Shown here piece after piece: positions 1 through 64,000 of a DNA stretch of 64,000 bases. Position 1 is the stretch's first letter. Each line of letters opens with the position of its first letter. The position numbers and the translations under genes are program-made. The notes under the pieces are model-generated. The model saw nothing but the letters and a program-made list of their open reading frames with translations, was not told the DNA's origin and ran no database searches. The stretch comes from Squalus acanthias (lineage: Eukaryota), in NCBI GenBank assembly GCA_030390025.1, contig CM059432.1:26972001-27036000 (forward strand), given 5' to 3'.

Positions 1-2820
1 CCACACTCAGTTAAATGCTGCCTTGATGTCAAGGGCAGTCACTCTCACCTCACCTCTGGAATTCAGCTCTTTTGTCCATGTTTGGACCAAGGCTGTAATG
101 AGGTCTGGAGTCGAGTGATCCTGGCGGAACCCAAACTGAGCGTCGGTGAGCAGGTTCTGGTGAGTAAGTGCTGGTTGATAGCACTGTCGACGGCATCTTC
201 CATCACTTTGCTGATGATTGGGAGTAGACTGATGAGGCGGTAATTGGCTGGATTTGTTTTGCTTATTGTGGACAGGACATACCTGGGCAGGTTTCCACAT
301 TGTTGGATAGATGCCAGTGTTTTAGCTGTACTGGAACAGCTTGGCTAGAGGCGCGACTAGCTCTGGAGCACAAGTCTTCAGCACGACAGCCGGGATGTTG
401 TCGGGGCCAATAGCCTTTGCTGTATCCAGTGCGCTCAGCCGCTTCTTGATATCACGTGGAGTGAATCGAATTGGCTGAAGACTGGCTTCTGTGATGGTGG
501 GGACCTCAGGAGGAGGCCGATATGGATCATCCACTCGGCACTTCTGGTTGAAGATGGTTGCAAACGCTTCAGCTTTGTCTTTTGCACTCACTTGCTGTGC
601 TCAGCCATCATTGAGGATGGGAATATTCACGGAGCCTCCTCCTCCCATTAGTTGTTTAATTGTCCACCACCATTCACAACTGGATGTGGCAGGACTGCAG
701 AGCTTTGATCTGATCTGTTGATTGTGGGATCGCTTAGCTCTGTCTATAGCATGCTGCTTTCGCTGTTTAGCATGCATGTAGTCCCGTGTTGCAGCTTCCC
801 CAGGTTGGCACCTCATTTTTAGGTACGCCAGGTGCTGTTCCTGGCATGCTCTTCTACACTCCTCATTGAACCAGGGTTGGTCCCCTGGCTTAATGGTAAT
901 GGTAGAGTGAGGGATATGCCTGGCCATGAGGTTACAGATTGTGGTGGAATACAATTCTGATGGCCCACAGCGCCTCATGGATGCCCAGTTTTGAGCTGCT
1001 AGATCTGTTCTGAATCTATCCCATTTAGCACGGTGGTAGTGCCACACAACACATTGGAGGGTGTCCTCAATGTGAAGAACGGACTTCGTCTCCGCAAGGA
1101 CTGTGCGGTGTTTACCAATGCTGTCATGGACAGATGCATTTGCGACAAGATGAGGTCACGTAGGTTTTTCCCTTGTGTTGGTTCTCTCACCACCTGCCGC
1201 AGGCTCAGTCTGCCAGCTATCTCCTTCAGGACTCGTTCAGTAGTGGTGCTACCGAGCCACTCTTGGTGATGGACATTGAAGTCCCCCACCCAGAGTACAT
1301 TCTGTGCCCTTGCTACCCTCAGTGCTTCTTCCAAGTGGTGTTCAACATGGAGGAGTACTGATTCATCAGCTAAGGGAGGGCAGTAGGTGGTAATCAGCAG
1401 GAGGTTTCCTTACCCATGCTTGACCTGAAGTCATGAGACTTCACTGTTCACTATACTTCCAAGTTTTGAGACACGGGGAAAGGACAGGGAAGTGGGACGA
1501 GCTGAAGTGCTCTTGCAGAGAGCTGGCACTAGTTGAATGGCCTCCTTCTGTGCTGTAACCATTCTATGACTTCATGGGGTCCGGAGTCAATGTTGAGGAC
1601 TCCCAGGGTAAGTCCCTTCTGACTGTATACCACTGTACCGCCACCTCTGGTGGGTCTGTCCTGCCGGTGGGACAGGACATACCCAGGGATTGTGATGGAG
1701 GAGTCTGGGACATTGGCTGAAAGGTATGATTCTGTGAGTAGGACTATGTCAGGCTGTTGCTTGACTAGTCTGTGAGACAGCTCTCCCAATTTTGGCACAA
1801 GTCCCCTGATGTTAGTTCTTCTTCTTAGGCAGTTCCTCGGAACCGAGGATGACTTGCTTCCACATTAAAAATGAGTTCTCAGGTGACTGATGAGTCTTAT
1901 GCGGGACCTACAGTCTCTGTCACAGGTGGGGCAGACGGTGGTTGAAGGGACGGGTGCTTGGGTTGGCGTGCGCTCCTTGCGCTTGGCTTCCGCTTGCTCC
2001 CGGCGAAGAGACTTGAGGTGTTCGGCGCATTCCCGGATGCTTCTCCTCCACTTTGTGCGGTCTTGGGCCAGGGATTCCCAGGTGTCAGTGGGGATGTTGC
2101 ACTTTTTCAAGGAGGCTTTGAGGGTGTCCTTGAAGCATTTCCTCTGCCCACCTGGGGCTCTCTTGCCGTGTCAGAGCTCCGAGTAGAGTGCTTGTTTTGG
2201 GAGTCTCGTACCGGGCATGCGGACGATGTGACCCGTCCATCGGAGCTGATCGAGCGTGGTCAAAGCTTCGATGCTGGGGATGTTGGCCTGAGCAAGAACA
2301 CTGACGTTGGTGCGCCTATCCTGCCAATGGATTTGCAGGATCTTGCGGAGGCAGCATTGGTGGTATCTCTCCAGTGCTTTGAGGTGACTGCTGTACATGG
2401 TCCATGTCTCTGAGGTATACAGCAGGGCGGGTATCACTGCTGCTCTGTAGACTATGAGCTTAGTGCCGGGTTTGAGGTCCTGGTCTTCAAACACTCTCTT
2501 CCTCTGATGTTAGTGAGAAGGACTTTGCAACGTCGACTGGGCTGGGTGTGTGCATTGTCTCGGTCGATGCCGGGTGATCCGTCCGGTTTTATTCTCATTA
2601 TTATTGTTTCTTGTAGCAGTTTGTTGCAACTGAGTGGCTTGCTAGGCCATTTTAGACTGCAGTTAAGAGTCAACCACATTGCTGTGGGTCTGGAGTGACA
2701 TATAGGCCAGACCAGGTAATGGACAGGAACTGAATTTAAATTCCCCAGCTGCCGTGGTGGGATTTGAATTCACGTCTCCGGATCATTAGTCTAGGCCTCT
2801 TGATTACTAGTCCAGTAACA
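1..2820 (-). mobile_element. Non-LTR retrotransposon (Jockey/CR1-group, called 'family A' here), 5' half, degenerate
   Basis: APE endonuclease motifs TNIRG..QPDIVLLTESYL, GDFNVHH, and RT region DIKAAF; frameshifted. The 5' end at 2700-2820 is tRNA-like. Confidence 0.85.
1817..2503 (-). mobile_element. RTE-clade LINE 3' fragment
   Basis: RTE-type C-terminus (RTNVSVL..PSIE, LRWTGHIVRM..RLPKQALYSEL, CPTCDRDC..ISHLRTH); (GAA)n tail; 11-bp TSD CTGATGTTAGT at 1806-1816 and 2504-2514. Confidence 0.85.
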
Positions 2821-4255
2821 TTATTTATTCGCTTATGGGATCTGGGCATCGCCGGCAATGCCAGCATTTATTGCCCATCCCTAGTTGCCCTTGAGAAGGT
2901 GGTGGTGAGCCGCCTTCTTGAACCGCTGCAGCCCGTGTGGTGAAGGTACTCCCACAATGCTGCTAGGGAGGAAATTCCAGGATTTTGACCCAGCGACGAT
3001 GAAGGAGTGGCGATATACTTCTAAGTCAGGATGGTGTGTGACTTGGAGGGGAACTTGGAGGTGGTGGTGTTCCCATGCGCCTGCTGCCCTTGTCCTTCTA
3101 GGTGGAAGAGGTCGCGAGTTTGGGAGGTGCTGCCGAAGAAGCCTTGGCGAGTTGCTGCAGTGCATCTTGTAGATGGTACACGCTGCAACCACGGTACGCC
3201 GGTGGTGGAGGGATTGAATGACTAAGGTGGTGGATGGGCTGCTTTGTCCTGGATGGTGTCGAGCTTCTTGAGTGTTGTTGGAGCTGCACTCATCCAGGCA
3301 AGTGGAGAGTATTCCATCACACTCTTTACTTGTGCCTTGTAGATGGTGGAAAGGCTTTGGGGATCAGGAGGTGAGACACTCGCCGCAGAATACCTAGCCT
3401 CTGACCTGCTCTTGTTGCCACAGTATTTATGTGGCTGGTCCAGTTAAGTTTCTGGTTAATGGTGACCCCCAGGATGTTGATAGTGGGGGAATTCAGCGAT
3501 GGTAATGCCATTGAATGACAAGGGCAGGTGGTTAGACTCTAGCTTGTTGGAGATAGTCATTGCCTGGCATTTCTGTGGCGCGAATGTCACCTGCCACTTA
3601 TCAGCCCAAGCCTGAACATCGTCCAGGTCTTGTTGCATGAGGGCATGGACTGCTTCATTATCTGAGGAGTTGTGAATGGCGCTGAACACTGTGCAGTCAT
3701 CAGCGAACATCCCCATTTCTGACCTTATGTTGGAGGGAAGATCATTGATGAAGCAGCTCAAGATGGTTGGGCCTAGGACACTGCCCTGAGCTCCTGCAGC
3801 GATGTCCTGGGGCTGTGATGATTGACCTTTGATCACCACAACCATCTTCCTTTGTGCTAGGTATGACTTCAGCCAGTGGAACGTTTTCCCCGATTCCCAT
3901 TGACTTCAGTTTTACTAGGGCTCCTTGATGCCAGACTCGGTCAAATGCTGCCTTGATGTCAAGGGAAGTCACTCGCACCTCTCCTCTGGAATTCAGCTCC
4001 TTTGTCCATGTTTGGACCAAGACTGTAATGAGGTCGGGAGCCGAGTTGTCTTGGTGGAACCCAAACTGGGCATCAGTGAGCAGGTTATTGGTGAGTAAGT
4101 GCCGCTCGATAGCACTGTCGATGACACCTTCCATCACTTTGCTGATGATTGAGAGTAGACTGTTGGGGCGGTAATTTGCCGGGTTGGGATTTGTCCTGCT
4201 TTTTGTGGACAGGACATACCTGGGCAGTTTTCCACATTGTCGGATAGATGCCAGT
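2821..4255 (-). mobile_element. Family A LINE, 3' half
   Basis: RT motifs DIKAAFDRVWH, QGSVLGP, FADD; 3' tail GGGATGGGCAATAAATGCTGG. Confidence 0.88.
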
Positions 4256-4256
4256 A

Positions 4257-4820
4257 TACTACCGTTCCAAGTATTTTTTAAATGTGATGACCGTTTCTGC
4301 CTCTTCCACCCTTTGAAGCAGTGAGTTCCAGACCCCCACCACCCTCTTGGTGAAATAGGTTCTCCTCAACTCCTCTCTAATCCTTCTACTATTTAATTTA
4401 AATCTATGCCCCCTGGTTAGTGACCTCATTGCTAGGGTAAATAGGTCCTTCCTATCCACTCTATCTAGGCCCCTCATAATTTTATACAACTCGCCAAGGC
4501 TTCTTCGGCAGCACTTCCCAAACCCGCGACCTCTTCCACCTAGAAGGACAAGGGCAGTAGGCGCATGGGAACACCACCATCTCCAAGTTCCCCTCCAAGT
4601 CACACACCATCCTGACTTGGAAGTATATCGCTGTTCCTTCATCGTCGCTGGGTCAAAATCCTGGAACTCCCTCCCTAACAGCACTGTGGGAGCACCTTCA
4701 CCACACAGACCGCAGCGGTTCAAGTAGGCGGCTCACCACCACCTTCGTCCACATCCCATGAACGATTAAAAAAATCAAGACTCCCCTCAGCCTCCTCTGT
4801 TCCATAGAAAACAACCCCAT
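4257..4820 (-). mobile_element. CR1 3' fragment interrupted by a + strand family A tail (~4487-4775)
   Basis: YKIMRGLDRVD..TRGHRFKL..FTKRVVGVWNSL; the inserted piece matches 2880-3150 in reverse and ends A-rich. Confidence 0.75.
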
Positions 4821-5769
4821 AATACTTTCTCTCATTATGTTTATCTCATCCAATACTTCACACTCCTCCTCAACTACAATGTCTACATCGTTGTTCCCTT
4901 TTGTTCTCCCCCCTCCCCCCCCCCCATTTTCTTTCTCTGTTCATTCTTATATGGTCATCATCTGTGATATCCTCCAGTTCTGATGAAGGGTTGTATTTGA
5001 AAAGTAAAAGTTTTTTCTTTCTCCACAGATGCTGCCTGAGCTGTTGGAATTTTGGGCAAGTTGGATTTTGTGAAGGGCGGAGCTTGAGAGGCCAATGGGA
5101 GTTTAGAGGTGATAAAGACATGGATAATGGGGGTGAGGTGGGTCAGAGGCATTCGTTCTGTAGGCAATATGAGAGAGGACGCACTTGAGGGTCAGGGTGG
5201 AGCGTAGCGAGTGAGGAAAGAGACATGGGCAGGAGGTTCGGGAGGTTAACCCCTGGGGCGGGATGGCCACTGAGAGCATTGAGGGTGTTATGGTTTCTGG
5301 GTTCCGATGAGCCGCCATAATATACAAGGCCCGGCTGATAGGACGGGATCTCGAGAAATTCCGCCCCAGTGGATCTTACTTTTTAAAGAAAAATTCTTTA
5401 TGGGAAATTTGACAAATTGTTGGCAAATCTGATTAGCTTAGCCATTCCAGCGCACTCACTGTAAGCATGAGTATATTGTACTACACATCAAGATACAGAC
5501 AGCTGTGCTATCCTTAAATATGGCATTTCAAAATCTTCATCCTCATCTACACCACTGCCTTACTCCACCCTACTTCTGTGACCTATGTCCTTGTGACAAC
5601 AGAATACTTGGGTTCATAGATGAGACGGATGATTTTCTCTATCGGTCCCCCATGGTGAGCTACTGCCACAAATGCAGGTGTTTCAAGACATTGTTGGAAT
5701 ACCAACATTTAAATGCGTGATGTCGTGCACAGTACGGGAGGCTTGACAAGTTTCAAGGAACCATCACAG

Positions 5770-6205
5770 AAAAGAATGATAGATCTTGCATTGATATAGC
5801 AGGTTTCACAGCCTCAGGATGTCCTAATGCGCTTTATAGCTAATGAGGTACTTTTCAAATGTAGTCACTGTTATAATGTAGGCAATGCGGCAGCTAATTT
5901 ACGTACAGCAAGCTCCCACAAACAGCAATAAGATAATGACCAGATAACTTTTAGTGATGTTAGTTGAGGAATAAATATTAGCCAGGACACCGGGAGAATG
6001 TTCCTGCTTTTCTTCGAATACTGCCATGGGATAATTTACGTCCACCTGGGAGGATAGACGTGGCCTCAGTTTAACATCTCATCCAAAAGATAGCACCTCT
6101 GACAGTGCAGCACTCCTTCAATGCTACACTGAAGTGTCAGCCTAGTTTATGTGCTCAACGCGCTAGAGTAGGGCTTGAACCACAGTGCTACCACTGAGCC
6201 AGATT
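5770..6205 (-). mobile_element. Deu-domain tRNA-derived SINE (SacSINE1-like)
   Basis: Reverse complement of the 7680-8230 family (GATGAGATGTTAAAC, CCCATGGCA, CCGGTGTCCTGGC). Confidence 0.75.
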
Positions 6206-6214
6206 TACAGAGCT

Positions 6215-6720
6215 GTCAAGGTCAGAGAACTTTTGGTAGTAACACTGCGTATCACAAAAGAGGAGCAATCATGGACGCAGACAATTACTGGGTTTGGAAC
6301 AGGTGCATTAGAGGTCAGGAGGTGGTTCTTTTCCCAGAGAATAGTGGACATCTGAAACAGGCTGCCTGCTCGTGCAGTGGATGCCGATTCCCTTGATTCC
6401 ATCAAGCGCGAACTGGACCTGTTTCTGGCTAGGGCGGAGATCACCTCTTACAAAAGTTAGGTACTGCATAGTATCATCAGGGCCATAGTGATCTGGACCA
6501 TAGTGATCTCACGGACTGGTTCCAATCGCCTAAGTGGGGGTGGTGGTCGGAGATTTTTTTTACCCAGATTGTCCTGGGTTTTTATGTTTTTTTGCCTTTC
6601 CAGGGAGATCACATGATTTCGGGTGGGGTGCATATATTGTGATGCACTAGGCATCACAATTGTGTGGGTCAGGCTGGATGGACCAGAGGCTCTTTTCCTG
6701 ACTGTCATTTTCTGTATAAC
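6215..6720 (+). mobile_element. LINE 3' end remnant
   Basis: Degraded C-terminal coding-like sequence and a GCTGGATGGACCAG..TCTTTTCCTG tail. Confidence 0.5.
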
Positions 6721-6879
6721 TAATTCGAAAAATATTTGGGAGGGCAGTGTCACATCTTCCTCAATAGTTGCCACTTCAAGCCACATGGAGCTGGGATTAT
6801 TTTTAACATTAAAAATTTTAAACCAAAATGAGAAAAAATTCTCCCCAAACACGATGTCACTTGGCAAGCATGGCATGAC

Positions 6880-7520
6880 ATTTGGCTGGTCCTCCAGCTC
6901 TGCGCTGGAAGTTAACAGGAGTTGGGAGGACTGGAGGGCTAGGCCCCGGCCCCGGCCCCGGCCCGCCGGACGTCACCTCTTGTCGCTTCCCGCCCCCAAT
7001 CGACAACCTCCTCGGCTCGCGTGGTGCACGCCGGGAAAGGGGAGCCGCCATATTTCTTCCGCAGATTCGTCAGAAAGTGGAAAAATTTTTTTTTTTTAAT
7101 TTTAATATAATGACGGCTCTTCGGTTAATATCTAAATATAATTAGAATTCTAACCAGATGTATTTATATCGGCACTCATGGATCAGCGAACTCCAGGTGA
7201 GGTACGGCGACCGGGCCATTTTCCTTTCCTTCTCTTGTGTTTTTGAAAGGTAAAAGTAGCGCGAGCTGCCAGCTGAAGCGAGTTCAAACCAACAAATCTT
7301 TCCGAGCGGCTCGCCCGATTTTTAAAAAAAAAGTTTGCTCTTAATTGTTCGCGATAAATAATTTTTTTAAAAACCGAAATGTAAAAGTTCGGGCGAATAT
7401 TTAAAAGAAAATGTCAACGGGCGCCTGTCAACTGTCGGCCGTAGTTTGATTGGCAGCTGTCCCGCGGCGCGGATTGGCTGAAGCGACCGCTGAGCCCCGC
7501 CTTCCTGGGCTCGGCACACG
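6880..7520 (+). promoter_or_regulatory. ZFAT CpG-rich promoter / exon 1 region
   Basis: High CpG density; (CCCCGG)n GC boxes at ~6943-6967; TTCCCGCC and CCAAT at ~6988-7000; YY1-type CCGCCATATT at 7045-7054; reverse CCAAT (ATTGG) at ~7449 and ~7473; CCCCGCC at ~7495. Confidence 0.75.
7178..7196 (+). CDS. ZFAT: ZFAT coding exon 1 (MDQRTP + first base of E)
   Basis: ATG GAT CAG CGA ACT CCA G followed by the donor GTGAG at 7197. It lies in the CpG-rich promoter region, is phase 1 and joins exon 2 in frame. It parallels the recalled human N-terminus METRAAE. Confidence 0.8.
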
Positions 7521-7679
7521 GTGTCACTCAGGGGACATTGTCACTGCCCCTCTGCTGCTCTCCAATTGCTCCCCTCCTTCATTAGCTGCTCCCATCTGCA
7601 GGAGGGACTCTGAACAGCAGTGGCAGCATCAGTAATAAGTAAACTGGGTGTAAAAATCTGGTGAAAGACCTGAACACAA

Positions 7680-8230
7680 CAGTGGCTCAGTGGGCAGCGC
7701 ACATCGCCTCTGAGTCAGCAGGTTGTGGGTTCAAGTCCCGCTACCAGGGACTTGAGCGCCAAAAACCGAGGCTGACTCTCAGTGCAGTGCTGAGGGCGCG
7801 CCGGACTGCTGGAGGTGCCATCTTTCGGATGAGATGTTAAACCGTCTGCTCTCTCAGCTGGACGTAAAAGATTCCCATGGCACTGTTTCAAAGAAGAGTC
7901 ATCCCCGGTGTCCTGGCCGATATTTATTCCTCAACCAACATCCAGTTCTGACGAAAGGTCTTCGACCTGAAACGTTAACTCTGTTTCTCTCTCCACGGAT
8001 GCTGCCTGGCCTGCTGAGTTTTTCCAGCGTTTTCTGTTGTTGTTACACTAAAAAACACATTATCTGGTCATTACCACATTGCTGTTTGTGGGAGCTTGCT
8101 GTGCGCAAATTGACTGCCGCGTTTCCTGCATTGCAACAGTGACTACACTTCAAAATTACTTTCATTGGCTGTAAAGCGCTTTGAGAGGTCCGGTGGTTGT
8201 TAAAAGCGTGATATTAAAAGCAAGTCTTTT
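7680..8230 (+). mobile_element. Deu-domain SINE (SacSINE1-like) containing a Penelope terminal fragment (~7942-8045)
   Basis: tRNA-like head GTGGCTCAGTGG..GGTTCAAGTCC; Deu-domain GATGAGATGTTAAACCG..AAAGATTCCCATGGCAC..CCCGGTGTCCTGGCC; L2-type tail. Confidence 0.8.
7944..7980 (+). ncRNA. Minimal type I hammerhead ribozyme (Penelope-associated)
   Basis: AGUU-CUGACGA-A-AGGUC(UUC)GACCU-GAAA-CG-UU-AACU: intact core, stem I AGUU/AACU, stem II, and palindromic AACGUU stem III. Confidence 0.8.
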
Positions 8231-8484
8231 TAACAACATAAGAATTAGGAGCCATTCGGCCCCTCGAGCCTGCTCCGCCATTCAGTAAGATCATGGCTGA
8301 TCTTCGACCTAGACTCCACTTTCCCGCTTGATACCCATATCCCTTGCTTCCTCTGGAGTCCAAAAATCTTAGAGAATTCCAGATTCACAACCCTCTGAGC
8401 GAATAAATTTCTCCTCATCTCAGTCTTAAATGGCCAACCCCTTATCCTTAGGCTATGCTCCCTAGTTCTAGACTCTCCAGCCAG

Positions 8485-8945
8485 CATTTGTATAACGCCT
8501 TTAACGTTGTAAAATGTCCCAAGGCGCTTCACGGGGAGCGTGATCAGACACAAATTTGACACACAGCCACATAAGGCGATATTAGGACAGGTGACCAAAA
8601 GTTTGGTCGAAGACGTAGGCTTTAAAGAGCATCTTAAAGGAGAAGAGCAAGGCGGCGAGGTTTAGGGTGGGACTTCCAGAGCTTAGAGCCTCGCCAGCTG
8701 AATGCATGGCTGCTGATGGTGGTGCGATTAAAATCGGGGATGCGGCAGATGCCAGAATTGGAGGAGCGCTGAGTTCTCGGAGGGTTGTAGGGCTGGAGGA
8801 GGCCACAGCGATGGGGAGGGGTGAGGCCAGGGAGGGATTTGAAAACAAAGATGAGAATTTTAAAATCCAGGCATTACCGGACTGGGAGCCAGTGCAGAGG
8901 TGATGGGTGAACTTGGTGCGTGTTAGGATATTGGATACAGGCAGC
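8485..8945 (-). mobile_element. L2 LINE 3' fragment
   Basis: Reverse-complement match to the L2 copy at 59440-60262 (ILTRTK, tail TTTGACCAA..TTTGGTCACCTGTCCTAAT). Confidence 0.75.
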
Positions 8946-10194
8946 AGAGAAACATTTACCCTGTTTCTCTCTCCACAGATGCTGCCTGACCTGCTGAATG
9001 TTTCCAGCATTTTCTGTTTTTATTTCAGATTTCCAGCATCTGCAGTATTTTGCTTTTGTATATGTAAAGTGGAGGCTGAAGTGAGCAGGCAGACAGTGTG
9101 TTCGGGTGTGATGCAGCACAGAAAGAGGCCATCCGGCCCATTGTGCCTGTGCCAGCTCTTTAGAGGAGCTATCCAATTAGTCCCATTCCCCTGCTTTTTC
9201 CCCATAGCCCTGCAAATGTTTCCTTTTTCAAGTATATATCCAATTCCCTTTTGAAAGTTATTATAGAATCTGTTTCCACCACCCTTTCAGGCAATGCATT
9301 CAAGATCATAACTCACTGCGTTTAAAAAAAAATCTTCTGATCTCCCTTCTCATCAATGCTCACATTTATCCCCAAGTCGGAGCAACAATGGGCACTGCCT
9401 TTCCCATTTGCCTGCAATGCTAACTTCTGGGGAGTTTGCTATTCTTAGGACAGCAATAGCGACTTGTATTAATATCGTTGAAAATGTCCCAAGGCACTTA
9501 AAAGATGGGGGAATAAAAATACATAAAACGGATAAAGGAAGATACGCTGAGCCATGAAGAGGAGTAATTTGGGCAGGGCGCTGGTGGGCTTCTGTGCCCT
9601 TGGAATCGCACCTTGGCTCTTGTCAGTGGGGCCAGTTTTAACTCTGGCAGCCTGGCTTAAATGAAGCGGTAGCGTCCTAAAAATGATGTCCTGTCACACC
9701 TGCGCTCTAACCATCACCACGCAGTTGGGAAGCCTTTTGATGGGTGGCCGGAGTGCCCCCCCTTTTTGGATGGGAGTTCACTTTTAGTGTGCTAATCGCG
9801 GTCCTTTGATGCACATTTGTACTGGCGTTGAGCAGTCATTAAAAGGAGCCACTGGGATCAGCTCAAAAATCGGTCCTCTTGACCTCACAAAAATACTCTT
9901 GCCTTATGGTGACCCATCTGCCTTCCCTCCCCTCCTGATACGCCGGCCACTTGCTCAGGCACGTCCTCCCTCACCCCTCAGTACCCCATTCCTGCTTTCT
10001 CGCCATACCCCTTGATCCCCCTAGTTGTGAGTGTTATATCTAACTCACCCCCCCCAACCTCCCCCCAGCCACTGACTACCATCCGGCTGCATGTGGGAGC
10101 CGACCTATTTCCCATCCTCCCCAACCGGAGTGGCGATTTGATATGAGCAGTCCGCCGTACCCAAGCAAATGAGGCGCCGGCCTCCAAATGATTT

Positions 10195-11705
10195 ATAGAA
10201 TCATAGTTCATAGAATAGTACAGCACGAAGGAGGCCATTCAGGCCAATCGAGTCTGCACCGGCTCTTTTGAAGTCCAGTTAGTCGCATATCTCTGCAATG
10301 TTTTTCTCCTTCAAGTATTTATCTAATTCACTTTTGAAGGCTACTATTAAATCTGTATCCACCACCCTATCAGGCAGCGCATTCCAAATATGAACCACTC
10401 ATTGCGTAAAAAAGTTTTCCTCCGTGTCACCTCTGGTTCCTTTGCCAATCACCTTCAATCTGTGCCCTCTGGTTATCGACCCTTCAGCCATTGGAAACAG
10501 TTTCTCTTTATTTACTCTATCTAAGCCCTTCATGATTTTAAACACCTCAATCAAATCTTCTCTTGACCTTCTCTGCTCGAAAGAGAACAACCCCAGCTTC
10601 TCCAGTCTATCCACGTAACTGTAATCCCTCATCCCTGGACCATTCTAGTAAATCTCATCTGTACCCTTTGCAAAGCCTTCACGTCCTTCCCAAAGTGTGG
10701 TGCCTAGAATTGGTCACATTAGCGTTTTATATAGGATTAGCATAACTCCTGGCTTTTGAACTCTATGGGCTGGATTTTCATTGACCCGTGGAGGCGGGTT
10801 TGGAGGCGTGTGGGGGGTTAAAGTTGCAGATTCGGGGGTCCCGAACCCATCCCGACCCATCCCGCCTCCATGCCAGTTTCGCTGGAGGCGGGTACCCGAC
10901 CTGTGCAGGTAGTTAACAGGCAGTTTTTTGACATCCCTATTTTAAAAGCTGAAATGTGGGCTTCCCGACAGGTCCCAACCACGCCAAGTTAGCAAGGCGG
11001 ACCGTGGGTCTGCAGGGGTTGGCGGGGTCGATATGTCCTGTGGGCAGGTGAGTGATGAGTGCATGTGTGCAGAGGTAAGTGTAAAGTGTGGGGAAAATGT
11101 TTTACTTACCTTAACTTCCTCCTGCAGGTGTCAGCCCTTCAGGTCTCGGGAGTCAGAAATCTCACCGGCACAGAAAGCACAATGGCCGTGGTGCTGTCAA
11201 AAACTGCAGCCTTCTGCTTTCTGTGCTGGAATGATTTCTAACTCAGCCTGAAAGGAAGGACTCAAGTTAGAAGACAGATTGTCAGTGTTTGACAGCTTCA
11301 AGGAGCTGTCAAACGCTGATATTTCATCTGTCAAAAGCTCTTGACAGATGAAATGTCAATCTGTGACGTCACCTGTTGCCGGGTGGCCCTTAATTGGCCT
11401 GCTGAGCTCGCTGGGCGGGCTCAACAAGGTCAATCAAGTGAAAATGCAGTGGGTTGGCCACAAGTCGATGGAGGCGGGACTACAACCCAAAAAGTGGGAG
11501 TCCCGCCTCCATCACGTCCCCAGTATCAAAATCCAGCCCTCTGCCTCTATTTATAAAGCCAAGGATTCCATATGCTTTATTAACTGCTTTGTTAACCTGT
11601 CCTGCCATCTTCAAAGGTCTCTCTCTGTTCTTGCACCCCCTTTAAAATTGTACCATTTACCTTGTACAGTCTCTCCTCATTCTTCCTACCAAAATGTATC
11701 ACCTC
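10195..11705 (-). mobile_element. CR1 3' fragment, split by a MITE
   Basis: YVDRLEKLGLFSFEQRR..DLIEVFKIMKGLDRV..TRGH; CR1 tail at ~10195-10270; the element resumes after 11540. Confidence 0.8.
10767..11539. mobile_element. Non-autonomous DNA transposon (PIF/Harbinger-like MITE)
   Basis: 12-bp TIR GGGCTGGATTTT / AAAATCCAGCCC; 3-bp flanks TAT/TCT; inserted in a CR1. Confidence 0.8.
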
Positions 11706-12103
11706 ACATGAGGCTTGGACCTCATAGAAGCGATAACAGGCAGGCAAGTGGGCTCTACCCACCCACCGTCTGTTTTGCGGCAGATGTTAAAGTTGGACCC
11801 AGTGTCTTCAGGAAAGGTGGGGAAAGCTCTTTCTGACACCTCGTAATCATGGAACCCATTGTAACCATGGCCCTGATATTTACGGGCCCTTGCGTTCGGA
11901 GAGCTGGGAGAGGAGTTATGGACGGGAAACCTGGCAGTTTTTAACTGCAGGACGCCTTTTAAATTTTTTCTGCAGGTTTCCCGCCTGTCAGCTGGCCAGC
12001 CTAGATTTCCAAATAACATGCAAATAAGCTTTGATAAAATAACTTGTATCAAATCTTCTGTAGCTAACTATTTTTGCTTTTTCTTTTATCTCCCATTGAC
12101 CAG

Positions 12104-12274
12104 AGCTGGTTTCCATCTTCATGTGCAAACTGTGTAACCTGTTTTCCCCAAGCCGAGGTGAGTTACTAACTCATGTCTCCGAGAAGCATGCAGAGGAAGG
12201 CCTGGCTCCAGATGATCTCATTGTCCCGTTACGGCCTCTTCCCGCACCTGAAAAGTCTGAGAGAAACGAAGAAG
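12104..12274 (+). CDS. ZFAT: ZFAT exon 2 (first C2H2 finger)
   Basis: CTAAC branch point at 12064, pyrimidine tract and CAG acceptor. Translates as ELVSIFMCKLCNLFSPSRGELLTHVSEKHAEEGLAPDDLIVPLRPL..., matching ZFAT IFMCKCCNLFSP...HVSEKH...PLRPL. Donor G|GTAGG; 171 nt. Confidence 0.95.
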
Positions 12275-15200
12275 GTAGGGGCCCAAAATAACCTGACTAG
12301 CTGCATCCACTCACGTATCTACTTCTGAATAATAAGTTTTCTCTCCATATGTTAAGGCAGTGAATGATAGTGCTGCTAGATCTTAGAGGCAGTTTGATTC
12401 ATCTACCCAGCCTATTAGGAGTCCAGCACTGAATTGAAGAATCAAAGTGGAGTAAAAATTAGTGCAGCATTGAGGATCGGCTACTAGATGCCGCGAGCAT
12501 GCTTTGTAACCATGGTATAATGAAGCACTGCCATACATAGAACCCTTTTCACACATTTGCCTGTTGGAAACTACTAAATTATTTGGTGCTGTGTCATTGC
12601 AAGAGCTAAAGTTTGAACCATTTATAGTGAGCTGACCTGTATAGACCCAATTTGTTCAGTGTTGTAATCAGACAAGTAGCTCAGCTGTTTATGGAATTGG
12701 ATATTACAGGCAACTTCTATTTCCAGGAAATTGCATTGATCTAATGGTTGGGGAGGGCTGCAGTGCATTTCAACACTGAACACAATCTTCTGAAACCGTG
12801 AGTTCTCTGTGAAAAAAGAATTGGGTAAATATATGTTTAGGAATCAGCTTGATGATCAGAATGTCAAGTAGATAATTGCATACTCCAGAGAACACAGAGC
12901 TGCTTCGAACAACAAAGTGCCATCAGTGGCCAAGAAACAGTGAGGGTTGAAAAGTGGGATAGCTATTGTAGCTTCCTTTGATTATCATTGAGATCATAAA
13001 CTATACTGCACTCAACAGATTAAATGTATGGTGGAGTCTATGGTAGAGTTGGTGCTTTGTGGAATGGGCAAGCTTTTCTGATTCTAGACTTTTACCAGAT
13101 CTTTACATTTATTAGACTAGTGAAGTATTAGGCATTATATTTTCTGTTGGTTTATGCCCCACATGCATCTCTTTGTGTAGTGCAAAGCAAACAGAAAATG
13201 TTGCAAGGAGTAACATTAAACTGTTTCCCACCTCATTTTCCGGGACATCTGTTTGGCAGACTCCTGGAAATGAACTCGCTCATTGAATTTGGACCTTTTT
13301 GACAGCAGCCAGAAGGCCTCGAAGTCGGCAGGTATTTGTACTGCTGCAGCGAGCGAGTGAGCGCCCTTGCATTTATAGGGGTGTTTCTGCACCTGCAGGG
13401 AAAGTAGGGCGCGATAATGAATTGAACCCAAACCCATAGCTATGGCGGTATTCTGCAAGACATGCTCGAATGGAGAAGAAGGGGGGAAAAAGCCTGCCCC
13501 CATGGTAACAGGTAACTGTTTAATTTTGGCTGTGAACTATATAATCTGGACAAAAATATGTAGCGCTTCAATGGCTACTGTGGTTCTTAAATACCATTTT
13601 AAAAACCGGCAGCGAAGGCATTCAATCGGTTAATCCTTGCTTTGGAGGTGAGGGCACTGTTGGCTGACCTCATGGCAGCTGATGGAGATGTCCCATTGCA
13701 CAGTTGTGGCATTCTATCACTTTGGAGGTCCGAGCACAATGGTGTCCATGGAAGCAGCATGGAATAGTTCCTCCTTTCCTTCACTGAGCAGAAAAGTGAA
13801 AACCATCGGCTGTTGTGACTGCACAGTACAGTTTGGGAGAGTTCATTCATTTGTTCACTGACCAGACAAGCAAATGGCATCAGCTTCCATGAAGGTCAAT
13901 AAATGAATGAACTCTGCTACACTGTATATTTTATAAGAAAGAACCTGCATTTATATAGCGCCTTTCACAACCTCAGGACATCTCAAAGTGCTTTACAGTC
14001 AATTAACTACTTTTGAAGTGTAGTCACTGTTGTAATGTAGGGAAACACAGCAGGCAATTTGTGCACAGCAAGCTCACACAAACAACAATGAAATAAATGC
14101 CCAGATCATCTGTTTTGGTCATGTATTAACCTATCCATTGTCATTTCTGTTAGGTGTGATTCCAAAATATTGAACAGTAAGTTGCCCTTTTTTTAATGAG
14201 ACTGTGTTCATCATGATTTGCTCAACAAGATGACAGTAAGGAAGGTTGTCCAATTGGGGTTAATTTCAGCATTGTAGTTTGAGTCAATGTTGCCATGCTG
14301 CGCTGCTGGTGAGGAGCCTCGCTCAAAGGGAAAACGAACTGGAGAATCGGACTCCAAGATCTGTGCAATTCATGAGGCTCCAATGATCAATTACAAGAAA
14401 ATTGGGAGTGTTGCAAATCATTTGAGCTCATGACCTCTGTGTCTGATTCTCCAATCCATGCTTCCAGGAGTGCAGCCTTGCAGAAGTTACCCTATGGTTT
14501 CAAATGCTGTGGCTAGGTTAGTTGTACAAGTCTGAAGTGCCAATTCCACCATCCTGGAGAAAAAGACCCAGAGATCATGGTGTAAGCCACATACTCAGCT
14601 TGTACAGTGGGGAGCCGAGCTCACTGGATTAACTTGAGCATTTTCTACGTGTGCAAGCGAACACTGCGGTTGCAAGTGGCAACACTTGCCGGGAAAGTCC
14701 TTGGTTATTTTTCTGATCGGCAGCCATAACTTCAGCAGAAAGTTGCTGGAAACCCCGTTTACACATCTGTCTGGGGTCTCCGCCGAGCTTCCACCAAAGC
14801 TATGATGACCGACCAGGGCAATCCCCAAGGAAATTCCCGGCATTTGGCTTTAAGTAGACGAGGTGTTGGGGTGTGCTGCAGTAACTTTAAAGATCTTGCC
14901 AAGGGCCAGATGACAGTGCTGGCCTCTTCGATGAAGAGGTGCAGGATGTGCTGCTAGAGGTACAACAGAGGAAGGTCTGAGGTTCTTAACATTTGATTGT
15001 AACAAGGGGTGCACTCCAGTGCCCAGGGTGTGTACCTATCTTGCAGTGCATGCATCTTTAAATAGCTTACAATACAAGCTGGCTGCTCTTCATAAGGTCA
15101 ACTCCATTGTGACATCGGCTTGTGTGAAAGAATTACTATAAGTGCGCCATTGGGATGGGATTACAGAATATAGTAAACTGACACAATACCTGTGTATTGT

Positions 15201-15773
15201 GGAAAATCAGTCCTGTGTTGTGAATCCAAACCTGTGGCTCTTTATCAGTGAACAGTTCCATTTTCTGGCCCTCAACTGTTGTAAGTGGTAAGCCTGCCAC
15301 CCTTCGTATATATTCACTTGAAAAATAAAACGCTTTCACTAACAACAGTGACTGCAGAGGCTTCAGATTAAACTCAGCTCTTGGGATTTTCATTTAAACC
15401 AAGCTACCTGAAGGTTTTCAGTTTAACTGTTGAAGGGAGCTGCATTGGAGAAATTTCAGACCATCTACCAGTTACTTGACTGACCAGGAAAGTTTGAGAG
15501 CTTTAATGGGTACAAATTAGGTGGGTTGCCCTTAAGTCTTTATATTATCATAAGGAAAATAAGATAAACACAATTAGTAATGCGCAATTTCAAATTTCTG
15601 TAAACTAACATGGGAACAGGTACTGTGTCTTATCCGAGACGTTACCAGTGCAGCAGCATGCCCATGTGGTTGCCTCCTCTTTTTCCACTGATTAATTTAC
15701 CTAACAGAAATGCCACTAATTAGGCGAGGATGGCATTGATGAACACTAGTGCCTAATAAGGCAGCAGTGTCAC

Positions 15774-15917
15774 GCTGATGTCACAATTAGTGCCAAATAT
15801 ATCCTAAAACATACCATATCTGGGCCCCAGAAACTCGCTGTGCAAGTGAGCTAAGCTGATGTCACAATGGAGTTGACGTTGTGAAGAGCAGCCAGCTTGT
15901 GTTGTAAGCTATATAAA
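15774..15917 (+). promoter_or_regulatory. Promoter of the protamine-like gene: CRE-like elements and TATA box
   Basis: 14-bp direct repeat GCTGATGTCACAAT at 15774-15787 and 15855-15868, containing CRE-like TGATGTCA; TGACGT at 15874-15879; TATATAAA at 15910-15917. Confidence 0.75.
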
Positions 15918-15978
15918 GATGCAAGCACCTCAAGATAGGTACACACCCCGGGAACATCAAGCTCGAACGAACATAGCG

Positions 15979-16074
15979 ATGGGTTGCGGCAAACGACCTC
16001 AAAGACGAAAGCGCCGTAAATGTAAACGTCGCAAGATTATCAAAAAAAAATGCGGCAGCAGCAAGCGAAAATGA
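15979..16074 (+). CDS. Protamine-like (scylliorhinine S4-like) sperm nuclear basic protein, 31 aa, nested in ZFAT intron 2
   Basis: MGCGKRPQRRKRRKCKRRKIIKKKCGSSKRK followed by TGA TAA. It has 10 K, 8 R and 3 C, and a strong Kozak context GCGATGG. TATA lies upstream and AATAAA downstream. The GC start and KCKRRK..KKKC recall dogfish protamine S4 (sequence recalled from memory). Confidence 0.85.
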   Translation: MGCGKRPQRRKRRKCKRRKIIKKKCGSSKRK

Positions 16075-16193
16075 TAAGATGGTCGTATAGTAACAGGGCC
16101 AGACAAGAAATATAAACAAGAAACAGAACTGACTGTTATTGCAAACGTCTACTGGCCTGGAAGACAACCTGTTTCATCGCTGAAATTTTTTAC

Positions 16194-16222
16194 TGTACCA
16201 CATCATTGTACAGCAAAATAAA
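16194..16222 (+). terminator. Polyadenylation signal of the protamine-like gene
   Basis: AATAAA at 16217-16222, preceded by two TGTA motifs (16194, 16207), ~140 nt after the stop codon. Confidence 0.7.
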
Positions 16223-16601
16223 ATACTCAAGTAGCTTGAGAGTTCAAAATGAATTCTAGTATGCATTTTTCTAAGTGTTTTTAGATTAGTCACATATTAT
16301 GTTCAGCAAATAGATCCAGAATATTGATTCTTCATTTAGACTCAAATTGTTGCACACCACCAATGTCCCCTTTGTGTTAAAGAACTGGCACCATTGACCG
16401 CCTCAGCTTGGGGGTAGTAACGCTGTAACATAAATTGAGGTTTCACGATCACCAATAGAGGAAAGCTGAACCAAATCTGGAGATAGCTTTCCTAGACTCC
16501 TCCAGAGATGCACCGTGGCGATGGCATACAAGAATGGTTGCCACTGTCATTAGATGCTCCAGCTTACTGGTCAGCAACATGAGAACTGCGAAAAGCCTCT
16601 G

Positions 16602-16958
16602 GTCAGAAAGTGAGAGTGACAGGCTGGGGTGTCAGTCAGAGTGAGAGTGACAGGCTGGGGTGTCAGAAAGTGAGAGTGACAGGCTGGGGTGTCAGTCAGA
16701 GTGAGAGTGACAGGCTGGGGTGTCAGAAAGTGAGAGTGACAGGCTGGGGTGTCAGAAAGTGAGAGTGACAGGCTGAGGTGTCAGAAAGTGAGAGTGACCG
16801 GCTGGGGTGTCAGTCAGAGTGAGAGTGACAGGCTGGGGTGTCAGTCAGAGTGAGAGTGACAGGCTGGGGTGTCAGAAGAGTGAGAGTGACAGGCTGGGGT
16901 GTCAGAAAGTGAGAGTGACAGGCTGGGGTGTCAGAAAGTGAGAGTGACAGGCTGGGGT
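16602..16958. repeat. Minisatellite, 12 units of 29-31 bp
   Basis: GTCAG(AA/TCAG/AAG)AGTGAGAGTGACAGGCTGGGGT repeated 12 times. Confidence 0.95.
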
Positions 16959-18075
16959 TTTTTTAGTTGTTGGTGTGGCGGAGTCCATCCAGCAGTATAA
17001 AATGGAGCGGATTCCAAAGCATAAGGAGCCCTAGAAATTTGGCAGAACTGGCTCGAATAGAAAGAAAAGAAAGAGCTTGCATTTGTGTAGCATCTTTCAC
17101 CTCTTCAGTCTGTCCCAAATTCCTTCACAGCCAATTAATTACTTTGGAAGTGTAGACACTAATATATACAAATGTGGCAGTCAATTAACATGTGGCAAGC
17201 TCCTTACAAACAAGCAATGAGATAAATCACTGGTTAGTCTGTTTTGGGGTTGTTGATTGAGGTATAAATGTTAGCCAGGAGGTTGCCTTGTAGTTCTTTG
17301 AATGCTGTTGTTTTACATCCACCTGAACAGGCAAATGGTTATAATGTCACAAAAAAAATGCAAGCAGTCCTGGAATTTAAAAGGGTGTATTAAAGTCGGG
17401 TTCAATTAGGTTAATTGAAAAGGCACTTGCATGGCATGAGCGAAAAAAGGGCAGTGAGTGGCAGTGTTGTTAAAGGATTCTAAGACAGCACTAAAACGCT
17501 AGGATTACAGATCAGCCATGATCTAATTGAATGGTGGGACAGGCTCGAGGGGCTGAATGGCCTACTCCAGTTCCTATGTTCCTTAGGGCATTGCATTAAG
17601 AAGGAATCTATATGGATAGAGTTAAGAGTTAGGAATGGAATTAGTACAATCTCTGGTGTGCGTGCCAGGCCACCAAACAGTGAATACAAGGAGAGATCTG
17701 CAGACAGTTCAGAGGGATATGTAAGATCAACTGGGTATTAATATTGGGCAATTTTAGCTATACCAAGATAGACTAGAATAAAGATAATCCAGAAAATGCT
17801 GGAAATACTCAGCAGATCAGACAGCATCTGTGGAGAGAGAAACAAAGTTAACGTTTCAGGTTGATGACCCAAAAGGTCATCGGCCGAAAACGTTAACTTT
17901 GGCCCAGGATTTGCGGTCAGTGGCAAAGCAACAGCGCTTGCCACTGACCTCGAAGAAAGCTGCCCACAAAGATCTAGTGATCTCTGTGGCATGAATTTCT
18001 CCCCTCTCGACATTAATTTCATTCTGGCTCCAAGTCAAGGGAATCTCCAGTGTGCAACAACAGTGATGTCATCAA

Positions 18076-18328
18076 AACAACAACAGAAAACGCTGGAAAA
18101 ACTCAGCAGGCCAGGCAACATCCGTGGAGAGAGAAACAGAGTTAACGTTTCAGGTCGAAACCCTTCGTCAGAACTGAGAAAAGAGCAGAAATGAAACAGA
18201 TAAAAATGCAAGGGGGAGGCTGGGGGGAGGAATAACTATGGTAAGTAGAGACATTAAGAGATGCTCAAGGCAAGACGAGATGGTAATGGGACAGGTTAAG
18301 AAACAAAAGGTGAAGTGTGAAATGCTGG

Positions 18329-18370
<42 letters not shown>

Positions 18371-20169
18371 GTGGCAGGGGCCGAGGTTATGATCTGAAAT
18401 TGTTGAACTCGATATTGAGTCCGGAAGGCTGTAAAGTGCCTAAACGAAAGATTATGCTGAGCTTCCGTGGAACAATGCACGAGGCCGAGGACGGTGAGGT
18501 CTGAGTGGGCGTGGAGAGGTGAATTAAAATGACAAGCGACCGGAAGCTCGGGGTCACCCTTACGGACTGAACGGAGGTGTTCCGCAAAGTGGTCACCCAA
18601 TCTGCGTTTGGTCTCCTCAATGTAGAGGAGACCACATCGTGAGCAGCGAATACAGTATACTAGATTGCAAGAAGTACAAGTAAATCGCTGTTTCACCTGG
18701 AAGGGGTGTTTGGGGCCCTGGAGAGTGGGAAGGGGGGCTGTATAAGGGCAGGTGTTGCATCTCCTGCGCTTGCACGGGAAGGTGCCGGGCGAGGGGGAAG
18801 GGGTGCTGGGGGTGATAGAGGAGTGGACTAGGGTGTCTCGAAGGGAGCGGTCCCTACGGAATGCTGAAAGGGGAGGTGAGCGGAAGATACGTTTGGTGGT
18901 GGGATCACGTTGGAGGTGGCGGAAATGGTGGAGGATGATCCGTTGAATGTGGAGGCTGGTGGGGTGAAAGGTGAGGACAAGGGGAACTCTATCGTGGTTC
19001 CGGGAGGGAGGGGCCGGGGTGAGGGCAGAAGTGCGGGAGATAGAACGGACACGGTCGAGGGCCGTGTCAACCACGGTAGAGGGGAATCCTCGGTTGAGGA
19101 AAAAGGAAGACATGTCGGAAGCACTGGTATGGAAGGTGGCATCGTCGGAGCAGATGCGGCGGAGACGGAGAAACTGGGAGAAGGGAATAGAGTCCTTACA
19201 GGAGGCGGGGTGGGAGGAAGTGTAGTCCAGGTAGCTGTGGGAGTGAGTGGGCTTGTAGTGAATGTTGGTCAATAACCTATCCCCAGAGATGGAGACGGAG
19301 AAGTCGAGGAAGGGAAGGGAAGAGTCGGAGATGGACCATGTGAAGGTGAGGGAAGGGTGGAAATTGGAGGCAAAGTGAATGAAATTGTTTAGTTCAGGGC
19401 GAGAGCAGGAAATGGCACCGATACAGTCGTCAATGTACCGGAAAAAGAGGTGAGGGAGGGGACCCGAGTAGGACTGGAACAAAGAGTGTTCCACATATCC
19501 CACGAAAAGGTAGGCATAGCTAGGACCCATGCGGGTACCCATAGCAACACCTTTGATTTGGAGGAAATGAGTGGAGTCAAAGGAGAAGTTGTTCAATGTG
19601 AGAACAAGTTCAGCCAGGCGGAGGAGGGTGGTGGTGGATGGGGACTGGTTGGGCCTCTGTTCAAGGAAGAAGCGGAGCGCCCTCAGGCCATCCTGGTGGG
19701 GGATGGAGGTGTAGAGGGATTGTACGTCCATGGTGAAAAGGAGGCGGTTGGGGCCAGGAAACTGGAAACTGTTAAAGTGGCGGAGGGCATCAGAGGAATC
19801 GCGGATGTAGGTGGGAAGGGACTGGACAAGGGGAGAAAAAATAGTGTCGAGATAGGAAGAGATAAGTTCCGTGGGGCAAGAGCAGGCTGAAACGATGGGT
19901 CTACCAGGGCAGTCCTGTTTGTGGATCTTGGGAAGGAGGTAGAAGCGGGCTGTGCGGGGTTGGGGAACTATGAGGTTGGCGGCTGTGGGGGGAAGATCTC
20001 CAGAGGAGATGAGGTCAATGACAGTCTTGGAAACGGTGGCTTGATGTTCGGTAGTGGGGTCATGGTCCAGGTGGAGGTAGGAGGAGGTGTCGGAGAGTTG
20101 GCGCTCAACTTCCGCAGGTAGAGGTCGGTTCGCCAAACAACAACAGCGCCACCCTTGTCAGCAGGTTTA
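18076..20169 (-). mobile_element. Penelope-like retroelement (RT and GIY-YIG endonuclease, Neptune-type), 5'-truncated
   Basis: KPADKG, LPKIHK, DVQSLYTSIP, GVAMGTRMGP, RYIDD, Cys linker CKRRRCNTC, VYCIRCSRCGLLYIEET; 10-bp TSD ATGTCATCAA at 18066-18075 and 20170-20179. Confidence 0.93.
18140..18175 (-). ncRNA. Minimal hammerhead ribozyme at the Penelope 3' end
   Basis: Minus strand reads AGUU-CUGACGA-A-GGGU(UUCG)ACCU-GAAA-CG-UU-AACU. Confidence 0.8.
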
Positions 20170-20760
20170 ATGTCATCAAGCTGGCTAAGCAGCTAATCAC
20201 ATTGAAAAATTCTCTCAGACAGCAAACCAGGAAGTAAAATGCACTTAATTAATCATTTTACAGAGAGCAAAATAAAGTTTGGGACATACACATGGGATTA
20301 AGGTAGAAGCTGAAATAACAAACTTTAAAAAAAAATTATATTAAAAACCATATTAAAAATTTGACTTTTCACAAATATTGAATTAGTTTTTCAGGGCTAG
20401 AACTGTTGTTCAGCAGTCAGTATGCTATTAAAACCCCAGTTACACCTCCTTTTGACGAGGCTTAACATTTTCGGGGGGTTTTAAGAGCAATATTCCAGCA
20501 TAATAGGGGAAATTTTCATCAGTTCAGTGTGATTTGAATTGATTGCGGGCTCCGGGGAGTTCCACAGCTCAGCCTGTGGAGGAGCAGGGAATGACTGACA
20601 GCAATTTCTGGATTTTCACATTTATCATGTGCGGACTCCAGAAGTTGCTATCCGTTTCAGAGGAGTAATGACAGCGAACGCTGACAGTTTTGCCGTCATT
20701 ACCACCGTAAAATCTGGGCCATTGTTTCTCTCTCCACAGATGCTGCCTGGCCTGCTGAGT

Positions 20761-23652
20761 AAGGATCTTCGCTCCAAAAATCAAGAAATAGAATCAGTTT
20801 GGGTGGAGCTAAGAGACAGCAAGGGGCAGAAAACATTGGTGGGAGTTGTTTATAGGCCCCCAAACAGTAGTTGTAATGTAGGGCAGAGTATAAATCTGGA
20901 AATTAGAGGCACATGTAACAAGGGTAATACAGTAATCATGGGGGACTTTGATCGACATATAGACTGGGCAAGCCAAATTTGCAGTAATACTGTGGAGGAC
21001 GAATTCATGGAATATATGCAAGATAGTTTTCCAGATCAGTATGTTGAGGAACCAACTAGGGAACAGGCTATTTTAGATCTAGTATTGCGCAATGAGAAAG
21101 GGTTAATTAATAACCTTGTAGTAAAGGGGCCTTTAGGGAAGAGTGACCATAATATGATAGAATTTTATATTGAGTTTGAAAGTGATTTAGTTAAATCCGA
21201 AACTAGGGTCTTCAATTTAAACAAAGCAAACGATGTAGGTATGAGGGGCGAGTTGGCTAAGGTAGATTGGGAAACTACATTAAAAGGTATGATGGTAGAG
21301 AAGCAGTGGCTAGCATTTAAATAATTAATACATAATTTACAACAAATATACATTCATTTAAGGCACAATTGGGAGGATTTTAGAATTCAGCAAAGGAGGA
21401 CCAGGAAATTGATAAAGAAAGGGGAAATAGAATATGAGAGTAAACTAGCGAGAGACATAAAAACAGACTGTAAAAGCTTCTATAGTTATGTAAAAAGGAA
21501 AAGATAAGCAAAAGTAAATGTGGCTGAGACAGGAGAAATTATAATGGGGAATAAGGAAATGGCAGAGAAATTAAACAAATACTTTGTGTCTGTCTTCACG
21601 GAAGAAGACGCAAAAACTTCCCAAAAATAGTGGAGAACCAAGGGTCTAGCGAGAATGAGGAACTGAAAGAAATTAGTATTAAAGCCGTACTGGAGAAATT
21701 AATGGGACTGAAAGCCGATAAATACCCTGGACCTGATGGCCTACATCCTAGGGTTTTGAAAGAGGTGGCTATAGAGATAGTGGATACATTGGTTGTCATT
21801 TTCCCAAATTCCATAGATTCTAGAACAGTTCCCATGGAAGCAAATATAACCCCACTATTTAAGAAAGGAGGGAAAGAGAAAACAGGGAACTACAGTCCAG
21901 TTAGCTTGACATCAGTAGTAGGGAAAATGCTACAATCTATTATTAAGGACGTGGTAACAGGGCACTTAAAAAATAATAATAGGATTGGGCAAAGTCAACA
22001 CGGATTTATGAAAGGGAAATCATGTTTGACAAATCTGTTGGAGTTTTTTGAGGTTGTAACTAGCAGAATAGATAAGGGGGAACCAGTGGATGTGGTGTAT
22101 TTGGATTTTCAGAAGGTATTCGATAAGATGCCACACAAGAGGTTATTAAACAAAATTAGGGCTCATGGGATGAGGGGTCATATACTCGAATGGATTGAGG
22201 ATTGGTTAATGGACAGAAAACGGAGAGTAGGAATAAACGTGTTATTTTCGGGTTGGCAGGCTGTAACTAGTAGGGTACCACAAGGATCAGTGCTTGGGCC
22301 TCAGCTATTCACAATCTACATCAATGATTTGGATGAGGGGACCAAATGTAACATATCGAAGTTTGCTGATGATACAAAGCTGGGTGGAAATGTAAGTTGT
22401 GAGGAGGCTTCAAGGGGATATAGACAAGTTAAGTGAGTGGGCAAGAACATGGCAAATTAAAGAAATGTGAAGTTATCCACTTTGGTAGGAAAAATAGAAA
22501 AGCAGAATATTTTTTAAATGGTGAGATTGAGAAAATGTTGGTGTTCAGAGGGACTTGGGTGTCCTTGTACATGATTCACTGAAAGTTAACATGCAGGTAC
22601 AGCAATCAATTAGGAAAGCAAATGGTATGTTGGCCTTGAGTATAAGTGTAAAGACGTCTTACTGCAATTATATAGGGCCCTGGTGAGACCACACCTAGAG
22701 TATTGTGTACAGTTTTGGTCTCCTTACCTAAGGAAGGATATACTTGCCATAGAGGGAGTGCAACGAAGGTTCACCAGACTGGTTCCTGGGCTTGGGGGGA
22801 TTGTCCTATGAGGAGAGATTGAGTAGACTAGGCCTATATTGGCTTGATTGACACCCCATCGACCACCTTAAAAATTCACTCCCTCCACCACCGGCATACC
22901 GTGGCTGCAGTGTGTACCATCTACAAGATGCACTGCAGCAACTCGCCAAGGCTTCTTCGGCAGCACCTCCCAAACCTGCGACCTCTACCACAAGGACAAG
23001 GGCAGCAGGCGCATGGGAACAACACCAGCTCCAACTTCCCCTCCAAGTCACTCACCATCTTGACTTGGAAGTATATCGCCGTTCTTTCATCGTCGCTGGG
23101 TCAAAACCCTGGAACTCCCTCCCTAACAGCACTGTGGGAGTACCCTCACCACACGGACTGCAGCGGTTCAAGAAGGCGGATCACCACCATCTTCTCAAGG
23201 GCAACTAGGGATGGGCAATAAATGCTGGCCTTGCCAGCGACGCCCCCATCCCATGAATGGATTAAAAAAAAATTCTGTAGAGTTTAGAAGAATGAGAGGT
23301 GATCTCATTGAAACATACAAAATTTTTACAGGGCTTGACAGGGTAGATGCAGGGAGGCTGTTTCCCCTGACTTGGGAGTCCAGAACCACGGCTCACAGTC
23401 TCAGAATAAGGGGTCGGCCATTTAGGACTGAGATGAGGAGAAATTTCCCGTAGGGCTGTGGAGGCTCAGTCGTTGAGTATATTCAAGACAGAGATCGATA
23501 GATTTTTTAATATTAAGGGAATCAAGGGATATGGGGATAGTGCAGGAATGTGGAGATGAGGTAGAAGATCAGCCATGATCTTATTAAATGGCGGAGCAGG
23601 CTTGAAGGGCCAAATGGACTACTCCTGCTCCTATTCCTTATGTTCTTATGTG
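20761..23652 (+). mobile_element. CR1 LINE ORF2 (EN-RT) with 3' tail; family A tail inserted at 22841-23271
   Basis: VYRPP, GDF, SDH, PGPDG, YLDFQK.FD, VPQGSVLGP, KFADD; (TGTTCTTA)n tail; the inserted piece ends in poly(A). Confidence 0.92.
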
Positions 23653-24604
23653 TATTTCCAGCATTTTCTGTTTTTATTTCCGATTTCCAGCATTTTTTTT
23701 ATTTGTTTATGGGATGTGGGCGTCACTAGCAAGGCCAGCATTTATTGCCCATCCCTAATTGCTCTTGAGAAGGTGGTGGTGAACTGCCGCCTTGAACTGC
23801 TGCAATGGTGATGGTACTCCCACAGTGCTGTTAGGGAGGGAGTTCCAGGATTTTGACCCAGCGACGATGAAGGATGGGCGATATACTTCTAAGTCAGGCT
23901 GATGTGTGACTTGGAGGGGAACTTGGAGGTGTTGGTGTTCCCATGCGTCTGCTGCCCTTGTCCTTCTAGGTGGAAGAGGTCGCGAGTTTGGGAGGTGCTG
24001 CTGAAGAAGCCTTGGCAAATTGCTGCAGTGCATCTTGTAGATGTTACACACTGCAGCCACTGTACTCCGGTGGTGGAGGGAGTGAATGTTTAAGGTGGTG
24101 GATGGGATGCCAATCAAGCGGGCTGCTTTGTCCTGGATGGTGTTGAGCTTCTTGTGTTGTTGGAGTTGCACTCATCCAGGCAAGTGGAGAGTATTCCATC
24201 ACACACCTTACTTGTACCTTGTAGATGGTGGAAAGGCTTTGGGGAGTCAGGAGGTGAGACACTCGCTGCAGAATACCTAGCCTCTGACCTGCTCTTGTTG
24301 CCACAGTATTTATGTGGCTGGTCCAGTTAAGTTTCTGGTCAATGGTGACCCCCAGGATGTTGATGGTGGGGGATTTGGCGATGGTAATGCCGTTGAATGT
24401 CATGGGGAGGTGGTTAGACTCTCGCTTGTTGGAGATAGTCATTGCCAGGCACTTAAGTGGCAGGTAACATTCGCGCCACAGATCAGCCCAAGCCTGAACG
24501 TCGTCCAGGCCTTGTTGCATGCGGACATGGACTGCTTCATTATCTGAGGAGTTGTAAATGGCGCTGAACCGTGTGCAGTCATCAGCAAACATCCCCATTT
24601 CTGA

Positions 24605-24988
24605 AATAACAACAGAAAACGCTGGAAAAACTCAGCAGGCCAGGCAGCATCCGTGGAGAGAGAAAGAGAGTTAACGTTTCAGGTCGATGACCTTTCATCA
24701 GAACTGTGAAGAGCCGGAAATCAAATAGATTTAAGGCCAGAGTAAAGCTGGGAAAAGGGGGAGGGGATAAAAGAACAAAGGGGGAGATGAAGAGACATTA
24801 AGAGACATTAAGAGATATGCAAGGCTAGAGGTGGTGTAAATGTGACAGATTAAGGCTGAAAGAAGTGTGAAATCCACTGGCAGAATGAAGGACAGCTGCC
24901 AGCTTCTAGGAGGAAAAAAAAAGGTGGGGGGGTGCAAATAAAAGGGTGGAAAAAATAAAATATAAATGTGATTGGAGCTGAGGTTATG
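24605..24988 (-). mobile_element. Solo Penelope 3' terminal segment
   Basis: Matches 18076-18390; 14-bp TSD ATCCCCATTTCTGA at 24591-24604 and 24989-25002. Confidence 0.88.
24669..24705 (-). ncRNA. Minimal hammerhead ribozyme
   Basis: Minus strand reads AGUU-CUGAUGA-A-AGGUC(AUC)GACCU-GAAA-CG-UU-AACU. Confidence 0.8.
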
Positions 24989-26659
24989 ATCCCCATTTCT
25001 GACCTTATGTTGGAGGGAAGGTCATTGATGAAGCAGCTGAAGATGATTGGGCCTAGGTCACTGCCCTGAGGAACTCCTGCAGCTATGTCCTGGGGCTGTG
25101 CTGTTTGACCTTCAACCACCACAACCATCTTCCTTTGTACTAGGTATGAATCCAGCCAGTGGAGTGTTTTCCCCCCAATTCCCATTGACTTCAGTTTTAC
25201 TAGGGCTCCTTGATGCCACACTCGGTCAAATACTGCCTTGATGTCAAGGGCAGTCACTCTCACCTTACCTCTGGAATTCAGCTCCTTTGTCCATGTTTGG
25301 ACCAAGGCTGTAATGAGGTCTGGAGCCGAGTGGTCTTGGCGGAACCCAAACTGGGCATCAGTGAGCAGGTTTTTGGTGAGTAAGTGCTGCTTGATAGCAC
25401 TGTTGATGACATCTGCAGTATTTTGCTCCTGTAAAGGTAATCCATGTGGTGTAAGTGGGGAATCCTTTTTAGAATGCATTTAATCCATCAAGGAAAGAAG
25501 CATTGCTTGATTTAGTTCAGGGAAATTAAGTGGAGCAACTGTAATAGTATGAGAAACATTTAGAAACTAGTAACCATAACACAGCTAGGTTCAATTTAAG
25601 AATAGAAAAGAATAACAATGAGCCAAAGATAGTGGTGCTGGAATGGAAAAAGGCAAAATCCAGCGAGATAGAAAGACCTGGGCTAAATTGACAGGCAGAA
25701 AAGTTAGCAAACAGGTAGCACAAATGGCCAGGTCAGCAGCGGGAACTCTTCAAATAAGAAATGAATAAAGTACAAAATAAATATGTTTCTTTAAGGCAAA
25801 AAGGGTCAATGAATGAAGTTCTGTGGATAAATAGTGAGATTAAAACTAAACTGAAACTTAAAAGGGAGGGCTAACAATATTAGGATAATCGAGAAATATA
25901 GAAAGTGTAGTCGGGAGGGCATTAGAAGGGTTAAAGGGGAAAATGAAAAAAAGACTCGTAGATAAAAGAAAGTACAAGGGCTTTACAAGCTTTTGGAAAG
26001 TAAAAGAATAGTTAAAGAGAGGAGGGAGTCTAATTGTGGAGAATGAAGGTGCCTTGCTTCCGTACATGTAGTGACTAGGTTAAAACTGAAAATGCATTGT
26101 TATATCAACAGTATCCAGTGCTTATGCTCCTAAAACCTTTTCATTTACAATTTACCATCAGACTCGATGGGCCTAATGGCCCTTCTGTGTTGTACTATTC
26201 TGTGAAAATCGTGACAGCAAGAAATAAGGTTCAGTCGGCAGGAATTATTGGCACAATTAAATATACATACATTGTGTTCACAAATGAGACCCGGGAGTTA
26301 AAATCCTGGGGGTCCAGATGGTTTCACACTCTCATCGGCCTTTGCACCCCCGATTCTCACCCCAAGTTAAAATCAGGACTAATAAGTTTAACTGTGTAAC
26401 TCTATTATTCCATCTGGTCTGCACAGATTGTCTTAAACCGAGTGCATCTAAACCGTGTGTAAAAGTTGGGAATTAGGTGCAGTAGAAGGAGATGCTGCTT
26501 TTGCCTCCAATACTTGTAGTGGTTTGTGTTGAAGGTAAATATTTAATTTCATCTATCTATAATTTAAACAAGATCAAGTAATTAGTTAAAAAACTAAACT
26601 TTAAGTTAATTAAATACATAAACTTTAATTAATTAATTAAATAAATAAAACAAGCTTAT

Positions 26660-29600
26660 ATAGGGAATGCAGTGCAGGTGGTGTGCCACAACTGCAGCAT
26701 GTGGGAATTTGCGGAGAGCATCGCGATCCTGAACGACCATGTCTACAGTAAGTGTCTGCATCTTGAGGAACTTCGGCTTAGAGTTGTTGAGCTGGAGTCC
26801 GAGGTGCAGACATTGTGGGGCATCAGGGAGGGGGAGAGTTACCTGGGCAATTTGATGCAGGAGGCAGTCATGCCCCTTAGGTTAGGTAGTGGTACAGGTC
26901 TGGGTAGTGGTCAGGGACAGGAGGGTGTAACTGCAACTCCAGCAGGTAAGGGGACCCCAGGTGCAGTACTGGAGGAGCCTTGGCCTTTGCCCTTGTCCAA
27001 CAGGTATAAGGTTCTTGCTGCCTGTGTGGATGAGGGCAAAGTCTGCAGGGTGGATGAGCAAACTGACCACGTCATCATGGTTCAGAAGGCCATTCAAGTG
27101 GGGGGAGTGAAAAGGAATGTTGTAGTGGTATGGGGACAGTATAGACGGGGATAGATACTGTTCTCTGCAGCCGCGACTGGGCGTTTCAAAGGCTGTGTTG
27201 TCTGCCCGGTTCCACGGTTAATGATATCTCCTCGCAGCTAGTGATGAATTTGGAGGGGAGGATCCAGTTGGTGTGGTTCACGTAGGAACCACGACATATG
27301 TAGAACTCTGAATGAGGTTCTGCTGAGAGTGTTTGAGGAGCTTGGGTTGAAATTGAAACGCAGAACCTCACAGGTAATAATCTCTGGATTGTTACCTGAG
27401 CTATGTGCAAATTGGCATAGGGACTCGCAGATCAAAAGGTTAAGTGCGTGGCTGAAAGAGTGTTGTGGGAGGGGTTTCAATTCATGGGGCACTGGCAGCA
27501 GTACTGGGGAAAGAGGGAGCTGCACTTAAACCAGGCTGGGATCAGTGTCCCGGTGAGTCAAATAACTCAGGTGGTAGATAGGGCTTTAAATTAATGAAGT
27601 GGGGTTAGGATTTGGGAAAGGGTAAATTCAAAAGCAGTAAGAGAAATGTCAAGGCTGTAGAGCAGAGTAGTGTTTTGGGTAAAAATGAGCAGAGTGGGTC
27701 AGTAAGGGACAGAGAGCTTAATGAAGGTAATAGGGCATCAGTGACTAAGGTGACATCAGGGAAAAATAGAAAAAAGTTAAAGCTAAAGACACTATATCTG
27801 AATGCACAAAACATTTGCAACAAAACAGATAGAAATAAATGTGTTTGATCTAATAGGCATTACGGAGACGTGGTTGCAGAGTGACCAAGGTTGGGAACTA
27901 AATATTCCAGGTTACTTGACGTTTAGAAGAGGTAGAGAGAATGGGAAAGTGGCGGGGGGTGGGGCGAGCCCTGATAATAAGAGTTGATAAAGACAGTAAA
28001 GAGAAAGGATCTTAGCTTGGAAAAATAAGACGTAGAATCACTTTGGGTGGAGCTAATAGTTTTCTAGATCAGTATGTTGAGGAACAAACTAGGGAACAGG
28101 CTATTTTAGATCTAGTATTGTGCAATGAGACAGGGTTAATTAATAACCTTGTAGTAAAGGAGCCTCTGGGGAGCAGTGATCATAATATCGTAGAATGTTA
28201 TGTTGAGTTTGAGAGTGATTTAGGTAAGTCCGAAACTAAGGTCTTAAATCTGATAAAGCAAACTAAGTAGGTATGGGAGGTGAGTTGGCTATATAGGTTG
28301 GAAAACTAGATAAAAGATATGACGGTAGATAAGCAATGGCAAACATATAAAGAAATAATTCATAATTCACAACGAATATACATTCCCTTAAGGAATAAAA
28401 ACCCCACGGGTCCAACCGTGACTAACAAGAAAAGTTAAAGATAGTATTAAATTAAAGGAAGAGGTTTATAATGTTGCCAAAAAGAGTAGTAAGCCTGAGG
28501 ATTGGGATGATTTTAGAATTCAGCAAAGAAGGACCAAGAAATTGATAGAGGAAAAAATAGAATATGAGAGTAAACTAGCAAGAGACGTTAAAACAGATTG
28601 TAAAAGCTTCTATAGGTATGTAAAAAGGAAGAGATTAGCAAAAGTAAACGTGAGTCCCTTCCAGGCCGAGACAGGAGAAATTATAATGGGGAATAAAGAA
28701 ATGGCAGAGACATTAAACAAATACTTTGTATCTGTCGTCACGGAAGAAGACACAAAAAACATTCCAGAAATAGTGGGGAACCAAGGGTCTAGTGAGAATG
28801 AGAAACTTAAAGAAATTAGTATTAGTATAGAAATAGCATTCAAAAAAATTACTGGGACTAAAAGCCGACAAATCCCCTGGACCTGATGGCCTACATCCTA
28901 GGGTTTTAAAAGAGGTGGCTATAAAGATGGTGGATTCATTAGTTTTGATCTTCCGGAATTCCCTATATTCTAGCACAGTCCCCGCAGATTGGAAGGTAGC
29001 AAACGTAACCTCGCAATTCAAGAAAGGAGGGAGATAGAAAGCAAGGAACTGTAGACCTGTTAGCCTGACACCAGTAGTAGGGAAAATGCTTGAATCTATT
29101 ATTAGGGACGTGGTTACAGGGCACTTAGAAATCATAATATGATTGGGCAGAGTCAACACTGATTTATGAAAGGAAAATTGTGTTTGACAAATCTAATAGT
29201 TTTTTAATGTTGTAACTAGGGTAGATAAAGGGGAGTCAGTGGATGTAGTGTATTTGGATTTTCAGATACATTCGATAAGGTGCCACACAAGAAGTTATTA
29301 CACAAAATTAGAACTCATGGATTGAGGATTGGTTATCCGACAGAAAAGAGAGAGTAGGAATTAACATGTCATTTTCGGATTGGCAGGCTGTAACTCGTGG
29401 GGTACCGCAAGGATCAGTGCTTGGACCTCAGCTATTTACAATCTATATCAATGACAAGTGCAACGAAGGTTCACCAGACTGATTAAAGGATGGGTGGCTT
29501 GTCCTGTGAGAGATTGAGGAAACTAGGCCTATATTGCCTAGAATTTAGAAGAATGAGAGGTGATCTCATTGAAGCATATAAAATTCTTATAGGGCTTGAC

Positions 29601-29937
29601 AGGGTAGATGCTGGGAGGATGTTTCCTCTGACTGGGGAGTCTAGAACTAGGGGTCACAGTCTCAGAATAAGGAGTTGGCCATTTAGGTCTGAGATGAGGA
29701 GAAATTTCTTCACTCAAAGGGTTGTCAATCTTTGGAATTCTCTACCTCGGAGGGCTGTGGATGCTCAGTCGTATATTCAAGGCAGACATTGATAGATTTT
29801 TGGATGTTAAGGGAATCAAGGGATATGGGAATAGTGCAGGAAAGTGGAGCAACCATGATCTCATTGAATGGCAGAGCAGGCTCGAAGGGCTGAATGGCCT
29901 ACTCCTGCTCCTATTTCTTGTGTTCTTATGTTCTTAA
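26660..29937 (+). mobile_element. CR1 LINE with ORF1 (Zn finger/coiled coil and SGNH esterase) and ORF2, degenerate with internal deletions
   Basis: CHNCSMWE..LRLRVVELESEV..LSNRYKVL; IISGLLP; ORF2 LYLNAQ, GITETWL, RT pieces; CR1 tail. Confidence 0.88.
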
Positions 29938-30059
29938 GTACAAAATGTTCTTAAGGTGCTGTCTCATCCCCGTTCATTATAGTGCCGAAACATTAGCCAC
30001 AGTCTAAGTAATCATGGACAATTCTGACTGTTCTGTCTCGTAACTCAATTTTAATTTAG

Positions 30060-30329
30060 CGACAGTAACTGTGAAGAGGAAGAGGGGAAGACCCAAAGGT
30101 TCAAAGAAGAAATTCTACGCTGAAGCAGAGGAGTTGGGAGATGCCGGTAATTGCAATCTGAGTGCAGAGAGTACACTTGACCAAGAAGAGGAGGAGTTGG
30201 AGGAGTCTGATAGTTTGGACTGCAGGAAGTGCAGTCGGAAATTTTCGAACAGGAGGCAGCTGCGGAAACACCGCTGCTTTGTTGTACTGAAGGACGATGG
30301 GGAAGAAGAAGAAGAAGAAGCAGAAGATG
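30060..30329 (+). CDS. ZFAT: ZFAT exon 3 (AT-hook and C2HC-type finger)
   Basis: TTTAG acceptor; AT-hook KRKRGRPKGS; CRKCSRKFSNRRQLRKHRC; acidic runs; donor G|GTAATA. 270 nt, phase 1-1. Confidence 0.93.
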
Positions 30330-31032
30330 GTAATACTTATTTATCACCAGACATCACACTGGGTTTAATGTTGTACTTATAAATTTAGGGATGCAGTTTT
30401 ATTTTTCTGCCACATATGATTTGATTTTGTACATTGTGTTTGTTTATGGGGTGAGGAGTCTCCACAATTTCACATAACCCTTTGAGAACCAATTGTAACC
30501 ATTTTCAAGCTATTTTGAAAATCTTCTCCCCTTGACATGCATGAAACAGTGGGCTAGTATTTTGGATGTTCGGTGAGGACATGATCAGGCTTGGCTGTGA
30601 CCCTGCCTCGAGTCAAATAGTGTGCCGATACTCACTATCTAGGCTTACACATGAGGCAGGCTGCTGGGAGGATGATCAGTAACTTAGTAAGTGGTCAGTA
30701 CTTCCAGTAGAAGAGGAAAGAGAGAGGAGAAAAAAAGGTAAACAAAAAGAAAGACAGAAAGGAAACATCACAGAGGTAACTGGGAATGTAAAGACCTTGT
30801 ATGCCGAGGGGGTAGTGTGAGGGAGCTTCTGATTACATGGCCAAGATTGGGAATTTGATGCGCAGGATCCTACCCTCCATAGCACAGTAATGTTACTCCA
30901 CTTCATCCCTTTATAGTACTGATTGATTTCTGCATCACAGTCAAAATTAATTGTATTAGGATTGGAATGAGATTAGGGATAAATTAGGGCGTGTCGTTCC
31001 TATGATTGATCTCTCTCTCTCTCTCTCTCTAG

Positions 31033-31197
31033 ACAAAACGGATCCTGAAGTAGAGTTGGATGATGAAAGAGATAGGGCAGTCAAAAGACCACGCTTACAA
31101 AAGAACAAAAAGTTGACATTTAAGGATGCTGATCAAAATGCAGGAGGAAAGAAGCCAATCATCAGTGTGGTTCTCACGGCACATGAAGCTATTCCAG
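31033..31197 (+). CDS. ZFAT: ZFAT exon 4
   Basis: (CT)n-AG acceptor. Ends in KKPIISVVLTAHEAIP G|GTGAG, a conserved ZFAT motif. 165 nt. Confidence 0.95.
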
Positions 31198-31715
31198 GTG
31201 AGCAGTAATGAACTTCCATTTATTTAGCCCCTTATCTCATCTCCCAAAGCGCTTGACCTTTAACGAATGAGTTTGAAGTGCAGTCACTGTTATGTAGCCA
31301 AATGTGGCAGCCCTTTTGATCTAACCCATGCTATAGCCAAACAGGAAATGCTTTATGCTAATAGTGGGTGCAGAACTATTCCATCCCCCGCACTGAGATC
31401 CCACACCTTGGGAGTTGAGCACCAAAACTGAGCCATAGTATTTGTTAGGACAAACTATGATAAACATAGAACAAACACAAAAATAAGTAAGAGAATTGTA
31501 AAAGTACAGTTGATACTATTTGGAGTATGTTTCCACATGCACTTGTAGTAATATCACAATTCTAAAGAAGGAAAAGGGTGGTTAATTGGACCAATGTGTT
31601 GGTGCTTGGATGCCTTGAATGACAGAGCAGAAAGTGGTTTGTGACACGAGTTCCCTACACGGTCAGAACGAGAATCAAATGGATGAGTCACTCCTGGGAG
31701 CAAAGACTACAACAA

Positions 31716-32457
31716 TGGCCCAAAAATTAGTGAGTGAGCCTTCGTGCGAGGGTAAGGCCTTCCCGCGATCTCTCACTGCGCGCTGGCTTTTTCAGTCCGA
31801 GCTCGCACGAACTTGATGTTCTGGACAGCATCTGTGCAGTGCTTTCGTATCCCACAGGCGTAGTTAATTCGTGCGAGCTGTGGGATCACGTGACTCAGAG
31901 CCAATGGCAGCACACCATCTTTCATTCATAGCTTTCACAGCATGGCTGTGAAAGCTATGAATACTATACCCCCCAAAAGAACAGCTAAACCTCAATTAAA
32001 TTTAAAAAAAAAAACCATCAGATTAATAAAATAAGTATAGTTAAATAAATGAACCATTTTAAACAAAAAATTAAATTTTTGAAAAAATTTAAAATCTTTT
32101 AAAAAGTTATAAAAATAAACTTACCTGTCTTTAAAGTCTCTAAAAAAGATATACCTGTTAAAAAAAATTCAAAATAATACTTAATTAAGTACTTACCTTG
32201 TTAAAAGAGGGTCTTACGCCTCCTTTCTTTATGTCTAAAATCTTCCATGCTTACCTGCGCGTCCAAAGCACTAAGTGCACTGCGTGCGCGCAGCCTGTAG
32301 CGCGCACGCGGTTCACCTAGGAACCGCCCCCTTTTGAATTCACCAAGTGCCGGTTTTCAGCGCATGCGCAGTGCATGCAGAAAACCGGCAATTGGAGACA
32401 GAATACGCGAGAGTACACAGTGCGTACTCTCGCGTAGCGGCACTAATTTTTGGGCCA
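31716..32457. mobile_element. MITE with perfect 17-bp TIRs
   Basis: TGGCCCAAAAATTAGTG at 31716-31732 and CACTAATTTTTGGGCCA at 32441-32457; internal palindromes. Confidence 0.85.
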
Positions 32458-32753
32458 TCAAGTGCAACAGGGAAAGGCCATTCCGCCTATCTAGCTTAAC
32501 CTTCCATAGAATCCTCACAATGCATCATCAAACTGCTTCATGATTCCAGAGTTTTTTGGGCTGAAGTTTAATCTGCAGGAGTGGATGGATTTGGGTACGG
32601 ATGGGAGTTTAAAACCGGCAAAATTGACCGCGTCGGGAAGCTGGCTCCAACGTGCCGACTTCCGCATTTTAACTGGAGCACGTTTAGGCTACCTGTGCGC
32701 AACCCCCTCAGGAGAGGCAGGTTGTCAATTACCATATGTTAATCGCTCAATTA

Positions 32754-34664
32754 CATACGTACATACGAATCAGGAGCAGGAATAGACCACTCGGCCCCTC
32801 GAGCCTGCTCTACCATTCAATAAGATCATGGCTGATCTGATTACTCCACATTCCCACCTACCCCCGATAACCTTTCACCCCCTTGCTTATCAAGAATCTA
32901 TCTACCTCTGCCTTAAAAATATTTAAAGACTCTGCTTCCACTGCCCTCTGAGGAAGAGAGTTCCAAAGACTCTTAACCCTCTGTGAGAAAAAAATTCTCC
33001 TCATCTCTGTCTTAAATGGGCGACCCCTTATTTTTAAACAGTGACCCCCTAGTTCTAGATTCTCCCACAAGAGGAAACATCCTCTCCACATCCACCCTGT
33101 CAAGACCTCTCAGGATCTTATATGTTTCAATCGTCACCTCTTACTAAACTCCAGTGGATACAAGCCTAGCCTGTTCAACCTTTCCTCATAAGACAACCCG
33201 CCCATTCCAGGTATTAGTCGAGTAAACCTTCTCTGAACTGCTTCCAATGCATTTACATCCTTCCTTAAATAAGGAGACCAATACTGCACACAGTACTCCA
33301 GATGTGGTCTCCCCAATGCCCTGTATAACTGAAGCATAACCTCCCTACTTTTGTATTCAATTCCCCTCGCAATAAACGATAACATTCTATTAGCTTTCCT
33401 AATTACTTGCTGTACCTGCATACTAACCTTTTGCGATTCATGCACGAGGACACCCAGATCCCTCTACATCTCAGAGCTCTGCAATCTCTCAACTTTTAGA
33501 TAATATGCTTTTTTATTCTTCCTGCCAAAATGGACAATTTCACATTTTCCTACATTATACTCTATTTGCCAGATCTTTGCCCACGCACTTAACCTATCTT
33601 TTTTCCCTTTGTAGCCTCCTTATGTCCTCTTCACAATTTACTTTCCTATCTATCTTTGTGTCATCAGCAAATTTAGCAACCATACGTTCGGTCCCTTCAT
33701 CCAAGTCATTTATATAAATTGTAAAAGTTGAGGCTCCAGCACTGATCCCTGTGGCACACCACTCGTTACATCTTGCCAACCAGAAAATGACCCATTTATG
33801 CCTACTCTCTTTCCTGTTAGCTAGCCAATCTTCTATCCATGCCAATATGCCCCTACGCCAGGAGCTTTTATTTTCCGCAATAACCTTTGATGTGGCACCT
33901 TATCAAATGCCTTCTGGAAATCTAAGTACAGTACATCCACCGGTTCCCCTTTATCCACAGCACATGCTACTTCCTCAAAGAACCAATAAATTGGTTAAAC
34001 ATGATTTCTCTTTCACAAAACCATGTTGACTCTGCCTGATTACCTTGAACTTTTCTAAATGCCCTGCTATAACGTCTTTAATAATAGCTTCTAACATCTT
34101 CCCCATGACCGATGTTAAGCTAACTGGCCTGTAGGTTCCTGCTTTCTGTCTCCCTTTTTGAATAAAGGAGTTACATTCGCTATTTTCCAATCTAATGGAA
34201 CCTTCCCCAAATCTAGGGAATTTTGGAAAATTAAAACCAACGCATCAACTATTTCACTAGCCACTTCTTTTAAGACCCTAGGATGAAGTCCATCAGGACC
34301 CGGGGACTTGTCAGCCCGCAGCTCCAACAATTTGCTCAGTACCACTTCCCTGGTGATTATAATTTTCTTGAGTTCCTCCCTCCCTTCCATTTCCTGGTTT
34401 ACAGCTATTTCTGGGATGTTACTTGTATCCTCTATAGTGAAGACCGATGCAAAATACCTGTTCGATTCAATTGCCATCTCCTTATTTTCCATTATTAATT
34501 CCCCAGACTCACTTTCTATAGGACTAATGCTCACTTTGTTAACTCTTTTTAAAATATCTATAGAAACTCTTACTATCTGTTTTTATATTTCTAGCTAGCT
34601 TTCTCTCGTACTCTAATGTTTCTCTCCTTATTAATCTTTTAGTCATTCTTTGCTGTTTTTTATA
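32754..34664 (-). mobile_element. CR1 LINE 3' half inserted in the Harbinger element
   Basis: [32 protein letters not shown]; 7-bp TSD TCAATTA at 32747-32753 and 34665-34671. Confidence 0.9.
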
Positions 34665-34914
34665 TCAATTAGAGCGATATTACACTTTTCAGATTAACGT
34701 CAGGTCCATGGGTTTCCTGAGCTTCCTCAAACTCGCCAGTGAAAGCAAGGCGAGTACACAGCAGCAATTTGAGGGGGACAAATCAATCTCAGGGAAATAT
34801 GCCAATAAGTCCTCACAGCTGCTTTCTTGCCTGTGAATAGGAAAAGGTTTATTCACAGTAATTTTGCTGAGAGATTACTTTCTGCACTTTGGAGGATTAC
34901 TCTATCGCATCAGG

Positions 34915-36030
34915 ATGGGTGCCGCTTATGCTGCCTTAGATTGGATCTTGGATGAGGACCAAGGTGACCAGCAACAACACCCGCAGCCTGCTAGTCAAAG
35001 ACCTGTAGCTGCACAGCAGAGAGGGGACCAGCAGAGAAGTGCAGCTCTAAGGAGGCACTACCCATGAAACAGGATCTACAGGCAGAGGCTCAGTTTTCTT
35101 GACCTGTCTGAACATCAGTGTCTCAGGAGGCTCAGGATGTTACGTCAAGTGGTGGCAGAGATCTGCAACCTCCTAGAAGAAGACCTGCTGCCTGGTGGCC
35201 GCGCATTACCAATGGTTGTCAAAGTCACCACTGCCCTCAACTTTTTTGCCTCCGGATCCTTCCAGGACTCTGCCGCAGACATATGCAGGATCTTCCAGTT
35301 GGCCTCCCACAAATGCATAAGACAAGTAACTGATGGCTTGTTTGCCTGCGATGATGGCAGTCAGAATGAGCAGGCGCTCAGCTTTGCGGTCCTGGCTGGC
35401 TTCCCACAGGTGCAGGGCGCCATCGACTGCACACACGTGGCAATCCGGGCACCCCCAGAATAACCAGGGGTATTTGTCAACCGCAAGGGCATCAATATGC
35501 AGCTGATGTGCAACCACAAAAAATGTTTACGCAGGTGTGCGCTAGATTCCCGGGCAGCTGCCATGATGCTTTCGTCCTGCGGCAGTCCAAGCTCCCTGAT
35601 CTCTTCGGACCTGGAAGCAGACTTTAGGGGGTGGCTGCTAGGCGACAAGGGATGCTCACTGCAAACTTGGCTCATGACACCCGTCAGAAACCCGAACACT
35701 GAAGCCCAACAGCGCTACAATGAATGCCGTATTACCACCAGATGTTTGATTGTGCAGGTCATCGGCAAGCTAAAGATGCGCTTCAGGTACCTCGACTGAA
35801 GGCGTCCTTCAGTACGCACCAGCCAGGGTCTCCAGAATGGTCGTGGTTTGCTGTGCTCTGCACAACATTGCGCAACAGTGAGGCTTGGGCCTGCAGGAGG
35901 AACAAGGCGAAGAGCTCAGATCCTCCTCGGACGATTTAGAGGGGAGGAGGAGGAGGGTGATGAGAGCAATGCACTCTCAGCTGCTCACGTTGCTGCCCGG
36001 GATGCTAGGGATGCCCTTATTAATGCAAGG
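34915..36030 (+). pseudogene. Harbinger DDE transposase (HARBI1-like), disrupted
   Basis: ALNFFASGSFQ, FPQVQGAIDCTHVAIRAP, GWLLGDKG, WLMTP, YNE..TTR..IGKLKMRFRYLD; contains stops and frameshifts. Confidence 0.9.
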
Positions 36031-36039
36031 TTAAGGTTT

Positions 36040-37436
36040 CCGTCAACCTATTTAAGATGGCAAAAATTTTGGCTTCCAGAGTCTGCACGGTGGTGTTGAA
36101 AGCGTGCATGGACTCATTTGCTTGGAGCGTTTGACGGTCCATGGTGCTGGCCACTCTATCCATGGAAGAAGACATCATCTCAATGGTCTGCGACATCACC
36201 CACCCCCTCATGCTTGAGGTGGACTCCTCCAATCTCTCTGCAATTGTAGTGAGTGTACTTTGAAGGCCTGTCAGTGCATCGTATATTGTCTGCTACTGCT
36301 CACTGATTCTCCTCTTCATCAATGGCCCCTGGGGCACAGCATCAGTGTCCAGGTGAGTAGAGCTTGGAGAGGGCTGCGGCCTCGGACGCGAACTTACCAC
36401 TGCTGTTCCTATCTCCACCTCGTGCTCACTTGTGAAGTGTGAGTCACCAGGTGAAAACCCAACTATCTACCTTACTGGTCCCACTAAAGTCTGAGTATCT
36501 GAGCTGGTGCATGGCCTGAATGAGTCTTGTGACGGTACACCCTCAGAGGGACTCGGCTCATCTGAGGACTCATCGCCTACTGGTTCCTGCGTGAAGGCCC
36601 TGTGGGAGATAAAAGACATGAATTAGTCCTGGCAAGGTAAGAATGTTGCAAGTTATCATTATGAAGATGATCATATTTCACTCGCTGTTGAAACCAGGTC
36701 AACAGGACTGAGTGTCGTTTGACGTGGATGGCTTTTATTTAATTGTGTCACCAGGTAGCTGGGAGCTCCCCATCTCCAACAGCCAGGGTTGCCATAACTC
36801 TACTTATTTCCAGCAGCTTCTCCTCTGCAGTCGTGAGCTGTGTGATCTGTGGAGGACACCCTCCGGTTCTTTCCCTCTCCTTAGTGTTTGTGTGCTCTCT
36901 TCTCCTGCAAGGAGGGAATGAACAGGCCTATGTGTGAGTGTAATGGCATGTGCTCATTCGATGGATGGAGTGCATTTGGTGAGGGTGACTGAAGGAAAGC
37001 CATGGAATTGCATAAGAATGTGTGGGAGTGGTGGATGTGGATGGATAGATGAGGATGTGAGGAAGTGCATAGAAAGAGAAGGATAGGTGCACCTGCAAGG
37101 TAAGTGGGTGTGAGGAGTGATGTGATAGAGTCGGCTTGATAAATCAGAGTGAGGGGCTGGGGTGATGCGCAGAGCAGGATGTAGGTGAATGTGCCACTGT
37201 ACTCCTCTTTCCTGATCTGCTTAGGTCATTAAACTGCTTTCTGCACTGATTCCACCAACATGGCACCACGATCCTGCTGCTGACCTCCTCCGCTACTTCC
37301 ACCCATGCCTTCTTGGTCTCGGCTGCAGGCTTTTTCCTTCTGTTGCCAGCTCTCTGCTACTCCTCACAGCCCCCAGCAGCATATCCAGGGCGGCGTCAAT
37401 GAAACAGGGTGCAGCCTTTGCCTGTCTGGACTCCAT
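36040..37436 (-). pseudogene. Harbinger Myb/SANT-like DNA-binding gene, disrupted
   Basis: Minus strand encodes APCFIDAALDMLLGAVR, TKKAWVEVAEEVSSR and WNQCRKQFNDLSRSG (trihelix/Myb-SANT-like). Confidence 0.7.
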
Positions 37437-37837
37437 TCTGACACTTCCAGTTCTCTGACGGATAACTTGCAAGTTTGTATTGTCCCTTTAAATATTAGAG
37501 TTGCGATCGAGTCATGTAGGTCCAAATCACAGCCACTGCCACTGCTTGTCATTTAACTTCCGGGTTTCCCATTCAATGAGGTGGCTGAATTAAAAAGCCA
37601 CTGACAAATGCGCTGAACTTCGGGTTTCCCGCGCATTATCCCACACCTCAGCCGCGTGTCCCAAACTTAAAATCGGGGCCTTTGTATCCACTATCTCCGA
37701 CCCATACAATTTCAGGTGATCACTGTGTGTGAAGGAGTGCCCATTATTTATATCTAATTAAAAATGTTACAGGTGTTTCTTGCCTAGTCTCGCCTACCCT
37801 GTGTGATGACATGAAATATTCTGTTTGTGTATTAAAG

Positions 37838-37991
37838 GTGCCACAAAGATTATTCCTATTGAGGCCACTCCAGCTGAGGAAATCCCAGCAGCTGAGCCTG
37901 AAAGTATTGGCCAAGAATCAGCTCTGCGAAAGGGCTACCAGGAATATGCTATACAGCAGGCACCATTGGAGCTGGCCCAGAATTCTTTCAG
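37838..37991 (+). CDS. ZFAT: ZFAT exon 5
   Basis: AAG acceptor. GATKIIPIEA...RKGYQEYAIQQAP matches ZFAT. Donor AG|GTGGG; 154 nt, phase 1-2. Confidence 0.93.
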
Positions 37992-39705
37992 GTGGGTCTG
38001 CATTGCAGAAAAATTAGCTTTGGATGGCTCAGACCCATTTGTCTCAATTAAGTTAATTCCTTGTCCATTTTTCATGAATTAACCAGGAAGGAGCATAGGC
38101 GAGACAACTGTGTACCCAGTCTATAATCAATTTTCTTGACTCGGGTATCTGTTGATGGGCATCTGGGCTTAGGAAGGATCATTGGGATTCTGCTGATGTT
38201 CTTGCAGGTGATGTCAGTTTAGCAGCTCCCTGTTGAGAAGGAGGGACCTGAAGCAACGGGTTTCCGGAATAGACTCCCGAAGGAGACGATGGAATCAGTT
38301 AGTATATAATCATTTAAATGCAAATTAAATATTCAGAAAAGAATATTGTGGGATACAGTATATGAGTAATTTGAGACATGACATTTGGCAAGTGTAGCAA
38401 GCTTGGGAGGGATAGGTGATTTTGGATCCACTGTGGTCATGTCTGGGACTGTTATAGACTAATTGATAGAGATTGATTGCTATGATTAATCAAAAACTCC
38501 ATTGGCATTGTATCATGCAACTACCAGGATGGTAGAAGGCGTTCAGTGCATAGATCTCTAAAGATTCATGACCAATGCAATAAAGATATAGCTAGAGCAA
38601 ATAGGGTGCTAGTGTATTTACAGGACAATAAACTATAAAACAAAGCATACCGTTTTTTCATTGTACAAGACCTTGGCTAGGCCTCAGTTGGAATACTGTG
38701 TCTTTGGCTTCCTTATATGGTGGGTGATAATTGATGCTTTGGAAAGGGTGCAAAGGAGGACAACAAGATTAATTCCCAGTTTAAAGCTTCTTGGTTGAAC
38801 TGGGTCTATATACTTCAGAGAAGCATAAACTTGGGGATGATTTGATTGAGGTTTATAAGATAATAAGGTATCTGTTTTCACAGTAGATGAAGAGGATAAA
38901 ATACCAGTGGCGGCCAAGGATAACGGCAGGTTTCCAGCGTTCCCCAATTTCTAGGCCTAGGAACTGTGGAGGAGGAAAAGGGATATGGGTGCCCAGGTAC
39001 AGAAATCACTGAAGGCTAATGCACAGTTACAAAAAGTAATCAAAAACCCTAATTGAATGTGGAACTCGCTACCATCCAAAGTGGTTGAGGCAAATAGTTT
39101 AGATGCTTTCAAAAAGAAATTAGACGAGTACATGAGAGAAAAGGGAATAGAAAGAAAGGCTGAGATGAGGTCGATAGAATGGGAGGAAACTCGTGTGGAG
39201 TATAAACACCAGTACAGATTAGTTGGGCCGAATGGTCTGTTTCTCTGCTGCATATTCTATGTAATTTTATGTAGATGGACCTTGGCAATTCCTACATTCC
39301 GAGGTAGGTGGAGGAAATAAGGAATATCTCATGTTGGGTACAAGATAGTTACTTAAATGGAAAGAGTACCTCATACTGTAAGTAACTGCCTGCAGAAATC
39401 CCTCTTCCCCCCAACGTTGCCCTGTGCTATAAGAATCAAACAATGAGACATTAAATTTTCTTCCTCTCTGGGAAGCTGGCCAGACAGTCATACATGTCCA
39501 GCAGTTTCTGATTTAACTTTAAGTTTCCAACATTCGCTGTTTTTCGTTTTACCACTTCTATTTTTAATTTCTATTGACTATATAATCACTCACTGAAGTG
39601 CAGTTGACCAGTGATTCTGAGTCTGTTTTTTTGCTCATCCAAAGTCTAGAGTGTTTGTATGAAAACAAGTTTCAAGTCTGGTTAGGACAGAAGGATAAAT
39701 TGTTA

Positions 39706-40377
39706 TAACAACAGAAAACGCTGGAAAAACTCAGCAGGCCAGGCAGTATCCGTGGAGAGAGAAACAAGAGTTAACGTTTCAGGTCTTCATCAGAACTGGA
39801 AAAAGCTGGAGATGTAACAGATATTAAGCAGGTGCAGAGACAGGGGGGAGGGAGGAATTGAAGGAATATACTGTGCTTTTGTAAGAGGCAGGAAAGATAA
39901 AATGTTGCAAATGGGAATGGCAAAATCATAAAGCATGAAAAATGGGAGCAGGGGTTATAGTTTGAAATTGTTGAACTCTATGTTGAGTCCAGAAGGCTGT
40001 AAAGTGCCTAATCGAAAGATGAGGTGCTGTTCCTCGAGCTTACATTGCGCTACATTGGAACAGTGTAATAGGCCGAGGACAGAGAGATCAGAGTGGGAGT
40101 GAAGCGGAGAATTAAAGTGACAGGCAACCAGAAGCTCAGGGTCACCCTTACGGACTGAACGGAGGTGTTCCGCAAAGCGGTCGCCCAATCTGCGTTTGGT
40201 CTCCCCAATGTAGAGGAGACCGCATCGTGAGCTGCGAATACAGTATACTAAATTGCAAGAAGTACAAGTAAATCGCTGTTTCACCTGGAAGGGGTGTTTG
40301 GGGCCCTGGACAGTGGGAAGGGAGGAGGTAAAAAAGCATGTGTTGCATCTCCTGCGCTTGCACGGGAAGGTGCCAGG
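39706..40377 (-). mobile_element. Penelope 3' fragment (GIY-YIG and terminal repeat)
   Basis: VYCIRSSRCGLLYIGETKRRLGDRFAEH..GLN; 17-bp TSD AGAAGGATAAATTGTTA at 39689-39705 and 40378-40394. Confidence 0.9.
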
Positions 40378-41174
40378 AGAAGGATAAATTGTTAGTCCAT
40401 TTGCTCATAGTTGTCAATGATGATTAACTTAATTATAGTTGTTAACTATACTTTAATGTCGATGCTGGTTCTGTCATCAAATATAGAAATTGTGACTGCT
40501 TCTGGAATTTTCTGACATCTGGTGCCTGAATAAAATCAGAAATAGTAGGCCTAGGTTTTCGGATTGTAAATAGGTTACTGTTGACGTTACAATTGGAAAA
40601 TCTAGGCTGTGATGTCTAATGTCTGTTACGAACAGAAATCTGATTAATTTGGTGACTAGTTTCCATTGTTAACACTATTGTATATACAAGCAGTTTTTTT
40701 TGTTAGCCAATCTGAGAGAATAGTTTATCAAGTACTTTTCAAATGTCAACTGAGTTTCTGACGATCTTGACATCCGAAAGAACCATTGCAATGCATTTTA
40801 TAGAGAATTGGTTAAAATGGGAATGGGAATGATTTAGTTGACTTCAGTTGGCACACCAATTAGGGCACTACTTTTGCCCTCCATGTTCTCAGGCTAAGGA
40901 GAGCAAAAGTTGGCCAGGTTCCTGCTCCAGTGATTCTGCTGGAACGTGCAAGGGTCTGGATTGGTGGGGGAGGGGTGTGGGGGGACAGGATTGAACTTTG
41001 CTGTAATGCCCCCTACCTGCCAACCGTCAAATAAACTATTGCCATCCATGGTCAAATAATAGTCTGTCTAGGTCCACACATGGAGAATGGCCACTTGGGT
41101 GAGGAGCCCATGGATGTACCCCAGCATGAGTTAGTCGTAGACCTCTTTGACTTCAAGAGAGAAGAGGAATGGAG

Positions 41175-41527
41175 GCAAAATGAAGTACTTTTGAAGTGTA
41201 GTTACTGCTGTAATGTAGGAAAAGTGGCAGTTAATTTGCACACAGACAGCAATGTGATAATGACCCGATAATCTGTTTTTAATATTGGTTGAGGGATAAA
41301 TATTAGCCAGGACAACGGGGAGCGCACCTCTGCCCTTCAAATAGTGCCATGGGATCTTTTAAGTCCACCTGAGAGGGCAGACGGAGCCTCGGTTTAACGT
41401 CTCATCTGAAAGACGGCATCTCTGACAGTGCAGCACTCCCTCAGTACTGCACTGGAGTGTCAGCCTAGATTATGCGCTCAAGTCTTTGGAGTATGACTTG
41501 AAGCCACAACCTTCTGCAGTTGTGGGA
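41175..41527 (-). mobile_element. Deu-domain SINE
   Basis: Reverse complement of the 7680-8230 family; ends ~120 bp before exon 6. Confidence 0.78.
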
Positions 41528-41649
41528 TAAAGTAACAGACTAAAAAATTCAAAGGGGGAATCATTAGCAAAGTTTCTGCTATACAGTGCCAATCGAAAGG
41601 TCCTATACATAGGCTGAAAACTCACAAGAGAATTTTTCTGTTCTTTCAG

Positions 41650-43031
41650 ACAAGGGACAACACAGCTGAAGATTTTTACATGTGAATATTGCAATAAAGT
41701 ATTTAAATTTAAGCACTCACTTCAAGCTCACCTCAGAATTCATACCAATGAGAAGCCTTATAAATGTTCGCAGTGTGACTACGCCAGCACCATCAAGGCC
41801 AACCTTATCGTTCACATGCGCAAGCACACGGGGGAAAAGTTCAGCTGTGACTACTGTGCCTTCACCTGCCTGAGCAAAGGGCACCTGAAAGTGCACATTG
41901 AGCGCGTGCACAAGAAGATCAAGCAGCACTGCCGCTTTTGCAAAAAGAAATACTCGGATGTCAAGAACCTGCTCAAGCACATCCGGGAGAGCCACGACAT
42001 GGATGAGGAGAAAGTCAAAGAGGTTTACGATGAGCTGCGCCTGCTAACTAGGGAGGGCAAGCGACAGCTGCTGTACGACTGCCACGTGTGCGAGCGCAAG
42101 TTTAAAAATGAATCAGACCGTGACCGGCACATGCTGGTCCACGGCGACGACCGCCCATTCGCTTGCGAGCTCTGCGATCATGGAGCCACGAAATACCATT
42201 CACTGGAGACGCATGTCCGCAAGCATAAATTTATCTACATTTGTTCCGTGTGCACAAAGAAGTTTGTCAGCTCGGTCAAGTTAAAGTCTCACGTCAAGGA
42301 GGCTCACAGTGACTTTGGGGAGGATTCAGTATTTAATAACTCCATTAATCAGAGCTTCTACCTCCTGGAGCCAGGAGGTGACATTCAACCGGAGGCCTTG
42401 GAGGACTCTGCTGATAGTGCAGGTTTTAATGGCTGTGACCAAGTTGCACACGGGCACCAGGTTCTTGTAGAACTTGAAAATGAAGAAGCTAACATTCCCA
42501 TAGAGAGTCTTACTCAACATGAAGAGGTCATGCAGGTCCATCATTCAGAAGCCCTAGACAATCCTTCACATGGTCCTGGGACCATCCAACACGATGCAGT
42601 TTCTTTGGATGAAGGTGACATACCTTTGAAAAATGAGCAACGGTCTATGAATGGATGTCAGGGTGAAATCTTGCCAGCTTTACCTGTCAGCAGTGACACT
42701 GTGATAGATTCTGAAAGCACAGAAACAAACCATCAATCTAGCTCCACAGACCAGGATGGTGCTGATTCCCTCAGAGAGTATGAATCTTGTGAGGTCCAAA
42801 ACGAAGACTCATTTGAAATGGTTCAACTTGATGGCGCTAAAGAATTGTGCAATTCATCTGCTACAGACTTGACTTTTGAGAAAATTCCGTCAACAACAGA
42901 AGCTCAAAAGGATGGTGTGGACCTCGGAGCTTTCCAGCAAGTTCTCGACAGCTTACTGAAGAGACAACTGAATGTCAGTCTTTTTGAGAAGATCAGGAAA
43001 GTCTATGGTGATCTGGAATGTGGATACTGTG
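41650..43031 (+). CDS. ZFAT: ZFAT exon 6 (large C2H2 zinc-finger cluster and acidic linker)
   Basis: TTTCAG acceptor. TQLKIFTCEYCNKVFKFKHSLQAHLRIHTNEKPYKC...HIERVHKKIKQHCRFCKKKYSDVKNL...IRKVYGDLECGYC G|GTAAG. 1382 nt, open throughout. Confidence 0.97.
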
Positions 43032-43369
43032 GTAAGAAATAGTCTATAATGACATTGTTAAATTTATTTGTTGAAAACTTTATCTTTAACATGCCAAAAT
43101 GCATTTAGATTTGTTTTTGATTGTACAACTGTTACAAAATGTTCCTTTTTCTGAGGGAGGAAACTGGAATCATCTGGGCTGTAATATTCTCAACATCTTT
43201 CATCAGATGTACAAATAGAAAAAAACAAGTTCTATTTTGGTATGGTGCAGATTGAGGTCTGGGGTTGCTTGTACAGTTTTGGACTGAAAAATCTGTGTTT
43301 TTGAGTCCTGAAATGTAAATGGGATACCAAAAGTCCTCCGGGTTGATTTTGACTTTTGGGCAACCGACC

Positions 43370-44540
43370 TACCGGCAGAGCGCACTGTCTGAATGCCCAT
43401 AACCGCACGAAGAGGCAGCTGCCATTTTGAGGCACCGGTCTTATTAACATTGGGTCGACGAGTTGTGGGCTGGCGGATTGAGGACTCTCAATATCGAGCC
43501 GAAAGGGCCGCCAGCAAGGTGCTTGTCCGGGCCCCACAGAAATAATTCCAAAGTTACCTTTAAGGGGCTGTGTGGCCCAGTCAAATTTCTGTGCATGTGC
43601 GGATTTTCCCATTATGAAGCCGGCAAGCGGCCTGTGGCCGTGCAGCTTAATGGGAACATTGGCTCCAAGCTCTGCGCAAAGCCCTGTGCTAAGTTGGTGC
43701 TGGACACTTCCATGCTCTTTGACATTGTGCACAGACTTTCTGCCAGGCTTTCCAATGTACCAAGCATTTGGTTATGTACACCCATCAGCCTTCTTCTGTA
43801 GCCTGGCCCATCAAAGTCCTCATCTGACCCCTCTGCTGCAGAGCTAGTGCGCAACCTCACCCGCTGGCGAGTTGGCACCTGTGCTCTACTTTTCCCCCCA
43901 GCCCTGGCCCCTGTGCACTTGTGACCGGTGTCTCACCTCGTGCAGCTCCCTCCTCTATCCTAGCCTCTATAATACACACAGAGTTAGTCTCTGAGCTGGT
44001 GGCTGCGAGTGTAAGATCGAGTGACGGTGTCTCTTCATCTTCACTGTCTTCTTCCTCTTCACCACCTGCAGCTTGTGAGTCAGAAAAAATTGTGGGATGA
44101 GGAAGAAGTGGGAAGGAGGATTAGGTATGCAGATACCCTCATCATCAATCCCTCCAGTGCCACTAGTGGCCACGGCCTCTGCAATGCCCCTTCTCATGAT
44201 GGTCAGCCCTGTCTCCTCCATGGGGGTTAAAACATACAGGGGCACTTGTCTTCCTCCAGTTCTTTGCTGCTGCCTCCTCCTGCAAGAAAGAGTGAAGTGT
44301 TTCAGTGAGTGTCCTGCAATATGTTTGGGTGATGTGGTTGTCATTGTTGAATAGCTGTCAGTGTGTGCGAGCTGGGTGTGATACTTGCAACAGTGCTAAG
44401 TGTGTGAGGGTGAAGTAAACCATATGAATTTAAGGGTTGAGTACTGATTGATAGAGATTATTGGTAGGTGGGTTATGGAGGTGTTGTGAATTGAGTAGTA
44501 GCTGAGGCTAGTGGTAGTCTTCAAATGGCATATCCTACCA
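43370..44540 (-). pseudogene. Second Harbinger Myb/SANT-gene remnant
   Basis: RRRQQQRTGG..LTPMEE and LCTMSKSMEVSST resemble segments of 36040-36900. Confidence 0.5.
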
Positions 44541-45768
44541 ACTGTACCACTAGCCTTGAGAAGGTGGTGGTGTAATCCGGGATGGGCAATAAATGCTGGA
44601 CTTGCCAGCAACGCCTACATCCCATGAAGGAATTTTAAAAAGCCACCGTTGCAGCATCTTATTGATAACATTAAAGCACGTGGTATTAAATAGCGTGTGG
44701 AAGCATGGATAGGAAGTTGCTTAAAGAGCAGAAAACAGAGTCATGGCTAATGGATGATTTGTTGGATTGAAGGGTTGTAAGCAATGGTGTTCCCCAGGGT
44801 TCAATGTTGGGATTATTGCTCTTCTCACTATATGGACTTGTATATAGAAGCACAATATCAAAATAAGGAACATGGTTACCTAAAAAGGACTGTAAGCAAC
44901 ATCAGGAAGATATAGACAAGTTACTAAATTATGCAGCGATTAAAGTGGATGAAATTTATTGCAGAAAAATGTAAGGTGATGTATTTTAGGGAAAGAACAA
45001 GGAGATGGACCATACACAAAATGATGAAACTTTAAAAGGATTGGAGGAACAAAGAGAGATGTAATGGTTCAGATACACAGATCTTGAAGAGTTGATTAAA
45101 CTGTTTTTATATAAAAATTCGCCCACTCCCCATACCAGATACGCAATTTCCTGGGAGAGACAAAACAAGAGCATCGTTAGAACATTAGATGCCCTAGCAG
45201 GAACAGTGGTGGAAGCAGAATCAATAATAATTTCAAACCAAAATAGATAAATATCTGAATTTTTTTAATGTATCAAGAACGGCCAGAGGAATTGGATAAA
45301 TGGTTTGCTCTTTCAGAGAGCAGCTGGCACATGCCAAAAATGTGCGGGTTAGGTTGATTTGGCTATGATAAATTGACCCTTAGTGTTAGGGGGGGATTAA
45401 ATATGTGGGGTTATGGGGATAGGATGGGATATGTTAGGGGGAATTAAATACGTGGGGTTACGGGGGTCGGGTGGGATATGTGTACTGTGGGGATTAAAGC
45501 AGGGACAGGGTACTGGATTTGGATGATCAGCCATGATCCATAATTCTATGATTCATTCGAATTCTATCTTGAGTCAAATGGTTTGTTTCATTTGGATGAT
45601 ATACTTTCAGTGTTTGATGACCCAATATCAGGAGTTGCAGATGAGAGGAGATTGGGGACTTTTACTACTAAATGAAAGGAGAGTTGGTAGGAAAACTTAT
45701 TTCACTTATTGACATCATTTGCCAATCACAGGCTTCTGATTCACTCCTGATATATTTTCCCTGTCACA

Positions 45769-46186
45769 TGTCTGTCTCTCTGTCTGTCTCTCTGTCTGTC
45801 TCTCTCTCTGTCTGTCTCTCTGTCTGTCTGTCTCTCTGTCTGTCTGTCTGTCTCTCTGTCTGTCTGTCTGTCTGTCTCTCTGTCTGTCTGTCTCTCTGTC
45901 TGTCTCTCTGTCTGTCTGTCTCTCTGTCTGTCTGTCTCTCTCTGTCTGTCTGTCTCTCTGTCTGTCTGTCTCTCTGTCTGTCTGTCTCTCTGTCTGTCTG
46001 TCTCTCTGTCTGTCTGTCTCTCTGTCTGTCTGTCTCTCTGTCTGTCTGTCTCTCTGTCTGTCTCTCTGTCTGTCTCTCTGTCTGTCTCTCTGTCTGTCTC
46101 TCTGTCTGTCTCTCTGTCTCTCTGTCTGTCTCTGTCTGTCTCTCTGTCTGTCTCTCTGTCTGTCTCTCTGTCTGTCTCTCTGTCTG

Positions 46187-46227
<41 letters not shown>

Positions 46228-46450
46228 CTCTCTCTGTCTGTCTCTCTCTCTGTCTCTCTCTCTCTGTCTGTCTCTCTCTCTCTCTGTCTGTCTCTCTCTC
46301 TCTCTGTCTGTCTCTCTCTCTCTCTGTCTGTCTCTCTCTCTCTCTGTCTGTCTCTCTCTCTCTGTCTGTCTGTCTGTCTGTCTCTCTCTGTCTGTCTCTC
46401 TCTCGCTCTCTCTGTCTCGCGCTCTCTCTGTCTCGCTCTGTCTCTCTCCC
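45769..46450. repeat. (TCTG)n/(TC)n compound microsatellite
   Basis: Direct inspection; source of the spurious SLSVC/RERQT ORFs. Confidence 0.97.
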
Positions 46451-46509
46451 CCTCCCTCCGTCGGGCCCTCTCTCTCCCCCCCCCCCCCCCCCCCCACCCC
46501 TCCGTCGGG

Positions 46510-47428
46510 CCCCCCCCCTCTCTTCCCCCCCCCCTCTCTTCCCCCCCCTCTCTTCCCCCCCCTCTCTTCCCCCCCCCTCTCTTCCCCCCCCCTCTCTTCC
46601 CCCCCCTCTCTTCCCCCCCCTCTCTTCCCCCCCCTCTCTTCCCCCCCTCTCTCTTTCCCCCCCCTCTCTTCCCCCCCCTCTCTTCCCCCCCCTCTCTTCC
46701 CCCCCCTCTCTTCCCCCCCCTCTCTTCCCCCCCCTCTCTTCCCCCCCCTCTCTTCCCCCCCCTCTCTTCCCCCCCCTCTCTTTCCCCCCCCTCTCTTCCC
46801 CCCCCTCTCTTCCCCCCCCCTCTCTTCCCCCCCCTCTCTTCCCCCCCCCTCTCTTCCCCCCCCCTCTCTTTCCCCCCCCCTCTCTTCCCCCCCCTCTCTT
46901 CCCCCCCCTCTCTTCCCCCCCCTCTCTTTCCCCCCCTCTCTTCCCCCCCCTCTCTTCCCCCCCTCTCTTCCCCCCCCTCTCTTCCCCCCCCTCTCTTCCC
47001 CCCCCTCTCTTCCCCCCCCTCTCTTCCCCCCCCTCTCTTCCCCCCCTCTCTTCCCCCCCCTCTCTTCCCCCCCCCTCTCTTTCCCCCCCCTCTCTTTCCC
47101 CCCCCTCTCTTTCCCCCCCCTCTCTTTCCCCCCCCTCTCTTTCCCCCCCTCTCTTCCCCCCCTCTCTTTCCCCCCCTCTCTTTCCCCCCCTCTCTTCTCC
47201 CCCTCTCTTCCCCCCCCTCTCTTTCCCCCCCCCTCTCTTTCCCCCCCCTCTCTTCCCCCCCCCCCTCTCTTCCCCCCCCCCTCTCTTCCCCCCCCCCTCT
47301 CTTTCCCCCCCCTCTCTTTCCCCCCCCCTCTCTTTCCCCCCCCCCTCTCTCTTCCCCCCCCTCTCCTTCCCCCCCCCTCTCTCTCTCTTCCCCCCCCCCT
47401 CTCTCTCTTTCCCCTCCCCCTTCTCTCT
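46510..47428. repeat. Pure polypyrimidine satellite (CTCTCTTCCCCCC)n
   Basis: I saw no purine on the + strand over ~919 nt; units are ~13-15 bp with variable C-runs. Confidence 0.95.
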
Positions 47429-47879
47429 GGCTTGCCCCCCCCCCCCCCCCTCCATCTGTCTCTTTCTCGCGCCCTCGCTCTCTGTCAATCATGATGCCCG
47501 TGAACAGGTTGTAGCCCGATGCTTGCTGGCCAGATGGGCCTGATAATTTGACCTGCAGCTAGAACATCATCATCTTTTGTTATTTTGGAATCATGCCTGC
47601 TGATAGTCCAGCTAAATATATATTTATATACTTAAGGTCGTGAGTTCTCATTTTGAATGAGCTGATTTTTGCATGGCTTATGAATGATTGAGTCCTGAAT
47701 CGAGACTGGTTTTGCTCATTTTCCTGAAAGAGGTTTTCAACAAGTGCTACTTTGCAACGATATGTATAAAACTACTAAAATTGCCAGAGTATAATTAATT
47801 TTATCAGATTTTCTGTCTAGAAAAATCCCAATTAGTTTCTGGAATGTAAAAAAAACTATATTACTGGACCTCATTATCC

Positions 47880-48170
47880 CTCTGCTGGTAGTGCTGGCAA
47901 GGCCATATTTCCTCCCCATCTTTTAATGTTTTGCTTGCTAGGCCACTTCAGAGGGCATTCAGAGTCCATATGGACTATACTAGAGTCATGTACAGGCAGA
48001 CTGGGTAGAAGTACCAGGTTTTCTTTTCCTTGAAAGGCATATCAGTTGGGTATTTATGTTTTATTCTGGTGATCCGAGTTATTGAATTCAGTTTCACAAT
48101 TTGCCATGCTAGGATTTGAACTCTCAACCTCTGGATAGTCCAGTACCCTATGCCGTCATAGCAGCACGTT
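47880..48170 (-). mobile_element. Degenerate tRNA-headed SINE related to the ends of family A
   Basis: Minus strand TACTGGACTATCCAGAGG..GAGTTCAAATCC..GAATTCAAT, CTCTGAAGTGGCCTAGCAAG and a GCCTTGCCAGC tail, paralleling 2630-2820. Confidence 0.55.
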
Positions 48171-48199
48171 ACATCAGGCATGTGGTATCCTGGCTACAG

Positions 48200-50165
48200 T
48201 AACAAACAGAGAAGAGAAAATCTAGGTTAATGTTTTGGATGGAGACCCTTCATCAAAATTGGAAGAAGGGAAGACAAGAGAGCCCCATAATATTCAGCAC
48301 TCTTCTGACCATTGCTCCCTACAAGGCACCATTGTATGTATTCTCTCAACCTCATTCTTCAGTATCATTGGTTCAATCAACATCATAACTGCTCTGGATC
48401 TCCATTTCACATCATCCTTTGTCTTATCTGTTACTTTAGTCAATTACTTATCTCCTTTCTTTCAGCTATCAAGTACTGCAAGGTCAAATGGCTCCTGGAT
48501 GCAAGCTATTCCTCTTTTTTTACTTTTTTCTGACCCCAGTACTCTACTGACACATGTTTGCCGATTTTCATCTTCATCCGCAACCTTCCTCTTTCTGAAT
48601 CAAACGATCTGTCCTCTGCTTCAACTTCATACCATTCCACCCTGACCCCTCAAATTTCCAAGTTTGACAGAGAGGTCAGAGTGGGACAGAGAATTAAAAT
48701 GACAGGCGACCAGAAGCTCACGGTCATGCTTGCGGACTGAACGGAGGTGTTCCACAAAGTGGTCACCCAATCTGCGTTTGGTCTCCCCAATGTAGAGGAG
48801 ACCACATCATGAGCAGCGAAAACAATATACATAAATTGAAAGAAGTATAAGTAAAATCCCTGTTTCACCTGGAAAGACTGTTTGGGGCGGGAAGGGAGGA
48901 GGTAAAAGGGCAGGTGTTGCATCTCCTGCGCTTGCACAGAAAGATGTCGTGAGAAGGGGAGGGGATGTTGGGGGTGATCGAAGAGTGGACCAGGGTGTTG
49001 CGGAGGGAACGGTCCCTTCAGAATGCTTAAAGGGGGAGGGAAAGATATGTTTGGTGGTGGCACCACGCTGGAGGTGGCGGAAATAGCAGAGTATGATCCG
49101 TTGAATGTGAAGGCTGGTGGGGTGGAAGGCGAGGACAAGGGGAACCCTATCGTGGTTCTGGGAGGTAGGGGAAGGGGTGAGAGCAGAAATGCGGGAAATG
49201 GGACGGACGCAGTCGAAGGCCCTGTCAACGACAGTTGAGGAAAAAGGAAGATGGGGGATCTTAGTTACAAGGACAGGTTGGAGAAGCTGGATTTGTTTTC
49301 ATTAGAGCAAAGGAGGTTGAGGGGTGATTTGATAGAGGTGTACAAGATTATGACGGGTTTGGATAGGCTAGACGGGGAAAGGCTGTTCCCACTAGCTGAT
49401 GGTACAAGGACTAGGGGACACAGATTTAAGGTTTTGGGCAAGAGATACAGGGGGGATGTGAGGGAAAACTTTTTTACGCAGCGAGTGGTGAGGACCTGGA
49501 ATTCGCTGCCGACGGAAGTGGTGGAAGCGGAGACACTCAGTGTTTTCAAGGGGAGACTGGATAGGCACTTGAGGGAAATAAACTTGAAGGGCTACGGGCA
49601 TAGAGCGGGGGAATAGGACTGACTGGATTGCTCTGCAGAGAGCTGGCATGGACTCGATGGGCCGAATGGCCTCCTTCTGTGCCGTTATGACTCTATATCG
49701 GCAGCACTGGTATGGAAGGTGGCATCATGAGAACAGATGCGACAGTGAAGTTCGGAGAATCGAATAAAGTCCTTACAGGAAGCTTGGGGGGAGGAAGTGT
49801 ATTCAAGGTAGCTGTGGGAGTCAGTGGGCTTATAGTGGATATTAGTCGATAGCCTATCCCCAGAAATGGAGATAGAGAAGTCTAGGAAGGGAAGGGAAGA
49901 GTCGGAGATGGACCATGTGCAGGTGAGGGAGGGGTGGAACTTGGAAGCAAAGGTGATGAAGTTTTCCAGTTCGGTTTGGGGTGAGAGAAAAAGAGGTGAA
50001 GGTGGGGACCTGATTAGCACTGGATCGAAGAATGTTCCACGAAAAGGCAGGCATAGCTACGACCTATACGGGTTCCCATAGCAACACCTTTTATTCGGAG
50101 TGAGTGAGTGGAGTCAAAGGAGAAGTTGTTCAATGTAAGAACAAGGTCAGCCAGGCAGAGGAGGG
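48200..50165 (-). mobile_element. Degenerate Penelope element, interrupted by a CR1 tail (49252-49694, +) and other sequence
   Basis: LPFLDFSISISGDRLSTNIHYKPTDSHSYL and GIY-YIG DNA similar to 18500-19620. Confidence 0.85.
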
Positions 50166-50761
50166 GAGGGCCACCGTTCAAGCTTCCATGATCTTCAGGA
50201 GTGTGGCCCGTTTGGTCTTGGTTGGCAGAACTCCAATTTGAATGCCCAACTTACATTGTTATGATTGTAAAACTGACTGACGTGCAAATTTCAACGTAAT
50301 AAGGGTAACAGAAATAATTTAAACCAACCTTCGAAGAAATGTGCAAGTTGCATTTTGACCACAAGGTGGCTCCAGTGAACTACCAAGCATTTCTTTTTAT
50401 TCTGTGCTTAGTTTCTTATTGTACTCCACCCACGTGAAGATTTCTTTTTTATTGGCAGGATTAGCAGAATTGTAATATAGTACAGGAGAGATTTATTTAG
50501 AATAATTTGTCTTTGAAAAACAATTTGATATCTAGTTAATTTGTTATAACAGACTTGTCAGGTGGCCCTATTTTAATGAAGACAGCAGCAGCAGCAGCAG
50601 CAAACAAACTTGCCACCATTAACACTGTTTAATTAAAAATATTTGTGAAACTTGTAGCGAGGGATGATGGAGCAACAACACGCAGTGCCACAGAATGTCA
50701 GTTTGTGGAAACATGCTCACATTTGCCCACGAGTGAGTTCCTGATCCCAGGCTTACCATTG

Positions 50762-51080
50762 TAGATAGATCACAGAATCCCCACAGTGCAGATAGAGGCC
50801 ATTTCGGCCCATCGAGCCTGCACCGACACATATCCCACCCTATCCCCGTAACCCCACGTATTTAATCCCCCTAACACTAAGGGTCAATTTATAATAGCCA
50901 AATCAACCTAACCTGCACATCTTTGGACTGTGGGAGGAAACCGGAGCACCCGGAGGAAACCCACGCAGACACGGGGAGAATGTGCAAACTCCACACAGAC
51001 AGTCACTCGAGGCCGGATTCGAACCCGGGTCCCTGGCGCTGTCAGGCAACAGTGCTAACCACTATGCCACCGTGTTGCCC
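50762..51080 (-). mobile_element. HE1 / V-SINE
   Basis: tRNA head GGTGGCATAGTGGTTAGCAC..GGTTCGAATCC; V-domain GTGTGGAGTTTGCACATTCTCCCCGTGTCTGCGTGGGTTTCCTCCGGGTGCTCCGGTTTCCTCCCAC; CR1-type tail. Confidence 0.9.
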
Positions 51081-51209
51081 TAAATGGTCAACAGATGCCA
51101 TATTTTTCCACGGGAATGGGATTAAAATACGGGGAGAGAGCATCTTCTTTGGTTACTCCTGTGCTGCTCCCTGCAGCAGATTTCAGAACGGCCCAAGGCA
51201 CTGTGGCTC

Positions 51210-54200
51210 AGAAGGCTATCCAAGGGGGGGGGGGGGAGAGCAGAATAGAAATGTGGTAGTGATAGGGGATTCTATAATTAGGGTGATGGATAGCGTCCTC
51301 TGCAGCCACGAATGTGAATCCCGAAGGGTGTGTTGCCTACCCAGTGCCAGGGTAAGGGATATCTCGTGGCGGCTGGAGAGGAATTTGGAAAGGGAGGTGG
51401 GAAATCCAGTTGTCGTGGTCCATGTCGGAACAAACAATATAGGTAGGAACAGAGAGGAGGTCCAGCTGAGGAAGTATCTGGAGTTAGGAGCTAAATTAAA
51501 AAGCAGGACCTCGAGGGTAATAATCTCTGGATTATTGCCCGAGCCACGTGCAAATTGGCATAGAAACAGTCAGATCAGGAGAATTAACGTGTCTAAAGGG
51601 CTGGTGTGGGAAAGGGGTTCCTTTTCATGGGACACTGGCACCAGTACTGGGACAGGAAGGAGCTGTACCAATGGGACAGGCTCCACCTGAACCGGGATGG
51701 TACCCGTGTCCGAGCAGAAAGGGTAAATAGGGAGGTGGCAAAGAATTTAAACTAGTAAGACGGGGGGGGGGGAGGGGGGGTAATGAAACCAGCCTAAATA
51801 TAAACAAAACGGGAAAGGAGAGCATAGGAAAGAATAAAGAGTGAGGGAGGACATTGATGGCCAGTGAATAAATAGAGTTCTAGAACAGGAGTGTAAAAAG
51901 ATGGTTAAAAATAAAATGAGAGGAACTGCTATTCAAAATGAGTTAAACTGTCTGTACAGCAATGCACACAGTGTCCGTAATAAAACAGGGAACTGGAAGC
52001 AATAATACGTTGCGAGGGACCAGATATAGTAGGGGTTACTGAGACATGGCTACAGAAAAGTCAGGACTGGAAATTAAACATTGCAGGCTATAACATATTT
52101 AGAAAAGATAGAGTGGGGGGGGGAAGGGGAGGTGGAGTAGGTGTACTTATTAACGATAACATAATGGCTGTAGAAAAAAGTGACACAGCTATCAGCAAGA
52201 CAAAAATAGAATCCATGTGGATAGAGATAAAAGATAATAAAGGATCAATCACACAAATAGGGGTAGTCTACAGACCACCTAATAGTGGAAGAGAGGTGGA
52301 GGAAGAAATATGCAGACAAATTAGGGAAATGAGTAAAAAACATAGAATAATAATCATGGGGGATTTCAACTACCCCGATATTAATTGGCCAGAAGAGGTA
52401 GGTAAAGGGGAAAAGGGAATGGAGTTCCTACATTGTGTACAGGACTCCTTTCTAACCCAATATGTAAGAAGCCCAACATTTGCTATTGGATCTAGTAATG
52501 GAGAATGAACCAGAGCAGATAAAATGAGTAAAAGTAGGGGAAAACTACGCAATAATGACCATAATATAATACGCTTTAAGATAATAATTGAGATGGACAT
52601 AAGTATGAAGAAGACCAGGGTAATAGACAAACAAGAACAAGCTAAACACTAATAGATGAATAAAGACATGAGAAAAATTGAGGGTAAGGAAAGAGGCATA
52701 CACTAAGTACATGGATAGCAAGGGAGAGCATGATGAGGGGGAATATGAAGAGATGAGGAGAGAAGTCAAAAAAAAATTAGGAAGGCAAAAAGGAACGATG
52801 AAATTAAATTATCAAGGAACATAAAACAAAATAGTAAAATATTTTACAGACACATGAATAAAAAATAAAAAAAGGAAAGTCAGGATGGGAATAAGGCCAC
52901 TAAGGGATGGACAGGATAATATCACAGGCAGCGATGGAGAGATGGCAGAAATATTAAATAATTACTTTGCTTCAGTATTTACCAGGGAGACAGAACAGGT
53001 GGACATGACATCGGTTAGAAATGAGATAACTGCATTTAAAATAAAAAGAGGAGAAATATTAAATAAACTAATCAAACTCAAAGAGGATAAGACCCCTGGT
53101 CCAGACGGATTACATCCGCGCATTTTAAAAGAATCTAGGGAAGAGATAGCAGATGCATTACTACACATATTTAATAATTTGTTAGAAAAAGGTGTTGTGC
53201 CAGAGGACTGATGTTCTATCTCCTTTTTTAAATATAGGTATTACATATCCAGGGAACTATAGACCAGTCAGCTTAACATCGGTGGTAGGAAAAATAATGG
53301 AATACCTATTAAAGGAGAAAATAGAAGAACATCTAGAAACCAAAAATATAAAATGAATAGTCAGCATGGATTGCAAAAGGGAAAGTCTTGCTTGACCAAC
53401 CTCATTGACTGTTTTGAGGAGGTAACAGTGAGAGTAGACAAAGGTAATGCAGTAGATGACATTTTAGAAGGATAGGCAGAAAGGAAAAGGAGGTGGGGTA
53501 GCTCTGGTAATAAAGGATGAAATCAGTACAGTAGTGAGAAATGATCTTGGCTCAGAAGATCAAGATGTAGAATCAGTTTGGGTGGAGATAAGAAATAATA
53601 AGGGAAAGAAGTCACTGGTGGGAGTAGTCTATCAGCCCCCTAACAGTAGCTACACTGTAGGACAGAGTATAAATCAAGAAATAATGGGGGCTTGTAAGAA
53701 AGGTACTGCAATAATCGTCGGTGATTTTAATCTTCATATAGATTGGACAAATCAAATTGGCAAAGGTAGCCTTGAGGACGAGTTCATAGAGTGTATTCAG
53801 GACAGTTTCTTAGAACAATATGTTGTGGAACCAACCAGGGAACAGGCTATTTTAGATCTGGTAATGTGTAATGAGACCGGCTTAATTAATGATCTCATAG
53901 TAAAGGATCCTCTAGGGAAGAGTGATCATAACATGATAGAATTTCACATTCAGTTTGAGGGTGAGAAACTTGGGTCTCAAACTAGTGTCTTAAACTTGAA
54001 TAAAGGCAATTACAAGGGTATGAAGACAGAGTTGGCTAAAGTGGACTGGGAAAATAGATTAAAAGGTAAGACGGTACATATGTTGTGGCAGACTTTTAAG
54101 GAGATATTTCATAACTCTCAACAAAGATATATTCCAGTGAGAAAGAAAGACTGTACGAGAAGGATGAACCATCCGTGGCTAACTAAGGAAGTTAAGGAGG

Positions 54201-54420
54201 GTATCAAATTGAAAGAAAAGGTATACAATGTTACGAAGATTAGTGGTAGGCCAGAATATTGGGAAATTTTTTAGAAACTTGCAAAGGATGATTAAAAAAT
54301 AATAAAGAGGGAGAAAATAGATTGAGAGTAAACTAGCAAGAAATATAAAAACAGACAGTCAGAGCTTCTACAAGTATATAAAAAGGAAGAGAGTAGCTAA
54401 AGTAAACGTTGGTCCCTTAG
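51210..54420 (+). mobile_element. CR1 LINE fragments (ORF1 SGNH esterase and ORF2; second EN segment from ~53460)
   Basis: VVIGDSIIR, VVVHVGTNN, VYRPP, GDFN, PGPDGLHP; the EN region restarts at ~53460. Confidence 0.85.
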
Positions 54421-55467
54421 AGGTACTCCTGATGCGGTCTGACCAAAGCTCAATACAACTGAAGCATAACTTTCTCCCCTTAGCTTCGCTAAGCACAGCT
54501 TAGAGGGAATATTGCCCCAACCCATGTGTCCCCAGCAGCCAATCAAAGAAAAAATCATTACTTACCTGAGTAGAATTGCGAGATCGCCAGTTGGGGAGCA
54601 TTTTCATTAAAAATCGCTATCTCGCGATTAAAACACGAGACTTGGCATTACTGCTGTAAACCAGACAAAACATCTGAGTAGCCATTTTGAATGTTAATCA
54701 AGCGACTGGAATCTATCTTGTATTTAGGTTATCATAGCTTTTAAGCATTTATTTAGAAACCTGGCAGTGAATTACTTAAAGTGCTGGAGGATATGAGTAC
54801 TTTAACAAAGATATACCCTTGAACCATTCTAAGTTACCATGATTGTTTTCATGCATTCCAGACAGCCATTATTAACATGAAACAGCAATGTAAGTACATT
54901 GGCCTAGAAATTGCGGTCGGACGCGTGCCTCTGGAGTTTATGAATTTACCTCCAGGCGTCAAAGCTGCAAAGAGTTGTGGTCTCGGGCCTCCAGGTGTAC
55001 GGCAGCATAAAGGCCCATGGATCCCAGGGATGCAGGCAGTTCGGAAACGTCCCTGGGATCACGTGGGCCTGGTCCTCCAATGACAAAAGAGGATTCCATT
55101 GCAATCATTTACGAAGGGAATCCCCTAATGATACGCATTGGAATTCCCAAATAATTATACAATTTACAGAATTCTAAAGATTATAAGTGTACTGAATTGT
55201 AATTTTATTCATATGTCCCTTCATTGCCGCAACCTCAATAAAAAAAATTAAATTTTTTGATAAATAATTTTAAACATCTTAATCCAGGCCAATATTTGCA
55301 TAAACTCATTTAAAGTGTATATGCATAATTTTGGATTTTTAAATGTTTTATTTAAGCCTTATGTATACCCTTACGCTGATGAAAGCAGGCCCTACGCCTG
55401 CTTTTACCAGCCATAAGAATTACATGGGCAATTGCTGTGCAGTTGTTGGGCATTGGAGGACCAGGCA

Positions 55468-55875
55468 GTGTCAGCAGTGGCTCAGTTGGTAGCACACTCG
55501 CCTCTGAGTCAGAAGGTTGTGGGTTCAAGTCCCACTCGAGAGACTGAAGCACAAAATCTAGGCTGTCACTGTCAGAGGTGCTATCTTTCGGATGAGATGG
55601 GAAACTGAGGCGGGCTCAAGTGGACATAAAGGATCCAATGGTGCTATATTGAAGAAGAGCAGGGGAGTTCTCCCCAGTGGTCTGGCCAATATTTATCCCT
55701 CAACCAACACCACTAAAGACAGATTATCTGGTCATTATCTCATTGCTGTTAGTGGGACAAATCAGCTGCTGTATTTCTTACATTACAACAGTTCAGAAGT
55801 ATGCCATTGACATAAAACTCTTTGGGATTTCCTGAGGTCGTGAAAGGCACTATATTAATGCAAGTTCTTTCTTTA
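55468..55875 (+). mobile_element. Deu-domain SINE
   Basis: GTGGCTCAGTTGG..GGTTCAAGTCC head, Deu core, tail. Confidence 0.78.
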
Positions 55876-56257
55876 TATGTAACAATTTAAAAGTAAACCA
55901 GCACAAATTTCACTATGTGACATAAGCCTTCTTCAGTTGGCTTGGTTACCATCGCTTTTAAGTATATACTTAGAAACCTAGCAGTGAATTACTTAAAACG
56001 ATTACAGATATGACGGACTGAAGAACATGAGTACTTTAAACTGATGCTTTTGCAAAAACTACATGTTTGTCCCTTGCAGTATCCCATTTTAAAACCAGGT
56101 TGCTTTGGCCATGATGCAGGTTCCCTCATGGCTGAGAAAATTGCCCAGTGTTTTAGTCCTAATTATTTTACGGTGCTTTTTCCCCCCCAACCCTACCACC
56201 ACCCCCCACCCCGACCTCCTCTCTTTCCCCTCTTCCCACCCCGCTCCTTCTTTAAAG

Positions 56258-56490
56258 GAAAATTATACTGGTACCAAGTCCACTATGACATGCACATTCG
56301 GACGCACACTCGGGAGCACCTGTACTACTGCTCTCAGTGCAGCTACTCCTCCATCACCAAGAACTGCCTGAAACGCCATGTCGTGCAGAAGCACAGCAAC
56401 ATCCAGCTGAGGTGCTCGGCCGAGGGATGCGGTTACACCACCGCGGACAAGTACAAGCTGCAAGCACACCAGAAGAACCACGGTGAGCTG
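56258..56490 (+). CDS. ZFAT: ZFAT exon 7 (zinc fingers)
   Basis: Pyrimidine tract and AAG acceptor. GKLYWYQVHYDMHIRTHTREHLYYCSQCSYSSITKNCLKRHVVQKH...DKYKLQAH; donor CTG|GTAAGT. 233 nt. Confidence 0.96.
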
Positions 56491-56729
56491 GTAAGTTCCT
56501 TACCCCCAACATGATTCTCCATGCCAAAAAGTGACGCAGCCAAGGAACACTGCTTCCAAATTGGCTCCAGGGTTTTGCATCAGGCAGCCAGGTTGTTTTT
56601 AACTTTTGAGTGGGCTATCTGTAAAAATTTTAAATTTAAACCATACATTAAATAAAACCAGTTTTTCCCAACCCCAGTTACAGGTGTGTCTCATGATGTG
56701 GAGATATTAGTCATTAAACTTTATTGGCT

Positions 56730-59070
56730 AAGTAGTGGCAGCTCTGTTGTCTCTGAGGTAGAAGGTCGTGGGTTCAAGCCCCACTCCAGGACTTAAGCAC
56801 ATAATCTAGGCTGACAAGTCAGTGCAGCACTGAGTGAGTGCAGAATTGTCAAAGGTGCCGTCTTTCGGATGAGATAAACTGAGGCGCTGTCCACCTGTTC
56901 AGGTGGTTGTAAAAGATTCCATGGCGCCATTTGAAGGAAGAGTTCTTCCTGGTGTCATGGCTAACATTTATCCCTCAACCAACGTCACTTAAAAACAAAT
57001 TAATTGAGTGTCAGCCGTGGCTCAGTTGGTAACACACTCGCCTCTGAGTCAGAAGGTTGTGGGTTCAAGTCCCACTCCAGAGCACAAAAATCTAGGCTGA
57101 CACTCCGGTGCAATGCTGAGGGTGTGCTGCACTGTCGGAGTTGGCTTCTTTCCGATGAGATGTTAAACTGAGGCCCCGTCTGCCCTTTTGGGTGGATGTG
57201 GAAGATCCCATGGCACTATTCGAAGAAGAGTGCAAATGCAACCCCACTATTTAAGAAAGGAGGGAGAGGGAAAATGGGGAAGTACAGACCAGTTAGCCTG
57301 ACATCAGTAGTAGGGAAAATGCTAGTATCTATTATTAAGGACACTTAGAAAATAATAATAGGATTGGGCAGAGTCAACACGGATTTATGAAAGGGAAATC
57401 GTGTTTGACAAATCTGTTGGAGTTTTTTGAGGTTGTAACGAACAGAATAGATAAGGGGGAAGCAGTGGATGTGGTGTATTTGGATTTTCAGAAGGCATTC
57501 GATAAGATGCCACACAAGAGGTTATTAAACAAAATTAGGGCTCATGGGATTGGGGGCAATATACCAGCATGGATTGAGGATTGGTTAACGGACAAAAAAC
57601 AGAGAGTAGGAATAAACGGGTCATTTTCGGGTTGGCAGGCTGTAACTAGTGGGGCACCGCAAGGATCAGTGCTTGGACCTCAGCTATTCACAATCTACAT
57701 CAATAATTTGGATGAGGGGACCAAATGTAATATATCTAAGTTTGCTGATGATACAAAGCTGGGTGGGAATGTAACTTGTGAGGAGGATGCAAGGAGGCTT
57801 CAAGGGGATATAGACAGGCTAAGTGAGTGGGCAAGATCATGGCAAATGGAATATAATGTGGAGAAATGTGAAGTTATCCACTTTGGTAGGAAAAATAGAA
57901 AAGCAGAGTATTTTTTAAATGATGAGAGATTGGGAAATGTTGGTGTTCAGAGGAACCTGGGTGTCCTCGTACACGAATCACTGAAAGTTAAGATGCAGGT
58001 ACAGCAAGCAATTAGGAAAGCAAATGGTATGTTGGCCTTTATTACAAGAGGATTTGAGCATAAGAGTAAAGATGTCTTACTGCAATTATATAGGGCCCTG
58101 GTGAGACCACACCTAGAGTATTGTGTACAGTTTTGGTCTCCTTACCTAAGGAAGGATATACTTGCCACAGAGGGAGTGCAACGAAGGTTCACCAGACTGA
58201 TTCCTGGGATGGGGGATTGTCCTATGAGGAGAGATTGAGTAGACTAGGCCTATATTCTCTAGAGTTTAGAAGAATGAGAGGTGATCTAATTGAAACATAC
58301 AAAATTCTTACAGGGCTTGACAGGGTAGATGCAGGGAGGATGTTGCCCCTGGCTGGGGAGTCTAGAACCAGTGGTCACAGTCTCAGAATAAGGGGTCGGC
58401 CATTTAGGACTGAGATGAGGAGAAATTTCTTCACTCAGAGGGTGGTGAATCTTTGGAATTCTCTACCCCAGAGGGCTATGGAAGCTCAGTTATTGAGTAT
58501 ATTCAAGACAGAGATCGATAGATTTTTGAATATTAAGGGAATCAAGGGATATGGGGATAGTGCAGGAAAGTGGAGATAAGGTAGAAGATCAGCCATGATC
58601 TTCTTGAATGGCGAAGCAGGCTCGAAGGACCAAATGGCCTACTCCTGCTCCTATTTCTTATGTTCTTATACTAAGAGCAGGGGAGTTATCTTTGGTGTCC
58701 TGGCCAATATTTATCCCTCAACCAACATCAATAAAACAGATGATCTGGTCATCATCACATTGCTGTTTGTGGGAGCTTGCTGTGTGCCAATTGCCTGCTG
58801 CGCTTTCTACATTACAACAGTGACTACACTTCAAAAACGTACTTCATTGGCTGTAAAGCGTTTTGGGAAGCCCTGAAGTCGTGAAAGGCGCTATATAAAT
58901 GCAAGTCTTTTTTTTCTTTATATCTCATTGCTGCTAACTGTGTGCAAATTTGGTTGCTACATTTGACTATATCACAACAGTGACTTTACTTCAAAAGTAA
59001 TTCATTAGCTGTGCAACACTTTGTAATGTCTTGAGGATGTAAAAGGTGCCAAATAAATACAAGTTTGTTT
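56730..59070 (+). mobile_element. Nested Deu-SINE copies interrupted by a young CR1
   Basis: SINE heads at ~56740 and ~57010; the body resumes at ~58672 (AAGAGCAGGGGAGTT); a second tail follows 58920. Confidence 0.72.
57231..58668 (+). mobile_element. CR1 LINE RT and 3' tail
   Basis: 283-aa open RT segment YLDFQKAFD, PQGSVLGP, KFADD; CR1 tail. Confidence 0.93.
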
Positions 59071-59439
59071 TTCTTTACTGCTTTTTCATCAGCAGCAAAG
59101 TAGCACTCAGAATGCAATCATTATCCCATTACCAATCCTGTCCCCTGTCTGTCCAGGTTGGACTTGGGGAAAAGAGGGAATTCAATAATCAGGCTAAATG
59201 GTCTGATGATCTTTTCATCAGGAAATGCTGCCTTTGTAATTTAAGTTCTTAATACCCAGAATAATCTTCATTGACCTCTTCATTGACTAATAACATCCTG
59301 CCTATCATTGAATGGCCAGAACTACACACAATGCTCCTATCTTTTAGAGCAAAAATACAATCTTGCTTATAGCTAAACTGTATGCCAGCTGTGACTGAAG
59401 GTATGATTCCCACTCCACCACAATGCTGTCTCTAATTTG

Positions 59440-60262
59440 TCAGACTACTTGTCCAACATCCAGTACTGGATGAACTAAATAATGGGAAGACCGAAGCCAT
59501 TGTCTTCAGTCCCCACCACAAACACCGTTCCCTAGCCACCGACTCCATCCCTCTCCCTAGCAACTGTCTGAGGCTCAACCAGACTGCTCGCAACCTTAGT
59601 TACGAGATGAGCTTCCGACCACATATCCGCTCCATCAGCAAGACCGCCTACTTATATCTCCGTAACATCGCTCGACTCTGCCTCTGCCTCAGCTCATATG
59701 CAGCTGAAACCCGCATCCATGCCTTTGTTATCTCTATACTTGACTCTTCCAACGCTCTCCTGGAAACCCTCCATAAACTTGAGCTCATCCAAAACTCTGC
59801 TGCCCGTATCCTAACTCGCACCAAGTCCCGTTCACCCATCACCCCAGTGTTCGCTGACCGATATTGGCAACGCCTCAATTTAAAAATTCTCTTTCTTGTT
59901 TTCAAATACCTCCCTAATCTGTAACCTACTCCAGCTCTACAACCTTCCGAGATCTCTGCGCTTCTCCAACTCTGGCCTCTTGCGCATCCCCTATTTTAAT
60001 CGCTCCACCATTGGCAACGGTCCTTTTAGCTGCCTAGGTCCTAAAGCTCTGGAAATCCCTCCCTAAACCTCTCCGCCTCTCTACCTCTCTTTCCTCCTTT
60101 AAGGCGCTCCTTAAAACCTACCTCTTTGGCCAAGCTTTTGGTCATCTGTCCTAATATTTCCTTATGTGGCTCGGTGTCAAATTTTGTTTGAAGACTCGCC
60201 TGCGAAACGTCCTGGGACATTTTACTGTGTTAAAGGCATTATATAAATGCAAGTTGTTGTTG
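59440..60262 (+). mobile_element. L2 LINE 3' fragment
   Basis: KTAYLYLRNIARL, IHAFVIS.LD, LIQNSAARILT, SPITPV; tail ATATAAATGCAAGTTGTTGTTG. Confidence 0.85.
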
Positions 60263-60948
60263 TTATAACTCCAGATTCAGGCACTGGTTCCACGCTGAGG
60301 AATGCCCAGCTCACTCTGCTTGAGATGCAATGATGTTTAATAATGCCCAGGGAATCCATTAAAAGCTGAGTTTTTAATAACAAATTTTGAGAAGCAGACA
60401 TTCCCACTCACACGACTGAAAATGTTGAAAATTCCAACCAGCAATGGAGCCATGTACATGTTTTAAGCACAGATATCAGCGATTCGCAGCCCTTAGTATA
60501 AATATGGAGCCACAGGCTGTGAGCTACTCAGACCAGTAATGCATTATCAATGCAGCATTAATTATTAGTGTCTACACTGACTCTTGGAAATGTTGATAAT
60601 TTCTATGTTGTCATTTAAATTAATCTCAGAATCTCATGCCCATATATGGTATTAGGAACATAGGAGCAGACTTTGATAACACAATAAAGAGTAATTTATT
60701 CAAGTTTACCGATGACCTAAAGATTGGGGGTATAGGAGATTGGTTAGGCGGTAGAAGACAGAGAGTAGGCATAATGGATATATACGCAAATTGGAAGGAA
60801 GTGACTAGTGGTGCCCACAAGGATCTGTGCTGGGGCCTCAACTATTCACTATAGTTAGTCGAAGTTTTATGAGTCTGCCCCTGAGGCAAGGGTGGTGCTG
60901 GTGTTCAGAAATGTGTTTACCTACAATCCCACTACCGTGAGATAAATA

Positions 60949-61075
60949 TGATGTGGAGATGCCGGTGTTGGACTGGGGTGGACAAATGTGAGAAGTCGCA
61001 CAACACCAGGTTATAGTCCAACAGCTTTATTTGAAATCACAAGCTTTCAGGAGCGCTGCTCCTTCGTCAGGTGAA
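60949..61075 (-). mobile_element. Short terminal element of a second Penelope-like family
   Basis: 12-bp TSD GTGAGATAAATA at 60937-60948 and 61076-61087; carries a hammerhead core. Confidence 0.7.
61037..61074 (-). ncRNA. Minimal hammerhead ribozyme, second sequence family
   Basis: Minus strand reads UCAC-CUGACGA-AGGAGC(AGC)GCUCCU-GAAA-GC-UU-GUGA, with palindromic AAGCUU. Confidence 0.75.
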
Positions 61076-61399
61076 GTGAGATAAATAGAGGGAAAGCAAT
61101 GCAAAGAATCTTGCTGCTGGATTCAGTGCCAGAGTTGACAACTGAGACAGTAGCTGATTATCATATGTTCCAAATGAAACAACTGAATCAGAGTTTAATC
61201 CCTAACCTTGGAAAGTGGGTGAAAAATAAACAGCCATCATAGAGTGCAAGATATTCTATTCATCCTGGCAATGAAGAGGGGCATGTGCATATTTCTTCTT
61301 TCAGAAATTGCACATCGCTTTGCCATAACAATTGCAAAATCATTTTTGTTCAGAAATTTTTACATTAGGCCATTTATACAGTGGGAAGATGGACAAGAG

Positions 61400-61825
61400 T
61401 GCAGCACGGCTGGAACACTATCTTGTGGGTTGTGGGTTCAAGCCCCACTCCAAGCTTCGAGCACATAATCTAGTTGTTACCTCAGTTTAGTACTGAGGGA
61501 TTACTGCATTGCTGGAAGTGCCGTTTTAGATGAGACGTTAAACCAAGGCCACGTCTATCCTTTCAGGTGGCAGCAAAGATCCTACGGCACTATTTCGAAA
61601 CCGGGCAGGAGAGTTTACCCGATGGCTTGGCCAACATTTATCCTTCAGCTACCAACACTATAAAACATATTATCTGGTCAGTTATCTCATTTCTATTTGC
61701 AGGGCCTTCCTGTGCTTCATTTTCTACATTACAAAGGGCCCACACTTCAAAAGTACTTCACCGTAAAGTGCTTTGGGACATCTTGACTTCGGAAAGATGC
61801 TATATATATGCAAGTTCTTTCTTTT
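61400..61825 (+). mobile_element. Deu-domain SINE, diverged
   Basis: GGTTCAAGCCCC, GATGAGACGTTAAACC, tail ATATATGCAAGTTCTTT. Confidence 0.7.
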
Positions 61826-63064
61826 CATTCTACGATTATCCCAAAAAACTGAGCTTCCACTTCCAATTGGAACTTTGTATGTCCTGCAGTGGACCTCCCT
61901 GATAATTTAGTTCATGACACTTCTTTTGGGTGAAAACATTGCACCAGACTCCCTTTCTTACTCCTAACTTCCACATTTTAACATGAATTCCACTGTCGTG
62001 CATAGTTTGCCTGGATAAATGTGGTCTTGTTCTTGATCTTCAAAATAGTTAAATTGCCTCTAATTGTTTTCCCATGAGCGCATGGTGAATCTATTGCTAC
62101 AGGTAGTAAAATTTCAGTCAAAATCTGTTATTACCACCCCCTCCCCAGCAGCTCAGTTGATCCTTTACTGAATGATGCCCAGGCTTCTCCTGAGACTTGA
62201 ATTAATATCCCCCAAATAAAAAAAAAATTGGAAAGGATAGAGCTTGGAAAATGTATAGGGTCATATCTTTAACTCTCAGTCTAGGCCGAGAAAATACCAT
62301 CAGGACATGCTATGGTGAAATGTGATGAAATCTTGCCTTTCTGTGCAGAGTTCTGCAGTGGGGCTTGGCTCATCAAAGTTGCTGAGGTCCCTTCTGCCTG
62401 TGGAGAGGCCAAGGTACCCTCTGCTTGTGGAAGTGGATGACAACACTAAATGAGACGACAACAAAGTGATTGTATTCATCCTTTCTGAATAATAAGACAA
62501 CGAGTCTTCATCTGAAACTGTACAATTACATTTCAAACAGTATATGATTATTAATGGTTGGGAATGAATGATGCCTTCATTTATTTAGGTGAATCATGAT
62601 TTATGAGTCTGCCTCTGTGGCAAGGGAGGTGCTGGTGTTCGGAAATGTGTTTATGTACAATTCACTATCGTGAAGGAAAGTAATGGAAAGAATCTTGCTA
62701 CTTGATTCAGCGCCAGCGTTAATAATTGAGATAGCTGATTATCACGTGTTCCAAATGAATTTATTAAAGTGACATCAGCCGCAGAACAAAGTTTAAGTGG
62801 TGTATGAATGTCATGTAATTTGATGTTGAATGGCAGCCTTATATTCACTGTTTTCCTTCTAATCATCCGTTAACCACATGACTCAATGTATTATTAATCA
62901 TTCAATTAGCAGGCGTCAATTAAATGCTGTCAGAGACTTTCATAAAATGTCAGGCAGCACAGCAATATTAACAACTGATAAATGGAGGACTTGTGGTTTC
63001 TAACAACTTGTGCTGGGGGCCAGACTTGATCCTGTGACATTACTATTAACTCTCCACATCCCAC

Positions 63065-63230
63065 CAATGTTCCCTGTAAGCTGCGCTTTGTTCTGCGCAG
63101 TCTGTTTCTTTTCATGCGTGGCCCCTTCAATTTCTGCGCATGTGAGGTATTTACAATGTAAAAGCCAGTGAGCGGCCTGCGCGGGACCTTTGAGATTACT
63201 GCGTGGCCATGCACCTTCGGGGGAATTTTG
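63065..63230. mobile_element. hAT-like MITE
   Basis: Ends CAATGTTCCCTGTAAG / CTTCGGGGGAATTTTG; 8-bp near-TSD CATCCCAC / GATCCCAC. Confidence 0.6.
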
Positions 63231-63261
63231 GATCCCACATGGAGGCATTTCACATGAGGTT

Positions 63262-64000
63262 TTTATTCTTCATTCTCAGGATATGGGCATCGCTGGCAAG
63301 GCTGGCTGGCATTTATTGCCCATCCCCAGTTGCCCTTGAGAAGGTGGTGGTGGGCCTTCTCCTTTGAACTGTTGCAGTCTGTATGGTGAAGGTGCACATA
63401 CAATGCTGTTAGGTAGGGAGTTCCAGGATTGTGACCAAGTGACGAAGAAGGAATGGCAATATATTTCCAAGTCAGGATGGTTTGTGACTTGTGCTCCAGA
63501 ACTAGCCGCGCCTCTAACCAAGCTGTTCCAGTACAGCTACAACACTGGCATCTATCCAACAATGTGGAACACTGCCCAGGTGTGTCCTGTCCACAAAAAG
63601 CAGGACAAATCCAATCCAGCCAATTACCGCACCATCAGTCTACTCTCAGTCATCAGCAAAGTGATGGAAGGTGTCATCGACAGTGCTATCAAGCGGCACT
63701 TACCGATAACCTGCTCACTGATGCTCAGTTTGGGTTCCGCCAAGACCACTCGACTGCCGACCTCATTACAGCCTTGGTCCAAACATGGACAAAGGAGCTG
63801 AATTCCAGAGGTGAGGTGAGAGTGACTGCCCTTGACATCAAGGCAGCATTTGACCGAGTCTGGTATCAAGGAGCCCTAGTAAAACTGAAGTCAATGGGAA
63901 TCGGGGGGAAAACTCTCCACTGGCTGGAGTCATACCTAGCACAAAGGAAGATGGTTGTGGTGATTGAAGGCCAATCATCACAACCCCAGGACATCGCTGC
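63262..64000. mobile_element. Family A LINE with 5' inversion (3' end on -, RT segment on +)
   Basis: Tail on the minus strand at 63262-63491, joined through GACTTG to + strand TCAPELAAPL..NYRTISLLS. Confidence 0.85.

What the first reader, a model, noticed from the sequence alone, without database searches (positions are those of the whole stretch)
15774..16222. Hidden intronless protamine-like gene nested on the same strand inside ZFAT intron 2
Seen in sequence: a compact, complete transcription unit in non-repetitive DNA. It has a duplicated GCTGATGTCACAAT, TGACGT, TATATAAA (15910), a strong Kozak GCGATGG (15979), a 31-aa ORF MGCGKRPQRRKRRKCKRRKIIKKKCGSSKRK with a double stop, and AATAAA (16217). 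The peptide is 58% K+R with 3 Cys, and the ORF keeps many CpGs in a CpG-poor neighbourhood. Established knowledge: elasmobranch sperm use Cys-containing 'keratinous' protamines (scylliorhinines). The S4 peptide as I recall it (GCKKRKARKRPKCKKARKRPKCKRRKVAKKKC) shares the GC start and KCKRRK-xx-KKKC. Inference: this is a functional S4-type sperm protamine gene that annotation pipelines would miss because it is tiny and nested.
Basis: partly seen in the sequence, partly recalled or inferred. Interest (0 to 1): 0.92.

Follow-up and report, generated by a model that had tools for sequence, protein, structure and literature searches.

The report
Unannotated shark sperm protamine gene
A tiny, complete gene hidden inside an intron of the shark ZFAT gene encodes a 31-residue lysine/arginine/cysteine-rich peptide that closely matches a catshark sperm protamine, so it most likely helps pack sperm DNA.

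Summary
The unit is single-copy, non-repetitive DNA in ZFAT intron 2, on the ZFAT strand.

The 31-aa ORF is a clear outlier. Its K+R is 58%, against 35% for the next independent ORF among 785 in the window. Its CpG o/e is 1.95, against 0.41 for the window.

PMC8856603 prints the same string as UniProt P30259, a catshark sperm protamine. By hand alignment, both peptides start with GC. A 12-residue block is 10/12 identical, 17 of 23 aligned pairs match, and the cysteines are collinear. Composition-matched shuffles reach 10/12 in 38 of 40,000 trials.

Contigs of three public runs cover the 3' part of the unit. One RNA-like run of a related species does so at depth 12,000-25,000. Tissue, strand and coverage of the 5' half of the ORF are not shown.

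Verdict: most likely a functional, unannotated S4-type (Lys/Cys-rich) protamine gene, confidence about 0.72. It is a new member of a known kind. It differs from the catshark protein in having one KARKRPKCK-type unit instead of two, and a GSSKRK tail.

The parts
15774..15787 (+). Distal copy of GCTGATGTCACAAT. It contains the CRE-like octamer TGATGTCA, about 165 nt upstream of the inferred start.
   Evidence: direct repeat D2, 2 exact copies 81 nt apart. A regulatory role is inferred.
15855..15868 (+). Proximal copy of GCTGATGTCACAAT (CRE-like TGATGTCA).
   Evidence: It is also present in the inverted promoter copy with one mismatch.
15874..15879 (+). TGACGT, a CRE half-site-like motif.
   Evidence: It is changed to TGACCT in the inverted copy. 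Function is inferred.
15910..15917 (+). TATA box, TATATAAA.
   Evidence: It reads TATTTAAA in the inverted copy.
15943..15978 (+). Inferred 5' leader. The start is placed about 30-35 nt after the TATA box, at a CA. It is CpG-rich (4 CpG in 15941-15978, o/e 1.46).
   Evidence: The position is inferred from the TATA box and no read shows the 5' end. In the related genome X4, two 4-nt deletions (at 15921 and 15964) lie in or just before this leader. They put the upstream ATG at 15919 out of frame with the ORF (table 4).
15979..16077 (+). Coding sequence of 31 codons, MGCGKRPQRRKRRKCKRRKIIKKKCGSSKRK, plus the double stop TGA TAA. The start context is GCGATGG.
   Evidence: K+R outlier. CpG o/e 1.95. 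Similarity to catshark protamine P30259 as printed in PMC8856603. Codons from 16042 onward are covered by the X3 contig and from 16055 by the X1 contig. X4 has a 3-nt in-frame deletion at 16056.
16078..16246 (+). 3' untranslated region. The end is inferred at a CA 24 nt after the AATAAA.
   Evidence: Contigs of X1 (16055-16311), X2 (16095-16225, depth 12,271-25,000) and X3 (16042-16193) lie here. It folds at -36.7 kcal/mol, z -2.34, and 4 of 200 shuffles fold as well. No Rfam family matches it.
16217..16222 (+). Poly(A) signal AATAAA.
   Evidence: A T/GT-rich stretch follows at 16262-16283 (read). No poly(A) tail was seen in any contig.
15019..15121 (-). Inverted 103-nt copy of the core promoter: the 14-mer, TGACCT, TATTTAAA and about 12 nt past the inferred start. 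It is about 90% identical to 15853-15955, and no basic ORF follows it.
   Evidence: It is also present in the related genome X4. Its role is unknown.
12104..12276 (+). Context: ZFAT exon 2, the upstream border of the host intron. Exon 1 carries the ATG at 7178.
30059..30301 (+). Context: ZFAT exon 3 (AT-hook exon), the downstream border of the host intron.

Best explanation
This is a functional, single-copy, apparently intronless gene of about 300 nt for a small sperm nuclear basic protein. It belongs to the lysine-rich, cysteine-containing protamine type known from catshark sperm (UniProt P30259; 'scylliorhinine S4' by recall). It is nested in intron 2 of ZFAT on the same strand.

Proposed mechanism (inferred):
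1. A TATA-box promoter with CRE-like elements fires in haploid spermatids.
2. The short mRNA yields a 31-residue peptide that loses its Met, giving an N-terminal Gly-Cys.
3. Its K/R clusters neutralise DNA phosphates and displace histones.
4. Its three cysteines form disulfide bridges that lock the condensed sperm chromatin.
5. The Ser-Ser in the C-terminal GSSKRK tail is a plausible phosphorylation site.

Shown here: the anatomy, the uniqueness of the DNA, the statistical oddity of the ORF, the similarity to the catshark protamine, and the presence of the 3' part in contigs of three public runs, one at very high depth.

Inferred: transcription start and end, strand of the RNA, tissue, translation and the chromatin role.
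For: (1) All promoter, ORF and poly(A) elements are present in the right order and spacing.

(2) The ORF is the extreme K+R outlier. It ranks first of 785 ORFs in the window. It is 1 of 2 among 2504 ORFs in 264 kb with K+R of 0.45 or more, and the other is a simple repeat. A 6-Mb simulation gave 0 such ORFs.

(3) CpG o/e is 1.95 in the ORF and 1.46 in the leader, against 0.24-0.51 in the flanks. Seven of 8 Arg codons are CGN (read). This fits selection on Arg codons or germline hypomethylation.

(4) Similarity to a real catshark sperm protamine printed in PMC8856603. By hand alignment both start with GC, a 12-residue block is 10/12 identical, 17 of 23 aligned pairs are identical, the Cys are collinear, and the composition is similar (K more than R, K+R 58% against 66%, Cys 10% against 12.5%). 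The composition-only null reaches 10/12 in 38/40,000 trials, in 26/40,000 with our peptide fixed, and in 1/40,000 jointly with the same first two residues.

(5) Contigs from 3 runs of 3 studies cover the 3' end of the ORF and the 3' UTR. X2 (RNA-like, related species, 90-95% alike) has depth 25,000, 25,000 and 12,271. The same stretch is single-copy in this genome and at flat depth of about 15.8 in the related DNA run X4. X3, a data set of only 0.63 million letters, holds it at depth 8. X1 holds it at depth 2.1, while two runs of the same study hold next to none of the sampled words.

(6) In the related genome X4, the shown indels in the leader are 4 nt and 4 nt, and the one shown in the ORF is 3 nt, so in frame.

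(7) No Rfam family explains the RNA.
Against: - No contig of the RNA-like runs covers 15940-16041, which is the leader and the first 21 codons. Transcription of the whole ORF is therefore not shown.
- The run kinds are the tool's guesses ('RNA?', '?'). Tissue and strand are unknown, and contigs cannot show ends.
- The X1 contig runs to 16311, about 65 nt past the inferred poly(A) site. The X2 contig ends at 16225 in adapter sequence without a poly(A) tail.
- In X4 the substitution density does not look lower in the unit than upstream. 21 substitutions are shown for 15316-15857. By my subtraction, about 33 of that contig's 54 fall later (15858-16481), but the table was truncated, so their places are not known.
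- The alignment with the catshark protein was done by hand, not by a tool.
- The peptide has one KARKRPKCK-type unit where the catshark protein has two. It therefore has 3 Cys rather than 4, and it carries 6 extra C-terminal residues.
- Sequence searches found no relative. The word and E-value limits for a 31-aa K/R-rich query make these blanks uninformative.
Confidence: 0.72

Rival explanations
1. The gene is real and expressed, but its small basic peptide is not a sperm chromatin protein. It could be a nuclear or nucleolar K/R peptide or an S4-like paralogue used in another tissue. On this view the resemblance to the catshark protamine reflects common descent or convergence without the same role.
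For: Tissue is unknown for every run. The peptide differs from the catshark protein in repeat number and in its C-terminal tail (hand alignment). No protein-level data exist here.
Against: The collinear match, including the N-terminal GC and the Cys spacing, is to a protein that the paper calls a sperm protamine. The depth of 12,000-25,000 in one RNA-like run fits the very high abundance of protamine mRNAs in testis, which is recalled knowledge. The TATA plus CRE-like promoter is of the type recalled for spermatid genes.
Confidence: 0.1
2. It is a relic, an S4-type gene that is no longer used in this lineage. It happens to keep an intact ORF, and the low-depth same-species contigs are ZFAT pre-mRNA or DNA carry-over.
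For: The same-species contigs are at low depth (X1 2.1, X3 8). X1 runs past the poly(A) site. The high-depth evidence comes from another species and does not cover the ORF. Divergence from the related genome X4 is not visibly lower in the unit.
Against: The ORF, start context, TATA box, poly(A) signal and 13 CpGs in 137 nt (15941-16077) are all intact in CpG-poor surroundings. In contrast, the inverted promoter copy has lost TGACGT and a CpG. X3 holds the stretch at depth 8 in a set of only 0.63 million letters, which a genomic or intronic background would not give for a single-copy locus in a 3.7-Gb genome.
Confidence: 0.08
3. The abundant RNA is a non-coding, structured RNA of about 130-150 nt made from 16087-16225, for example an orphan intronic small RNA. 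The basic ORF next to it is not part of it.
For: The X2 contigs cover only 16095-16225, and one ends directly in adapter sequence. The 3' region folds somewhat better than shuffles, z -2.34, with 4 of 200 folding as well.
Against: No Rfam match lies in the unit. All 5 matches in 15000-16900 have E above 1 and lie elsewhere or on the other strand. The X1 and X3 contigs extend upstream into the ORF, to 16055 and 16042. This reading leaves the ORF, its CpGs, its promoter and its match to a catshark protamine unexplained.
Confidence: 0.05
4. It is a chance ORF with chance motifs in an intron.
For: The ORF is short and basic, and no homologue was found by automated searches.
Against: On each of these separate counts chance is a poor fit. 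In addition, the stretch is held at high depth in an RNA-like run.
Confidence: 0.03

Closest known systems
Catshark sperm protamine UniProt P30259, as printed in PMC8856603 Table 1: GCKKRKARKRPKCKKARKRP-KCKRRKVAKKKC. By recall this is scylliorhinine S4 of Scyliorhinus canicula, sequenced as a protein in the 1980s.
   Same: About 30 residues, with an N-terminal Gly-Cys once the Met is removed. Lys exceeds Arg, and K+R is about 60%. The cysteines are spaced collinearly. The block KCKRRK-xx-KKKC is identical apart from VA against II. 17 of 23 aligned pairs are identical by hand alignment (null).
   Different: It has one KARKRPKCK-like unit instead of two tandem ones, so 3 Cys rather than 4. It has a GSSKRK extension after the last Cys. 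The host is a different shark lineage: the ZFAT exon is 97% identical to the sawshark Pristiophorus, against 88% to Scyliorhinus torazame. The catshark entry is given only as a peptide in what I saw. Its gene, promoter and locus were not available here.
Bony-fish and bird protamine genes (recalled: small, intronless, TATA-driven, mRNA of about 250-300 nt, expressed in spermatids and translationally delayed).
   Same: A compact unit with TATA box, short leader, ORF of about 30 codons, 3' UTR of about 170 nt and AATAAA. No intron is evident (no joints).
   Different: Those proteins are almost pure arginine and lack cysteine. This peptide is Lys-rich with Cys. No sequence similarity was tested or is expected.
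Eutherian protamine P1 (Pfam PF00260).
   Same: A small Cys-containing basic sperm protein stabilised by disulfides. The same working principle is inferred here. CRE-like promoter elements are recalled for Prm1.
   Different: No Pfam match at E up to 10. P1 is Arg-rich rather than Lys-rich, and its gene has an intron and lies in the PRM1-PRM2-TNP2 cluster (recalled). Here no other basic ORF lies within 200 kb upstream or 48 kb downstream.

Membership tests
Catshark S4-type Lys/Cys-rich protamine (UniProt P30259) | Mature peptide of about 30 residues starting with Gly-Cys | tested here: met
   One search gives 30 residues after Met, GC.... One search gives 32 residues, GC....
Catshark S4-type Lys/Cys-rich protamine (UniProt P30259) | Composition with Lys more than Arg, K+R about 60%, Cys about 10% | tested here: met
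   Hand counts. The window peptide has K10 R8 C3 of 31. The printed P30259 has K14 R7 C4 of 32.
Catshark S4-type Lys/Cys-rich protamine (UniProt P30259) | Collinear sequence similarity beyond composition | tested here: met
   Hand alignment: a 12-residue block with 10/12 identical, 17 of 23 aligned pairs identical, with one 1-residue gap and one 9-residue gap. Null: 38/40,000 composition-matched shuffles reach 10/12. No alignment program was run on the pair.
Catshark S4-type Lys/Cys-rich protamine (UniProt P30259) | Two tandem KARKRPKCK units, giving four cysteines | tested here: not met
   The window peptide has a single, diverged unit (…QRRKRRKCK…) and three Cys. I treat this as a copy-number difference within the family, not as an exclusion.
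Catshark S4-type Lys/Cys-rich protamine (UniProt P30259) | Protein present in sperm nuclei, with gene expression in spermatids | not testable with these tools
   Only contigs of runs of unknown tissue were available.
Catshark S4-type Lys/Cys-rich protamine (UniProt P30259) | Orthologous locus: the catshark gene also lies in ZFAT intron 2 | not testable with these tools
   No other shark genome could be searched here.
Protamine P1 (Pfam PF00260) | Match to the family profile | tested here: not met
   One search found 0 Pfam families at E up to 10. One search found no PF00260 match in the own genome, but the control rang nowhere, so that blank is weak.
Protamine in the general sense (P-type sperm nuclear basic protein) | Small size, very basic, encoded by a short spermatid-type transcription unit | tested here: inconclusive
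   Size, charge and gene anatomy are met. Arg is only 26%, lower than in classical protamines. The expression stage was not tested.

The most novel reading that the evidence does not exclude
The Lys/Cys-rich 'keratinous' protamine of elasmobranchs is encoded by a solitary orphan gene that sits inside ZFAT intron 2. It is unlinked to any arginine-rich protamine gene. It has been kept there since before the split of the two shark superorders (squalomorph-like host here, galeomorph catshark protein). If so, this protamine type arose independently of the protamines of bony vertebrates, perhaps de novo within the intron. The inverted duplicate of its core promoter 730 nt upstream would be part of its control.
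Probability: 0.25. Interest if true: 0.7.

Novelty: new member of a known kind. Interest (0 to 1): 0.58.

Why it matters
In everything I could see, the cysteine-containing protamines of sharks are known only as peptides. No paper in the library searched describes a gene, promoter or locus for them. No similar protein turned up in the protein collections searched, which do include annotated shark genomes.

A defined gene would make several questions testable:
- How disulfide-stabilised sperm chromatin arose in cartilaginous fishes as well as in eutherian mammals.
- Whether spermatid promoters of the TATA plus CRE type date back to the base of jawed vertebrates.
- How a very highly expressed gene co-exists with its host gene on the same strand.

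It is also a concrete example of a real protein-coding gene too short for standard annotation.

Tried and rejected
Protein and family searches that gave nothing:
The 51-aa extended ORF found no candidate sharing three 5-residue words. By my count the catshark protamine shares only two such words with the query, so this blank is expected.
- phmmer of the 31-aa peptide against 1.84 billion representatives gave 0 hits at E up to 0.001. Such a short K/R-rich query can hardly reach that E-value.
- Pfam gave 0 families for the 31-aa and 51-aa forms.
- PF00260 in the own genome gave none, but the control rang nowhere.
- ESM Atlas gave no usable hit.
- Exact look-up of both ORF forms found neither in the collection.
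- The codon-aligned antisense 103-aa frame, tried as a way to catch orthologues called on the wrong strand, gave nothing.

Searches of the own genome:
- The peptide found only itself.
- Relaxed tblastn and blastn of the ORF and 3' UTR over 264 kb found no second copy and no decayed ORF behind the inverted promoter copy.

Sequencing runs:
- No listed holder is on record as RNA.
- There is no cover of 15940-16041 in X1, X2 or X3.
- X5-X9 hold next to none of the sampled words. None of these blanks is evidence of silence.

Other checks:
- Earlier findings of this scan: 4 look-ups, nothing to show.
- Rfam at E up to 10 over 15000-16900 found nothing in the unit.
- Pol III small-RNA reading: rejected because the X2 contig reads through the T-run at 16186-16191.
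- N-myristoylation of MGCG...: rejected by hand against the recalled PROSITE pattern (Arg and Pro at disallowed positions).
- One paper search failed on term length and was not repeated.
- Literature searches for scylliorhinine or dogfish protamine text gave no sequence. The motif search did.
Full report
**1. What is in the sequence**

- GCTGATGTCACAAT at 15774-15787 and again at 15855-15868
- TGACGT at 15874-15879
- TATATAAA at 15910-15917
- an ATG at 15979 in the context GCGATGG
- a 31-codon ORF, MGCGKRPQRRKRRKCKRRKIIKKKCGSSKRK, closed by TGA TAA at 16072-16077
- AATAAA at 16217-16222

Downstream of the hexamer there is a CA at 16245-16246 and a T/GT-rich stretch at 16262-16283 (read). This is the usual layout of a vertebrate poly(A) site.

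An in-frame ATG at 15919 would give a 51-aa ORF. It lies 2 nt after the TATA box, so it should be upstream of the transcription start. I place that start by inference near the CA at 15942-15945. The predicted mRNA is then about 300 nt.

**2. Is it more than chance?**

- The 14-mer, allowing up to one mismatch, occurs three times within 850 nt. The expectation is 0.01, and 0 of 100 shuffles had three.
- Of 785 ATG-started ORFs of at least 25 aa in the window, this one has the highest K+R (0.58). The next independent ORF has 0.35.
- I fetched 200 kb upstream. In the resulting 264 kb, 2 of 2504 ORFs reach K+R of 0.45 or more. The other lies in a (GAA/GAG)n simple repeat.
- A third-order Markov simulation of 6 Mb gave no ORF of at least 28 aa with K+R of 0.55 or more.
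- The ORF holds 9 CpG in 99 nt (o/e 1.95) and the presumed leader has o/e 1.46. The flanks have 0.24-0.51 and the window 0.41. Only 1.2% of 99-nt windows have 9 or more CpG.
- Seven of the eight Arg codons are CGN.
- The DNA is unique. A search of the 3.71-Gb genome found only the unit itself and one short inverted copy of its promoter. The peptide found only itself. TRF found no tandem repeat inside the unit.

**3. Surroundings**

The large ORF at 41621-43042 is 97% identical to ZFAT of the sawshark Pristiophorus japonicus. It is 86-93% identical to ZFAT of other sharks, so the window comes from a shark.

Mapping that protein to the window and reading the junctions gives the following, all on the + strand:
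- exon 1, with the ATG at 7178 and a GT donor at 7197
- exon 2, at 12104-12276
- exon 3, from about 30059

A 103-nt inverted copy of the core promoter lies at 15019-15121 on the - strand. It is about 90% identical to 15853-15955. It carries the 14-mer with one mismatch, TGACCT instead of TGACGT, and TATTTAAA. The homology ends about 12 nt past the inferred start. No basic ORF and no copy of the 3' UTR follow it. I cannot explain this copy.

**4. Is it transcribed?**

I laid X1-X4 on 14600-16590. All four are contigs, so they cannot show strand, ends or expression level in the strict sense.

- X4 is a 2.7-billion-letter set, evidently genomic DNA of a related species. It covers the whole stretch at flat depth of about 15.8. 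One 1495-nt contig carries 54 substitutions and 32 gap letters over 15166-16481.
- X2 is RNA-like by the tool's guess and 90-95% alike, so it is another related species. It has three short contigs covering 16095-16225 at depths 25,000, 25,000 and 12,271. This stretch is single-copy in the window's genome and in X4. Such depth is hard to explain except by very high expression or targeted enrichment.
- X3 has only 0.63 million letters in 2967 records. It holds a 152-nt contig (16042-16193, one mismatch) at depth 8. A random genomic sample of that size would not do this for a single-copy locus.
- X1 has a 257-nt contig (16055-16311, no mismatch) at depth 2.1. Two runs of the same study hold next to none of the sampled words.

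The limits need stating as fully:
- No RNA-like contig covers 15940-16041.
- X1 runs about 65 nt beyond the inferred poly(A) site.
- The X2 contig ends at 16225 directly in adapter sequence, with no poly(A) tail.
- The tissue is unknown for every run.

In X4 the shown indels are 4 nt at 15921 and 4 nt at 15964. These lie in or before the leader, and together they throw the upstream ATG out of frame. A third indel of 3 nt at 16056 lies inside the ORF, where it removes one AGC (Ser) codon and keeps the frame. Six further indels and 38 substitutions were not shown, so I cannot measure constraint. By subtraction, the unit does not look more conserved than the upstream flank.

**5. Could it be a known non-coding RNA?**

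Rfam at E up to 10 gives five weak matches in 15000-16900. All have E above 1 and none lies in the unit on the + strand. The 3' UTR folds modestly better than shuffles (-36.7 kcal/mol, z -2.34, 4 of 200 as good). A Pol III small RNA is unlikely, because the X2 contig reads through the T-run at 16186-16191.

**6. Comparison with the known shark protamine**

Automated searches found nothing. For a 31-residue K/R-rich query these blanks carry little weight.

Searching the paper library for a motif of the window's own peptide led to PMC8856603. I read its Table 1 row and the surrounding passages. It prints UniProt P30259 'Protamine' as GCKKRKARKRPKCKKARKRP-KCKRRKVAKKKC. I take the hyphen to be a line break of the table. 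The text says the two protamine hits are sperm protamines 'from catshark and bat'. The name 'scylliorhinine S4' itself is recalled and comes from no call.

I aligned the two by hand:
- Both start with GC once the initiator Met is removed.
- The window's K14-C25, KCKRRKIIKKKC, matches the last twelve catshark residues, KCKRRKVAKKKC, at 10 of 12 positions.
- The alignment needs a one-residue gap and a nine-residue gap. The nine-residue gap is one of the two tandem KARKRPKCK units of the catshark protein.
- With those gaps, 17 of 23 aligned pairs are identical and the cysteines are collinear.
- Composition is alike: K10 R8 C3 of 31 against K14 R7 C4 of 32.

As a null I shuffled the window peptide against shuffles drawn from the catshark residue counts. 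A best 12-residue window of at least 10 identities arose in 38 of 40,000 trials. With the window peptide kept fixed it arose in 26 of 40,000. Jointly with identical first two residues it arose in 1 of 40,000. The observed value of 10/12 is my hand count.

The differences are one repeat unit instead of two (three Cys, not four) and a six-residue GSSKRK tail after the last Cys.

**7. Most likely explanation**

This is a small, single-copy, apparently intronless gene for a Lys/Cys-rich sperm nuclear basic protein of the catshark S4 type.

Inferred mechanism, drawing on recalled knowledge of protamines:
1. Transcription in haploid spermatids from a TATA promoter with CRE-like elements. CREM-dependent promoters of this kind are recalled for mammalian Prm and Tnp genes.
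2. A short, very abundant mRNA.
3. Removal of the Met.
4. Binding of the K/R clusters to DNA phosphates, with displacement of histones.
5. Disulfide bridges between the three cysteines that stabilise the condensed nucleus.
6. Possible phosphorylation of the Ser-Ser.

The anatomy, statistics, similarity and presence in runs are shown. The tissue, the RNA ends, translation and the chromatin role are not. I put this reading at 0.72.

The rivals are:
- an expressed basic peptide with another role (0.10)
- an unused relic (0.08)
- an abundant non-coding RNA next to an irrelevant ORF (0.05)
- chance (0.03)

**8. Novelty**

The protein type is known, so this is a new member of a known kind. What would be new is the gene itself: its promoter, its solitary position inside ZFAT intron 2, the single-repeat form with a C-terminal tail, and the inverted promoter copy.

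In the library searched I found no paper that describes a gene or locus for shark protamines. Subscription journals, where the original protein papers appeared, are not covered.

No other basic ORF lies within 200 kb upstream or 48 kb downstream. The gene is therefore not part of a protamine cluster within that range.

Of the papers cited, I read only passages found by term search: PMC8856603, PMC11607694 (background on cysteine-containing sperm proteins and the dogfish studies of Gusse and Chevaillier), PMC11083954 (0 occurrences of 'protamine') and PMC8812575 (general protamine biology). No supplements were opened.

Noticed in passing
window 15019-15121 (- strand): An inverted 103-nt duplicate of the unit's core promoter lies 730 nt upstream, about 90% identical. 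It has the 14-mer, a mutated TGACGT, TATTTAAA and the first nucleotides past the inferred start. No related ORF or 3' UTR follows it. It is also present in the related genome X4. Its role is unexplained.
   Followed up: partly
window 16602-16958: A tandem array of 12 copies of a 29-nt G-rich unit (GTCAGAAAGTGAGAGTGACAGGCTGGGGT) lies about 360 nt downstream of the unit. The copies match at 92-93%.
   Followed up: no
window 15703-15800: A cluster of TAATTA-type motifs in short inverted and direct repeats (CTAATTAGGC / GCCTAATAAG / AATTAGTGCCA) flanks the distal 14-mer. They could be homeodomain-type sites or chance.
   Followed up: no
window 16078-16205: The 3' UTR can form a long imperfect hairpin (GUAUAGUAACAGGGCCAG ... 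CUGGCCUGG ... UUACUGUAC), z -2.34. If real, it could serve translational delay, as is recalled for protamine mRNAs.
   Followed up: partly
window 14667-14867: A short repeated element. In the related DNA run X4 the depth rises to 159-382, against about 16-19 elsewhere, and many contigs diverge at its borders.
   Followed up: no
window 18268-20157 (- strand); also 39955-40404 (- strand): A 630-aa open frame of a retroelement. Its RVT_1 match is 24.5 bits, below the Pfam cut-off of 29.6. Its C-terminal Cys-rich 'LVYCIR..GLLYIGETKRRLGD' segment looks like a GIY-YIG nuclease, which would suggest a Penelope-like element. That is a recalled resemblance and was not tested. A related fragment lies at 39955-40404.
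   Followed up: partly
window 45672-47558: About 1.9 kb of low-complexity CT/GA-rich DNA is open in all six frames, with ORFs of 574-623 aa reading SLSVCLSV..., PPLSS... or RERGGG.... It lies in the ZFAT intron after the large zinc-finger exon.
   Followed up: no
window 6894-7561: A CpG-dense patch (two clusters of 99-nt windows with 9 or more CpG) surrounds ZFAT exon 1 (ATG at 7178). It is presumably the ZFAT promoter CpG island.
   Followed up: partly
L010 9470-9600 (G000 C8:26841470-26841600): A (GAA/GAG)n purine repeat reads as a 37-aa ORF with 86% K+R in one frame. It is a low-complexity look-alike, not a second basic-protein gene.
   Followed up: yes
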